In this document: positions 1 through 64,000 of the stretch, piece after piece
Layout: the number at the start of each line of letters is the position of its first letter
Position numbering within the stretch: the stretch's first letter is position 1
Program-made: the position numbers and the translations under genes
Source of the DNA: Squalus acanthias
Lineage: Eukaryota
Direction of reading: 5' to 3'
NCBI GenBank assembly: GCA_030390025.1
Contig: CM059432.1
Coordinates: 62,188,001 to 62,252,000 of the forward strand
DNA length: 64,000 bases
Notes under the pieces: generated by a model
What the model was told of the DNA's origin: nothing
What the model saw: the letters and a program-made list of their open reading frames with translations, nothing else
The model's database searches: none

Positions 1-129
1 GGCAATGCTGGGCTACACTAATGGCTGGAAATCCTGCCCCTTCACACTTCCAGTGACAGAGCAGGTCTTGAGGAATTGTGACCTAAAGGACAAGGATTTT
101 AACCTAAATGGATTGGGGGTCTAGAAACC

Positions 130-420
130 ACTAATAGTCACTGAGGACAGGAGTGATGGGCTGGATGTAGGACAGCATGCAAGTGGCTGCATTTGGAATA
201 GTTGGAGTTTGAGGGTGGAGGATGGGAGGACAATGAGGAGAACATGAGAAAAATCGAGTATAGAAGGCACAAAAACATAAGTAAAGGTTAGAGTCAGGAA
301 ATGTTGTACAGATAAAAGAGGCAGTTTTGGTGACGGATGGGAGGTGGGGTTTCAACCCAAGCTCCGGGTAGAACAGGGTGCCAAGGCATACATTTGACAT
401 GTCTGTCGGCATGAAGTATG
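130..420 (-). mobile_element. Old L2-type LINE fragment
   Basis: Degenerate minus-strand translation ending QPITPVLSD, like the L2 ORF2 C-terminal 'SPITPVLADLHW' seen in the younger L2 copy at 5568-6035. Confidence 0.45.
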
Positions 421-1069
421 TTGATGTACTCAAAAATCATTTTCAATGAATAGTAACCAACTTAAAATATCTCAAAATAATTTTGATTTATGAATAAAAG
501 GAATCAATGGCATTCGTTAGCAGCACAAATGTAACCTCGAGTGTGAAAAAGATTCTGGTGTTCGAACTTGCTGCTATTATGCAGCAATCGTTGTCTGTAT
601 AATGTATTTGTAATGAATGCTAGATGTAATCAGTTAAAAGGTGGTCATACTTTAAAAAAAAAGTTAGGGCAAGAAATCATGAGTAGGAACTTGTTCCATG
701 AAGGGTTTTACTTTTTGCTGTAACCTTTAGAAAGTGACATCAGAGGGCAGCACTAAAGATTAGCTTGTTAACTTTTACCCTTCCATCATAAAATTAAACT
801 TTGACTTTGGATGCCACAAGCAAGTTCAGAGTCCTTCTATTTACTGACAGAGTTATTGATGTGACTGAAGTACATGTAAAACTGTGACTAGTAATGACAT
901 CAGCATTTACAGTGCAGTATTGCCTTGTCCTCCTTGCCCTATGATCGCGCCCACACCACACAAGCTTCACCTAAGTCCCTGTCCAAATGTTAAAAAACTG
1001 ATCTTAATTTCAGCCCTGTTAGAAAAAAATGGAAATGTGTTACCAGGAACTACAATGTTTGAAGTCGTA

Positions 1070-3414
1070 ATGGCACAGAAGGAGGCCATTCAGCCCATCG
1101 AGTCCGTGCTGGCTCTCTGTAGAGCAATCCAGTCAGTCCCATTCCCCCGCTCTATCCCCGTAGCCCTGCAAGTTTATTTCCCTCAAGTGCCTATCCAGTC
1201 TCCCCTTGAAAACATTGAGTGTGTCCGCTTCCACCACTTCCGTCGGCAGTGAGTTCCAGGTCCTCACCACTCGCTGCGTAAAAATGTTTTTCCTCACATC
1301 CCCCCCTCCCCCCCCCGGAAATCTCTTGCCCAAAACCTTGAATCTGTGTCCCCTAGTCCTTGTACCATCAACTAGTGGGAACAGCCTTTCCCCGTCTAGC
1401 CTATCCAAACTCGTCATAATCTTGTACACCTCTATCAAATCACCCTTCAACCTCCTTTGCTCTAATGAAAACAAATCCAGCTTCTCCAACCTGTCCTTGT
1501 AGCTAAGATCCCCCATTCCCCAGAACAATTCTGGTAAATCTCCTCTGCACCCTCTCGAGGTCCTTCACATCCTTCCTAAAGTGTGGTGACCAGAACTGGA
1601 CGCAATACTCCAGTTGTGGCCTAACCAGCGCTTTGTAAAGGTTCAGCATAACTTCTCTACCTTTGTACGCAATACCTCTATTTATGAAGTCCAAGATCCC
1701 ATATGCTTTGCTATCCACTCTCTCAATATGTCCCGCCACCTTCAGGGACCTATGCACATTAACTCCCAGGTCCCTCTGTCCCTGCACACTCTTTAAAACT
1801 GTGCCATTAAGTGTATATTGCCTCTCCCTGTTCCTTCTGCCAAAATGCATCACCTCACACTTCTCTGTATTAAATTGCATCTGCCACTTGTCTGCCCATT
1901 CTGCTAGCCTTTCTATGTCCTGTTGCAGTCAATTGGTATCGTCCTCACTGTTTGCCACACCCCCAAGTTTGGTGTCATCGGCAAATTTAGAAATTCTACT
2001 CTGTGTTCCAATATCCAGGTCATTTATATATAAAGCAGTGGCCCCAGCACTGACCCTTGGGGAACACCACTGTCTACCATCCTCCAGTCTGAAAAGCAGC
2101 CATTTACCACAACTCGCTGTTTTCTGTCCTCAAGCCAATTCCTTATCCAAGCTGCCACTGACCCACCATGAGCCTCAATTTTGTTAACCAGCCTTCTATG
2201 TGGTACTTTGTTAAATGCCTTTCTAAAATCAATGTAGACAACATCCATTGCATTCCCTTCATCAATCATCCCTGTTACTTCATCAAAAAATTCAATTAGA
2301 TTAGTCAAACACGATCTGCCTTTTACAAATCCATGTTGGCTCTCCTTAATTAGCTTAAACCTCTCCAAGTGCCCGTTAATTTTTTCCTTGATTATTGTTT
2401 CTAAAACTTTACCCACCACTGATGTTAAACTGTAGTTACTTGGATTGTCCTTACACCCTTTCTTGAACAATGGTGTCACATTGACCACTTTCCAATCCTT
2501 AGGCACCCCCCCCCCCCCCCCCAATCTAGGGAAGATTGGAAAATTATGGCGAGCCCTTCTGCTATCTCCTCCCCCAATTCCTTTAGCAACCTGGGATGCA
2601 AGCCATCTGGACCAGGCAACTTATCCACTCTAAGCATACCCAGTCTTTCTAGTACATCCTGTTTATCAATTTTCACCCCTTTCATTGCTTCTACCTTTTC
2701 CACTTCTACCGATATTTTGTCAGCATCCACCTCCTCAGTAAACACCGATACAAAGTACTCATTGAGTATTGTGGCCTTGCCCTGCGCCTCTAAGCATATA
2801 TCACCTTCTTTGTCCCTAATGGGCCCCACCCTGCTTCTTACTACCCGCTTACTGTTTACATGCTGGTAGAAGATTTTTGGGTTCCCTTTTATGTTGACCG
2901 TCATTCTACTCTCATATTCTCTCTTTGCCAATCTTATTTTCATCTTCACTTCCCCTCTCAACTTACTGTATTTGGTCTGGTTCTCCCTTGAAGAATTCAC
3001 CTGACATTCATCATACACCCTTTCTTTTTTGTTTCATCATCTTAATCTCCCTCGTCATCCAAGGAGCCCTTGCTTTAGTTCCCTTACCCTTCCCTCTTGT
3101 TGGAATGTACCTAGCCTGTACTTGGAACATCTCCTCCTTAAAATCACCCATTGTTCCGTTACAGTTTTTCCTGTCAGTCTTGGGCTCCATTTTACCCTGG
3201 CGAGATGCTTTCGCATCCCAATGAAGTTAGCCCTGTTCCAGTTTAGAAGTTCCACTCTAGATTGTTCCCTGCTCCTCTCCATTGCTAATCTAAACATTGA
3301 TACGATGATCACTCATACCCAAGTGTTCTCCCACAGACACTTGGTTGACCTGGCCCACCTCATTCCCCAGCACTAGATCCAGCAATGCCTCCTTCCTAGT
3401 TGGGCCAAGAACAT
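1070..3414 (-). mobile_element. CR1 LINE, 5'-truncated, frameshifted ORF2 (RT) plus 3' UTR
   Basis: ORF fragments [71 protein letters not shown]1-type 3' UTR near 1070-1135. Confidence 0.93.
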
Positions 3415-3699
3415 CAGTCTAGATGAGCTGAGTTAAAAGTCTAGGTGAGTTTGAATCCCACTCTCTGGCCGGAATTTTTACCTCTCGGATGCACTGGCAG
3501 GGGAGCCCTGGATCGCGTGGGGAACCCGGAAGTTGAAGCGGCGCGTTTTGCAGTGGCTTTTTAACGAAGCTTGATGACGTCCCGTATGGGTCTAATTCAG
3601 CTCAGGTATTTAAAGGAGCATTGCAAAGATGACAGTTGAAGGTTGGTGGAGGTTGAAGAGAGATTGGTGGGGAAGAGAATGGTTTGTCTGGAGAGTGAT

Positions 3700-5476
3700 C
3701 CCTGGAACTCCTGCTCCAAGGATTCTGGAGCCACAGGGAGGTCCTATTCCCTGCTGACGGGAGGAAGAGGCCAGCTGCAGACACCAAGAAGGCATGGCTG
3801 GAGATAGCGGCAGAAGTGAGCAGCAGGAGTGTGGTGACGAGGTCCTGGGATACAGTGCAGGAAGAGATTTAATGACCTCATGAGGTAAGGAAAGACAAGT
3901 ACAATGCCACATTCAACTACATCCTGATGTGCGTGTCACCCCAACCCCCTCACTCTGCCTTCCCAGGCCTACTCCTGCATATCATTCTCCTCACCAACCT
4001 ACCTTGTAGGTGCACCCATCCCTCATTGTCTATGCACTTACTCGCACTAACTCACATCCCCATCTGACCATCCACCACTGGCACTCACTCTCATCTTAAT
4101 GCAATGTCACGCCTCTCCCTCAGTCACCCTCTATTGATGTTGTCCATCCATCTCTTCCACTCATTCCATGACTCTCACTCAAAGGTTTCTTGTTTCCCTC
4201 CTTGCAGGAGAAGAGAGCACAGAACAGCCGTGGGAGGCAGAGAACCGGAGGTGGCCCTCCAGTCATAACAAAACTGACTGCAGCAGAGGAGGAGGCGGTG
4301 CTGGAGATCAGCGGAGCAGCAGAGTTGTTAGCAGTGAGAGCTGGAGAGACGGGGATCTCCCAGCTACCTGGTGACAATTAAATATCACACAGCCACATGG
4401 CATACAACACTCACTCATGTTGACTTGATGTCAGTAGCCAGTGAAATATGATCATCCGCATAATGTTCATTTAAAACATTCTTATCATAGTTCTAATTCA
4501 TGCCTTTACTCTTCCACCGGCCCATCAAGTGTCCCGCAGCCAGTCCAGGCAGAGGAGGAAGAAGACTCCTCTGAGGGTGCACCGTCAGAGGACGCATGGA
4601 CACCAAGCACCAGTGCAGATGCACACACGTCGATGGAATCAGTAAGTCAGATAGTAGTGTTGTCACCTGGTGTGTCTCACAGCACGTGTGAGCAAAAGCA
4701 GATGGTGCAGACAGGGACAGCAGTGGCGAGCCCTTGTTGGAGGGCGCAGGAAGCTCCAAGCTCTGCTCAGCTGGGCGAAGATGCTGAACCTCGGGGGAGC
4801 CTTCGACAAAGAGGATGATTCTGGAGGAGCAACAAAAAATGTGTGAGGCTCTGGCAGAATTTCCAGCCGCGATGTGCTCGCTTGTAGGGAGAATGGAGGA
4901 GTTCATCTCCAGCATGACTGGCATGATGTCGCTTCCATGGCTATGATGTGTCCATCCATGGAAAGAGTGGCCACTTGCATGGAGCATCAAAGGCGGCATT
5001 CAAACGAGTGCATGCTTGCTTGCTCTCACCAACAGCTTGCACACTCTGAATGCCACCTTAACTGGGATGGATAAAAACCTAGACTTGGTCGTTCATTGCC
5101 CCACTGATGTGCAGCAAAGTGCTCTCCAGCTCCTTGCTAGCAGGGAGGTGCGGGTGGGCCTTGAAAGGGATGATGGTGAAAGGGGACATAGAAGTGGGGA
5201 CTGTTCAAAGCACTTCCACTTCTCCCCCGTTGCCTCCCCCCTCAGTCAGAGCCCCACAAGCTGCCTCGTGTCCCGATGGCTGAGTCTGCCCCTGCACAGG
5301 TGCAGGAGGAGCAGTCTTTGGTGGGGCCCTCATAGGCACCAAAACCCTGAGGATGTCAGCCAAAAGCATCTCAGCATTCAGAGCAGGGAAGTGAGCAGCC
5401 TGTCTCTAACTCTGCTGAAGCCACATGGGGTGCATGACGTAGAAATGGTAGGAAGAGGAAGATGAAAGAATTCTAG
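3700..5476 (+). pseudogene. Harbinger 1 Myb/SANT-like (NAIF1-like) DNA-binding gene, three exons, degraded
   Basis: Exon 1 reads SLELLLQ...EVLFPADGRKRPAADTKKAWLEIAAEVSSRSVVTRSW/IQCRKRFNDL (one frameshift). Exon 2 follows ttgcag at 4208 and reads EKRAQNSRGRQRTGGGPP. A long acidic, low-complexity exon 3 follows. Confidence 0.8.
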
Positions 5477-5567
5477 GTGCACAAGGGTATGCACGTGGGG
5501 GTGTGTTGGGCAATGTTTCACTGTTAAGGTTACGTTATTTGGAGGCACATAAATTATTTCTTTGGCA

Positions 5568-6035
5568 ACAGAAGGCACGGCCACCAAAGATTGAGCGATT
5601 ATAATCAGAGATCCTCAAGAGGGCAGAATTAGAGGAGTGCAGATATCTCGGGGGGGTGGGGGGGGGGGGGCTGTGGGACTGGGCTGTGGGGCTGAAGGGC
5701 TGTAGGGGATTAGAGATAGGCAGGGGCGTGGCCATGGAGGGATTTGAAAACAAGGATAAGAATTTTGAAATCGAGGCGCTGCTTAACTGGGAACCAATGT
5801 AGGTCAGCGAGCACAGGGGTAATTGGTGAATGGGACTTGGTGCAAGTTAGGACATGGGCAGTCGAGTTTTGGATGACCTCAAGTTTACGTAGGGTGGAAT
5901 GTGGGAGGCCAGCCAGGAGTGCGTTGGAATAGTCAAGTCTAGAGGTAACAAAGGCATGGATGAGGGTTTCAGCAGCGGATGAGCTGAGGCAAGGGCGGAG
6001 ACGGGCGATGTTACGGAGGTGGAAGTAGGCGGTCT
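5568..6035 (-). mobile_element. L2 LINE ORF2 C-terminal fragment nested in Harbinger 1
   Basis: Minus strand reads TAYFHLRNIARLRPCLSSSAAETLIHAFVTSRLDYSNALLAGLP...SPITPVLADLHW. Confidence 0.85.
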
Positions 6036-8874
6036 AAAGGCACTATACCTGAATGTGCGAAGCATTCACAACAAAATAGTTGAATTAATAGCGCAGATAG
6101 AAATGAACAGGTTTGATCTAATTGTCATAACGGAAACGTGGTTGCAAAGTGGCCAAGGTTGGGCACTAAATATTCCAGGATACTTAACTTTTAGAAGAGA
6201 TAGGCAAAATGGAAAAGGAGATGGGGTAGCCCTGATGATAAAGGATGGGATAAAGACAGTAGAGAGAAAGGATCTTAGCTCTGAAAATCAAGAAGTAGAA
6301 TCAGTTTGGGTGGAGCTAAGAAACAGCAAGGGGCAGAAAACATTGGTGGGAGTTGTTTATAGGCCCCCAAACAGTAGTTGTAATGCAGGGCAGAGTATAA
6401 ATCAGGAAATTAGAGGTGCATGTAACAAGGGTAATACAGTAATCATGGGGGACTTCAATCTACATATAGACTGGACAAACCAAATTTGCAGTAATAGTGT
6501 GGAGGACGAATTCATGGAATGTATGTAGGATAGTTTTCTAGATCAGTATGTTGAGGAATCAACTAGGGAACAGGCTATTTTAGATCTAGTATTGTGCAAT
6601 GAGAAAGGGCTAATTAATAACCTTGTAAAGGGGCCTTTAGGGAAGAGTGACCATAATATGATAGAATTTTATATTCAGTTTGAAAGTGATTTAGTTAAAT
6701 CCGAAACTAGGGTCTTAAATCTAAACAAGGCAAACTACGTAGGTATGAGGGGCGAGTTGGCTAAACTACATTAAAAGGTATGACGGTAGCCAAGCAATGG
6801 CTAGCATTTAAAGAATTAATACATGATGTACAACAAATATACATTCCTTTAAGGCACAAAAACCCCACAGTTAAAGTGGTCCAACCATGGCTAACAAGAG
6901 AAGTTAAAGATCATATTAGATCAAAGGAAGAGGCTTATATTGTTGCCAAAAGAGTAGAATTCAGCAAAGGAGGACCAAGAAATTGATAAAGAAAGGGAAA
7001 ATAGAATATGAGAGTAAACTAGCAAGAGACATACAAACAGACTGTAAAAGCTTCTATAGGTATGTAAAAGGGAAAAGATTAGCGAAAGTAAATGTGGCTC
7101 CCTTACAGGCTGAGACAGGAGAAATGATAATGGGGAACAAGGAAATGGCAGAGAAATTAAACAAATACTTTGTGTCTGTCTTCACGGAAAAAGACGCAAA
7201 AAACTTCCTGGAAACAGTGGAGAACTGAGGGTCTCGCGAGAATGAGGAACTGAAAGAAATTAGTATTAGTAAAAAAAATAGTACTGGAGAAATTAATGGG
7301 ACTGAAAGCCGATAAATCCCCTGGACCTGATGGCCTACACCCTAGGTGGCTATAGAGATAGTGGCTGCATTGGTTGTCATTTTCCAAAATTCCATAGATT
7401 CTAGAACGGTTCCTGCGGATTGGAAGGTAGCAAATGTAACCCCACTATTTAAGAAAGGGGGGAGAGAGAAAACGGGGAACTACAGACCAGCTAGCGCTGA
7501 CATCAGTAGTAGGGAAAATGCTAGAATCTATTATTAAGGACGTGGTAACAGGGCACTTAGAAAATAATAATAGGATTGGGCAGAGTCAACACTGATTTAT
7601 GAAAGGGAAATAGTGCTTGACAAATCTGTTAGAATTTTCTGAGGTTTTTTAACTGGCAGAATAGATCAGGGGGAACCAGTGGATGTGGTGTATTTGGATT
7701 TTCAGAAGGCATTCGATAAGGTGCCACACAAGAAGTTATTAAACAAAATTAGGGCTCATGGGATTGGGGGTAATATACTAGCATGGATTGAGGATTGGTT
7801 AACGGACAGAAAACAGAGAGTAGGAATAAACGGGTCATTTTCGGGTTGGCTGACTGTAACTAGTGGAGTACCGCAAGGATCAGTGCTTGGGCCTCAGCTA
7901 TTCACAATCTACATCAATGATTTGGATGAGGGGACCAAATGTAATATATCCAAGTTTGCTGATGATACAAAGCTGGGTGGGAATGTAAGTTGTGAGGAGG
8001 ATGCAAGGAGGCTTCAAGGGGATATAGACAGACTAAGTGAATGAGCAAGAACATGGCAAATTGAATATAATGTGGAGAAATGTGAAGTTATCCACTTTGG
8101 TAGGAAAAATAGAAAAGCAGAGTATTATTAAATGGTGAGAGATTGGGAAATGTTGGTGTTCAGAAGACCCTGGGTGACCTTGTACACGAATCACTGGAAG
8201 TTAACATGCAAGTACAGCAAGCAATTAGGAAAGCAAATGGTATGTTGGCATTAATTACAAGAGGATTTGAGTATAAGAGTAAAGACGTCTTACTGCAATT
8301 ATATAGGGCCCTGATGAGACAACACCTGGAGTATTGTGTACAGTTTTGGTCTCCTTACCTAAGGAAGGATATACTTGCCATAGAGGGAGTGCAATGATGG
8401 TTTACCAGACTGGTTCCTGGGATGGGGGGATTGTCCTACGAGGAGAGATTGAGTAGACTAGGCCTATATTCTCTAGAGTTTAGAAGAATGAGACGTGATC
8501 TCATTGAAGCATACAAAATTCTTACAGGGCTTGACAGGGTAGATGCAGAGAGGATGTTTCCCCTGGCTGGGGAGTCTAGAACCAGGGGTCACAGTCTCAG
8601 AATAAGGGGTCGGCCATTTAGGACTGAGATGAGGAGAAATTTCTTCACTGAGGGTGGTGAATCTTTGGAATTCGTTACCCCAGAGGGCTGTGGAGGCTTA
8701 GTTGTTGAGTATATTCAAGACAGAGATCGCTAGATTTTTGAATATAAGGGAATCAAGGGATATGGGGATAGTTCAGGAAAGTGGAGATGAGGTAGATGAT
8801 CAGCCATGATCTTATTGAAGGCGGAGCAGGCTCAAAGGCCAAATGGCCTACTCCTGCTCTTATTTCTTATGTTC
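6033..8874 (+). mobile_element. CR1 LINE ORF2 (APE endonuclease + RT) and 3' UTR nested in Harbinger 1
   Basis: LYLNVRSIHNK...ITETWL...VVYRPPN...MGDFN (endonuclease); [11 protein letters not shown]...[10 protein letters not shown]...KFADDTK (RT). Tail ends ...tcttatgttc. Many stops and frameshifts. Confidence 0.94.
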
Positions 8875-9054
8875 AATGGGTGTGTGTGACAGAAATGGTT
8901 TGGTCATTTTAGGACTGCTTTGTGGGTGGTGGGGGGCGGGAAAAAGTGGGTTCTGCATCTGGGTGCCAGATGGGTGCACTGGTGCAACCTAACTGAATTG
9001 TGCCATTATGAGCCCATCCTGGCCATGTGCGCCGCTACTGGTGCCATATCCACA

Positions 9055-10393
9055 TCAAGTTGCTCCTCCTCCGAAGAGGCTCTGACCCTCCTGCAGCTCC
9101 AATCCTTGCTGCTGCGCTCTGTTGAGCAGAGCGCAGCATACCACGATCATTCTGGAGACCTTGGCTGGTGTGTATTGAAGGGCTCCTCCAGATATGTCCA
9201 GGCATCTGAGGCGCAACTTCAGCATCCCGATTGCTTGCTCCAGTACACAGCTCGTCGTCATTTGGCTTTGATTGTTACGCTCTTGAGCCTCATTGCTTGG
9301 GCTCCTCAAGGGTATCATCAGCCACATCTTCAGTGGATACCCCTCCAAGCAGCCAGCCGGTAAGTCTGGTCGGAGGTGCAAGGAGCTGAGGGTGGGTGGA
9401 CCGGCGCAGGACGAATGAATCATGACGGCTCCCTGAGAATCTGGCACACATGCATGATCTTTTTGTGGTTGCAGACGAGATGCACATTGATGGAGTGGAA
9501 GTCCTTGCGGTTCACAAACACTCCTGGGTGATCTAGGGCTGCCTTGATGGCCACGTGTGCAGTCGATGACGCCCTGTACTTGTGGGGAGCCGCAAATCCG
9601 AGCACCTGCTCATTCTGACTTGCTTTATCAGTGGCAAAGTGTACGTAAATGCTTGTCCTGGCAAACATGGCATCTGTCACTTGGTTGATGCATTTGTGGA
9701 CGGCCGACTGCGAGATCCTGCAAATATCTCCTGCAGTGGAGTGGCATAGTGGTTAGCACTGTTGCCTCACAGCGCCAGGGACCCGGGTTCGAATCCGGCC
9801 TCGGGTAACTGTCTGTGTGGAGTTTGCACATTCTCCCCGTGTCTGCGTGGGTTTCCTCCGGGTGCTCCGGTTTCCTCCCACAGTCCAAGGATGTGCAGGT
9901 TAGGTTGATTTGGCTATGATAAATTGACCTTTAGTGTTAGGGGGATTAAATACGTGGGGTTACGGGGATAGGGTGGGATATGTGTCGGTGCAGGCTCGAT
10001 GGGCCGAAATGGCCTCTATCTGCACTGTGGGGATTCTGTGCTTCTGAGATACCTGGAAGGAGCCTGAGGCGAAGAAGTTGAGGGTGGTGGTCACTGACGG
10101 CCACTGGTAACACTTGTCCATCAGGTCCACTTGGCAGCAGGTCGTCTTCCAGCAGGCTAAAAATGTCTGCTGCGATCTGACGCGATAGCCTGAGCCTCCT
10201 GTGGCATGTCCAGGAAGCTGATCCTCTGCCTATATACCCTGTGTTGAGGGTATCGCCTCCTGCGAGGTGCACCCCTGTGCTCATCCCCTCTTTCCTGTGG
10301 AGCAGCAGGCCAGTGAGGATAAAGCGGCTACTGCTGGTGCTCATCTTGGTTCAAATCTGAGGTCCAAGGTGAAACAGCATAAGCGGCACCCAT
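9055..10393 (-). pseudogene. Harbinger 1 DDE transposase (HARBI1-like), disrupted
   Basis: Fragments SFQ...[84 protein letters not shown]. Putative ATG at 10393. Confidence 0.88.
9736..10045 (+). mobile_element. tRNA-derived V-SINE (HE1-like) inserted in the transposase
   Basis: A/B boxes (tggcatagtggtt; gggttcgaatcc), V-domain-type core ctgtgtggagtttgcacattctccccgtgtctgcgtgggtttcctccggg, and CR1-like tail gatgggccgaaatggcct. Confidence 0.85.
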
Positions 10394-10430
10394 GCTGATC
10401 TGATAGATGACAGATGTAAAGTGGAGATCA

Positions 10431-10486
10431 GTGGGCGTGGCCTCCGGTGCCGTGGGCGTGACCTCCGGTGCCGTGGGCGTGACCTC
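10431..10486 (+). repeat. 21-bp tandem repeat, about 2.7 copies (gtgggcgtgacctccggtgcc)
   Basis: Read directly. It lies just upstream of the Harbinger 1 transposase ATG. Confidence 0.85.
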
Positions 10487-12389
10487 AAGTTGTATAACTC
10501 CCCTGCAAACTCCTGAAAGAAAACTCAGATCAAATGGTGTGAGCAAAATCCTTTCCCTTAGGCAAGGAAGCAGGTGTAAGGTCTCAGTATTTATGGGATT
10601 TTTTGACTGTCATTTGTTCAGCTCCCTCAACTGCTGCTCTGCTCTCGCCTTACTTTTACTGGCGAGGTTCAGCAAGCCTGGGAATCCCGTGGACACCCAG
10701 TAAAAGTTCAAAGCAGAGGTAAAAAAGGCTCTTAATAGCCTCTTTGCTAGCTGTTAATTGCTTTAAATAGGTAACCCGCCTCTCCCGAGCGGGTTTGTCT
10801 CTTGCAGCTGAACACGCTTGAGTTAAATGTGGAAGCTGGCGGGTTGAAGCCGGCTTCCCAACGTGCTGTCAAGTTCAGCGCTTTTAACGACCCACCCGGT
10901 CCCAAACCCACTTACTCTTCGATGTTAAAATTCAGGCCTCTGCTAGTGTTGCAGAAGGTGAGTTTTAATGGGGTCATTTGTAAGAAAAAGCAAGTTTGCC
11001 AAATCACTGAAGCATACCTTTTCATAAACTGACTAAGAAAGCTGTTAATGCAGTTCATTGAAGTGTGTGACTATGGGTTGGACCCACCTGTTCAAGAATG
11101 ATGGTGTGGATATAGGAGGCTATGACTGAAGGGAGGAGAGTAATATTGTATAATTAAATTATATGCATTTTTAGATTATCAGTGGAGCTTCATGCAGATT
11201 GAATGTGTAAAAATTGCATTTAGTGTTGTGTACGCTTGTTCCATTCAGTCAGCACAATATAACACTCTGGTCTTGGGATAATTGGAATAATTCAGTAGCT
11301 TATAGTTACTATAAATTTCAGTACTGCATACCATAGTGATTCTACCTCTGTTCCAGTGATAAAGAAATACATTTTAGTGTAGAGGTAGGGTATTTCAACC
11401 CTCCCTGATATTTTTTTGCTTTTTAAAAACTTATTTTGTTAACACTTGCCATGCACAGTTCTGTGGTTGAAGGGATAAGCAGGGGTCTTACTGCCAAGCT
11501 TCTTCAATTGGCCACTAAGAGATGAGGGATGATTGCCCTGTAATTTCCCCCTCTGTGGAGTAATGTGTAGCTTTCTTTCTGGTTCACTCCCTGATGAAGA
11601 TCGAGTACTCAACAAGAGTAATCTTGCAAAAGGAGCTGTGTTTTAATCCTAGAAATCCTATTTGTTACAATACTCATGAGAAATGTCTGAATTTTAGTCT
11701 AGTCTTTCATTCTCATTTCTTTTATATATTTTTGTTCTTGGGGTGTGGGTAATACGAGTAAGACAGCATTTATTACCCATTCCTAGTTGTCCTGAGAGCA
11801 TTAAGAGTCACCCACGTAGGATTTTACAACTTGGTAATTTTTTCTGGTGCCAAATTACAACATTTTATTGAAATTAATTTCACAACTTCCTATGGTGAAC
11901 TCCACCTCTGGTTTGCTGGTCCTAACAACTAGGGGGGTAAACCATTACCCGCTTGAGGTTGGATTGCTTTTGACTGAAGAATTTACGTATTGTAAAGTAT
12001 ATTTAGTCACACCATTGACTGAGAAACAAAAATAGCAGCATGTAAAATTTGGCTTGATTTATAAGGCTGTGCACACAAGTCTAAATACAGATTCTTTGTG
12101 AAATTGTTCAAGGTTACATGCCAAAGTTCATTGGTTCTTCAGTATAAGGTTTTGAGTATGATGGCGTGCTAACGTGCAGTGCCCTGGAATGGCAGGAAAT
12201 GGGTTTAGTTCCACCATTCTGCTGCTGTGATGAGTTGCCAAGTGAAACCAAGTGCTTTCCAACTCAGGAGGGGAAGTCTGAGGAAAAGTAATTGGCATGC
12301 TTGCAAATCATCTGGGAAACAGGTCTAAGAATGAATTTGACAAAAGTCAGAAAAACAAAAAAGGGGAACAAAGTGGGGTGGGGAGTGGG

Positions 12390-13095
12390 TGGGCTGGTTA
12401 AAGAAGTGGGTAGCGAAGTCATACAGACCATCAAGGTCCAGATTTGATCCTTGATCTGTGCTGAGTTAGCTGATCTTAGCCAGGGTGGTGGTAGAATCAT
12501 AGAACAATGGAATTTTACAACACAGAAGGAAGCCATTTGACCCATTGTGCCTGTGCCAGCTTCCTTTTTAAAAGCTATTGTGGATTCTGCTTCCATCACT
12601 GTTTTTGACATGGCATTCCATATCCTCTTGCTGAAAAAAAATTATTCTAACCCACCCTCCATTTTTTTTAGTGGTCATTTTGGAAATTTATTTTCCTTCT
12701 ATATTACCTGGAAATTGATGTATCGTTTTTTGATGGTCACCTTAAACTTATGTGCTCTAATTACGAACTCACCGACCAGTGGAAGTAGTTTTTTTCCCCC
12801 CTATTTGCCATATCAAATCCTTTGTAATTTGGGAGGTAAGCTACATTCGTCCTGATCTTGTTGTTGAATACTATCCAGTGGCACCTGCTGGAAGTGCACA
12901 AATGCAGATATCGGATGAGGACAGGATTGGCTTCGGTGGGAAGTTTCTCTTGATCAAATAGTCTGCCAGTGCTCACCCTCGTACATTAAAAATGACTACT
13001 TGAGCATGGTACTGGAGGGAGATTGATGCCAGTGAGAATAATACCCAACAAGCAATGTTTAGGAGAGGAGGAAAGGAAGAAAATTAACAGAAGAG
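12390..13095 (+). mobile_element. Ancient tRNA-derived SINE split by an old minus-strand CR1 3' fragment (about 12495-12840)
   Basis: Motif tctgtgctgagttagctgatc and the downstream body (cctgctggaa...gaggacaggattgg) recur at 18340-18752 (-), 35745-36095 and 39480-39700. Confidence 0.55.
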
Positions 13096-15647
13096 AAAAA
13101 GTGAAGAAGGATGTTCGAGACATCAACAACCCCCGCCCCCCCCCCCCCCCCCCCCGCCAAAAAAAAAAGGTTCTTGTTGGCCATTTCTATTCTCCTTTCC
13201 TTCCATCTTCATTTTGAAAATTTATTTTCCTTCTATATCACCTGAAAATTGGTGTACTTTCACAAATAGCCATCTTATTCACTTAATATCAGCTGAGTCT
13301 CATGAGCAAACAATGACACACCCGTACCAAAATTTCAGATGCGGGCCAAAAAAAAATCTTTTTGTATGTTATATTAAAGATTGCAAACTCTTTTTTCCCC
13401 TGTAGTCACTTTTATAGAATATCTAGTTTTCCAGTCAGATTAAGAAAATCAGATATTTTAATCAACTCATTGAATTGACTTTGACACAACTAATTTACTT
13501 AATATTTTGATAAGAAACTGATATTTATTTTGGGGCTGGTGGTAGATAAGTTAAACCCGATTCCATGCAGATGTGTATCTCCTGTTACTACCAGGTTAGG
13601 AGAAAGTGGCGACATCCCTATCAGTTGGTTTTGAAATGAGGGTTAAATTCAGCAGGCAAAACCTGCATGTACTGACCATCTCAAGGCATTGTAAAGCCTC
13701 AGTATTCCTATAATGAATTTTAAAAACTTAAACTTATTGACCTTCCTGTGAAACTATGTATTAGAATAATGGCAGAAAAGCCCATAAGGGAGTGTGATCA
13801 TCCAAATACAAGAGTGTGTGTTGGAAATGGTGTAAACAAAATAGTGGTGGTATACCGTTGAGAGAACTAAGGCTCATAAAAACTAAGTGTATAGCATGAT
13901 ACTTATCTAGGAGTAGAAAAAATGGAATAAATAGGAGATGGAGCCAATGTAGAACAAAGTCAAGCACCACAGAACAAAAAGAATGATGTTGGGATCTTAG
14001 GAAGAGCATGAGTTGCAATTGAGTTATGTAATCCCGTTGCATGTGTGCAGATTCTGGAAAGCTGACCAGCATGCAGAATCCATAATTCAATTTTACAATG
14101 AAACTTAGTAATTTTTTTTTTACTTTCTATTACTATGGCTGACTATGATCCTAGTTTAGACGTTCAAACCTATTTTATTTCAATGGCGTAAGGTTGATTG
14201 TGGAACAGTGTGCTTGGAATTGGTTTAATTTGAACTAAGATGAACTGCAATACATATCTGGCAAATTGATGGTGTATGCAACATGAACAGAGTCAGGTCT
14301 AAAGTAGCAAATGTAATGATTACATTCAGTTTCTGATTTGACCTGAATGCAGTTTCTCAGTACAAGTAGCTAAAGGCCATGAGTTGTTTGAGGTTGCTGC
14401 AGTTAGTTTGGTGTACACTGTGTTTTAAGTTCTCTGAAATACTTAGTTTGCTATGCTGTCGAAAGATGCTGAGAATCTGCAGTGATGAGCATTACTGAAA
14501 CTTAAGTTCCAGTTACTGGAATTCTAAGAATCACTTTATTGAATTACAACAGTTTCTCTTTGCGTGGCAGTGGTGACAGACGTTATCTTTATATTACTTT
14601 CATTCATAAGACTTGACAGTGGTTATGTGAAAGTCTGGCAATATCACAGGTTGCCTCTAAATGTGAAACTATTAATTTAGCACAGACTCAAATCGAACAT
14701 TTGGAATATCATTTTTATTTAATTCATAAGAATTTTTGTAAATGCCATCCTTCGTAACGTTACTTCCAGTGCACCATAAAGGGAAAATCCTTTCTGTACA
14801 GATTGCAATGCATAATTAAAGCTATTTGATTATTAGTTATGCACATAATGACTTTCTATGTGCTGTATAATATATTTTGTTTATATTTTGGCACTTAAAT
14901 TAAAACAAGCTTTCTTTTTTACTGGTTGGCATCTGTCTCTATGACATGCTCATACATAATTAGATGGGGAGGCGGTTTCACACTGTAGGTCAGCATTTTG
15001 GGGCCCACATGTTGGCATTTGCTAACAAAAATCAATGTGGACGGCACACCTCTCCCCTCAGCAACACCCCAACCCAAGGTAGTTCCAGACACTGCATACT
15101 ATGGTTGGGAATTCTTGAGTGGACAGGAACTTCTGTCTGCAGTATGCAATGGCCTGAATCACTTCCATTTGCAGCTCAGGTTTAAGCAACACTGAGGCAA
15201 AGAGGGGAAATGGATGGTAATGAAAGGGAGCGGGAAATGGGTTACAATGAAAGGAAGAGGGAAGGAGTAGGAAGCTGGAAATGATGCTTTGAGGTGGTGG
15301 AGGAAGGAAAGTTGTAGCTTGAACTGGAGTGGTGCAGTATAGTGCCAGCATCAACTGAAGGATGATAGAAGAATTCTAGCTTGAACTGACGGGAAATAAT
15401 TGAGTCTCATTTCTGTTTGGCACCTCCCAGATAATGTGTGTGGTTGAAATTGTGGAACTCAATTCAGTACACAGAAAGTCTCCTATTACAAGATCACAAC
15501 AACATTTAGGCCCATTTTAGTTCATCCACCCAGAATGACTCTCAACTCCCCCATTACAACATCCTATTGGTTGTAAAAAGATTTCAGGGTTTTCAATAAT
15601 CTGATTGAATGGCAAGCAGTTGTATTCTTTCATCAGAACAGAACACG

Positions 15648-16084
15648 GGGTACGGTAGCATAGTGATTATGTTACTGGACTAGTCATCCAGAGGCCTGGA
15701 CGAATGATCCAGAGATGAGAGTTCAAATCACACCACGGCAGCTAATACAGCTAATTAAATTTTAAAAAATCTGGAATAAAAAGCTAGTATCAGAAATGGT
15801 GACCATGAAACTGCTGGATTTTCGTAAAAATCCATCTGGTTCACTAAAGTCCTTTTAGGGAAGGAAATCTGCCGTCCTTACCTGGTCTGGCCCATATGTG
15901 ACTCCAGATCCACTGTGGTTGACTCTTCACTGCCCTCTGAAATGGCCTAGCAAGCCACTACGAAAACTTCTAATAGCACTGTGGGATTAGCGGTTCAAGA
16001 AGGCGTCTCACTACCACGTTCTCAAGGGCAATTAGGGATGGTCTTGCCAGCGACGCCCACATCCCATAAACAAATAAAAAAAAG
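15648..16084 (+). mobile_element. tRNA-derived SINE with LINE-derived 3' tail
   Basis: Head with ggtagcatagtg and gagttcaaatc boxes. The 3' end (ggttcaagaagg...caagggcaattagggatgg...gccagcgacgcccacatccc + A-rich) matches the 3' ends of the LINEs at 42009 and 45405. Confidence 0.8.
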
Positions 16085-16338
16085 TTGTTACACTTATAGC
16101 GATTTGTTGCCATGGATCACAGCAGTTTTAGTATTCTATTTCAAATGTCTGACTGACAGTTTGGTTTTCTTTGTTCCAATGTGATCTTTTGCTTCAACAT
16201 GTAAATAGTAGGAGTTGTAATAAATCAGGCAGAATTGATGTTTGATTCATGTCATTGTTTTAAAGCAGTACATTTATTGACAAAGTAATAAAACCAGTTT
16301 GATTTATTACTGTAATTTTTCAAACTTGTTTCTTCTAG

Positions 16339-16543
16339 GCAGAAACTTGATATCCAGGATGAAAAAGTTCCTGTTATTTTGTGCACTTACTTTAGTCAGA
16401 AGATATTTTCAAAAAAGGTTGCTGGAATGAAAGCTAACGATTGTTGTCCAGGAAAATCTGTGATATTCAGGAAAGCTCCAATGTCTTTAGCTGTGAAATT
16501 TAACCTTACTGATTCAAGACAAAAGCATCATTCAGCTGATCAG
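16339..16543 (+). CDS. SPIDR: SPIDR coding exon A (scaffold protein involved in DNA repair)
   Basis: ttcttctag|G acceptor and CAG|gtgagc donor. Translates (W)QKLDIQDEKVPVILCTYFSQKIF...PMSLAVKF...DQ, resembling human SPIDR WQKLIIPSGSCPVILNTYFCEK...ISLAQMF. Length 205 nt, phase 2 in, phase 0 out. Confidence 0.9.
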
Positions 16544-17430
16544 GTGAGCTTCCATGCATTTTTGCAGTTTTGTTTTGTGAATGCTTTCATCAAGACGAAA
16601 GATATTAGTTACAGTAAATAAAACACTTTGGGCACCCAGTGCCACCATCAAGCAACCCCAGATTGAGCATAGCCCATTTAGATGCAGAGGAAAGTCCCTT
16701 CTACCATGCTCTGACAATGCCCTAATATCAGATGAGCACTGGACTACCATGACAGTTATCCATTTCCCACAATAGCCTTTCTCTAGATCCTGTTTTCTAA
16801 TTTCCTGTTACACACTGAATTAGGGCAGTTCCATATTGTGGATCCTTGCCCTTTAGGAACTGGATTAAGACTGGCCATGTCATTTCATATTAGACTTTTT
16901 AAACCAATAGTGACAGAGGAAACTTTTATTTCAACGTTGGAACCTGGGTTCCAACCCAGCCCACTCTCTTAGATTGGGCTGGATTTAAAACCAGGTTCTC
17001 AAGGTGAACAGCCAGTGCCCATCCAATGCATTTAGAGTTTAACCAAACACTTGTACAAATTAAACATCATAGCTGAATATTTAAATTTAGGGATTTTAGT
17101 AATCTTAATGTTGTGTTTATTTAAATGCACACACATCATTTTCCCATTTTTCATGCTGTCCCCATTATTATCATTTCCCACACACGTGGCTGCCCCAGGC
17201 CCTACCGTTCAGCCTTGAAGTACCTGGCCTTAGTGAGCTGCATTCAGTTTTCCCTACCACTATGAAACCATTTAACCTCTGCTTTGTGTTTGATAATGCA
17301 GCCAAGATTTCTGACTTTTTATAGCAAACTGCATGCACCATGCAGCAGTACACATTGTTGCTAATTTCTAATGACATCATTCCATGGTAACATCTTAACG
17401 GGTTCTTTTTAAACCTGGGATTGCGGTGAA

Positions 17431-17619
17431 GTAATAGGCTACCTGCTTAGGGTAATAGGCTACCTGCTTAGGGTAATAGGCTACCTGCTTAGGGTAATAG
17501 GCTACCTGCTTAGGGTAATAGGCTACCTGCTTAGGGTAATAGGCTACCTGCTTAGGGTAATAGGCTACCTGCTTAGGGTAATAGGCTACCTGCTTAGGGT
17601 AATAGGCTACCTGCTTAGG
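17431..17619 (+). repeat. Perfect minisatellite, 9 x 21 bp (GTAATAGGCTACCTGCTTAGG)
   Basis: 189 bp of identical units. The minus-strand ORF shows PKQVAYY nine times. Confidence 0.97.
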
Positions 17620-17631
17620 GTGAAAGCTCCC

Positions 17632-17763
17632 GATTTCAGGTTGATGACATTTCGGCAGAACCCAAGATGAAAGATCATCAATTTGAAATGTTAACTCTAA
17701 CTTCCTCTCTCCATAGATGTTGCCGGAGCTGCTGAGTGTTTCCAGCATTTTTTGTTTTTATTT
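17632..17763 (+). mobile_element. Degenerate Penelope-like terminal fragment with decayed hammerhead motifs
   Basis: gatgaaagatcatcaatttgaaatgttaactct...gctgctgagtgtttccagc is a diverged version of the 38.7-kb element. It is preceded by an inverted remnant, tttcaggttgatgacatttcggcagaac. Confidence 0.65.
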
Positions 17764-18339
17764 AAGATGCCTGTAGGTGGCTGATGTGGGGTATGCAATG
17801 TGCACTATACCAAATATTTGCCAATCATATCAACTATTGCTTTATATGACAAGCATGTCACTAAACATCGGCTTGTTAGGTGGCTTATGGAATATGTTCT
17901 GTATTTCTGCCATTTACCTGGCAGGAAACCTGTGAAGTCATTAAGGTCATTCTACCCATTCTATGGCTGCTTCATGAACATCATGGAACATGTGTCAATC
18001 TTTATCATATGTAAAGCAGCTACATGAAGTAATTGCATATCTTCACCAAACATTATTGCTTGAACTTTGTAGCTGTGGTAAGCACATTGCTTTGCAAGTC
18101 TGTTCTGGTAGCTAGAATACCTGTTCCCTTGCAAGTATCCCTCTCTTTATCCTGAGGTGCTAATTGCTCAGTTTCTAGTGGTGTGTGCAATATGTAGAAG
18201 AAAGGTTACCTACCTTATTGGCTGGTCTTTATTCTTTTAACGACCATATTCCATACATAGCTCCCACTCGGCTAATAAACATTTTTGCTTTCATGCATGC
18301 TTTGCGACAAAAATGAACTGACCTCTAGGGTGGGTCTGT

Positions 18340-18752
18340 CTCTTTTTTCTCCCCAATTTTCTCTTTCCCATCTGCACTGAAAGTGTCAAATTCTTGGTAA
18401 AGTAAGATACCAGGGGAGCCTTATTTCCAAGGTTTACAAGTAGCTATTATTCACATGGAAGCCTTGACGATGAGTATCAACAAACTAATCATTTGTGGGC
18501 ATCACAACTGCATCTAGTCCTATTCTTACCTGACATCCACGCATTCTGGTCAAGGTTGCTGGATAGTCGTCAAGAGTGGGAGCCCAAGATTCTATTTTTT
18601 CTCATCTTAGCTCAGGATTGCTGAAGCCAATCATCGAACCCCCCACCATTGCCCCAGCTGAGATTAGTTAGCTCAGCACAGACCAGGCATTGAACATAGG
18701 TCCTTCCTGGTCCGTATGCCTCGGTTTTGCACTCTCCAAGCCATCGGGGGAG
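18340..18752 (-). mobile_element. Ancient tRNA-derived SINE (same family as 35745-36095)
   Basis: Reverse complement of ctggtctgtgctgagctaactaatctcagc and the shared downstream body. Confidence 0.55.
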
Positions 18753-19429
18753 CCTGAGGTAGATACTGTAATACCGTTTAGAATGAGGGTGGTTACATGG
18801 AGATGCATCTGCAGTTGTAATATATCACAAAATATCTTGCAGGGATATCATCCTTTGTGATTTTTCCCAGTAGAAGCTGGCCCATTGCCAGACTGCTCCA
18901 GCAGTGTGTGGCCGATGCTTATTAGAAGAAGAAAGAAGGCCCTACAAGGCAATAACTCTTTTTCCTTCAGCTGGGTGGAGAGCGACTTTCTACTTTCGTT
19001 GTTCAAGTGGAAATAAATTCAAAAATTTCACGAGAATTCTCTATTCATAGTCCACATCCATTCTGTGCATCAGCAAACGCAGCATTTCATTTTCCAATGA
19101 ATGACCAGACATGGCTACTCATTAATCTCCTCTCCTCCAACTCATAAATCCCTCCCAATGGCCATAAAGGCAATTGCAAATATCTATACAGTGCAGGCTT
19201 GAGGGGCAGATCACAAAATGCAACTGTTGTGAAAATATTGCTGTATATGATTAACCATGCCATCTCACTTGGTAATATTTTCCAAACTTCAGCCAACTTG
19301 CCAGATACAGGCTGAATTGCACCAAACGTAGGACATGTTAGTTGCACAGGAGACCCTCCAAACATACAAGAATTCTACCCGATTGCATGGTTGGAAATGG
19401 ATTCCATATAACAATATCACAGCTTCTCC

Positions 19430-19700
19430 CACCACAATATTGATGCCGATTTAGACAGATGGAGAACCTTGCTCATAGGACTACTTAAAGTGTAAAGTCA
19501 ATGAAGATGAATGTGCTACCTCACCTGCCGAATGTATTTCAAGTTCTCTTGGTCAGAATTCCTAATTCAGATTGCAGCAATCGCAGGACATCAGCAAACA
19601 CATCTCAAAATTTGTATAGAGAGGCAAGTGACCACAATATGCTTCATTCAAATGCAAATCTCAAATTGCAGCTGCTAAAACATATGGATAGACATGGAGA
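19430..19700 (+). mobile_element. Ancient L1-clade ORF2 relic
   Basis: DADLDRWRTL...MKMNVLPHLPNVFQVL resembles the L1 ORF2 post-RT motif DLxRW...IKMNVLPRLLYLFQ. Confidence 0.5.
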
Positions 19701-20416
19701 GCAAAGCCTCTGACCAACATTTCTCTTTCCCCTCCCCCTACCCATGCACACACATCCCTTGCTCTTTGTACATCCCTGAAAAAGCTGAGGCATTTCGTAG
19801 GTGAGCTTATGGAAGGAATTTCAGAGCTGAATGCACAACCGCCGGTTGTGGGGCCAAGGGAGGGGATAACAAAAGGAGCCAGACTCGAGAATGAAGAATT
19901 CAGGGATTGTAGTGCTGGAGGAGGCCTCTCGAGTGACCATGGTAGTGGCTGGAAAAGTCATTGGTAGAGATGCTCTGAGTATGATTGATGCTTGCCTAAC
20001 TGCAACCCAAACATGGTTGGCACGAGTCTTGGCTATATGAGTGCATGTTCTCATCCCAAACCTCCAGCTCACACCTGTCATCTATCATTACAAGTCTGAG
20101 TTTCATCATCGCCTTTATGACAGATGCCTGCTTTGTGGAAATTTCTACATAGAGCAGCTTGCACCATGCTGACTACCTTGATGTTCTAGACATCTAAGTA
20201 CGAAGCCAAATACCAGGTTTACTCAATGCCAAGTGCTTAATCCAGGTCCTCATGGGAAGGGCTCTGCCATGAGGCTGACTTCCCTTTCAGGGTACTCGGT
20301 GACAGGTCAGTGTAGGTTGGAGTGCTCCCTTGCTGTAGCCACTTCCTCTATTTGCCACAACTACACTGACATCTTAGTCTGAATCTTAAATAATTGTTAA
20401 TGTTTTCCCAATACAG

Positions 20417-20703
20417 GATAACACAACAACTAGAGGGAATGCTGAAAGTATATCATCGACCCAGCAGGAGAAACAAATAAAGATGTTGGGCTTTGAACAT
20501 CGGTTTTCGGCTAACAGTGTATGCGACTCGCTTCTCGAAGTAATTGAAAACCAGGGAGCAGCAGGATGGGCAAAGCAAAATCTGAAAGTAGTTATACAGA
20601 GAGTGTACTGTCTTCCCATTAAAGATGTTCTTCACAATCAACTGACCAGAAACAACCAATCAGATAATTGTCTACCTTCAAATGTAGGTCAACAAAATGC
20701 AAG
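20417..20703 (+). CDS. SPIDR: SPIDR coding exon B
   Basis: atacag|GAT acceptor and AAG|gtaagc donor. Contains DSLLEVIENQGAAGW...LKVVIQRVYCLP, versus human DSLLDVVESQGAASW...VRVVVQRVYSLP. Length 287 nt, phase 0 in, phase 2 out. Confidence 0.93.
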
Positions 20704-22167
20704 GTAAGCCCTGGACTGAAATATTGCAACCAAACTGTCATCATTTACTTTTTTTTACTGATAAACCCAGGAGAAGGACCACGGTTCATAAAGCAGAATG
20801 ATGCCAAGAGAGTAGCAGCAAAAACAAGGTAAATAAGGAATTGGTAAATAGAAGGTACCAAGCTTGGGTTTTGAAAGCCTGAAGATTGTAGGAGGAAGTG
20901 AAGAATGAGCAAGGTAATGGGTTCACACTTTTAAGGTCCTAAGAAAGAATGAGTTAGTCAGTGAGCGTCTCGATTTCAACATGCAGAAAAGAGAATACAA
21001 ACATCAAACTCCTTGGCTCAGCAATACGAGCTTCCCTGGGATAAACAGAGGGCAAACCTGTTTAGAAAAGCTAACAGAATTGGAATCCCCAAGAAAGATT
21101 CGTTCAGTCCCTCTAGTCATAGACGTTCACAGCACAGAAGGAGGCCATTTAGGCCATCATGTCTGTGCCAGCTGTCTGAAACAACTATCCAGTTAGTCCC
21201 ATTCTCCTGCTCTTTTCCCATATCCTTTTAATTTTTTATTTTTCTAAGATTTATCCACTTCCCTTTTAAAAGCTATTATGGGTTCTTATTCCACTGTTGT
21301 TTCTGGTAGGCCATTCCATGTCCTAACAAGACTCTTAAGTAAAAAAAAAATTCTCCTAACATCCCCTTTTGCACATTTGATGATTTAAAATTATGTTGTC
21401 AAGTTACCATCTCAATAGTTTATCTCAATTTACCTCATCAAAACCCTCATAATGTTGGGCTCCTCTCTCACTCAGTAATGGCACTGTTTTACTACAAAGT
21501 CTCGCTCTGCCCACTAATGGAATATTGTAGCCTTGTTTGGAAGGCTGGTTGGCCTACTCTAGCAGTTCTCAAACTTTTGCAGGCTGTGCCTCACCAAAAA
21601 TCCTCATACTGTTGCTCACCCCACTAATTATGGATACTATTACCATTAGATCTGAAGAAGTGGAAACCAAGACCTACAAATGTAAGTGTTGTGACCCATT
21701 TGGAAGTAGGAGAGGCTGACTAGAATTGTGGTCTTGGCAGGGATGCCCCATTTTCCTGCCGTTTTGGGGCAGGATAGTGGATGAAAATCCAGCCCAATAT
21801 GTCTCTTGTGAAAACTGTGTCCATATTTGGTTATTGCTCAAAATAGTCAAACAAATATCTATCATTATTTCTGAATTAAGTTGTCTGAGAAAAGTGCCTG
21901 CCATAGAAAATGAACTTGTATTTATTCCTGAAAAGGAAAGTGGAAAGTAAGGGGGAGTGGGGGAGGGAAGAACTTTTTTAGTTTAGTTGCAGCTAAAAGT
22001 TCCCTGTCCCTTTCCAGTATGTGGTATATTCACAGGACATCTTCCACCCTGGATACAGTACACTTTTCCCAGACAATTCTGGCAGAAGGTATGCGTAGTG
22101 AAGTTTAACGTGATACTCTAAATGTTATAGAGTCCTAGCTGCTGCACTATCTGTGGAGCATGTGGTC

Positions 22168-22995
22168 CAATAGGAACAGGAGTAGATCATTCAGCCCCTT
22201 GAACCTGTTCCGCCATTCAATTAAATCATGGCTGATCTGTATCTTAACTCCATCTACTTGCCTTGGTTCTGTAACCCTTAATACCCTTGCCTAACAAGAA
22301 TCTATCAATCTTAGTTTTGACATTTTCAATTGACCTAGCCTCAACGGCTTTGTGGGGGAGAGTGTTCCAGATTTCCACTACCCTTTGTGTAAAGAAGTGC
22401 TTTCTGACATCACCCCTGAACGGCCTAGCTCTAATTTTAAGGTTATGCTCCCTTGTTCTGGACACTCCCACCAGAGGAAATAGTTCTCTCTATCTACCTT
22501 CATCAAATCCTTTACTCATCTTAAACACCTCAACTAGATCACCCCTTCATCTTCTATATTCAAGGGAATACAAGTCTAGTCTATGCAACCTGTCCTCATA
22601 ATTTGACCCTTTTTGCTCCGGTATCATTCTGGTGAATCTGCACTTGCACCCCCTCCAAGGCCAATATATCCTTCCTGAGGTGCGATGCCCAGAACTGAAT
22701 GCAGTGCTCCAGATGGGATCTAACTAGAGCTCTGTACGGCTGTAACATAACTTCCACCCCTTTGTATTCCAGCCCTTTTGAGATAAAGACCAACATTCCA
22801 TTAGCCATTTTTATTTTTTTTGTACCTGTCCACAAGCTTTCAGTGATTTCTATACTTGGACCCTTAATCTCTCTGCTCCTCTACAGTTCCTATCTTCTCG
22901 CCATTTAGAAAATACTCTGATCTATCTTTCTTAGGTCCGTAATGGATGACCTTGAACTTCCCCACATTGAATCCATCTGCCACAATTTTGCCCAA
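22168..22995 (-). mobile_element. CR1 3' fragment
   Basis: YRALVRSHLEHCIQFW, ARPFRGDVRKHFFTQRVVEIWNTLP, and a CR1 3' UTR. Confidence 0.88.
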
Positions 22996-24269
22996 TAAAC
23001 ACAAAAAACATTCTCAGCATGCAAATTGAATACCATCCTCATGTCTGCACAACGCTGCATCCATTTACTCCATGTGCCATCCATGGGATCCAAGTTTCAG
23101 CAGCTAAGCAAGCACCTCAGTCATGGTGTCTAATGCAGGGACTGCACGCCAGCTGCTCCTATTTTTAAGTATTTGTACTGGAAAAACATGTTGCACTCGC
23201 TCATTAATACTCCTGCTCATCCTCACATAAACTCGGTCACTAACTGTGAGGACAACATCACTCTTAAATTCTGGTTAAATGAATCTGCCTCTTGCTGTAC
23301 TCCATTGTCAACTATCTTCTGCCCTACTCTTTGGTCTATCTATCTGCTAGAGTTGGAGAGTTATGGCCAGACTATCGGCAGTCTTGTGACAACCGTAGTA
23401 TCAAAATAGTTGCTAGCATTTTTAAAATCAGATCTCTCTGGGCTTCCTCATGGTTCATATCTTCCTACGGAGATGCTAAGAACACAAAAGTTACTGCCAT
23501 TGTATTGCAGCATTCTGTTTCACTCCAAAAAGTCCATGATTTTCTTGCCTGTAGAACTGATGCCCACCTTAAGCTCTTGGCCCTTGTATGCTTAAGTTCC
23601 ATCACTTTTTGCATGTGAAAGCTCTGGGCTTATTATATGGTACTTTCTGCCTTCATTACGGTTGCCTCAACTGTACAGATGGTTGGGGTGGGAAGGAAAC
23701 TATCTTGCCAGTCACCTTTCAACCATTCATCTCCATTTTTAAAGTAAATTATGGAGAAAGATAACAAAAAGTGAGACTTTACGAGAATGCAAGTGCACCT
23801 GCACCCCACTCTGATTTGTGTTATTGGGCTTGTAGAATTGGCATTGCATTTTTTGCTTTACAACTGTAAAAACTATAGTGGACTCGCTGACCTCAAATTT
23901 GCAATGCTTTTTTTATGGTGACAAATCCAGTAATGCACTGCATAAATACTCCTTGATATTTTCCCAAAGACCAAAACATATTGTGACACTCACCCCATCC
24001 TAAATTGATAAATGTTTAAGCCACAGCACATCTGGGCCCTGAAAGTCCTTGGGTGTTCCTCTAATCTCCTGTCATAACTCCAGCAGGAGTTCGGCAGAAC
24101 CCACCAGAAAATGGCAGAGACCCAGTCTCCATTGTTTTCAGGGAATTTCACCTTTATAAGGGATGAAGCCTCGGCCTAATGTAGTCAGTTGGCGGAGCCA
24201 GGGATTGGGATTCCCGTTGGACTGGCTCAGTCGGGGCCTGCATTATCTGAAGATCACATTTTTTTTTTT

Positions 24270-24735
24270 AAAACAATTTTGATGGGCTCTCTTACACAGG
24301 TTTACTGGTTCACGAATGCCCTCAGGAAAGACAGTTGGCCACCCCTACCTGGTCTGGGCTACATGCCACCCCAATCAGTGTGGTTGACTTTTGACGCCAT
24401 CTGAAGTAGCATAGCCAGCCACTCAGTTGTAAACATTTGCTACCAAGTTCAAAAGTAAGGAGAAGATTGGATGGATGGACCTATCAGCAATGACCCAGGC
24501 ATTGTATCCCTTCCAAGTCACACACCATCCTGACTTGGACCTATATCGCTGTTCCTTCATCATCACTGTATCAATATCCGGGAATTCCCTACCTAATACC
24601 ATTGTGGGAGCAGCATCACCACAAGGACTACAGCAGTTCATGGGAAACGCACACCACCACCTTCCTGGGGTAATTAGGGGTTGGCAGTAAATCCGGCCAT
24701 GCCAGCATTGTCCACATCCCAAGGAAAAAAATAAT
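24270..24735 (+). mobile_element. SINE body plus LINE 3' end (family of 15648 and 42009)
   Basis: ccttccaagtcacacaccatcctgacttgg...taattagggg...cacatccc plus A-rich end matches the reverse complement of 42010-42260. Confidence 0.65.
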
Positions 24736-25619
24736 AAAAAATGTAAACTGGGTCGTGTGCCATCTCAGGTAAAGCTGCATAGAGTTTTGGATACATTTTT
24801 CTTGCAGTAACTTGTGGTAAATTGGCCGAGAAATTTGATTAGGCCGGAAAGCGCGGGCCAAGGCTAACGGCCGCCCACAAAAAGAAGGCAGGCAGCACCG
24901 GTATTTTGGGGCTGCCTGCTGATTTACATGAGCGGAGCGGAGAATCTCTTGTGCAACTCGCTCTTTCTGCCGCAAACCTCAGCAGGAGGCCAAAGGTCGT
25001 GTCTGAAAGATTGGTGCGGCGTTCTCGGGCAATATGCTGTTTCGGATCATTTGGTGATGGGTCCTGGGTTTTGCTGGGTCAGGAGGTATTGAGTCCACTG
25101 ATGGCCCTTGTAGGGTTGGAGCATTGTGCGTTGTGGCACATTACGAGGCATTTGTTTGTCCACGGCTCCCTTCTTACTTTCGCGGACATTTGTCTGGGTC
25201 TTGTGTGGGGTCCACAAATGGGTGCTGGACTGCCTGGTACTCCCACCTTCGCTGGCTGCCATCGATCCAAAGATCTTTCACCCAGATGATTGCTGTGTGG
25301 AGATTTGTGCAGGAAGGCGATGGGGATGCACCGTCTTGCAGCTAGCAGTGACAGTGCACTCGCCTGCATATCGCATAGGGGATTCACTCTCTGGTGAGTG
25401 GTTCTTAAAGCACAGGCTCAGATCTGGAGAGACTGTGACTGGAAACACCACATAAAGGCCGGAATCTTACTGGCGCTGCGAGTTTGGAGGCGGGTCTGCT
25501 GTCAAATGGCAGTGATTGACAGTGGGGCGGAAGTCCACTCTGAAACCACCTCCTTGTTAATTTTCCAAGTGCCAGGTCTGCAAACCGCCGCGCTAACGAC
25601 TTACCGAAAGAGAGAGAGT

Positions 25620-27050
25620 GGAAAGCATGGCCAGAGGGAGGAGGGCCAACAGGGCTCTCCACAGGAGACCTTACCCTCCCGGGGTATTCCGGGAGCAGTT
25701 TTCATATATCCATCTGTCAGAGGAGTAGTGTATTAGAAGGCTCCGCTTCAGCAAGGAGGTGGTCACAGAGCTCTGCAGCCAGAGCTCCAGCCTCAGCTCA
25801 GGACCAGGATGTGTCTATCGGTGGCAGTGAAGGTCACAGTCGCTCTCAATTTCTACGCCAGCGGCTCCTTCCAGGCTTCAAAAGTGTCTATTGCGAACAT
25901 CTCCCAGTTCGCTGTCCATTGCTGCATCCGGGAGGTCACAGATGCTCTCTACAAAAGGAGAAGGGAGTACATCTCATTCCCCATGACCCGAGACAAACAC
26001 CATGAACGCGCAATTTCTCTCTCTCCCCCACGGCAGCTGTCTTTCATTCTGCCAGCATTTCACACTTCACACTTCTGAGCCATCTTTTATTTCTTAACCT
26101 GTCCTATTACCATCTCGTCTTGCCTTGAGCATCTCTTAATGTCTCTACTTATCACAGACCTCCCCTTTTGTTCTTTTATTCCTTCCCCCAGCCTCCCACT
26201 TGCTTTTTTATGTTTCATTTCCTGCTTTTTTCTCCGTTCTGACGAAGGGTCTTCGACCTGAAACATTAACTCTGTTTCTCTCTCCACGGATGTTGCCTGG
26301 CCTGCTGAGTTTTTCCAGCGTTTTCTGTTATTTCAGTTTTCCAGCATCCGCAGTACTTTGCTATGGTACCATGAACGCGCATGTGGCTTCGCAAGGATAG
26401 CGGGCTTCCCCATAGTTCAGGGCGCCATTAACTGCACGCACGTGGCATTGCATCATCAAAATGCAGAGGTGTTTCCGCAGCCGCAAAGGCTACCACTCTC
26501 TGAACATGCAGTTGGTGTGCGACCACAGACAGCGCATCGTCACCATCAATGCCCGCTATCCTGGCAGCAGCCATAATTCATTCATCCTGCACCAGACTGG
26601 TGTCCCAGCACTGTTCCAACCACCTCATCAAGCTCATGGCTGGTTCCTCAGAGACAAGGGTTATCCACTCTGCACCTGGCTGATGACACCGCTCCGTAAC
26701 CCCAACACTCCTGCTGAGCTCGCCTACAATGAGAGCCAGAGCGCCACCAGGAACCTCATTGAGCAGACTGTCAGCATGCTGGAGCAACGGTTCCGGTGTC
26801 TTCACCACTCTGGAGGAGCCCTGCAGTACTCCCCTGATCAAGTATTGGTTTTCATTGTTGTGTGCTGCATGCTGCACAACCTCGCCATTCTGAGGACCCA
26901 GCCATTGCCACCAGGGATTGGTGGACCACCTCAGAAGGAGGGAGAGGAGGATGAAGAGGAGGAGGAGCAGCAACAATGTGGGAGGGAGGCGCTCAATGTT
27001 GCTTCTGCAAGGGCCATTCGTGAACGCCTCATTACACAGCGCTTCCGATG
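25620..27050 (+). pseudogene. Harbinger 2 DDE transposase, interrupted at 26013-26367
   Basis: RRPYP...FSYIHLSEE*CIRRLRFSKEVV, VKVTVALNFYASGSFQ, GFPIVQGAINCTHV, RKGYHSLNMQLVCD, YPGSSHNSFIL, DKGYPL, IEQTVSMLEQRFRCL. The conserved GAID aspartate reads N. Confidence 0.9.
26013..26367 (+). mobile_element. Non-coding Penelope-like insertion with hammerhead motif
   Basis: 14-bp TSD ACCATGAACGCGCA (25999-26012 and 26368-26381). Removing the insert restores the transposase reading MTRDKHHERACGFARIAG. Hammerhead motif at 26236-26270. Confidence 0.85.
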
Positions 27051-27371
27051 AATGAGAAAGCAGATGGCATTTGGGCTCAATAACCACATCATTACAGCCA
27101 GCCCGCAGCCCCTATGACCGGCTAAAGTTCCAATGAGAAACATGAGGAAATTTGTGACGTTGAAATAAACATTTTTATTATTCTGAACAACTGTGTCTTA
27201 TTACGCACAACCAATAACAAACAAACACAACAATTTATTAACGAACAGAACTGGTTCTTAGCGCATCGAAATAATTCTTAACAAATTGAACAATATATTT
27301 ACAAACACATCCAACTTTGGTACAAACACTCCCCCCCATTTGGTCTAAAACTTTTAGTTATTGGGCCTTCC

Positions 27372-29240
27372 TCAATGATCTCCCTCCCCTTCGCACTTCC
27401 CTCTCCCACCCCTACTGCTCCTCTGTAATCTGGCCCCAGTGGCTGCAACAAGGCTGGTAGAAGACTGCTGAATCTGGGATCCAGAGACTGCAGATGGCCT
27501 TGCAGGATGCCCTCGAACAGCTCTGGGCCTGGAGGGCCCGGCTGCAGACTGCACCAACTCTGCATGGGTGGCAGCAGTCTGGGCTGGGTTACAGGCTGTG
27601 GCAAGTGCAATGGCAGAGTGACAGTGGTGGGAGCAGGAATGCAGTCACCCTGAGAGAGGACAGCACCTTCCTGCTCGACCAACACACTGCCACTCCCCCG
27701 GGGCAGAATCACAGGATCCAGAGCAATCTGCTCGAGCACCAATTGCTAGCCTGCTGCGGCACCATCAGACCCCCGGTGGACAGTGGTCGACCCAGCTACG
27801 ATGGCAGCAGTCAGTGCTTGCGTGGTATCAATCTGAGACTGCATCAGAGCAGTCTGAGATTGCATGGCACCAACCAATGACTTGATTCTAGCACTAAGCC
27901 ATTGCTTTGCCTCGGCCTGTGCTGCAATAGATGCTGCCACCTCATCCATTACACGCGGCATGGGGTCTGGGTTTCCACGGTCTCCCTGCAAGTCAACTAT
28001 CCTCTGCAAAGTGGCAAGGATGGGCCCGAGGGTTTGCGCACAGATGACAGCTGTACTGGCGGCGGACTCCTCCACGCTCCTAGCCAGTGCATCCATGCTC
28101 TCGGGCACCCTTGCCATTGCACCCATGCTCATTGCCTGAGTATTCATCGCCGCGATATCGAGGTCCTCATCCGAGTCCTGTGCAGCGGAACTCGTGCACG
28201 CGCTCACCCTCTGGGAAGATGGCCCCCGAGCTTCCCTTTCCCCATGGCATTGCTGCAGCCCGCTGTGTCCCGGAGCTTCACCCACATCGGAGCCAATTCC
28301 TCTGCTCCCCTTCAGTGACCGCGTGGTCCCAGTATCTGATGTGTCGCCCTCGGGAGACGCAGGCAGTGAGGCTCTGGCGTGGTGTTCCTGATCCTCTTCT
28401 ACGTCGCTGCCACTGGGAGGCTGAGGGACAGGCTGTTCAGATGGTGGCTCACTATCTGAAAGCAGGAAGGCACAAGAGTGGGTTTAATGTGAGGGGAGGG
28501 GGGCAGGAAGGGAGCAAGGAATGGAGACCGTATACTTCGCTGGAAAGTGGGAAGGGCTTGTGTTGTGAGGGGGAAATGGTATGAGAGAAGAGGGAGAGGT
28601 GATGAACATACCGTTGCTGTCCCCAAGGGGGTCAACCTCTCCGACTGCCACAGCACCTACGACATGGCTCGCGATGATGCTGTCCACTCGCTCCTCCAGC
28701 TGTGTGAGGGGGTGCAGCTCGGCCTGACCTCCCGTGCTTGGCTGCTCCCTCCTGTTATGAGCAAGCTTGGCCTGCAAGAAAAAGGACAGCGGTGAGTGAG
28801 TGTGCAGCCATGTGTTTGGCAGATGTGCCTACCATAGTCGAATAGCCGTTAATATCTGCAAGGTGTGAGATGTGGATGTGACTTTTAGTAGACGGGCATA
28901 GTTGGTGGCTAAGTGTTGAGGATTTGGCAGTTTATACCGTCTACTCAGAGTGAGGTTGAGATGGTGGGATGTAGAGGTATTTCAAGCATTTACTCACCCT
29001 GACCACCCGAGTGAGGTCATTGAACTTCTTGCGGCACTGGGTGCGAGTCCTTTGGCCCACGCTTCTGAACGAGACGTACTGGGCCACCTCCCTCCACATC
29101 CTTGTGAACTCCCGGGACAATGGCCTCCTGCCAGTGTCTGGGAACAGCACTGCCCATCGGCCTTCCACAGCCACTACCAGAGCCTCCAATGCCTGGTCGC
29201 TGAACCGGCGAGCTCTCTCCCTGGGCCTCTGAGCAGCCAT
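27372..29240 (-). pseudogene. Harbinger 2 Myb/SANT-like gene; exons 29240-28998, 28771-28612 and 28455 to about 27372
   Basis: MAAQRPRERARRFSDQALEALV...WREVA...RTRTQCRKKFNDLTRVVR|AKLAHNRREQPSTGG. GT/AG sites are in phase. One premature TAG at 27746-27748 and a late frameshift. Confidence 0.87.
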
Positions 29241-29777
29241 GAGATTCCTAGTTGAAGAATTGCACCTTCTTGCAGGCCCAGGTCACAAGCAGCAATGATC
29301 AGGGTGAGCATGATTGAACCTCTCCTTTAAGAACTGGAAGGTGCCAGTCTGTCTGAGTACCAGATAATTGGCGGCGCCCGAGCTTGAGTAGCGCTCTGAG
29401 GTAGCGCCCCGTTCCCTGATGTTAGCACCCTAAGAGAAGTGTGTAGCGCTTGATTTAGCGCTCCAATCATCTCCAGGGGCGCCAGAGACGAATTTCGCGG
29501 CCGCCGGCGCCAAGGTTTGCGGCCAGCTGATGTTCGGGCCCCAAAAAGGTTGATGCCAAATTTTTCCCCCATAAAATTCTTAAGGGGCTTGACAGGGTTA
29601 ATGCTGAGAAAATGTTTCCCCTGGCTGGGGAATCTAGAATACTGGGTCACCACCTCAGAATAAGGGGTCAGCCATTTATGACTGAGATGAGGAGAAATTT
29701 CTTCACTCAAAGGGTTGTGAATCTTTGGATTCTCTACCCCAGAGAGCCGTGGGTACTCAGTCGTTGAGTATATTCAA

Positions 29778-30193
29778 TGATGCGGAGATGCCGGTGTTGG
29801 ACTGGGGTGGACAAAAGTGAGAAGTCGCACAACACCAGGTTATAGTCCAACAGTTTCATTTGAAATCACAAGCTTTCGGAGCTGCTGCCCCTTCGTCAGG
29901 TGAAGTAAAGGAATACGAATCGACAAAGCATATATAGACAGAGAACAATGCATGTGTAGCGTACAATGGCAGACGACTACATTTAATCCTCCTGACTGCC
30001 TTTCGTCACACCTCGGCAGAGAAACAGTCAGGAGGATTAAGTGTAGTCGTCTGACATTGTACGCTACACATGCATTGTTCTCTATCTATATATGCTTTGT
30101 CGATTCGTATTCCTTTACTTCACCTGACGAAGGGGCAGCAGCTCCGAAAGCTTGTGATTTCAAATAAAACTGTTGGACTATAACCTGGTGTTG
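29778..30193. mobile_element. Palindromic Penelope-like insertion (family B)
   Basis: 13-bp TSD TGAGTATATTCAA (29765-29777 and 30194-30206). 171-bp inverted arms at 29828-29998 and 30025-30195. Confidence 0.88.
30120..30157 (+). ncRNA. Minimal hammerhead ribozyme motif (mirror copy on - strand at 29866-29903)
   Basis: UCAC-CUGACGA-A-GGGGC-AGCA-GCUCC-GAAA-GCUU-GUGA. Has both core boxes, stem II, stem I UCAC/GUGA and a palindromic AAGCUU stem III. Confidence 0.72.
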
Positions 30194-30487
30194 TGAGTAT
30201 ATTCAAGACAGAGGTCGATAAATTTTTGGGAATTAAGGGATATGGGGATAGTGCAGGAAGGTGGAGTTGAGGTAGAAGATCAGCCATGATTTTGTTGAAT
30301 GGCGGAGCAGGCTCGAAGGGCTAAATGGCCGCCTCCTGCTCCTATTTCTTATGTTCTTAAGACGTTGATTAAACCACTGTTGGAGCATTGTATAGTGTTG
30401 AGGGCACTCTATTATTAAAAGAATATCGGAGTCATGGAAAATGGACACTGCAGATTCACTAGGATGATAACAGGGATAAAGCTATAA

Positions 30488-30931
30488 GAAAGACTTGCAT
30501 TTATATAGCGCCTTTCACGACCACCAGACGTACCAAAGCACTTTACAGCCAATGAAGTACTTTTTTGAAGTGTAGTCACTGTTGTAATGTAGGAAAAGTG
30601 GCAGCCAATTTGCGCACAGCAAGCTCCCACAAACAGCAATGTGATAATGACCAGATAATCTGTTTGCGATATTGATTGAGGGATAAATATTGGCCAGGGC
30701 ACCGATGATAACTCCCCTGCTCTTCTTCGAAATAGTGCCATGGATCTTTTACGTCCACCTGAGAGAGCATCTGTTTAACGTCTCATCCGAAAGACGGCAC
30801 CTCTGACAGTGCAGCACTCCCTCATGAGTATCAACCTAGATTTTTATGCTCAAGTCTCTGGAGTGGGACTTCAGCCCACAACCTTCTGACTCAAAGGCGA
30901 GGGTGCTACCAACTGAGCCACAGCTGACACT
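30488..30931 (-). mobile_element. Deu-domain tRNA SINE (SacSINE1-like)
   Basis: Reverse complement has a head gtggctcagttggtagc, central ggtgccgtctttcggatgagacgttaaac, and L2-like tail aaaggcgctatataaatgcaagtctttc. Confidence 0.75.
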
Positions 30932-33136
30932 GTGTTAATATAGTTATGAAGAGACAGGAAGAAGATTAAGGGAGGTGTTCTAATAGAAGTATTAAAAAAA
31001 TTGTAAAAGGTTTTAAGAGGATAAATAGTGAAAGATATTTTCTACTGGTCAATGAATTATTAGCAAGTAAGTTCAGAAATTAGCACTAGAAGCATAAAGG
31101 TGGAGGTTAGAAGAAATATTTTCATGCAAAGGCTCATTGGGATTTAGAAAGCATTACTGCAATTAAAATCGAGTCAATCACAATGAATTGATTAACATTT
31201 GAAGAAAAATATTAAAGGAAGCAAGCCAATTGGATTAAAATAGTCAGGTCTGATAATGGAGCTAGCACTGGCACAAACATGATGGGCCGAATGGCCTTCC
31301 ACCTGTACAATAATGTCTGATTCTGCTTTGCAGGGAGTTTAATAATAAGCATTGTAATGCCTCCTTCATAACTAAATCAATTGCTGTACCTATTATATAC
31401 AAAACAAGTTATAATTTTATTTATGGGGGATTTGAAGCAAATGCACCATTTTATCTGCTTGTATGCGGATTAGTTTATTCATTCCAATAATGTTGCAACG
31501 CCTTAGTGTTTTGGTATAATACTGTGTTCTGATGCCATTTTACAGGTTCCAAGCTTTGTTTGTCTTATTCAATTGGCTCCCTTATCCAATGCAGTCTTCA
31601 ACAACATTCTCACTCCCCAGTTCAGCACAACTCTTCTCACCTCGTTGCAATTTTCAAGCGCTTTTCAGCCTGTCTCCCTACCCCAGCCAAGACTTGTCTG
31701 ACTCATCTTCCGCTTCAATCTTCTGCCCCCACCAGACAGTCTGTCTCATCTTCTGGGGTTAGATCTTAACTGCTTTAAAGTTAATGGTGGTTGCAGCTTC
31801 AATATATAGAAAAACTGAAACAATGGTTTTTTTAAAGGGGAACAGTGAGTTACTTTTTTAAAAATGTTTGAGAATTTTCAGGACTTCAGTTTGTCCAAAA
31901 GAAAAAGAAATTGCAATTTTTTTTCAAAAAGGCTGGATTTTAGAACATAATTCGGATCAAGTACAGCATAAAGTATGTCCTTTTAAAAGACCTACAAAGA
32001 AAAAATATATTTTTTGAAATGTTATTCTACTTCTCAGTTACTCTATTGTTTTATGCAAGTTCATCGATTATGCAGCTTTAATATTTAAAAGGCAGTTTTT
32101 AAAATTAAAACTACAGTAAATTTCATAACCTCCGAAAGCACTCTTGTGCGCATGTTTTAACTGGGGAAAGTACCCAAGTCCTTGTGGCAGCAAAACAAGT
32201 TTTTTAAGTTAGATATGTTCCTGTATCTTTCTTTATTAATAATATCATGAGCCCGCATTATTTTGTAGGATATAAAGAATCCATAGGTAGGAGTCCAGTG
32301 AAGTTTGCAGATTCTGGTCTTAGTGGATGACCTAAATAAATTGTACTTGAGGTTTTCCTCTGTGGTTACAATCCTTTTCTCAATAGAAAATAACGTCACA
32401 GAAAGCAATGAAATTAGTTTCACTTTTGTCTGCAAATGCGTAAAAGTGTTGACTTTATGTGAAACTAATCATTTGACCCTTGTACAATTGACCTATTTTT
32501 TTTTTAAACGTTGCCACCTTAAAATCATTTTAGAATATTTTACTGTGATATGCAGAACCTTCTGTTCTGCTATGCTGTGATGTATATGATTTTCTCTTAC
32601 TGTATTGGACACTATTTTAAAAAAATCACTCCGATGTGATTATTTGGGTAATAAATATAACACAGAAATTGAACAAGAACTGGTAGTTGCATCTCATCCT
32701 GCTCTCCCATATTAAGTCATGAGTAGCATTAAATATAAAAGGAAATATATTTGTAGTTGTGGGTGTGTGCAAGTGATATGTATAAATTGCGATAGTGCTG
32801 TTCGTGGAACATCAAAGGGTGCACTGTTTAATCAGGATAGAAATATTATACTGTATAAAACACAATTAATATTCTGCTCAACTATAGGTGTGTGTTCCTC
32901 TAAGGCTACAAATTCTAATTGATAAAGAGTGAGTGAGTTTGTACAGATGCTGCAGACACCGTGGCTGCAGTATTTTGTTTCTTTCTAATTTTTCCTTCCT
33001 CTCCTCATGTCTCCTACCACCCCCTCACTCCCATCACTACTACCTTTTCCACTTTATGCTACTACTCAACCCGTGTCCTCCCCTCCCTCTTACTCTACTG
33101 TCACTCACCTCACTCTTAACTCCCCAAGAGGGAATA

Positions 33137-35160
33137 TAGGAACAAGAGTAGGCCATTGAGCCCCTCGAGCCTGTTCCGCCATTCAATGAGATCATGGCTG
33201 ATCTGCGATCTAGTGCCATATACACGCCTTTGGCCTATATCCCTTAATACCTTTAGTTAACAAAACGCTATCAATCTCCGATTTAAAATTAACAACTGAT
33301 CTAGCATCAATTGCCATTTGCGGAAGAGAGTTCCAAACTTCTACCACCCTTTGTGTGTAGAAGTGTTTCCTAATTTCACTCCTGCAAGGTCTGGCTCTAA
33401 TTATAGACGACTCGCAGTTTCCCGACAACAGATGTTAGGCTAACTGGCCTATAATTCCCTGGTTTCCCCCTCTCGCCATTCTTAAATAGCGGAGTGACGT
33501 GCAATTTTCCAATCTAAAGGAGCGGTTCCTGAATCGAGAGAACTTTGGAAGATTATAGTTAGAACATCTGCAATGTGCTCACCTACTTCCTTTAAAACCC
33601 TGGGATGGAAACCATCTGGTCCTGGGGATTTGTCACTCTTTAGTGCCATTACTTTCTTCATTACTGTTATTTTACTTACATTAATTTTATTGAGTCCCTG
33701 TCCCTGATTTAATATTAGTTTCCTTGGGATTTCTGGCATGCTACCTCTTCTCTACTGTAAATACTGACGCAAAGTAATTATTCAACATGTCCGCAATTTC
33801 CTTATTATCATTGACAAAATCACAGCTTTCAGTTTTTAAGGGGCCAACATTGCTCCTGACTACCCTCCTTTTACTAATATAATTGTAAAAATTCTTTGTG
33901 TTGATTTTGATATCCCTTGCAAGTTTCTTTTCATACTCCCATTTTGTAGCTCTTACTGACTATTTTGTGACCCTTTGCTGTTCTTTGTATTTTTCCCATT
34001 CACCAGGATCTGTACTATTTTTTGCATTCTTGTATGCTTTTTCTTTTAGTTTTATGCTGTCCCTCACCTCTTTAGTCATCCATGGCCATTTTTGTGGCAA
34101 GTAGAGCTCTTGCTCCTCGGGTATAAACTGGTTCTGTATCACCTTAAATTCTTTTTTGAACATCTCCCTCTGATCGTCTGTCGTTTTACCCATTAACAGA
34201 TTTGCCCAGTTTACTGTGGACAGTCTGCCTCGTCCTGTTGAAGTCGGCCTTACCCAAATCGAGAATCTTAGTAGCTGTTTCGTATTTCTCCCTTTCAAAC
34301 ACTACGTTGAACTCGATCATGTTATGATCGCTATTGGATAAATGTTCACACGCAGTTCGGCTGGTAACTAAATCTGGCTCATTACTCATTACTAAATCTA
34401 ATATGGCATGCTCCCTCATTGCCTCTAGGACATATTGTTGTAGAAAACTATCCCGGACACACTCAAGAAATTCAGTACCTTTCTGACAGGTGCTAGTCTG
34501 CTTATCCCAATCTATATGAAAATTAAAATCCCCCCGCTAAAACCACTCTGCCTTTGCTACACGCTTGTCTAATCTCTGTATTTATACAATCTAGCACTTC
34601 ACAGCTGCTATCATGGGGCCTATACACAACTCCCACTACAGTCTTAAATCCCTTCCTATTTCTTAATTCTACCCATAAAGTCTCCACTGCCTGCTTACCT
34701 CTCGTTATATCTTCTTTTATCATTGAAGTGATTTCATCCTTAATCACTAAAGCTACTACTCTCCCTCTGCCATTTTCCCTGTCTTTCCTGTAGACCTCAT
34801 AACCTGGTATATTTAGTTCCCAGTCCTGACCATCTTGCAGCCATGTCATACCCTCCAATTTGAATTTGTGCCTGCAGTTCATTCAATTTATTCCTTATAC
34901 TCCGTGCATTTGTATAAAGAACGCTTATTTGGGCCACCCACCTTCTTTATTCAACGATTATTTATAGTTGTATTAATTAGTTTATCTAGGTAAGTTTTTA
35001 ATTTAATAAAGTACGTTATAGTTTCCCGCTCTTAGTTTAAACCACTGTTCCAGCTTAGAGGGAAAAAAGTTAATACTCACCAACCAATCACCTACCTGCT
35101 GTCCTGTGACGTCACTCCTTGTTTTTTTGTTGTTTTTAAATGCTCCGCTCTCCCGATGTG
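33137..35160 (-). mobile_element. Internally deleted CR1 retaining 5' UTR and 3' UTR
   Basis: The 3' UTR and last ORF2 codons (33137-33405) are fused to the NYRPVSLTSVVGKL region. The endonuclease runs to about 34940 and then jumps to a 5' UTR homologous to 59820-59925. ORF1 is absent. Confidence 0.85.
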
Positions 35161-35744
35161 CTCTGCTGGGGCAGTGGGCTCCTCATGTTTGATCTATTTT
35201 TCTCCTCCCTCCCTCTTCCTAATCTTTTTGTTTCCCTCAAAGAGGCTTTGTTTACTTACAAAATTCAGATTTAAAAAAAAAGAAATCAAAGTAGATGGAG
35301 GAAAAATACTGTCTGTCTGCCTCATTCTTTATCTCCCTCCCTGTCTCATTGGTGTTAGAATCTTTGTCTCGTATCTTTAAGCAATTAGCTGTTACCTTTC
35401 TAATTCAACAAAACACAGGTGAGCTAATTCACTTGCCTTTTTTTAAATTGAACTTTTAGCATTAGGGAAAACTCTCGACACATGTACTCGTACTCGCGCA
35501 CACGTACACACACAAAATGACTTTTTTTAAAAACATACACACAATATAAATTTTGCCTGAATAAACTTTTGAGATTTTGCTTACTATACTATTGTCCAAG
35601 ACATTATTATGTATTAAAACTAGGATTCCCAGGTAGGATACCTATTATCTCTATCCATAGAATAATGCATTTTTAGGGCACAGGACTTGAGATTTTAGTT
35701 TGCCTTGCAATCAGATAAGATTTATTTTATTTTTTTAAACCATG

Positions 35745-36095
35745 GAGAAGGTACCCTAGTGGCTTATTACGTTGCCAAGTCTAGAACTGAGCCATACGGA
35801 CTGAGTATCACAGGTTTAATTCTCTGTGCTGAGTTAGTTGATTTCCACCAGCTTGACCGTGGGAATGAAATCATTGGTTTCAGTGCCCTGGGTCCAGGAG
35901 GGAAAAATTCAACATGGGGCAGTGACTCCTGCTGGAAAATGCACACGCCTGGGCATCAGGTAGCATCAGGATTGGGGTTGATTGTCAGCCCTCCCGTAGT
36001 TAAATAATCTTCTGCGATAGGCTCGCACAGGATAAACAGCCACTTGTGTGATGGGCCGGAGGGCAGCTGGTAACCGTGGAACTGTAACCCTTAAA
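35745..36095 (+). mobile_element. Ancient tRNA-derived SINE
   Basis: tctctgtgctgagttagttgat...gggaaaaattc...cctgctggaaaatgc...gtggaactgtaaccc, shared with the 12390 and 18340 copies. Confidence 0.55.
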
Positions 36096-37284
36096 AATCA
36101 TCATCTTCGTGAGGGTAAAAATGCTACAAGAAAACTGGGGCACAAATTTGCTGACAAGGGACAATATGTGCTCTCGCCTTCTGTGTGAGCATGAAATGAG
36201 AGTTAAATTGCTGCCAGCAGCAACAAATGGGTCATATATCGAAGTGGAAAATAGCATGCAGAGATCCAATTGATTTGCATCTGCTGAAAAAATATAGGTC
36301 TACATCTCTTTAATTTGAGTTCTGTGAAGTTTTGTCAGTGTTTGAATTGCATGGTGTGCAAATTCTCATTCCTCTTTGCATTTACTAGTGTCTACGATCA
36401 AGATTTTATGCTTAAAGAAGGAATCCAGTATGATTATTTCTAACTATCTGTTCTAAGCCATAAGAAATACGGTATGTTACCAGACACGAACACATCTTGG
36501 GAATTCAGATAACATTCTCCAACTGCCCTACCCTCATTCTTGTGGTTTATAATATCTGAATTCTCGACGTTATAGCCTTTTAATACATCTCATTATAGCG
36601 ATCATCGCATATCGTTTATATAATGCTATAACATTTTTATTATGTATTTTTCTTTGATTTTGACAGCAGAAAAGATAGTTGGGCAGTTGCTATACTTTTA
36701 TTTTTAATTTGTCCTTTTCTTTACAGACTTATCTGTTGAAAAATATAGTGCACCAGGTTTGTTTTTCCTGTGGGCAGTTTTGCTGTTTCCTGCTTTGTTC
36801 TGAGAATAACATGTGGTCTGGCAGGAATATAGTGTGTGCTGTCATTTGCTCACACATGACGTTGCCTGATGCATGTCTCGGCAGATGCTGTTCATAAACA
36901 GATCCCACAGATTTTGAGCAAGCTGGCTGAAAAGCAGTTAGTTCATTCACAGGATAGGTTTGAGAAGCTGTTGATGTGACATCAGCGCGTGACTGTGCGT
37001 AGCCTTGATGTGACGGTTGGGGGAGGCATTATAGTGTTTGTTCCTTCGGCAGCTTTTTATAGAACTGATCCAGCTGTAGCTGGTTATACTCAGCCAGTTC
37101 TGTTAAAGCAGGCTTGTACACGGATAGTGACTTTAAATTTGTGTATGAATAGCAAAATCTGAAATGGTTTTAAAATTCTGCTAATGAATTTTAGTTTTAC
37201 ATTTAAATGGACATCTAATTGCAGATGATATAGACTTTTTCGGAGAACCTTTAACTCTTTGAATACTGTTTGCACTTTTGCACT

Positions 37285-37936
37285 TGTCTACTGCCACAGT
37301 ACTGAAACGGCCCTTATCAAAGTCACAAATTACATCCTATGTGACTGTGCCGATGGTAAACTATCCCTCCTCATTCCTTCTCGTCCTGTCTGTAGCCTTT
37401 GACACGGTTGACCACACCATCCTCCTCCAACGCCTCTCTTCCATCGTCCAGCTGGGTGGGACTGCCCTCGCCTAGTTCCATTATTATCTATCCAGTCATA
37501 GCCAAAGAATCACCTGCAATGACTTCTCTTCCCGCTCCCGCACCATTACCTCTCGAGTTCCCCAAGAATCGATCCTTGGCCTCCTATTTCTCATCAGCAT
37601 GTTGCTCCTTGGTGACATCATCCACAAACACGTCAGATTCCACATGTACGCTGACGACACCCAGCTCTATCTCACCACCACCTCTCTCGACCCCTCCACT
37701 GTCTCTAAATTGTCAGACTGCTTGTCCATCATCCAGTACTGGATGAGCAGAAATTTCCCCCAACTAAATATTGGGAAGACCGAAGCCATTGTCTTCAGTT
37801 CCCACCAGAAACTCCATCCCTCTCCCTGGCAACTGTCCGAGGCTGAACCAGACCGTTCGCAACCTTGGTGTCGTATTTGACCCTGAGATGAGCTTCCGAC
37901 CACATATCCACTCCGTCACCAAGATCGCCTACTTCC
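37285..37936 (+). mobile_element. L2 LINE RT fragment
   Basis: HSTETALIKV, AFDTVDHTILLQRL, HMYADDTQLY, QLNIGKTEAIVF, VRNLGVVFDPEMSFRPHI...KIAYF. Confidence 0.88.
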
Positions 37937-37939
37937 TAC

Positions 37940-38462
37940 TGATACACATATCAGGATGTAGTTGAATGTACCATTGCTCTCACCTTTCCTGCCCTGGTTA
38001 AGTCATTGAACCGCTTCCTACAATGTATCCATGAGCGTGGCAGTACGCTCCTGCTGCTGGCCTCTTGGTGTCCCCAGCCGGCTTCTTCTCCCGTTGCTAA
38101 GGAACAGTATATGCCTCTGGGTCCTCCCAGCCCCTAGCAGCACATCCAGGGAGGCGTCACTGAACCGAGGCGCAGCCTTTGGCCTTCTGGACTCCATTCC
38201 AGCACTTCCTTCTCTCCGGCTCCCATCTTCAAATCCTTCAAATTACATGTTTGGAGTGTCCCTTTAAATACAGGAGTTGCAATCACATCATGCGAGTCGT
38301 CATCACGCCTGATGGCGCTAATTGGTTGGGAAACCCGGAAATCATCCGGTAATAGTGGCTGGGTTAAAAAGCCACTGACAGATGCACTGCACTGACTTTA
38401 GTGTTTCCTGTGCGCTATTGAACTCCCCGCTCCCAGTGCGTTGCTAACTTAAAATCCAGCCC
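37940..38462 (-). mobile_element. Harbinger 3 terminal fragment with Myb/SANT exon 1 (38197-37984)
   Basis: Minus strand MESRRPKAAPRFSDASLDVLL...ILF...SSRSVLPRSWIHCRKRFNDLTRAGK|gtgag (frameshifted). TIR-like end aaaatccagccc at 38451-38462. Confidence 0.78.
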
Positions 38463-38597
38463 ATAGAATTTTTAAATCTTTCAAAGTTGACTTAAAATTT
38501 TATCTGATAATTCTAATCGAATATTGGACTCTGAAATGGCACAAGTTTGAATCCTATGCTGGACTGACAAAATTTAATGCAACTGCTATTGGAAATA

Positions 38598-38856
38598 CGA
38601 TAGCAAAATACTGCGGATACTGGAAATCCGAAATAACAACAGAAAACGCTGGAAAAACTCAGCAGGCCAGGCAGCATCCGTGGAGAGAGAAACAGAGTTA
38701 ACGTTTCAGGTCGAAGACCTTTCGTCAGAACTGGAAAAAATTTCCTGCTTTTTTCCAGATCTGACGAAAGGTCTTCGACCTGAAACGTTAACTCTGTTTC
38801 TCTCTCCATGGATGCTGCCTGGCCTGCTGAGTTTTTCCAGCGTTTTCTGTTGTTAT
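38598..38856. mobile_element. Palindromic Penelope-like insertion (family A)
   Basis: 14-bp TSD TGCTATTGGAAATA (38584-38597 and 38857-38870). 109-bp inverted arms at 38632-38740 and 38749-38857. Same family as 26013-26367. Confidence 0.88.
38696..38732 (-). ncRNA. Minimal hammerhead ribozyme motif (mirror copy on + strand at 38757-38793)
   Basis: AGUU-CUGACGA-A-AGGUC-UUC-GACCU-GAAA-CGUU-AACU. Stem I AGUU/AACU, a stem II hairpin, and a palindromic AACGUU stem III. Confidence 0.72.
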
Positions 38857-39021
38857 TGCTATTGGAAATAGTTTTACTGTTCCTTGGTAGACAACTGCAA
38901 CACTCCCTTGGAAGAAGGAAATTAGCTGGCTGGTCCTGCCTTGCAGAAGTACACCACCTACTATGGTGGATTTAGAATCACGATTAATGGTAGATGGAGA
39001 CTTGTCTACCCCTGAGACTAA

Positions 39022-39475
39022 GGCCAGAATTTTCCCATCAGAAAACGGCTGGGTTTGGAGCATGGAGGCAGTTAAATTGTTAAAAATGTGACTCCCGCCC
39101 ACTGCCAGTTTTGCTGGCAGAGGGGCGGGCGACCAACCCACTGCCGGGGGGAGTTACCTCAATTTAAATATTGTAATGAGGCTGGAAGCCTCTATTTTCC
39201 CCTCCATTTTGAATTTAACTGCCTGTGGAAGGGTTTCACACAATTCGTGAAACCCGGCAGTTAAACCGAGGCGGGGACTGCAGCATCCAGGAGGTAAGTG
39301 GCTTTATACCTGGATCCAGGGTCCTTAACATACCCACCCCCCACGATCGGGGACCCTCTCACGAGATCTCCGCTCGCCTTCCCTCAGCCCGCACCCCCCA
39401 ATGATGATGATGAGGCCAGCCATGATCCTTCGGTGACCGACCCCAATCCTCCGATTTCACCCCCCATCCCTAATG
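39022..39475 (+). mobile_element. Non-autonomous Harbinger-like terminal fragment
   Basis: Begins GGCCAGAATTTT, matching the Harbinger 1 TIR, followed by GC-rich subterminal-like sequence. No partner TIR seen. Confidence 0.45.
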
Positions 39476-42008
39476 AAGAAGTACAACATTCAGTACGATA
39501 CTGTACCTTACAGAAGAGGAAGGTCCCAGGTTTGATCTCCGGTTTGCACTTAGTTAGATGTTCTTAGCTGGCAACGTTTGGACTTTGTGTGCCTAGTTAA
39601 AGGAAAAATCAACCAGAATTCTACTACCAATTGCTATCCAGTAAATATTACTGAAAAGTACACGTGTGGATGTTGGTTTGGCTGTGATGTACCCTACACT
39701 TGCATCTGCCTACTGATACTCTTTGTACAGGGATGCATATGACGAATGGTCACTTGGTTGAGACAATTGTGGAACTGTATCCCAACATGAATCAGCATGT
39801 TCAGAGGAGAGATGGGAAGAAAACTGAAAAAAATTAAAGGGTATTCTGATGAGAGGCAGCAAAAATGATTGTATAAAGGTAATGGAGGGAAAGTATAAAG
39901 ACAGTTTTGAAGTTAACACAGCTTGTTTATGGCAAATTACATAGATGGACTTGAAATGCTTATATGTATACCGAAGAAAAATGTTTTCCATATTGTTGTA
40001 AAGAGGTTTTGTAATGGGTTTGTTTGAGTCCATTTCAAGCTGCTGCCTTGTTTGATATGTTTCACTAACTTTTCTTTGCCAGTGACCCATAGACTATTTT
40101 TTACTCACTAATACAATTAAACATAAACTTGTAACAGATATAATGCACACACATTCACAATTAGTAAAAGTTTAGCTAAGATTAAGAAAAGCTGCTTGGA
40201 TGGTTCAAAAAAGATTGCTACACATTTTCTAATGACTACAAAGTATAAGTTAGTTTAAAGTTAAAAGTATTTTTTCCCCAAAGAATAGAAACCATTTTAC
40301 TTAGGAAAAATGGGGATTGAACCCAGTTGTGTTGCATGTTATGATGAAAATGGACCTTGTGTGATTTTTGTGTATAGCATGCATTATTTTTACATTGGAA
40401 AAATGGTGCAAAGCCCATGTCATAAGTGTGCGAGTGTTGTGTGTAGGTGTGCATATGTTAAGTACTGCAGTTAAAAGAAATATTTTGCGCATTGTAACAC
40501 TGTTGGCCAATTCATTATTTTTCCCCTTTTTATTTTTTACTCAATTTTTCATTTGATTTTTTTTCACTCCATTTGGGAAGCAGTCTGTTTCCAGGATGCT
40601 GCATTTTTCCTTCACAACCAGCTGATGGTCCATCTGGCATGGCATTTTGAACCTGTGGTACTGAGTTCTAATGCACTGACACATTCCGTCCTTTAGAATG
40701 TCACATTTAACACATTTTAATCTGAAATTGTCAACATTTGACCTGAACATTGTAAATTTATTTTATGCCTAATCAGTTTATTGGTGGGTACAGTTTTTAT
40801 AGTGCGACAATTTAAAGTTTTAAACTTTTCGTTTGCATTGCTTGCTATATCAAAACAATCAAAGCTGTGTTTAAAAACATATATAACCTGGATATGCTGT
40901 TCCAGAAACTGATTAAAATTAGCAATAAACAGATTTGTTGCTCGCTTTAAGCAAAGCAGGACCGAGTTGTTTTTCACGAAGAGAACACAATGTACTGGCT
41001 GTACCCAGCTTCAAGAACTGTTTATCATAATGTTCTTCCACTCTGATTGGTAGAGTGAATGGAATTGTACTCCGCCTACTCCAGCTATCCCATTGAGGCC
41101 TCTTGGAGATTTGTGGTTACTTTTGTGATTCTAGCTGCCTGTCACAGGCTGACATTTTTGACCCTGCAGGGAATAGCAGGCAGTTCCTGGAAACTAGTGT
41201 GTGTTGGGAACTGTCACTGTAACTCTGTAAACAGAACTACACACTCGTTTAAAGGGACATGAATGAAAACTTTTCAGAAAAACAAGAGTGAAAAACATTG
41301 AAAACTATATGCAGGAATGTTACTCAGTGTGCTTTGTTGTTTCAAGAAGACTAAGGAATTCAATTGCACATACACTTGCTGTTTTTCCCAGAAGGTTAAG
41401 TTATTTATACATCCAGGATATGGATAAATTACTTAATTATTTGTATATATTGGAGAGAAATTTATAGAATTTCTTCCAGTAGTGTGTTTTTGCCAAGAGT
41501 GGGCCTAAAATTCCAATTCTTTTTGGCGCACAAGTGGTGTATTTCTAGTTTAGGGGACTGCAATTTGGGGTGTAAGTGGTGCACATATTGCTAATAACAG
41601 CATAATAAGGGCCAAAGCTGCTGTCCTTGGAATTCCAACATTTATATCAGAATGGCACCTCTCTTAAGCTTGGAGAAAAAAAGGTTAGTTACCTACACAC
41701 CTTGTCAAAGTTGAGTTCACAAACATTGTGTGAAACATCAGCTTTGACTGAAGCAGTTAGAATTTTTTTTTCTCATCTGTGTAACTAAGAAAGGATCCTG
41801 CAAGCTTTTAGTAGTTTCAGGCAGGGAAATATTTTGCCTGCGGTGAGTGTAATGAATGAAAAAGTGCCGCACGAATAAAGAGGCAAGAAAGAAAGAGCCA
41901 AGGGACACTAGGTAACTTACCTTGGCTGCTCTGGCGATGCCATTAAACTTCCTGCAATGCAAAGGTGTCCTGGGGTTCAAAGGGTTAGTATTCGCTGTCA
42001 CAGGCACC

Positions 42009-43372
42009 TTTTTTTTTTATTCATTCCTGGGATGTGAGCGTCGCTGGCAAAGCCAGCATTTATTGCCCATCCCTAATTGCCCTAGAGAAGGTGGTGGTGG
42101 GTCACCTTCTTGAACCGCTGCAGTCCATGTGGTGATGGTACTCCCACAATGCTGTTAGGGAGTTCCAGGATTTTGACGCAGCAACGATGAAGGAACGGTG
42201 ACATATTTCCAAGTCAGGATGGTGTGTGACTTGGAGGGGAACTTGCAGGTGATGGTGTTCCTATGCGCCTGCTGCCCTTGTCCTTCTAGGTGGTAGAGGT
42301 CGCGTGTTTGGGAGGTGCTGCCGAAGAAGCCTTGGCGAGTTGCTGCAGTGCATCTTGTAGCTGGTACACACTGTAGCCACAGGGTGCAGGGAGTGAATGT
42401 TTAATGTGGTGGTTGGGGTGCCAATCAAGAGGGCTGCTTTGTTCTGGATGGTGTCGAGCTTCTTGAGTGTTGTTGGAGCTGCACTCATCCAGGCAAGTGG
42501 AGAGTATTCCATCACACTCCTGATTTGTGCCTTGTAGATGGTGGATGGGCTTTGAGGAGTCAGGAGGTGAGACACTCGCCGCAGAATACCCAGCCTCTGA
42601 CCTGCTCTTGTAGCCACAGTATCTATGTGGCTGGTCCAGTTAAGTTTCTGGTCAATGGTGACCCCCAGGATGTTGATGGTGGGGGACTTGGCGATGGTAA
42701 TGCAGTTGAATATCAGGGGGCGGTGATTAGACTCTCGCTTCTTGGAGATAGTCATTAACTGGCACTTGTGTGGTGCGAATGTTACTTGCCAATTATCAGC
42801 TCAAGCCTGAATGTCATCCAGGCCTTGCTGCATGCGGGCATGGACTGCTTCATTATCTGAGGAGTTGCGAATGGAACTGAACACTGTGTAATCATCAGCG
42901 AACATCCCCATTACTGACCTTATGATGGGGGCAAGGTCATTGATGAAGCAGCTGAAGATGGTTGGGCCTAGGACACTGCCTTGAGGAAACCCTGCAGTGA
43001 TATCCTGGGGCTGAGATGATTGACCTCCAACAACCACAACCATCTTCCTTTGTGCTAGGTATGACTCTAGCCAGTGGAGAGTTTTCCCCCTGATTCCCAT
43101 TGACTTCAATTTTACTAGAGCTCCTTGATGCCACACTCAGTTAAATGCTGCCTTGATGTCAAGGGCAGTCACTCTCACCTCACCTCTGGAATTCAGCTCT
43201 TGTCCATGTTTGAACCAAGGCTGTAATGATGTCTGGAGCCGACTGGTCCTGGCGGAACCCAAACTGAGCATCGGTGAGCAGGTTATTGGTGAGTAAGTGA
43301 CACTTGATGGCACTGTTGGCGACACCTTCCATCACTTTGCTGATGATTGAGAGTAGACTGATGGGGCAGTAA
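42009..43372 (-). mobile_element. CR1-group LINE of a second lineage (YKAQVRSVMEYS type), 3' part
   Basis: [62 protein letters not shown]...YKAQIRSVMEYSPLAW. Confidence 0.87.
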
Positions 43373-43377
43373 TTGTC

Positions 43378-43540
43378 TCTACTCTACTTTCTATTTTCCC
43401 ACCCTATCCCCATATCCCTTGATTCACGTAATGTCCAAAAGTGTATTGATCTCAATCTTGAAAATACTCAGCGACTGAGCATCCTCAGCCCTCTGGAGTC
43501 GAGAATTCCAAAGATTCATGCCCCTCAAAGTGAAGAAATT
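43378..43540 (-). mobile_element. Short CR1 3' fragment
   Basis: NFFTLRGMNLWNS...SLSIFKIEINTLLD. Confidence 0.65.
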
Positions 43541-44961
43541 GAAAAATGGGCGAACTAAAGCTCTGAATGAGCCACCCTTTGGAGTGCAATGTGAATTTGG
43601 ATCAAAGAATGAGCCAACAGAAAGAACCAAAAAGCCACACCTGGGACTTTCCTCCACCATGCTGTCAGATCCTTGCCCTTTCCCCTCCCATTGCTGACAG
43701 ACCTAAGAAATCAGTAGTGAGCCAATACCCACATTCCACCCTGCCCCAGTTCAGCCCAATCTCAGGTTCCCTATCCATAGTGCTGATAAACCCCATTGCC
43801 AACAGTGCTGCCAAATCTAACGACTATCTTCCCAGTGCTGCCAAAGATCAGGACTGCTGTCAGTGCTGCTAAACCCCATGACCTCTTCCTCCCCCCCCCC
43901 CCCTTCCCCTGTACTGCTAACCATAAGATACCTACCTACAACCTGGTACATTTTGAAAAGCATTCTTGCCTTTTGTGTCATCACCTTTGAATAGCTAAGG
44001 GGGAAAAAAAGGGTAAAAGAGTGCATGTGACATAAAGGCCATTCATTAATCAATGAATACAAGAGTAACAAAGGCCACTGATCTACAGAAATGAACAATC
44101 CAAGAATTGAAACCCTGAAACATGGATAAAAATCCCAGAATACCATGTAATAAAAAACAGAATTTGACTTATTCAGTCACTGTAAATCATTGGCCCTGGT
44201 CATATAGCATTACACCTTATCGTTATAAAAGAACAGATCCTCCAACTCACCAAATATAGGAGACCTATGTATAATCTGTATATTAAAGCGGTGAGTGGTC
44301 TCAAGATTCGAATGGCATTACACATGTAACTGCCACTTTCAGAATAACTATACTTGACCAATTAAAAGTTTAATTCTCCCCTCCCCTGAGCAAGACGTCT
44401 GCCATCAACTCTTCCCAGCCCACCTCCACCTCAACCCCCAACGGAGTAAGTTAGTGGCTTTAACCACCATCTTCAGATGCAAGTTTTAAATTAATGAATC
44501 GAAAATTGGGTCGTTCCTTCGTGGTTGTGCACTCCAACCCGGCCCATTTTCCCAATATACACTGTGCCCAGGTGATGCAGCGCACCACGCCACAGACCCA
44601 GAAAAATCTCCTATATCGTACAACTCCACTGTTTTGAAATCAAGTCTCACTACGCAGTCTCCTTCTCAGACTCATCTGTTCCCAGGATATTAAAGCTGTG
44701 AACTCCTCATTTCAATTCAGGCCTTCTCCCAACCAGCTTTATTCAAAAAGCAGCTTCTATAAACAGGACTTGCCTCGTGAATTGAATCTTCACGTTTTTG
44801 ATAGTGCTGCACCAACAACAGTGCAGCACTCCCTCACTACTGCACTGAAGTATCAGCCTGGATTATGTACTCAAGCCTCTGGAGTGGACCTTCTGACTGA
44901 GGTAAAAGTGCTAACCCTGAGAAAAGGCTACACCTAGTTAACTAGAAATGTAAACACATAG

Positions 44962-45151
44962 GGGGGAAAATTCAGTTACTTTAAGAAGGGGAGGAAGGCC
45001 TGCAGTACCGGGGCACGTGGCACCGTGATATTCCCTCTTGGGGTACTACCGATGAATTTCGGCCACGGGGGCACTAATTTTTTCAGGGTGCTAAAAGTAG
45101 CGCCCCGGCAAAGTTAGTGCCCCAAAGGGGGCGCGACTCAACTTTTCCCCC
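44962..45151. mobile_element. Harbinger-like MITE (about 190 bp)
   Basis: Left end GGGGGAAAATTCAGT; right end reverse-complemented GGGGGAAAAGTTGAGT. Flanks TAG/TAA form an imperfect 3-bp TSD. The TIR resembles the right end of Harbinger 2. Confidence 0.65.
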
Positions 45152-45404
45152 TAATATTAGTGATAATGTTGGGAGGTTCTGTTGAAGTTTACCTCGTGAC
45201 CATCAACGCTGGGACTTGTAGCTTGGAATAACAAAAGACTCTACAACATTATATAGAATTACATGGAATATGCAGCATTTGTTAAAGTTACTTCACTTAT
45301 CTGTGGTTTTTATATAATTTCAAATATAAACTCCAAGCAACTTCATTCATAAGCATAATAAATATTAGTTGGATATGTAGGCTAGTCAGACCCCACCTGA
45401 GGCA

Positions 45405-46777
45405 ATTTTGTTTCATTCGTTCCTCAGATGTGGGCATCGCTGGCAAGGCCAACATTTATTGCCCATCCCTAATTGTCCTTGAGAAGGTGGTGGTGAGCCG
45501 CCGCCTTGAACCGCTGCAGTCCTTGTGGTGAAGGTACTCCTACAGTGCTGTTGGGAAGGGAGTTCCAGGTTTTTGACCCAGCGGCACTGAAGGAACAGCG
45601 ATATATTTCCAAGTCAGGGTGGTGTGTAACTTGGAGGGGAACTTGCAGGTGGTGGTGTTCCCATGCGCCTGCTGCCCTTGTCCTTCTAGGTGGTAGAGGT
45701 TGCGGGTTTGGGAGTTGCTGATGGAAAAAGCCTTGGCGAGTTGCTGTAGTGCATCTTGTACATGGTACACACAGCAGACACGGTGCGCCGGTGGTGGAGG
45801 GGGTGAATATTTAAGGTGGTGGATGGGGTGCCAGTGAAGTGGGCTGCTTTGTCCTGGATGGTGTCGAGCTTCTTGAGTGTTGTTGGAGCTGCACTCATCA
45901 GGTGAGTGGAGAGTATTCCATCAGACTTCTGACTTGTGCCTTGTAGATGGTGGAAAGGCTTGGGGGAGTCAGGAGATGAGACACTCGCCACAGAATACCC
46001 AGCCTCTGACCTGCTCTTGTAGCCGCAGTATTTATGTGGCTGGTCCAGTTAAGTTTCCTGTCAATGGTGACTCCCAGGGTGTTGATGGTGGGGAATTCGG
46101 CAATGGTAATGCCATTGAATGTCAACGGGAGGTAGTTAGACTCTCGCTTGCTGGAGCTGAGTGGTCCTGGCGGAAACCAAACTGAGCATCGGTGAGCAGG
46201 TTATTAGTGAGTAAGTGCCGCTTGATAGCACTGTCAACGACACCTTCCATCACTTTGGTGATTATTGAGAGTAGACTGATGGGGTGGTAATTGGCCAGAT
46301 TGCATTTGTCCTGCTTTTTGTGGACAGGACATACCTAGGCAGTTTTTCAGATTGTCTGGTAGATGCCAGTGTTGTAGCTGTACTGGAACAGCTTGGCTAG
46401 AGGTGCAGGTAGTTCTGGAGCACATACCTTCAGCACGACAGCTTGGATGTTGTCGGGGCCCATAGCCTTTGCTGTATCCCGTGCGCTCAGCCGTTTCTTG
46501 ATATCACCTGGAGTGAATTGAATTGGCTGAAGACTGATTTCTGTGATGGTGGGGACCTCGGGAGGAGGCGGAGATGGATCATCCACTCGGCACTTCTGGC
46601 TGAAAATGATTGCAAACGCTTCAGCCTTGTCTTTTGCACTCCCGTGCTGGGCTCTGCCATCATTGATGATAAGGATATTCATGGAGCCTCCTCCTCCCGT
46701 TAGTTGTTTAATTGTCCACTACCATTCACGACTGGATGTGGCAGTACTGCAGAGCTTTGATCTGATCCGTTGGTTGT
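45405..46777 (-). mobile_element. Second copy of the 42009 LINE lineage, with internal deletion near 46153
   Basis: KAMGPDNIQAVVLKVCAPEL, FPTINTLGVTIDRKLNW...YKAQVRSLMEYS, and the same 3' tail. Confidence 0.85.
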
Positions 46778-47118
46778 GTTACATTTTATCCATTTTTGAA
46801 CAATTTTTTTAAATTGTTACATTTTATCTGTCCGGCTTCTAAAACCGTAAGCCTGGTGCCACTTGAGCGCTATTTTCTGATTTGCTTTAATCTCTTACTG
46901 TTTTTCAGCCTTGGTGCTCTTGCACACTGGATCTTGGCTCTTCACCTTTGTTCCACGATTTAAGAAAAATGTCACTAGATACTGATTGGGAATGGAAAGT
47001 CAGGCTAATTTTTTCTTCCCTCACCCAGGATCACTGAGGTCAGTTGTAGCACTTCCAGTATTGCCCCAACTGAAATCAAAGGAATTATGTTTAATATTGC
47101 TCCATGTGCCACCCATAT

Positions 47119-47172
47119 TTCAAATAAAACTGTTGGACTATAACCTGGTGTTGTGCGACCTCTCAATTTTGT
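47119..47172 (+). mobile_element. 54-bp Penelope-like family B micro-insertion
   Basis: ttcaaataaaactgttggactataacctggtgttgtgcgac matches 30159-30195. 10-bp TSD CCACCCATAT (47109-47118 and 47173-47182). Confidence 0.8.
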
Positions 47173-47843
47173 CCACCCATATATGCCACTGGTCTGCTCT
47201 AACATTTAAAAGATTACAACTAAAAAAAAACCTGTTGATAACTTCCAATAGTGTTAAAATTAGAATACTGACAGGATTCTCATTTGTATCCTCTCTTTAG
47301 TGCTGTCAACAGGGAATTATTGCTGGGACTTATGGCAGGGGCAAGTCACATCTAATTTTATTTTTCCCCATGCTGTGGTGTGTGTAACCAAGAGAGGAGA
47401 TTAAACTATTGTGTGCAAAGTGATGTAACCTTGTCATCAACAAGATAGAAGTCCAGCTATGCATCTCTGCAATTGTTCTTGAGAACAAAACAAAATCTGG
47501 AAGACTGTTTACTGCAGTCCGGCTGCAGGTGCTGTGGCATTTGTTTATTTGCAATCTGGTAGTCACAATTCTACTATCCGTACTCCACAACAACACACAA
47601 ATCTAGCCCAGTGTTTATTAGATCATTGCTATTCCCAACACCTAAAAACCTGATCAATTTAATCTTGTGGAATAAACAGAGTAATTATGTAAGGACAATC
47701 ACATGAGGTGAAATTAAATTTTAAAAACAAGTGATTAACAATAATGGGTTGGGACATAGTCAAAATAAAAAAGTTGATCTTAAAGGAGAAGGTACCCCTA
47801 CCAGAAATTAGACTAATGAGTTTAATGATTTGTTTTCCTGTAG

Positions 47844-48005
47844 GTTATGTCTTCTTGTACAGGACATGTATGGTTTATTTAGTGAAGTTCACCAGCATAC
47901 ATTCTGCTCATTAGAAGAGGACTTGCAGGTGCTAAGTGCCTGCTGGGAAGGAAAGACATGCTATCTAACAGGAATGAAGATTCTACAGAGAACAACGAGA
48001 GGGAG
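47844..48005 (+). CDS. SPIDR: SPIDR coding exon C
   Basis: ttcctgtag|G acceptor and GAG|gtaaga donor. Translates (R)LCLLVQDMYGLFSEVH...WEGKTCYLTGMKILQRTTRG(R), versus human ACLLVQDACGMFGEVH...LEGKSCSLVGMKVLQKVTRGR. Length 162 nt, phase 2 to 2. Not in the ORF track. Confidence 0.93.
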
Positions 48006-50599
48006 GTAAGAATGGAGACTGATCCAGAAAATGTATCTTGATTAGCAAGACCCTGTACTCCTGCTGAAGTTATTTCTGGCACAAGCTTAGACTTGCAGGG
48101 CACCAAAGCCCTTGCTGGATATTAGATATTCTTGCTCCAAACATGATACAAAACCTTGATTCAGTGTTCCTCAGGTATCATGTTTTGCTGAACAGCCTAA
48201 TAAAATTGGTCAACCTGCTGTCACACTTTACAGGCCTGTTGGGTTATGATGTTGTGGCTTACATTGATAATACTATTGACATTTATGATTTGTACATGAT
48301 ATTGATTACTGGATATCAGATATACTGTTGTGTAGCTTTTACTTGTGACTCACAATAGAGGGGCAAAGAAGGTACCATTCCAAAGTTAATGTAATTGGAG
48401 GCATAGAATAGTATAATTTATATTATGGAATGCAGTTAATCAAAAATCACATTACTGCCTGTGCTTTACCACAAGAGCCAAGAGATTTAGGAGTTATCTA
48501 TTTAGAACAAAGTTTGGAGTCCAGATCAGTGGATAACTAATGTAGACTTGCATTGTATTGTATTGCCAGTTTATGATGTCGCCAAATAGCAATAAAGCCA
48601 TTGGGCTGAACATCCTCCACTGGTTTTAACCTTTGTTCATTTTATTTTGGGTATGTGTGTTCATTTATGCAAAGAAGAGTACAGAGAAATGGATACTTTT
48701 AAGTCCTGCTGTATCCTTGTTGCTCAAGCTAAATGTTATCAGAATTGCTTTGGAAGTAGTTTAAATATTTAACCAGTACCACATTTGCCAGTTAAAAAGC
48801 TTTAACAGCATAGCATGTGCTAATCATGCATTATTTAAGTTATATTTTGTGATTTGTATTTAGTATTAAACGCACCTCATTAAAACTAGTGCCTCAAGAA
48901 AATAAAAAAGCCATTATTTGTGTTTCAGGAACCTGCCTGACAAATAATTTTTAGTTCTCTTATGTCAGTGCCAATATGGTCAGTAAAATTTGGAATGATT
49001 TATTTTGTCTTGCCAGGTATGATTAAACCCTGTGACAATAGTCATATGAACCACAGTAGGATTCTGTTATATTTAATAAGTCACATTGCAAAAAGGTTGC
49101 TCTGAAACTTGAACTGGATATGACAGAAATGACTATCAATACTGTACCAAGGCATTTGGCAACAGATTAGGGCTTGGTAAAGATTTATCTACAGTAGCCC
49201 ATTTTTTATAGTGCTGTTTTTAAGATCCATACAGAAGTATGTCATGGCAATGGGGGCATGTTGCGTAGAAAATGTTTTATATGATTTCTGCAGGAGACTG
49301 TAAACCCTGTGTGCTATATCAAAGGTGCTGCATTACAGCAGTCCTTGGCTATATCGGGAATTTGTTTGTATCATGTTCACATATTAATGGATTTGGCTTT
49401 AACTGCACTACCCTGCTGACAGTTAACAGCTCCCAGTTTCCTTGATTTATTTATTTTGATATGGCCTAGCTTCTATGAGGACTGCATTTCAGGTTCCCGA
49501 AACAAAAAATAATGCTGCTTTCTGCTGCAAACTATTCAATCCTGCTTGGCTGATCGAGTGTCTATTTTTAAAGATATTTCAATCAACTGAAAAGCAAATA
49601 AGTGATCATTTTCATGAAAGTGATCGGTGTGAATATGATACCACGATAATGTTCTTAACCTTTTTTAAAAATAGCGGGGCGGTGGGAGGGAGGTGAGGTG
49701 GTGGGCGTGCCGGAGAGGACAAAGACAGAAGTTTTTTTTGTTGACAATCTCAGGTATTGGCAGATGAATCGGTTGTTAAATAGCAATCAGAACAAGCTAG
49801 GGCTTGCTTGCTTAACACTTTATGACTGATTGTTCAGTGCCTTTTCTAGTAATGTTTTCAATCTACAGCCTTGCTGTTCAGTGTAATACTAAACCCTGGT
49901 TGAGCAGGTTTTTCCTCTTCCACAAGACACTTTGCAGACTAAAGCAGTCACTGCCTAATACAATAAATAAGAAGAAACATAAATTAATCAGAGTGTGACT
50001 GTTTCTGTAAGTTAGATTTTCTTAATGGTGCAGTTTTTTTGAGTAAGACTTGAAAGGAGCAACTAGAAGGAATGGTCAGTGGGCGCACCATTTGCACAAA
50101 ATATTCTCTATTGCACCCCCCACCCCCACCCCCAATGTTAGGAGCACTATCATTTTTCTAACATATTTTCCTCCTTAAGGTGACTAGCCCCTTGAAATCT
50201 CTGCGCTCTCCAGTTATTTGCAGAGAAAAGCTCACTTCCTCTGCCCTCAAAAGAGCTCTCCCTAATGCATCAATCTGACATTTTACACTTCCTACACCAC
50301 TCATCCTAGGACTTCTCCAAGTGAAAACGCCACTATAGTGTCAGTATAGTCCATGTAATTAGTTGTAATTACACTTTAAATTAGAGCCTTAGTGTCATAG
50401 GAAATGTCAAGAGCAGTGAGTTTCATGTTCTGTGCATGTTGTGATATGTTCACAGTAGTAATTCCTCTGGAGGGCATTCAGGACTTCAGTTGCAAACACT
50501 GTCTACTAATTAATATTCTGATGAAACAGATAGCAGTAATGGAGGGTAGGATTAATGTGCACAGAGATCACTTAATGTGAACAGTACATTAATGATATG

Positions 50600-50980
50600 T
50601 TGCTGCAGTTGGACTTAGTAGGCAAGACAGATGAAGAAGTGGACCAGTCAAGAATTGTCTATTGCAGAAATGATAGAGGAAGAAGAGGTAGGCAAATGGA
50701 ATAGTAAATGGTAACAGTAAGGAGGCGTGATGAGAAGTAGAAGTAACGCAGGGAACAGGTTCCAGGAGCTGGATAACGCTGAAGAAGGAAAGGCAAATTA
50801 ATGAGGACATCATGCTGCCTACAGGAATAAAAAAGAAAGTGCCAATACAAGAATGGAGAAGAAAAGTAAAGATGGTACGAGATTTATCAGTATGATATGC
50901 AAACAGTACTTTCATCTGGAAAGACAAATCTAATAGTTCAGTTATATGTCTGCCTGGACAAAGATGGGAATATTGAGGAA
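50600..50980 (+). mobile_element. Ancient CR1 ORF1 relic
   Basis: Degenerate NRFQELD, KVKMV and ICLPG motifs occur in the order expected for CR1 ORF1 (compare NRFSILD...IVMGDS near 59.2-59.4 kb). Confidence 0.4.
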
Positions 50981-51569
50981 TTAGTAATTACAGTGTAGAA
51001 AAAGGCCATTCAGTCCATTAAGTCTAGTGTTTTTCTCCATATGAGCTGTCTAGTCTAATCCCACTTTCCTGCTCACTCCACATACCCTTCAATAATCCTT
51101 TTTTTTCAAGCAACTATCAAATTCCCTTTTAAAAGCACTCTTGGTCTCTGCTTCAACAACGGTTTGTGGTAAAGAATCCACGTTCTAACCTCCCTCGCTT
51201 CAATTTTTTCTAACCTTCCTTTCAGTTTTTGTGATTATCTGAAACTTATACTCTTGTTACCGTCTCATTGACCAGTGGAAACAGTCTATCTCTCTTTATC
51301 TTATTGTGACACTTAATAATCTTAAAGACCTCTCTATCAGGTCACCACTTAACTTTTTCAGTTCTAGTGAAAAAGCGCGACCTTCTCAATTCTCTCTTCA
51401 TAACTAACTCCTCATTGCTGGTAACTACCTTGAAGGAGATTTTATAATGAAATATAGGATACTTAACAGAATAGAGAAAGTAACAGCACACAACATATAT
51501 GAGATGAAACACAGTACCAGTTGTTAAAGATATTAAAAAAGCCACAAAGAGACAAATATTAACAATGAT

Positions 51570-53708
51570 GTAATAAAGGGGCCTTTAGGGAAGAGTGACC
51601 ATAATATGATAGAATTTTATATTCAGTTTGAAAGTGATTTAGTTAAATCCGAAACTAGGGTCTTAAATCTAAACAAAGCAAACTACATGGTTATGAGGGG
51701 TGAGTTGGCTACAGTAGATTGGGAAACTACATTAAAAGGTATGATGGTAGACAAGCAATGGCTAGCATTTAAAGAATTAATACATAATTTACAACAAATA
51801 TACTTTCCTTTAAGGCACAAAAACCCCACAGGAAAAGTGGTCCAACCGTGGCTAACAAGAGAAGTTAAAGATATTATTAGATCAAAGGAAGCGGCTTATA
51901 ATCTTGTCAAAAAGAGTAGTAAGCCTGAGGATTGGGAGGATTTTAGAATTCAGCAAAGGAGGACCAAGAAATTGATAAAGGGGAAAATAGAATATAAGAG
52001 TAAACTAGCGAGAGACATAAAAACAAGACTGTAAAAGCTTCTATAGGTATGTAAAAAGGAAAAGATTAGGAAAAGTAAATGTGGGTCCCTTATAGGCTGA
52101 GACAGGAGAAGTTATAATGGGGAATAAGGAAATGGCAGAGAAATTAAATAAATGCTTTGTGTCTGTCTTCACGGAAGAAGACGCAAGAAACATCCCGGAA
52201 ATAGTGGAGAACCAAGGCTCTCGCGAGAATGAGGAACTGAAAGAAATTTAGTATTAGTAAAAAAAATAGTACTAGAGAAATTAATGGGACTGAAAGCCGA
52301 TAAATCCCCATGACCTGATGGCCTACATCCTAGGGTTTTGAAAGAGGTGGCTATAGAGATAGTGGATGCATTGGTTGTCATTTTCCAAAATTCCATAGAT
52401 TCTGGAAGGGTTCCCGTGTATTGGAAGGTAGCAAATGTAACCCCACTATTTAAGAAAGGAGGGAGAGAGAAAATGGGGGACTACAGACCAGTTAGCCTGA
52501 CATCAGTAAAAAGGAAAATGCTAGAATCTATTATTAAGGACGTGGTAACAGGGCACTTAGAAAATAATAATAGGATTGGGCAGAGTCAACACAGATTTAT
52601 GAAAGAGAAATCATGTTTGACAAATCTGTTAGTTTTTTGATGTTGTAACAAGCAGAATAGATAAGGGGGAACCAGTGAATGTGGTGTATTTGGATTTTCA
52701 GAAGGTATTCGATAAGGTGCCACACAAGAAGTTATTAAACAAAATTAGGGCTCATGGATTGGGAGTAATATACTAGCATGGATTGAGGATTGGTTAACGG
52801 ACAGAAAACAGAAAGTAGGAATAAACGGGTCATTTTCGGGTTGGCAGGCTGTAACTAGTGGGGCAATTATATAGGGCCATGGTGAGACCACACCTGGAGT
52901 ATTATGTACAGTTTTGGTCTCCTTACCTAAGGAAGGATATACTTGCCATAGAGGGAGTGCAACGAAGGTTCGCCAGACTGGTTCCTGGGATGGAGGGATT
53001 GTCCTATGAGGAGAGATTGAGTAGCCTAGGCCTATATTCTCTAGCGTTTAGAAGAATGAGAGGTGATCTCATTGAAACATACAAAATTCTTACAGGGCTT
53101 GACAGAGTAGATGCAGGGAGGATGTTTTCCCTGGCTGGGGAGTCTAGAACCAGGGGTCGCAGTCTCAGAATAAGGGGTCGGCCATTTAGAACTGAGATGA
53201 GGAGAAATTTCTTCACTGAGGGTGGTGAATCTTTGGAATACTCTACCGCAGAGGGCTGTGGAGGCTCAGTCGTTGAATATATTCAAGACAGAGATCGATA
53301 GATTTTTGAATATTAAGGGAATCGAGATATGGGGATAGTGCAGGAAATGGGCAAGAGATACAGGGGGGATGTGAGGAAAAATGTTTTACACAGTGAGTGG
53401 TGATGACCTGGAATTCGCTGCCGATGGAAGTGGTGGAAGCGGAGATACTGAATGTTTTCAAGGGGAGACTGGATAGGCACTTGAGGGAAATAAACTTGCA
53501 GGGCTACGGGGATAGAGCGGGGGAATGGGACTGACTGGATTGCTCTACACAGAGCCGGCACAGACTCGATGGGCCGAATGGCCTCCTTCTGTGCCTCTAT
53601 GACTCTAAGTGGAGATGAGGTCGAAGATCAGCCATGATCTTATTGAACGGCAGAGCAAGCTCGAAGGGCCAAATGGCCTACTCCTGCTCCTATTTCTTAT
53701 GTTCTTAA
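51570..53708 (+). mobile_element. CR1, same subfamily as 6033-8874, with RT deletion near 52862 and a nested CR1 3' end at about 53349-53606
   Basis: Near-identical to 6625-8874. It jumps from gtaactagtggg to gcaattatatagggcc. The nested piece matches the reverse complement of 1070-1330. Confidence 0.9.
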
Positions 53709-53897
53709 GATGTAGCAAGGTCGTAAAGATAAAAATGGCGTTAAGCAGATTGCATTATATCTGCTGTAATGACAGAAACTGTACTGCAGGGAGGAATTTC
53801 CGTGGTCCAAATCACACTCTGTCCTAATTCACATTGTACTTATCTTTAAAGGTTAAAGTCACCTCTAACCGTAGGATGCAGAGCGGAATACAAGATG

Positions 53898-54368
53898 TAC
53901 TGTCAACTGTGGCTCAGCAGTAGCATTCTCGCCTCTAATTCAGAAGATTGTGGGTTCCAGTCCCACTCCAGAGACTTGAGCACATAATCTAGGCTAACAC
54001 TGCAACGCCTTACTGAGGGGGTACGGCACTGTTGAAGGTGCCGTCTTTCGGATAAGATGTTAAACTGAGGCCCCGTCTGCCCTCTCAGGTGGATGGAAAA
54101 GATCCCATGTCACTATTTCATAGAAGAGCCAAGGAGTTCTACCTGGTGTCCTGGCCAACATTTATCCCTCAACCAACATCACTTAAAACAGATTATCTGG
54201 TCATTATCACATTGCTGTTTGTGGGACCTTGCTGTGTGCAAATTGGCTGCCATGTTTCCTACATTACAACAGAGTGACTACACTTCAAAAGTACTTCATT
54301 GGCTGTAAAGTGTTTTGGGATGCCTGAGGTTGTGGAAGGTGCTATATAAATGCAAGTCTTTCTTTCTT
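53898..54368 (+). mobile_element. Deu-domain tRNA SINE, full length
   Basis: Homologous to 30488-30931. Partial copies also occur at about 44795-44915 (-) and 61005-61288 (+). Confidence 0.75.
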
Positions 54369-54399
54369 TATATTATCCAAAACTCCTATCCACATCAAG

Positions 54400-54535
54400 T
54401 CCTCGTTGACCAACATTACTTCCTGGTCCTCCAATACCTCAAATTTAAAATTCTCATCTTTATGTTTAAATCCCTTCATGGCATCGTTCCTCCCTATCTC
54501 TGTAACCTTCTCCAGTCCTACAACCCTCTTCCCCC
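54400..54535 (+). mobile_element. L2 fragment
   Basis: LKFKILIFMFKSLHGIVPPYLCNLLQSYNP. Confidence 0.7.
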
Positions 54536-55599
54536 CCGGCCCCAAACCTCACCCCCCCCTCACTCAAACGAAGAGTGTGAATAAAGTGGGGAGGAGGGTC
54601 TTTTATATTTGGAATTGTAATTTTAATAAAATTGAATAGTTTTTAATGATGTGCAATAAGTAATGTGATAACATTGCATTACCAGTTATGTCATTGCTCT
54701 TTCCCTTGTACACAGTTTAGCAAAATGTTTTCCTGTGAGTATGTGTAAATGCAACAAAAATACATACATACATACAATAAACCTATTTCCTGGCTCTGCT
54801 TTCTGTATTTTCACTTCTCTGCGTGAAAGCTTTTTTATTCGTTTTCAATACTACTTAATCTCCTATAACATTGGTCATGCTGTAAGGTGATATGTTGTTT
54901 TATTCTGTGCTCTGAGCCCTCCTGTTCATGGCAGAACCACAAATGCACCCCTCATTTCCTTACACACACCCCCACCCCCCTTGCAAAAGTGTTTCTCCCT
55001 TTTTCTTCCCTTACTGACCAGTAGAGTGCGACTGTATGCATCTCTCTCTCTTCCGTCTGCGCCCCCCCCCCCCCCAAATAGTTTCTGCACTCCAATAGGT
55101 TCTCTGCCTTTACCTCCCACAACAGGGTATTTCTTCATTTCTCCTCTCTCACCCGGCTCAACATGGTCTGTTTGCGTGTCTTGCCCCATTATGCTTTTTT
55201 CTTTCTCTCTTTTGTTCTGGTTTCTCCCACCCCTCTTAACATTGTCTCTCCCACTCTCTTTCTTCCCCATTTCTAATAACCCTGAATCCCATTTGTTGGC
55301 TAGAACCTGTCTTGTTCCTTCTTGAAACTGATTAAGGTTTCTTGTTCCCCCACCCATGCCAGTAACCTGTTCCACAAATTCGAAGTGTGAAGTGTATGGA
55401 GATGCCAGCGATTTAACACGGGGCATCATAGATGCAAAACATGCACACTCTACCACTGAGCCACATCCCCGATTGTGGGCTTAGAGTGTAAAGGGAGCCC
55501 CATGGAATTTCATGTGGGCATCCTGTTTCTTCTTCTTTGTAGGAAGAAACTGAGGAGGAACAGAAGCCTGGCTTATCTGACGTCATAGGAGGAGGATGT

Positions 55600-58500
55600 G
55601 ATCTGACCCTCCAGCCAGTACCCACTGTACATAGGAAAAAGACCCTGGCCCTCCTACCTGCAACAGAGCTAGGAGCTCTGCTTGAGGACCCTGTGCTTGA
55701 GCAGGGAAGCCCTGAATGGCATGCTGGCTTTTGGAACCAAATCTTTAGCCTACCTCCGATATTAGAACAGCAGCACCATACAGTACAGAAAGAGGCCCTT
55801 CGGCCCATCGTGTCCACGCTGGCCATCAAGCCCTGTCTATTCTAATCCCATTTTCCAGCACTTGGTCCTTGTATGCTATGGCGCTTCAAGTGCTCATCTA
55901 AATGCTTCTTGGATGTTTTGAGGGTTCCTGCCTCTACCACCCTTTCAGCCAGTGAGTTCCAGATTCCAACCACCCTCTGGGTGAAAAAGTTTTTCCTCAA
56001 ATCCCCTCTAAACCTCCTGCCCCTTACCTTGAAACTATGCCCCCTGGTTATTGACCCCTCTACTAAGGGGAAAAGTTCCTTTCTATCTACCCTATCTATG
56101 CCCCTCATAATTTTGTACACCTCAATCAGATCCCCCCCTCAGCCTTCTCTGCTCTAAGGAAAACAACCCCAGCCTGTCCAGTCTCTTTTCATAGCTGAAG
56201 CGCTGCAGTCCACGTAACATCCTGGTGAATCTCCTCTGCACCCTCTCCAATGCAATCACATCCTTCCTATAGTGTGGCGACCAGAACTGCACACAGTATT
56301 CCAGCAGTGGCCTAACTACCGTTTTGTACAGCTCCATCATAACCTCCCTGCTCTTATATTCTATGCCTCGGCTAATGAAGGCAAGTATCCCATATACCTT
56401 TTTAACCACCTTATCTACCTGTCCTGCTGCCTTCAGGGATCTATGTACATGCACACCAAGGTCCCTCTGATCCCCTGACCTTCCTAGGGTCCTACCATTC
56501 ATTGTGTATTCCCTTGCCTTGTTAGGCCTCCCAAAATGCATCACCTCACACTTTTCAGGGTTAAATTCCATTTGCCACTGTTCTGCCCATCTAACCAACC
56601 CATCTATATCGTCCTGTAGCCTGAGGCTTCCCTCCTCGCTATTTACCACTCCACCAATTTTCGTGTCATCTGCGAACTTACTGATCATACCTCCTACATT
56701 CATATCTAAATCATTAATGTACACTACAAACAGCAAAGGACCCAGCACCGATCCCTGCGGTACACCACTGGACACAGGCTTCCAGTCACAAAAACAACCT
56801 TCGACCATCACCCTCTGCCTCCTGCCACTAAGCCAATTTTGGATCCAATGTGCCAAATTGCCCTGGATCCCATGGGCTCTTACCTTCTTGACCAGTCTCC
56901 CATGTGGGATTTTGTCAAAAGCCTTACTGAAGTCCATGTAGACTACATCAACTGCACTATCCTCATCCACACACCTAGTCACCCCCTCTCAAAATTCAAT
57001 CAAATTGGTCTGACATGATCACCCCCTGACACAGCCATGCTGACTATCCTTGCCTCTCCAAGTGGAGACTAATTCTGTCCCTCAGAATTTTTTCCAATAA
57101 TTTCCCTACCACTGATGTTAGGCTCACTGGCCTGTAATTCCCTAGTTTATCCCTACTACCCTTCTTGAATAATGGTACTACGTTAGCTGTTCTCCAGACC
57201 TCTGGCACCTCCCCTGTGGCCAGAGAGGTTCTGAAAATTTGTGCCAGAGCCCCTGCAATCTCCTCCCTTGCCTCACACAGCAGTCTGGGATACATCTTGT
57301 CTGGGCCTGGGGATTTATCCACTTTTAAGCTCGCTAAAACCGCTAGTACCTCCTCCCTCTCAATACTAATTTGTTCAAGTATATCACAATCCCCCTGCCT
57401 GATTTCTATGCCTACATCGTCCTTCTCCATAGTGAACACAGATGCAAAATATTCATTTAAAACCTCACCTACATCTTCCAGCTCTACACACAGCTTGCCA
57501 CTTTGGTCCCTAATTGGCCCTACTCTTTCCCTGGTTATCCTCTTGCCCTTAATATACTTATAAAACACCTTGGGATTTTCCTTTATTTTGCCTGCCAGTG
57601 TTTTTTCATGCCCCCTCTTCGCTCTCCTAATTTCTTTTTTAAGTACCCCACTGCACTTTCTATACTCCTCTAGGGCTTCCACTGTTTTTAGTCCTTTGTA
57701 TCTGCCAAAAGCCTCCCTTTTTTTCCTAATTCATTCTTGTGTATCCCTTGACATCCAGGGTTCCCTGGGCTTGTTGGTCCCACCCTTGACCTTTACGGGA
57801 ACATGTTGGCGTTGTACTCTCCCTATTTCCTTTCTGTGAGACTCCCACTGCTCTGATGTGGATTTTCCTACAAGTAGCTGATCCCAGTCCACTTTGGCCA
57901 GATCCTGCCTTTCATATTAAAATCGGCCTTTCCCCAATTTAGAACCTTTATTTCCGGTCCATCTTTGTCCTTTTCCATGACTACCTTAAATCTCACTGAA
58001 TTATGGTCACTGTCACCAAAATGCTCTCCTGCTGACAAATCTACCACTTGCCCGGCTACATTCCCTAGAATTAGGTCCAGTACCGCCCCCTCTCTTGTAG
58101 GACTTTCTACATGCTGGCTCAAAAAGCTCTCCTGGATGCACTTTAAGAATTCCGCACCCTCTAAGCCTTTCACACTCTGACTATCCCAGTTAATATTGGG
58201 GAAGTTGAAATCCCCTACTATTATTACCTTATTATTTCTACATTTCTCTGAGATTTGCTTACATATCTGTTCCTCTATCTCCCCCTGACTGTTTGGGGGC
58301 CTATAGTACACTCCCAGCAAAGTGCTTGCCCCATTTTTGTTTTTAAGTTCTACCCATATGGCCTCATTAGAGGAATCTGCTAAGATATCATCCCTCCTTA
58401 CAGCAGTAATTGACTCCTTGATTAATATTGCGACACCCCCTCTTCTTTTACACCCCCTCTGTCTCGCCTGAAGATTCTATACCCCGGAATATTGAGCTGA

Positions 58501-60530
58501 CAGTCCTGCCTCTCCCTCAACCATGTCTCTGTGATAGCAACAATATCATACTCCCATGTGTTCATCAACACCTTCAATTCATCTGCCTTACTCGCAAGAC
58601 TCCTTGCATTAAAATAAATGCCATCCAGCCTTGCCATACTCCCTTGTGCCGTTACATATTTGCTCTGCCTTCCAGGCTGACTTGTTTTTTCCTCCATATT
58701 TGGCTGTGCATCACCCCCTACTATAGCTCCACTCCATATCCCATCCCCCTGCCAAGTTAGTTTAAACCCCCCCCCCCCAACAGTACTAGCAAACCTCCCC
58801 GCAAGGATGTTGGTCCCGTTCTGGTTCAGGTGCAACCCGTCCGACTTGTACAGGTCCCACCTTCCCCAGAAGCAGACCCAGTGATCCAGGAAACTAAAGC
58901 CCTCCCTCCTGCACCAACTGTTTAGCCACGCATTCATCTGCTCTATCCTCCTATTCCTATACTCACTAGCATGTGGCACCGGGAGTAATCCAGAGATTAC
59001 AACCTTTGAGGTCCTGCTTTTTAATCTGCTACCTAGCTCCCTAAATTCTTGTTGCAGGACCTCATCCCTCTTTCTACCTATGTCATTGGTACCAATGTGA
59101 ACCATGACCTCTGACTGTTCGCCCTCCCCCTTCAGAATGCCCTGCAACCGTTCAGTGACATCCTTGACCCTGGCATCCTGGAGTCACGTCTGCGGCCACA
59201 GAAACGTCTATGTGTTCCCCTTACGATAGAATCCCCCATCACTATTGCTCTCCCACTCTTCTTCCTCCCCTCCTGTGCAGCTGAGCCACTCATAGTGCCA
59301 CGGACTTGGCTCTTGCTGCATTCCCTTGAGAAACCATCTCCCCCATCAGTATCCAAAATGGAAAATCTGTTGGAGAGGGAGATGGACCCAGGGGACTCCT
59401 GCACTACCTTCCTAGTTCTTTTACTCTGTCTGGCGGTCGCTCATTTCCTGTCTGCCTGTGCACTCTTTACCTGCGGTGTGACCACCTCGTTAAACGTGCT
59501 ATCCACGAAGATCTCTGCTTCGCGGATGGTCCACAGTGACTCCAGCTGCAGCTCTAGCTCTGAAACGCGGATTTCGAGTAGCTGCAGCTGGAGACACTTC
59601 CTGCACATGTGTTCGCCCTGGGCACCAAAAGTGTCCCTGACTTCCCACATAGCACAGGAGGAGCACTCCGAGCTGCCCTGCCATGTCCTACCCTTAATTT
59701 ACTCCCTTTACTTCCTTTTAAATTAAAGAATATTAAATACACTCGGGACCTTACTTCCCTTTAAACACTACTTACTCTAAACTAGAGACCTTACTTTTAC
59801 TTTAACGACTGGAGTGTAGAAATACTCACCAGGTCCTACTTACCAATCAGCTCCTTCCCTGGTTATGACGTCACTTTAGCGGTTTTGCAGTTGTTGTTGT
59901 TTGACTGCTCCCGCTCTCGGACTCTTCACTGCCCATCAAAGTCACCACAGCCTTGAATTTGTTTGCTTTAGGATAATTCCAATCTACTAGGGAGACATAA
60001 CTAATTTCAGTCAATCGGCAGCATACGACAGCCTCCATCAGGTTGCTAATGCCTTATTTGCCGAAGGAGAGCAGTTCATCAGTTTTGGAATGGTCCGTAT
60101 CAGCAACAGAGCAGAGCTGTTCAGATGAGTGTTTCTGACTTGCTCAAGGTGCAGGCTGTCATAGATAGCGCTCATGTAGCTATCAATGGCTACTTGGCGA
60201 CAAAGGATAGTCAGTACGACTTTGGTGGTTGATACCAATGTGGATGCCCACAACACCTGCAAAACACTGGTACAGAGACCTAGGCTGCTACAAGATTCCT
60301 AATAGAGCTGAAGGGTCAATTTAGATGCCTGGATCTTTCAGGAGGGTCTCTGCAAAATGGTCCCACTGGAGTCTCCCGGTTAATTATGTTGTATTGCATG
60401 CTCACCCTCCAAAGAGGTCTACTTATAGAGGCGGAAGGAGAGCCAGGTCTGCATGACAAACCAGCATTAGCAGGAAGAGGAAGCTGATGACTATTCATTA
60501 CCAGCTTCAGGAGTCATCTGTAACCAGGAA
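55600..60530 (+). pseudogene. Old Harbinger transposase relic (element 4) split by a full-length CR1
   Basis: Left flank ELCLRTLCLSREAL...LEPNL*PTSDIRTA; right flank LPIKVTTALNLFA...SQSAAY...VANALF...KVQAVIDSAHVAI...LKGQFRCLDLSGGSLQ. The two parts are collinear across the CR1. Confidence 0.75.
55778..59925 (-). mobile_element. Near full-length CR1 LINE (5' UTR, ORF1 zinc finger/zipper + esterase, ORF2 EN + RT, 3' UTR), with stops and frameshifts
   Basis: ORF1 WEV...CRKCLQLQLLEIRVSELELQL, IVMGDSIVR, HIGTND, DGLHL (SGNH esterase-like). ORF2 YFNARSL...[35 protein letters not shown]. Confidence 0.95.
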
Positions 60531-61440
60531 GCTTGATTAACTTGTTCTAGGTCCTTATAACTCAGAAAACTGAAGTAATAGAATAAAACATATTTAAAAC
60601 TCACTGGTATATTTGTACTAATTTGAGAGAATGATGGTTGTACCACCACAATTGAATGTCAAGTAACTCAGAAATATTTTACTTTTAATTTATTATCTAA
60701 TGGAGAACAGGTAAACATTTTTAAATTTTTTTTATTTTTGGAATCAGCAAACTTTATCCAACTGGGACTGAAGTTTACAGTAACTCTTGATTGTCTATTT
60801 GAACTTTTGTTTTCATCACATTTAAAGTCTTTTGAAAGTAGTTTCCACAACTTTTTTCCAATACCATTCTTTTTGAAAGGGTGCTCTGTCGTCCAGTACC
60901 TTAGGGTGGGATTCTTTTGTGGATTGTTCCTTATCCTAGTACTGTAGTATCATATTTATTGAACAGGAATAAGGGGTTGGGATGAGACATTACACCAAGG
61001 GCCAGTCTGCCTGTTAAGATGTATGTAAAATATCCCATGGCACTATTCGAAGAAGAGCAGGGGAATTCTCCCTTTCTGACCAACATTCCCCCTCAACCAT
61101 CACCACTAAACCAATTAACTGGTCATTTATCACACTGCTGTTTGTGGTACCTTGCTGTGTTCAAATTGGTTGCGATATATGCCTACAAAACAACTGTGCC
61201 TCCACTCAAAATAATTAATTTGTTACGAAGCGCTTTGGGATCTCCTGAGGATGTGAAAGGCACTATATAAATGCAAACTTTTCTTTCTAAGAGTCTGGTT
61301 AATGTAGAGGAAAAATTTAAACCATTATGTTGTCAAGACATGTTTTTTGCTTACTAAAATTAACAGTGGTGTTATTGTGCAAGTAAAACCCAGTTTAAGA
61401 TTTCAGTGTGTTTTGATCTGGCTTGCATTTTATCTCTCAG

Positions 61441-61528
61441 GTCTTCAGGACTCTTCAGTCTGATTGAAAGTCTTTGGCCTCCATTGGTTCCTCCAAAAGT
61501 CCATGGCCAAAGCCAAGGCAATCAAGAG
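61441..61528 (+). CDS. SPIDR: SPIDR coding exon D
   Basis: tctctcag|G acceptor and GAG|gtaatg donor. Translates SSGLFSLIESLWPPLVPPKVHGQSQGNQE, versus human TAGIFSLIDTLWPPAIPLKTPG. Length 88 nt, phase 2 in, phase 0 out. Confidence 0.92.
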
Positions 61529-63139
61529 GTAATGCTAATACCTAGAAACCATGGATGCATATTCAACAGACATGTCTTTACTGGGGAAATCTTTTGGGTT
61601 TGTTTGCTTATGTAAGTGAGGGAGGTCTATTTATTAAGGACATAATACTGTAGCTTCTCCAAAGGATCTCAATTTTTAAGATGGTGCAAAACAGGTAACA
61701 TAGTCAGGTGTGGATTTTTTTAAAACAATGGAACAAGGTTTATTTACAACAATCACATAGTTTTTCCTTCACTAACATGCTTCAATCTAGGCACAGTTAA
61801 GAGTGTCCATACTCGCGGCACAACTGAAGGAAGGGAAAGGCTTCTCCTTCAGTGGGCCTGGTTAATAGGCTGTCTCACAGACCTGCCTCTATGTTTAAGA
61901 ACAGGCAGCCGGCAGATTCCCACCTAAAAATCGATGGGAGGGATTTTTAGTACCTCTCTCTTTCACTTCTGCAAACTGGCTGAATGTCAGATGCCAGCAA
62001 CAATGAAAGGGTTGCTCGCTCCCAGTTCATTGCTGCCATTTTTTCTTATGCGCTGCAGCTACCAGGAACTTAAACCCTGTGGCAGGATTTAGCTGGTGAG
62101 GCCAGGAAAAAAACCAAATAAGGATGGCCCTACGTCAAAGAGAGGGCCACCCAGAATCAAAAAGTGTTTATGTCCCAAAAGCCTGCCCCTAAGTGCCTGT
62201 TGTTAATAGCTACTCGGGTGTTGAAGTTGCATAATTGGGAGGCCCCTCTCATTTCCATAAATTTTGGGGCACTTAGCTTATGTTAGGGCTTCTAGTGCTC
62301 TACACGGTGGCTAGCTGCATTTTGCCGCACTAATAGTCTTGGATGAGTTGTAGGGCTGGAGCTTCCAAGCCAGATAATACAGGTAGCTGGGCTGCCCGCC
62401 ATCACATTATCAGCCCCATGGTATGTAAATTATGTTGAATATCATTTTGCTACCCGAGTAGTATCATTGTAATGAAATGATGTTTGGCTCTTAACCATTT
62501 CCAAATAAATTCATGGTCCCAAATGCATTTCATGATTGCACTGTCCTTTTATCTCCAAATCTGCTTGGGAATCTGCAGGGAGTTATAAGGCATCTAATGC
62601 AAGCTCATAATATGAGACTACCTCCTGTGAGTGTTCTCACACTGCTTAGCATTAGATTGAAACCTAACCCCAGAGTTACATTGCTGCTTTTGTACTGATG
62701 TGAATCCAAAAGCACTTTGTATCAGTAGGGAAATGGTAGTATAACTGCAGCTTATGAAATATTAATTACGTTTTCTAGTTTCATCTGACATTTAACTGAT
62801 AATTCTTCTACAACTTTCAGTAACAGGATACTTGTTCCAGAGCCCTTTTTCTGGTTTGATGCATACAGCCAAGTGTAAGATTGACCTGAGCATGTCATGT
62901 AGTGGCTATGATAGCAAGTAGTAATAATCTTAAAATTAAACTGGCCATCAAAACCAAACTGGCCATCAAAACCATTGTATAGTGTTACCCAAGTTATATT
63001 CAACAAACTTCACTTTCCTTGTTGAGCCTTTAATCATCTGATATATTTACTTGGTAGCTGATTGATCAGTTGAATTGATTGTTTGTACTGTTTAGGATGG
63101 TTGTTAAAAGTTAAGAAATATTGCATAAAATTGTGGGTC

Positions 63140-63362
63140 TTTGGAGTTCTCTGCCCCGGAGGGCTGTGGATGCTGGGTCTTTGGGTGCATTCAAGGCTGA
63201 GATGGATAGATTTTTGGACTCATGGGGAATCAAAGGATATGGGGATTGGGCGGGAAAGTGGAGTTGAGATCAATGATCAGCCATGATCTTATTGAATGGC
63301 GGAGCAGGCTCGAGAGGCCGTATGGCCTACTCCTACTCCTGCTCCTATTTCTTATGTTCTTA
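63140..63362 (+). mobile_element. CR1 3' UTR fragment
   Basis: ...ggaatcaaaggatatgggg...cagccatgatcttattgaatggcggagcaggctcg...tcttatgttctt. Confidence 0.8.
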
Positions 63363-63597
63363 TACATGACACTTTTTTTTAAAAAAAATTGTTCAAGGGT
63401 TGTGGTGATGATGGCAAGGCTGCATTCATTGCCCATCCCTTATTGTCCTCAAAATGGTGATGGCCCTTTTGTTGTTAATAATGCTCAAATAGATTAATAA
63501 AAGGAAAAATGCTGCAAAATTAATTCAGCGCTGTTGCGCCATTTGCAATCTAGACTAAAAGTAATGCTTCTAATACACAAGGTGATTTTTTTTCTAG

Positions 63598-63756
63598 CAC
63601 ATAGATTTGCCCATTGATGTGCTTCTGCCTGCTCCAAGTTTCTGCTATGTACTTGCCCCTCTTCCAGGGGAGGGGAAAGTCGAGGTGCTTCAGAATGAAA
63701 ATGTCTCTGACCTCTACCGACCTTCAACACTGCACAATTTAAAGCATATTCTTCAG
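63598..63756 (+). CDS. SPIDR: SPIDR coding exon E
   Basis: ttttctag|CAC acceptor and CAG|gtaatt donor. Translates HIDLPIDVLLPAPSFCYVLAPLPGEGKVEVLQNENVSDLYRPSTLHNLKHILQ, versus human LPPPALCYILTAHPNLGQIDIIDEDPIYKLYQPPVTRCLRDILQ. Length 159 nt, phase 0 to 0. Confidence 0.9.
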
Positions 63757-64000
63757 GTAATTGGATGTTCTGTGAACATGTCAAATAATTTCAAGCTTCT
63801 GTTTAAGGCTTGATTCATATCTTGTTTCTGACAGCACTGTTAACAAAATGTTGATGTTATTTCAGTCTACGTGCCTTTGTATTATTGCCGATTCTAGTAT
63901 AAATCTCCTATCCTTTTAAAATGAAATTGATAAGACAGCACATTCTTCATTGTGCCATGAACTCGCAGACTTAGATGCAAAGCCAGCCTCTGCTGAAAAT

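Follow-up and report, generated by a model that had tools for sequence, protein, structure and literature searches.

The 416-bp insert found at positions 29778-30193 of the window (the whole 64,000-nucleotide stretch of DNA analysed here) is probably the product of a single retrotransposition event, most likely by a Penelope-like element (PLE) family of great abundance, hereafter family B. PLE insertions combine a target site duplication (TSD), a tail, a head-to-head inverted copy and a minimal hammerhead motif (PMC8557442, PMC3846280, PMC4209133, PMC11167929; published work is cited here and below from its available portions). A TSD, a tail restricted to one arm, an inverted 5'-truncated copy and a minimal hammerhead are all present in this insert, which sustains the truncated inverted Penelope-like insertion put forward in a preliminary description of the sequence. 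By every testable feature, the insert would belong with the inverted insertions of PLEs, the defining RT/GIY-YIG ORF lying outside this test. PLE parentage is judged most likely from layout and motif, no RT/GIY-YIG gene of the family having been seen. Such an insert is the ordinary footprint of a PLE insertion, whose layout has already been described. The genome seems to hold very many young fold-backs, and the statistics of their junctions could tell whether the inverted copy arises by twin priming from a pair of start sites or by snap-back of the cDNA, a step of PLE transposition that is called unresolved in PMC8557442 and PMC11167929.

Structure of the insert and of its target site

The insert is flanked on both sides by the exact, AT-rich 13-bp word TGAGTATATTCAA, at 29765-29777 and 30194-30206, and both the length and the duplication announced in the preliminary description are thus recovered. 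It splits the 3' end of a LINE, which we take to be of the CR1 type, located on the plus strand at 29641-30360 (these outer bounds are those of the query and not mapped ends). The paralogues of this LINE in the window sit at the ends of RT-coding LINE copies. When the insert was cut out in silico and the flanks were aligned, the site proved to be empty in all five of the paralogous copies of the window that span it, and the letters equivalent to the repeat are single-copy in each of these five. The 13 bp can therefore be regarded as a true TSD. Directly to the left of the host LINE lies a GC-rich element (about 24800-29600), with a Harbinger-type DDE transposase frame at 26416-27048 (PF13359, E 8.6e-27) and a hammerhead copy of another family at 26217-26363.

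Within the insert, two inverted arms of 171 nt each, at 29828-29998 and 30025-30195, present exactly 4 mismatches and enclose a spacer of 26 nt (29999-30024), in agreement with the earlier count made by eye. Arm 1, on the minus strand and antisense to the SPIDR-like gene described below, is the body of the main pLTR-like copy. It alone bears a tail, the unpaired 50 nt of its 3' end (29778-29827, minus strand). Arm 2, on the plus strand, is an inverted tail-less copy whose 5' end is 26 nt shorter and whose last 2 nt overlap with the right TSD. Folding predicts a 5-bp inner stem, CUGCC/GGCAG, between the spacer and the arm end. The fold-back hairpin initially described is therefore correct as to its inverted arms but not as to its symmetry, since 50 nt are left unpaired at one end. 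No start-to-stop ORF of note is present, as had been claimed, and the longest stop-free frame reaches 87 aa; a coding element was rejected. An 81-aa frame spanning the junction has no homologue in a protein search (proteins of 44-142 aa).

An inverted 5'-truncated copy with a tail at one end only is the typical PLE layout according to PMC8557442, and the same layout is given as typical in PMC8969392; published tails measure 30-40 bp. Like the inverted insertions of EN+ PLEs (Penelope/Poseidon, Neptune, Nematis; Pen2a_Av of Adineta vaga, PMC3846280; PMC8557442), the insert comprises a head-to-head 5'-truncated terminal repeat of about 200-250 nt, a tail on one copy and a TSD around the whole unit. 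It differs from them by the absence of an ORF (solo repeats), by a tail of 50 nt instead of 30-40 and by a TSD of 13 bp, the inverted pLTRs of PMC3846280 having TSDs of 8-10 bp, a tail and consistently palindromic junctions. As a lead only, a TATA-like stretch (29936-29930), reminiscent of EN+ PLEs, lies about 26 nt upstream of TCAC and helix I (region 29936-29904) and is a possible promoter of the terminal repeat.

The hammerhead motifs

Each arm carries one minimal type I hammerhead motif, and the core CUGACGA...GAAA reported in the preliminary description is found at 30124 on the plus strand and at 29899 on the minus strand, with 225 bp between the two cores and a single motif per strand. 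The motif of the main copy occupies 29866-29903 (minus strand; core starting at 29899), with a predicted cut at 29870/29869. That of the inverted copy occupies 30120-30157 (plus strand, sense to the host pre-mRNA), with a predicted cut after 30153. Read in its own sense, each arm shows a helix I of 4 bp, CUGACGA, an extra A, a helix II of 5 bp, GAAA, GC, UU and the cut site. In arm 2, the core covers 30124-30130, helix II covers 30132-30145 and closes with G10.1-C11.1, and GAAA is at 30146-30149, together with a palindromic AGCU. The AAGCUU previously assigned to stem III is indeed a palindrome; since the A and the U at its two ends belong to the core (positions 14 and 17), helix III of a dimer would be the 4-bp AGCU.

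A purpose-built descriptor of the minimal hammerhead matches four times in the window, once in each arm and once in each of two copies of another family; the rate over 100 Markov-shuffled windows is 0.02 matches per window. The Rfam covariance models do not return the hammerhead that the preliminary description proposed to search for in this way: no hammerhead model matches the insert, neither at the gathering score nor at E<=10. The 8 matches found at E<=10, all under their gathering scores, concern a miRNA-type hairpin and other unrelated models. A miRNA precursor was rejected; the miRNA-type matches lie far under the gathering scores and are what any long hairpin gives.

All four diagnostic traits of PMC4209133 that are visible in a single copy are present: the extra base between 9 and 10.1, the G10.1-C11.1 pair, the palindromic 15.2-16.2 and the 4-bp helix I. 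By these traits and by its core, which fits the consensus CUGANGA/GAAA/UH, with a helix I inside the expected 4-5 bp, the motif resembles the minimal hammerheads (min-HHR) of metazoan PLEs (Cervera and De la Pena 2014, PMC4209133). The arrangement is also comparable, 225 bp falling within the 100-700 bp that separate the dual opposite-strand motifs reported in 2014 in the same article. Helix II, with 5 bp, is shorter than the 7-8 bp of the Schistosoma min-HHR (PMC4209133), and the available main text of this article gives no example from a cartilaginous fish.

In published assays, a single minimal motif did not cleave and dimers cleaved weakly (PMC4209133), and the Anolis motif needed the PLE protein to cleave and was dispensable for insertion in vitro (PMC11167929). 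ViennaRNA places the active dimer at -21.5 kcal/mol, against -29.7 for the best dimer and -24.0 for two monomers, both alternatives being predicted as more stable. The monomer of arm 2 folds no better than its shuffles (z -0.14 to -0.84); this is what is expected of minimal hammerheads, and the monomer folds therefore carry no weight.

AATAAA at 30163-30168, 10 nt past the predicted cut of arm 2 and sense to the host pre-mRNA, is a possible poly(A) signal of the terminal repeat. Its counterpart in arm 1 is mutated, and T accounts there for 99% of the family depth in the public contigs considered next.

Copies of family B in the window and in public contigs

Contigs from 4 of 20 sequencing runs (X1, X5, X7 and X15) were aligned to positions 29640-30024, arm 2 being omitted on purpose. 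Read as a summed contig depth, which is not a copy number and whose fall owes something to the divergence of subfamilies (organism C), the signal suggests that family B is very abundant and that its copies share their 3' ends. Indeed, the depth, which is no count of copies, falls 31-fold in X1, from 6.0 million (29822-29834) to 0.19 million (29978-29990), and 52-fold toward the spacer in X5, from 8.0 million to 0.15 million. It peaks in both runs close to the inner end of the tail. Across the tail itself, it rises stepwise in X5 (1.06, 1.54, 3.99 and 7.99 million) and also by steps in X1. The only other family-B copy in the window, at 47119-47178 on the plus strand, is a 60-bp fragment restricted to the 3' part, without hammerhead, which ends inside the tail; its 10-bp TSD overlaps its 3' end by 6 nt. 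An exact 24-base pattern from the arm gave 0 matches in contigs of metagenomes, of viruses and of prokaryote genomes alike, a result to be expected of a vertebrate repeat.

The depth over the spacer is close to that of the arm end, and not half of it (203,000 against 192,000-245,000 in X1; 124,000 against 154,000 in X5). In addition, one X15 contig covers 29942-30024 and thereby the entire spacer. On these two grounds, the spacer (minus strand) is family sequence that extends the main copy 5'-ward. Since a hairpin would double the depth of the arm over that of the spacer, most of the spacer-bearing copies of family B probably differ from this hairpin, the comparison being a crude one.

Fold-back points were read from 24 of 1014 loose-end entries and from 15 of 18 joints. 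In three X1 contigs, the arm end meets the spacer in the orientation of the hairpin, at an agreement of 0.98. Two of 30 letters are unlike those of the locus, which implies at least one other copy with this junction. A strand-change joint elsewhere, at 29812/29894, is present in a single X7 contig and a single X15 contig and fits a fold-back at another point. Among the joints listed, five others connect copies of the host LINE (region 29710-29777) with 3' ends of family B lying at 29813-29818. Two, at 29774 and 29777, adjoin the insertion site, perhaps as a preferred target, perhaps because this LINE is abundant.

Variation within the family can be set against the hammerhead structure. At position 29889 of helix II, G-U becomes A-U in 53% (X1) and 69% (X5) of the depth, and in organism C (X7) the core and helix II are kept whereas the sequence beyond 29904-29913 is unrelated. 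These variations are compatible with the hammerhead structure. A change at 29867, in 14% of the X1 and X5 depth, breaks a pair of helix I, with no partner change among the variants listed. In organism C, the hammerhead and about 130 nt on its 3' side are kept and the upstream sequence is unrelated, a situation that evokes a modular terminal repeat.

Proposed mechanism and the possibility of a hairpin subfamily

The insert would be explained by the following events. The endonuclease of the element would cut both strands of the AT-rich target 13 bp apart. One of the ends would prime reverse transcription at the tail end, and this first copy, on the minus strand and 5'-truncated, would stop at 30024 after 247 nt. 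The inverted tail-less copy of 171 nt would begin at a second start, about 50 nt inward of the first, in the manner of the two start sites that were measured in the Anolis PLE and whose spacing is the tail (PMC11167929). Alternatively, it would arise by snap-back of the first cDNA, in line with the self-priming proposed in PMC3846280. The product would be a 247-nt main copy placed head-to-head with a 171-nt copy between 13-bp TSDs, and the hammerheads would be passengers of the terminal repeat. In PAc, the Poseidon of Anolis carolinensis (Frangieh et al. 2024, PMC11167929), the tail is likewise defined by two 3' ends downstream of the hammerhead, and the AT-rich target of the insert, which contains ATT, is a further likeness. 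Unlike those of PAc, the start sites considered here are deduced from one insertion and from contig depth, and no enzyme is known for family B.

Both arms are likely to derive from one template. They share letters that are in the minority in the family, at 29907 (where 86% of the X1 depth differs) and at 29923 (60%), which fits a single template and is compatible with twin priming as well as with snap-back. The recurrence of the junction in three X1 contigs is not predicted by purely random truncation, and a hot spot at this position could result from the 5-bp inner stem of the spacer.

The same recurrence, among the 6 best-supported X1 entries listed, also speaks for a discrete non-autonomous hairpin subfamily, in which a master hairpin, or a master PLE with an inverted 5' repeat, would be transcribed and then duplicated in one piece by PLE enzymes acting in trans, leaving the same spacer junction at many loci; pLTR sequences are indeed sufficient for mobilisation in trans (PMC3846280). 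This origin is nevertheless unlikely. The junction is absent among the entries listed for X5, X7 and X15, the spacer depth is not the half of the arm-end depth that hairpins would give (by a crude measure), and the other family-B copy of the window is a plain fragment. Moreover, a snap-back hot spot at the inner stem explains the recurrence as well, the junctions being consistently palindromic in PMC3846280. In its most developed form, a PLE-derived non-autonomous subfamily moving as a preformed RNA hairpin with a fixed junction and a self-masked ribozyme, and seeding introns with long dsRNA, this proposal is likewise unlikely. If true, a fixed-junction subfamily would amount to a novel type of non-autonomous PLE unit and would supply introns with dsRNA. 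No discrete palindromic PLE family or preformed-hairpin unit was found in the literature searched, mainly articles outside subscription journals, and family B may already bear a name in Repbase or Dfam.

The preliminary description had also offered a retrozyme-like hairpin family, and the retrozyme-like character is not sustained. In non-LTR retrozymes, units follow one another in tandem on one strand, at least two consecutive motifs are present, and monomeric linear and circular RNA is given (PMC7229834; bioRxiv 10.64898/2026.07.22.740005). Like those of animals, the insert is non-coding, a few hundred bases long, related to PLEs and provided with a type I hammerhead. Unlike them, it consists of two inverted copies, with a single motif on each strand and no same-strand tandem, which rules out a non-LTR retrozyme.

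Intronic position and predicted fate of the hairpin

Exons on the plus strand, at about 16340, 20435, 47836, 61439 and 63598, match two proteins with the DUF4502 and DUF4503 domains, and DUF4502 is placed in SPIDR (PMC12738175). The nearest exon regions lie upstream at 20435-20704 and downstream at 47836-48006 (plus strand, alignment bounds), the latter at the start of DUF4503. The insert is therefore located inside an intron of about 27 kb of a SPIDR-like gene, between exons at about 20.7 kb and 47.8 kb, as first proposed. One public SPIDR-like protein, P0001, begins with LINE-derived residues (1-97) that match the LINE copies of the window, probably through an error of the gene model.

The hairpin has a folding energy of -340.7 kcal/mol on the plus strand and -327 kcal/mol on the minus strand (z about -38 and -34), and none of 100 shuffles is as stable. 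On either strand, the motif bases are predicted to pair with the far arm at a probability of at least 0.997. The idea of dsRNA masking in the SPIDR pre-mRNA stands accordingly as to the intron position, established by the exon matches, and as a folding prediction as to the masking itself. In the host pre-mRNA, transcription would yield the antisense arm before the sense motif. Since neither strand holds two motifs, the arms cannot form a dimer ribozyme with each other. The hammerheads of this locus are thus predicted by modelling to be inactive, each needing a same-strand partner for helix III and being paired with the opposite arm, and the effect of the insert on its host is likely to be at most a 171-bp intronic dsRNA. 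At 29898 (core position U4), 1701 of the 13861 depth units of X15 show A-to-G on the plus strand; the share is 0.8% in X1 and 1.5% in X5. This could be editing of an antisense RNA or an allele or subfamily difference, X15 being by guess an RNA run, read as contigs and from another individual.

Other explanations

A retention of the insert because it serves the host within the SPIDR-like pre-mRNA, either as dsRNA for editing or small RNAs or as a conditional ribozyme, could invoke the intronic position on the plus strand and the 171-bp duplex that would form. It is very improbable: the arms differ by only 2.3%, which makes the insert a young one, and it lies within another repeat, in an intron that holds a second unrelated hairpin.

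Long inverted arms and a TSD are also what would be left by a DNA transposon of the MITE kind, bearing long inverted repeats at its termini, or by an inverted duplication through DNA repair after insertion, two origins that are together given equally little credit. The left arm is not terminal, since the 50-nt tail lies outside it, and a one-armed copy exists at 47119-47178; the MITE was rejected on these two points. In addition, the family copies appear to share their 3' ends and thin out 5'-ward in contig depth. The TSD encloses both arms, so that these arrived in one event. Fold-back reads are a known sequencing artefact and no contig listed spans the locus, but an assembly or library chimera, or a palindromic read artefact, is almost certainly excluded and was rejected: the arms differ at 4 positions, the 13-bp TSD is exact, and short-read contigs contain this junction as well.

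A second fold-back in the same intron

A fold-back of an unrelated hammerhead family, family A, is present at 38598-38856, with a TSD of 14 bp, a tail of 34 nt, arms of 109 nt (2 mismatches) and a spacer of 8 nt. This spacer also occurs in the non-hairpin copy at 26217 and is consequently ordinary family sequence. That one layout is seen in two unrelated families speaks for a common mechanism of insertion and not for a special element. With its TSDs, the family-A fold-back spans 38584-38870, about 9 kb from the family-B insert. Further copies of family A lie at 26217-26363 and at about 17634-17763. A short tandem repeat, at 17395-17757 and encoding a YYPKQVA run in one frame, adjoins a diverged copy of this family.

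Follow-up and report, generated by a model that had tools for sequence, protein, structure and literature searches.

A head-to-head pair of truncated, probably Penelope-type element ends within target site duplications in a SPIDR intron of Squalus acanthias

The window analysed here is a stretch of 64,000 nucleotides of Squalus acanthias (positions 62,188,001 to 62,252,000 of contig CM059432.1, assembly GCA_030390025.1). A Pfam scan placed the domain DUF4503 near 47.9 kb, and the relatives of the exon that carries it are shark SPIDR proteins; SPIDR is a DNA-repair gene. Using tblastn with five shark SPIDR proteins, we located five exons on the plus strand between 16.3 and 63.8 kb. This placement bears out the assumption of a previous sequence-only reading of this DNA, made without database searches, that the plus arm of the hairpin insertion described below is the sense copy in a host intron. 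The insertion belongs to a repeat family that we call A; a second family, B, has a hairpin insertion in the same intron. Coordinates of all features are collected in Table 1.

Table 1. Features of the family-A insertion, its host intron and other repeat copies in the window.
Feature	Coordinates	Strand	Basis or remark
Left TSD, 14 bp, boundary ambiguous by 1 nt	38584..38597	+	single copy at empty site in run X8
34-nt tail, minus copy only	38598..38631	-	equals tail of solo copy at 26334-26367
Minus arm: 5'-truncated element end, antisense to SPIDR	38632..38740	-	cut 12 nt upstream of hammerhead core
Apparent spacer: element sequence extending the plus arm upstream	38741..38748	+	match to solo A copy
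Plus arm: clipped element end lacking the tail, sense to SPIDR	38749..38856	+	arm comparison
Right TSD, 14 bp	38857..38870	+	exact direct repeat
Minimal type I hammerhead motif, intact	38696..38732	-	core 38700-38728; predicted from motif anatomy
Sense hammerhead motif with stem I mismatch	38757..38793	+	core 38761-38789; predicted paired with opposite arm in pre-mRNA
SPIDR intron, 27,140 bp, GT..AG, host of the family-A insertion	20704..47843	+	tblastn exon placement
Solo family-A copy, 355 bp, full tail, decayed core	26013..26367	+	14-bp TSD 25999-26012 / 26368-26381
Family-B head-to-head insertion, 171-bp arms, 13-bp TSD, 50-nt one-sided extension	29778..30193	.	inside LINE 3' end
Old decayed A-like head-to-head pair	17634..17763	.	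plus copy 79% identical, minus copy 28 nt only
Short family-B end	47117..47178		without core

The family-A insert is 259 bp long and lies between exact 14-bp direct repeats, whose identity stops short of 15 bp. Its inverted arms, compared over 38632-38740 and 38749-38857, are complementary at 107 of 109 sites. The two mismatches, at 38680/38809 and 38730/38759, both sit on the plus arm, at 38759 and, as a CpG-type change, at 38809. All coordinates of the sequence-only reading (a 259-bp insert, a 14-bp TSD, 109-bp arms and about two mismatches) were thereby reproduced. The 34-nt tail starts with a 5-bp stem-loop, and the target is AT-rich, with 29% GC over the 34-nt site. The insert consists of a 5'-truncated end with an adjacent inverted 5'-truncated copy; that is, two 5'-truncated copies of the 3' end of an abundant repeat stand head to head within TSDs. 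A separate likeness was seen between the target at 38574-38597 and the tail at 38598-38631, on both strands (6 nt exact; 10/11 plus 5 nt with a gap). It scores 16, as against 10 for the insertion sites of family B and of the solo A copy. The comparison is post hoc and marginal, since 3.0% of 5,000 random window sites and 5.6% of 3,000 GC-matched sites score as high; the likeness is left out of the argument.

The window holds four further related inserts, from both families. The solo A copy reaches about 210 nt further upstream than the copies at 38598-38856 and sits in a Harbinger-type transposase remnant. The family-B hairpin interrupts a LINE, other copies of which are uninterrupted within the window. 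In the decayed A-like pair at 17634-17763, around which no TSD was found, the plus copy is clipped at about the same place as the family-A plus arm. The clipped copy is on the plus strand in all three head-to-head pairs of the window, for which the chance expectation is one in four. Three smaller observations concern these copies. A near-perfect 21-bp tandem array (17431-17626) adjoins the truncated minus copy of the A-like pair, where the rest of the arm and the TSD are missing. The short family-B end (47109-47182) stops inside the tail and has 6 nt in common with a 10-bp TSD, which suggests homology-assisted priming. The 26-nt spacer of the family-B hairpin (29999-30024), together with the next bases, looks on the minus strand like the beginning of a hammerhead core with its stem II, which may reflect a short template switch or chance.

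To ask how the insertion is represented in public contigs, those of 4 of the 24 listed runs (X3, X5, X8 and X12) were aligned to 37900-39600, giving 30 listed records, with 193,601 more pieces beyond the listing. In run X8 (organism C), a 554-nt contig goes from 38242-38583 directly to 38857-39059, with 344 and 210 letters on either side; this is the orthologous empty site with one copy of the TSD. The sequence-only reading had named an assembly artefact among the outcomes that would speak against it, and the empty site shows the insert to be real. In record 1 of X12 (organism F), 117 letters separate the two listed pieces and the cover extends to the left flank, which appears to agree with the empty site. 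Run X3 (organism A) contains both outer junctions with 0 differences, at depths of 19.7 and 21 against 21.4 in a nearby unique contig. These junction contigs enter the insert by only 26 and 23 letters, less than the 31-letter bridging rule, and X3 is possibly the source sample. Run X5 has almost no cover of the flanks of the insert. Between the flanks and organism C there are 27 differences in 554 letters, and between the arms of the insert 2 in 109, which fits an insertion younger than the split from organism C, unless conversion levelled the arms. Summed over the element, contig depth comes to 0.5-10 million, whereas the flanks have about 20 or less. Depth is not copy number, but family A is clearly very abundant in all four runs.

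Each arm has the anatomy of a minimal type I hammerhead: a 4-bp stem I, CUGACGA, one unpaired A, a 5-bp stem II and GAAAC-GUU, with a palindromic AACGUU in place of stem III. Stem I pairs AGUU with AACU in the minus motif and AGAU with AACU in the plus motif. Both cores of the twin hammerheads with palindromic AACGUU described by the sequence-only reading were confirmed. A relaxed type I hammerhead scan of both strands of the 64-kb window returned five motifs, each of them in family A or B, whereas 20 mononucleotide shuffles gave none. There was no Rfam hammerhead match to the insert up to E=1, the matches being to miRNA-hairpin models and below threshold, and the hammerheads are predicted from motif anatomy. 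Identity with a miRNA precursor (mir-3747) was rejected, the Rfam score of 44.8 bits being below the gathering threshold of 63.

Four anatomical features of Penelope elements are found in family A: a minimal hammerhead in the terminal repeat, a tail at one end, an inverted 5'-truncated copy, and a TSD in an AT-rich target. On this anatomy, family A is likely to be Penelope-like, and it is very probable that the insert consists of Penelope-type ends from one event, as the sequence-only reading had inferred. Six-frame Pfam scans of 9301-53402 gave no Penelope-type RT or GIY-YIG domain, and no long copy of family A lies in the window. A 45-aa translation through the family-A end, the one of three frames free of stops, had no match among 10 candidates. 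In a representative library the same query gave eight weak matches, five to short proteins (63-107 aa) and three to unrelated repetitive proteins. The five short proteins look like gene calls over the family-A repeat, and four scanned proteins among the eight contained no RT or GIY-YIG domain. Family-A pattern scans of viral and metagenome contigs gave 0 matches, as expected for a shark repeat. Other identities were considered and rejected. The copies are head to head, not head to tail, and the solo copy has one motif, which excludes a non-LTR retrozyme. A MITE or DNA transposon does not agree with the 34-nt offset of the inverted repeat from the TSD on one side, the solo copies and the variable apex. 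The 5' start of the solo copy was considered as a second, cleavage-derived unit, a weak likeness by eye that gave no BLAST self-match at E<0.5. A possible link to the ancient vertebrate hairpin repeats Eulor and UCON was also dropped: the accessible part of PMC5753468 only gives UCON13 as Penelope, and contains neither 'hairpin' nor 'palindrom'.

The head-to-head, one-tailed layout is not new, having already been described for endonuclease-bearing Penelope-like elements. The accessible text of Arkhipova et al. 2013 (PMC3846280) gives an inverted pseudo-LTR, a one-sided 31-bp tail and a 9-bp TSD as typical Penelope structure, treats head-to-head as the usual form and proposes self-priming. Pen2a_Av of Adineta vaga in that paper resembles family A in its head-to-head inverted pseudo-LTR, unequal arms, one-sided tail of about 31 bp and TSD around the insert. 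Compared with the Adineta vaga elements there, however, the family-A insert has no ORF and no second, direct pseudo-LTR, only two truncated ends; its TSD is 14 bp rather than 8-10 bp, and one base is common at its junction where those elements have an 18-38-bp palindrome. Self-priming as proposed in PMC3846280 involves an antisense RNA template, whereas our reading involves nascent cDNA. Similarly, Craig et al. 2021 (PMC8557442, accessible part) describe an inverted 5'-truncated copy with a 30-40-bp tail at one end, and name the origin of tandem, inverted and tailed forms as open; a curation guide (PMC8969392, accessible part) lists inverted pseudo-LTRs and short 3' extensions among known peculiarities.

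The closest biochemical comparison is PAc, a Poseidon-type PLE of Anolis carolinensis. According to the accessible text of Frangieh et al. 2024 (PMC11167929), the PAc protein cuts and extends both strands, two RT start sites bound the tail, and cleavage is not needed in vitro. PAc is like family A in having a hammerhead about 70-100 nt before the end, two ends that bound the tail, a stem-loop near the start site and an AT-rich target. In contrast to PAc, no protein was found for family A, which may belong to Poseidon, Neptune or another clade, and inverted copies are left unexplained in the accessible part of PMC11167929. The metazoan PLE minimal hammerheads of Cervera and de la Pena 2014 (PMC4209133) share with family A a short stem I, an unpaired base before stem II and a palindrome that replaces helix III, and they too occur mostly as single truncated copies and as pairs on opposite strands. 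Stem II is 5 bp in family A and 7-8 bp in Schistosoma; the opposite-strand motifs are 33 nt apart in family A and 100-700 bp apart in PMC4209133, the accessible text of which names no shark. In vitro, according to that text, a single minimal hammerhead from S. mansoni was not cleaved, and the cleavage of dimers was weak. Non-LTR retrozymes (Li, Clavereau and Pollet 2026, bioRxiv 10.64898/2026.07.22.740005, accessible part) are, like family A, non-coding and PLE-derived with a type I hammerhead, but they form head-to-tail tandem repeats, whereas the family-A insert is head to head with a TSD. For LINE-1 (bioRxiv 10.1101/2024.12.14.628481, accessible part), the second-strand nick as primer, or self-annealing of a 3' end on about 2 bp leading to an inverted duplication, resembles our model for family A; the LINE-1 inverted duplications, however, are of genomic DNA beside the insertion, and family A contains the same element segment twice.

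We then examined the apex of the hairpin. The arms are separated by 8 nt (38741-38748), which the sequence-only reading had taken as a spacer. Its length stands, but it is not a separate spacer: the bases extend the plus arm and match the solo A copy, the 16 nt of 38740-38755 recurring without change at 26217-26232, where they directly precede the hammerhead of that copy. A 15-mer from 38740-38755 occurs only twice in the window, at the apex and in the solo A copy. The plus copy thus begins 20 nt before the core and the minus copy 12 nt before it, with one base (A38740) common to both arms. Since both copies are cut just upstream of the motif, the family-A hammerheads lie close together, their cores 33 nt apart; the cores of the family-B hairpin, in contrast, are 225 nt apart, each 99 nt inside its arm. 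The two families are unrelated outside the core, as had been claimed, BLASTN finding only an 11-nt core match (E=0.53). The claim that they have the same layout holds for the one-sided tail and the head-to-head arrangement, but not for hammerheads at the apex, which in family B are in mid-arm. What families A and B have in common is head-to-head truncated ends with a one-sided extension, which agrees with the earlier inference that two unrelated families share an integration route.

Contigs of the family in the four runs provide further views of these boundaries. Among 15 listed contig joints (601 more exist), 14 connect the two arms, at differing apex positions, so that the apex of the family is not fixed. 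The apex offsets of these 14 joints are 1-52 nt, with a median of 13, and the exact 38740-38748 apex is not among them. The listed joints have sides of 21-30 letters and a likeness of 88 and were picked by depth, and some may be misalignments. Because the 14 rows were selected by depth and are bounded by arm length, the offsets do not serve here as proof of coupling between the arms. One joint of X12 goes from 38856 to 38599, from the clipped end through 31 other letters to the full tail of an opposite copy (tail to tail), at a depth of 93.5. Loose contig ends, among the 24 listed of 2,785 rows, gather at 38630 (X3, X5, X8) and at 38630-38632 (X12), with 80-415 records per row, a flank agreement of 0.34-0.38 and flanks that are unrelated and AT-rich. 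In all four runs this pile falls at most 3 nt from the clip site of the family-A plus arm and, because loose ends gather there across runs, the clip site is a family-wide end. Loose ends with unrelated flanks also lie at 38731-38733, the 5' edge of stem I (X3, X5 and X8; 68-153 records per row); among the 24 listed of 2,785 rows, this points to a possible hot spot at which the RNA fold causes truncation.

These observations provide the basis for a model of the insertion. We regard the insert as probably the dead-on-arrival product of one Penelope-like retrotransposition event, without a function of its own. In this model the GIY-YIG endonuclease of the element would nick both strands about 14 nt apart, and reverse transcription, primed by the bottom-strand nick, would begin at an internal site directly ahead of the tail and stop about 20 nt past the hammerhead, which yields the clipped plus arm. 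The 3' end of this cDNA would then fold back on its own A-run (1 nt of pairing, an 8-nt loop) and be copied to give the minus arm. Finally, the top-strand nick would prime at the tail end of the RNA to supply the tail, and annealing of the resulting second cDNA with the folded-back strand would close the insertion. Fold-back from the clipped arm yields exactly the observed apex but no tail, and a second priming is needed because a clipped cDNA cannot template the tail; each nick therefore probably primed synthesis on RNA, the one at the internal site and the other at the tail end. Such priming agrees with the behaviour of the purified Anolis protein, in which cutting and extension involve both strands and the tail lies between two start sites. 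Fold-back from the tailed arm is disfavoured, because the extra upstream sequence on the clipped arm would need a further deletion. The minus arm differs from the solo A copy at 11 of 140 sites plus a 3-bp gap and the arms from each other at 2 of 109; since the arms differ less from each other than from the solo copy, a single template for both fits, although gene conversion could instead have made them similar. The one-base pairing is thin support for a snap-back, and a DNA fold of the cDNA end does not predict the 8-nt loop. For the last two steps as written, a fold-back copy of the minus arm and a tail by second priming, we have a slight preference.

The same structure could have arisen with no fold-back at all, if both nicks primed on RNA, both cDNAs stopped close to a common block that lies directly upstream of the hammerhead, and the two antisense cDNAs were end-joined head to head through a 1-nt microhomology. 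We consider this less likely. In its favour, the one-sided tail follows from it directly, purified Anolis protein, a predicted dimer, extends both strands (PMC11167929, accessible part), and the loose ends at 38731-38733 in X3, X5 and X8 suggest that two RTs could stop nearly together. However, that peak is drawn from 24 listed of 2,785 rows, and in family B, where the ends of the two copies are at most 26 nt apart and lie about 100-125 nt upstream of the hammerhead, near-symmetry arises without such a block. Being one copy only, the family-A insert cannot separate a fold-back copy of the minus arm from an RNA copy with end joining.

It is far less probable that the hairpin is itself the mobile unit, MITE-like or a pre-formed fold-back, copied whole. 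Long inverted repeats within a TSD speak for it, and some listed joints are deep (up to 730 in one run), so that certain hairpins exist in several copies; but the inverted repeat lies 34 nt off the left TSD, the same end occurs solo with a 14-bp TSD, and the apex differs among the 14 listed joints, none of which has the 38740-38748 apex. An assembly artefact or chance palindrome is the least credible account of all. No contig crosses the apex among the records listed for the four runs, and the sole run with both junctions may be the source sample; the exact TSD, the orthologous empty site, the two arm mismatches and the one-sided tail speak against it, as does the agreement of the apex with an independent copy.

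Returning to the preferred fold-back model, we speculate, tentatively, that hairpins of this kind record the order of Penelope integration: the clipped arm would be made first, from the internal site, fold-back would occur on 1-3 bases, the loop would always extend the clipped arm, the tail would be added second by priming from the other nick, and the folded hammerhead would be a stop for reverse transcription and not a cutter, which would produce the pile of 5' ends at the edge of stem I. If this is true, the in vivo origin of the inverted one-tailed Penelope structure would be settled by the many hairpins that two unrelated families have left in a single shark genome. No paper testing spacer polarity was found in the literature searched, a search whose coverage mostly excluded subscription journals.

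The sequence-only reading had also proposed that the stem I mismatch may weaken cleavage of the host pre-mRNA. The mismatch itself (AGAU on the sense copy) is present, but the proposed effect is not borne out. In each of the four runs, 96.5-99% of the depth of family contigs at 38759 is T, the base that the solo A copy also has, and the A of the insert is likely a rare change, probably a neutral mutation after insertion. When the plus-strand RNA was folded, the arm paired with its complement with a probability of at least 0.999 at all five sites probed; the predicted probability of stem II in the transcript was about 1e-17, and opening the sense core would cost 44 kcal/mol. The complement, the minus arm, is transcribed before the sense hammerhead in the SPIDR pre-mRNA. 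Based on this folding, the sense hammerhead is predicted to be sequestered in a 109-bp duplex of the pre-mRNA and the family-A ribozyme motifs to be unable to cut host RNA. We infer that the hammerheads are passengers from the pseudo-LTR of the element. A 109-bp intronic duplex may serve as a substrate for RNA editing.

Could host selection nevertheless have favoured the mismatch, an intact sense hammerhead being expected to cut SPIDR pre-mRNA? The plus arm is indeed sense in the SPIDR intron, both arm mismatches are on it, the sense core of the solo A copy is decayed, and a depletion of tandem hammerhead repeats from Xenopus introns is reported (bioRxiv 10.64898/2026.07.22.740005, accessible part). 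Against this stand the predicted values for stem II and core opening, the inactivity in vitro of a monomeric minimal hammerhead (PMC4209133, accessible part) and the intact sense core of family B in the same SPIDR intron; furthermore, two of two mismatches falling on one arm has p=0.5. Strand bias in core integrity, named as a check by the sequence-only reading, did not appear among seven copies in the window, the short family-B end without a core being left out: 1/4 sense and 2/3 antisense cores are intact (Fisher p=0.49), with little power and too few copies to exclude a weak bias. Selection by the host is therefore quite improbable, and we hold with high confidence that the stem I mismatch has no host role; the insertion as a whole shows no sign of one.

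Taken together, the family-A insertion is a real, young and ordinary Penelope-type case. As a single copy it matters little, and its value is as a data point on how Penelope inversions form. LINE-1 twin priming inverts a non-overlapping part of the RNA. With the spacer assignable to one arm, fold-back versus twin priming becomes countable genome-wide through spacer polarity.

Two observations were made beside the main subject. In the left flank, about 147 bp (38320-38466) are seemingly absent from record 1 of X12 (organism F) and present in organism C. The region from about 25400 to 29300 is a Harbinger-type element, with a DDE transposase remnant, split by the solo A copy, on the plus strand and the remnant of a Myb/SANT ORF on the minus strand; a diverged relative of it lies near 9400-10100.
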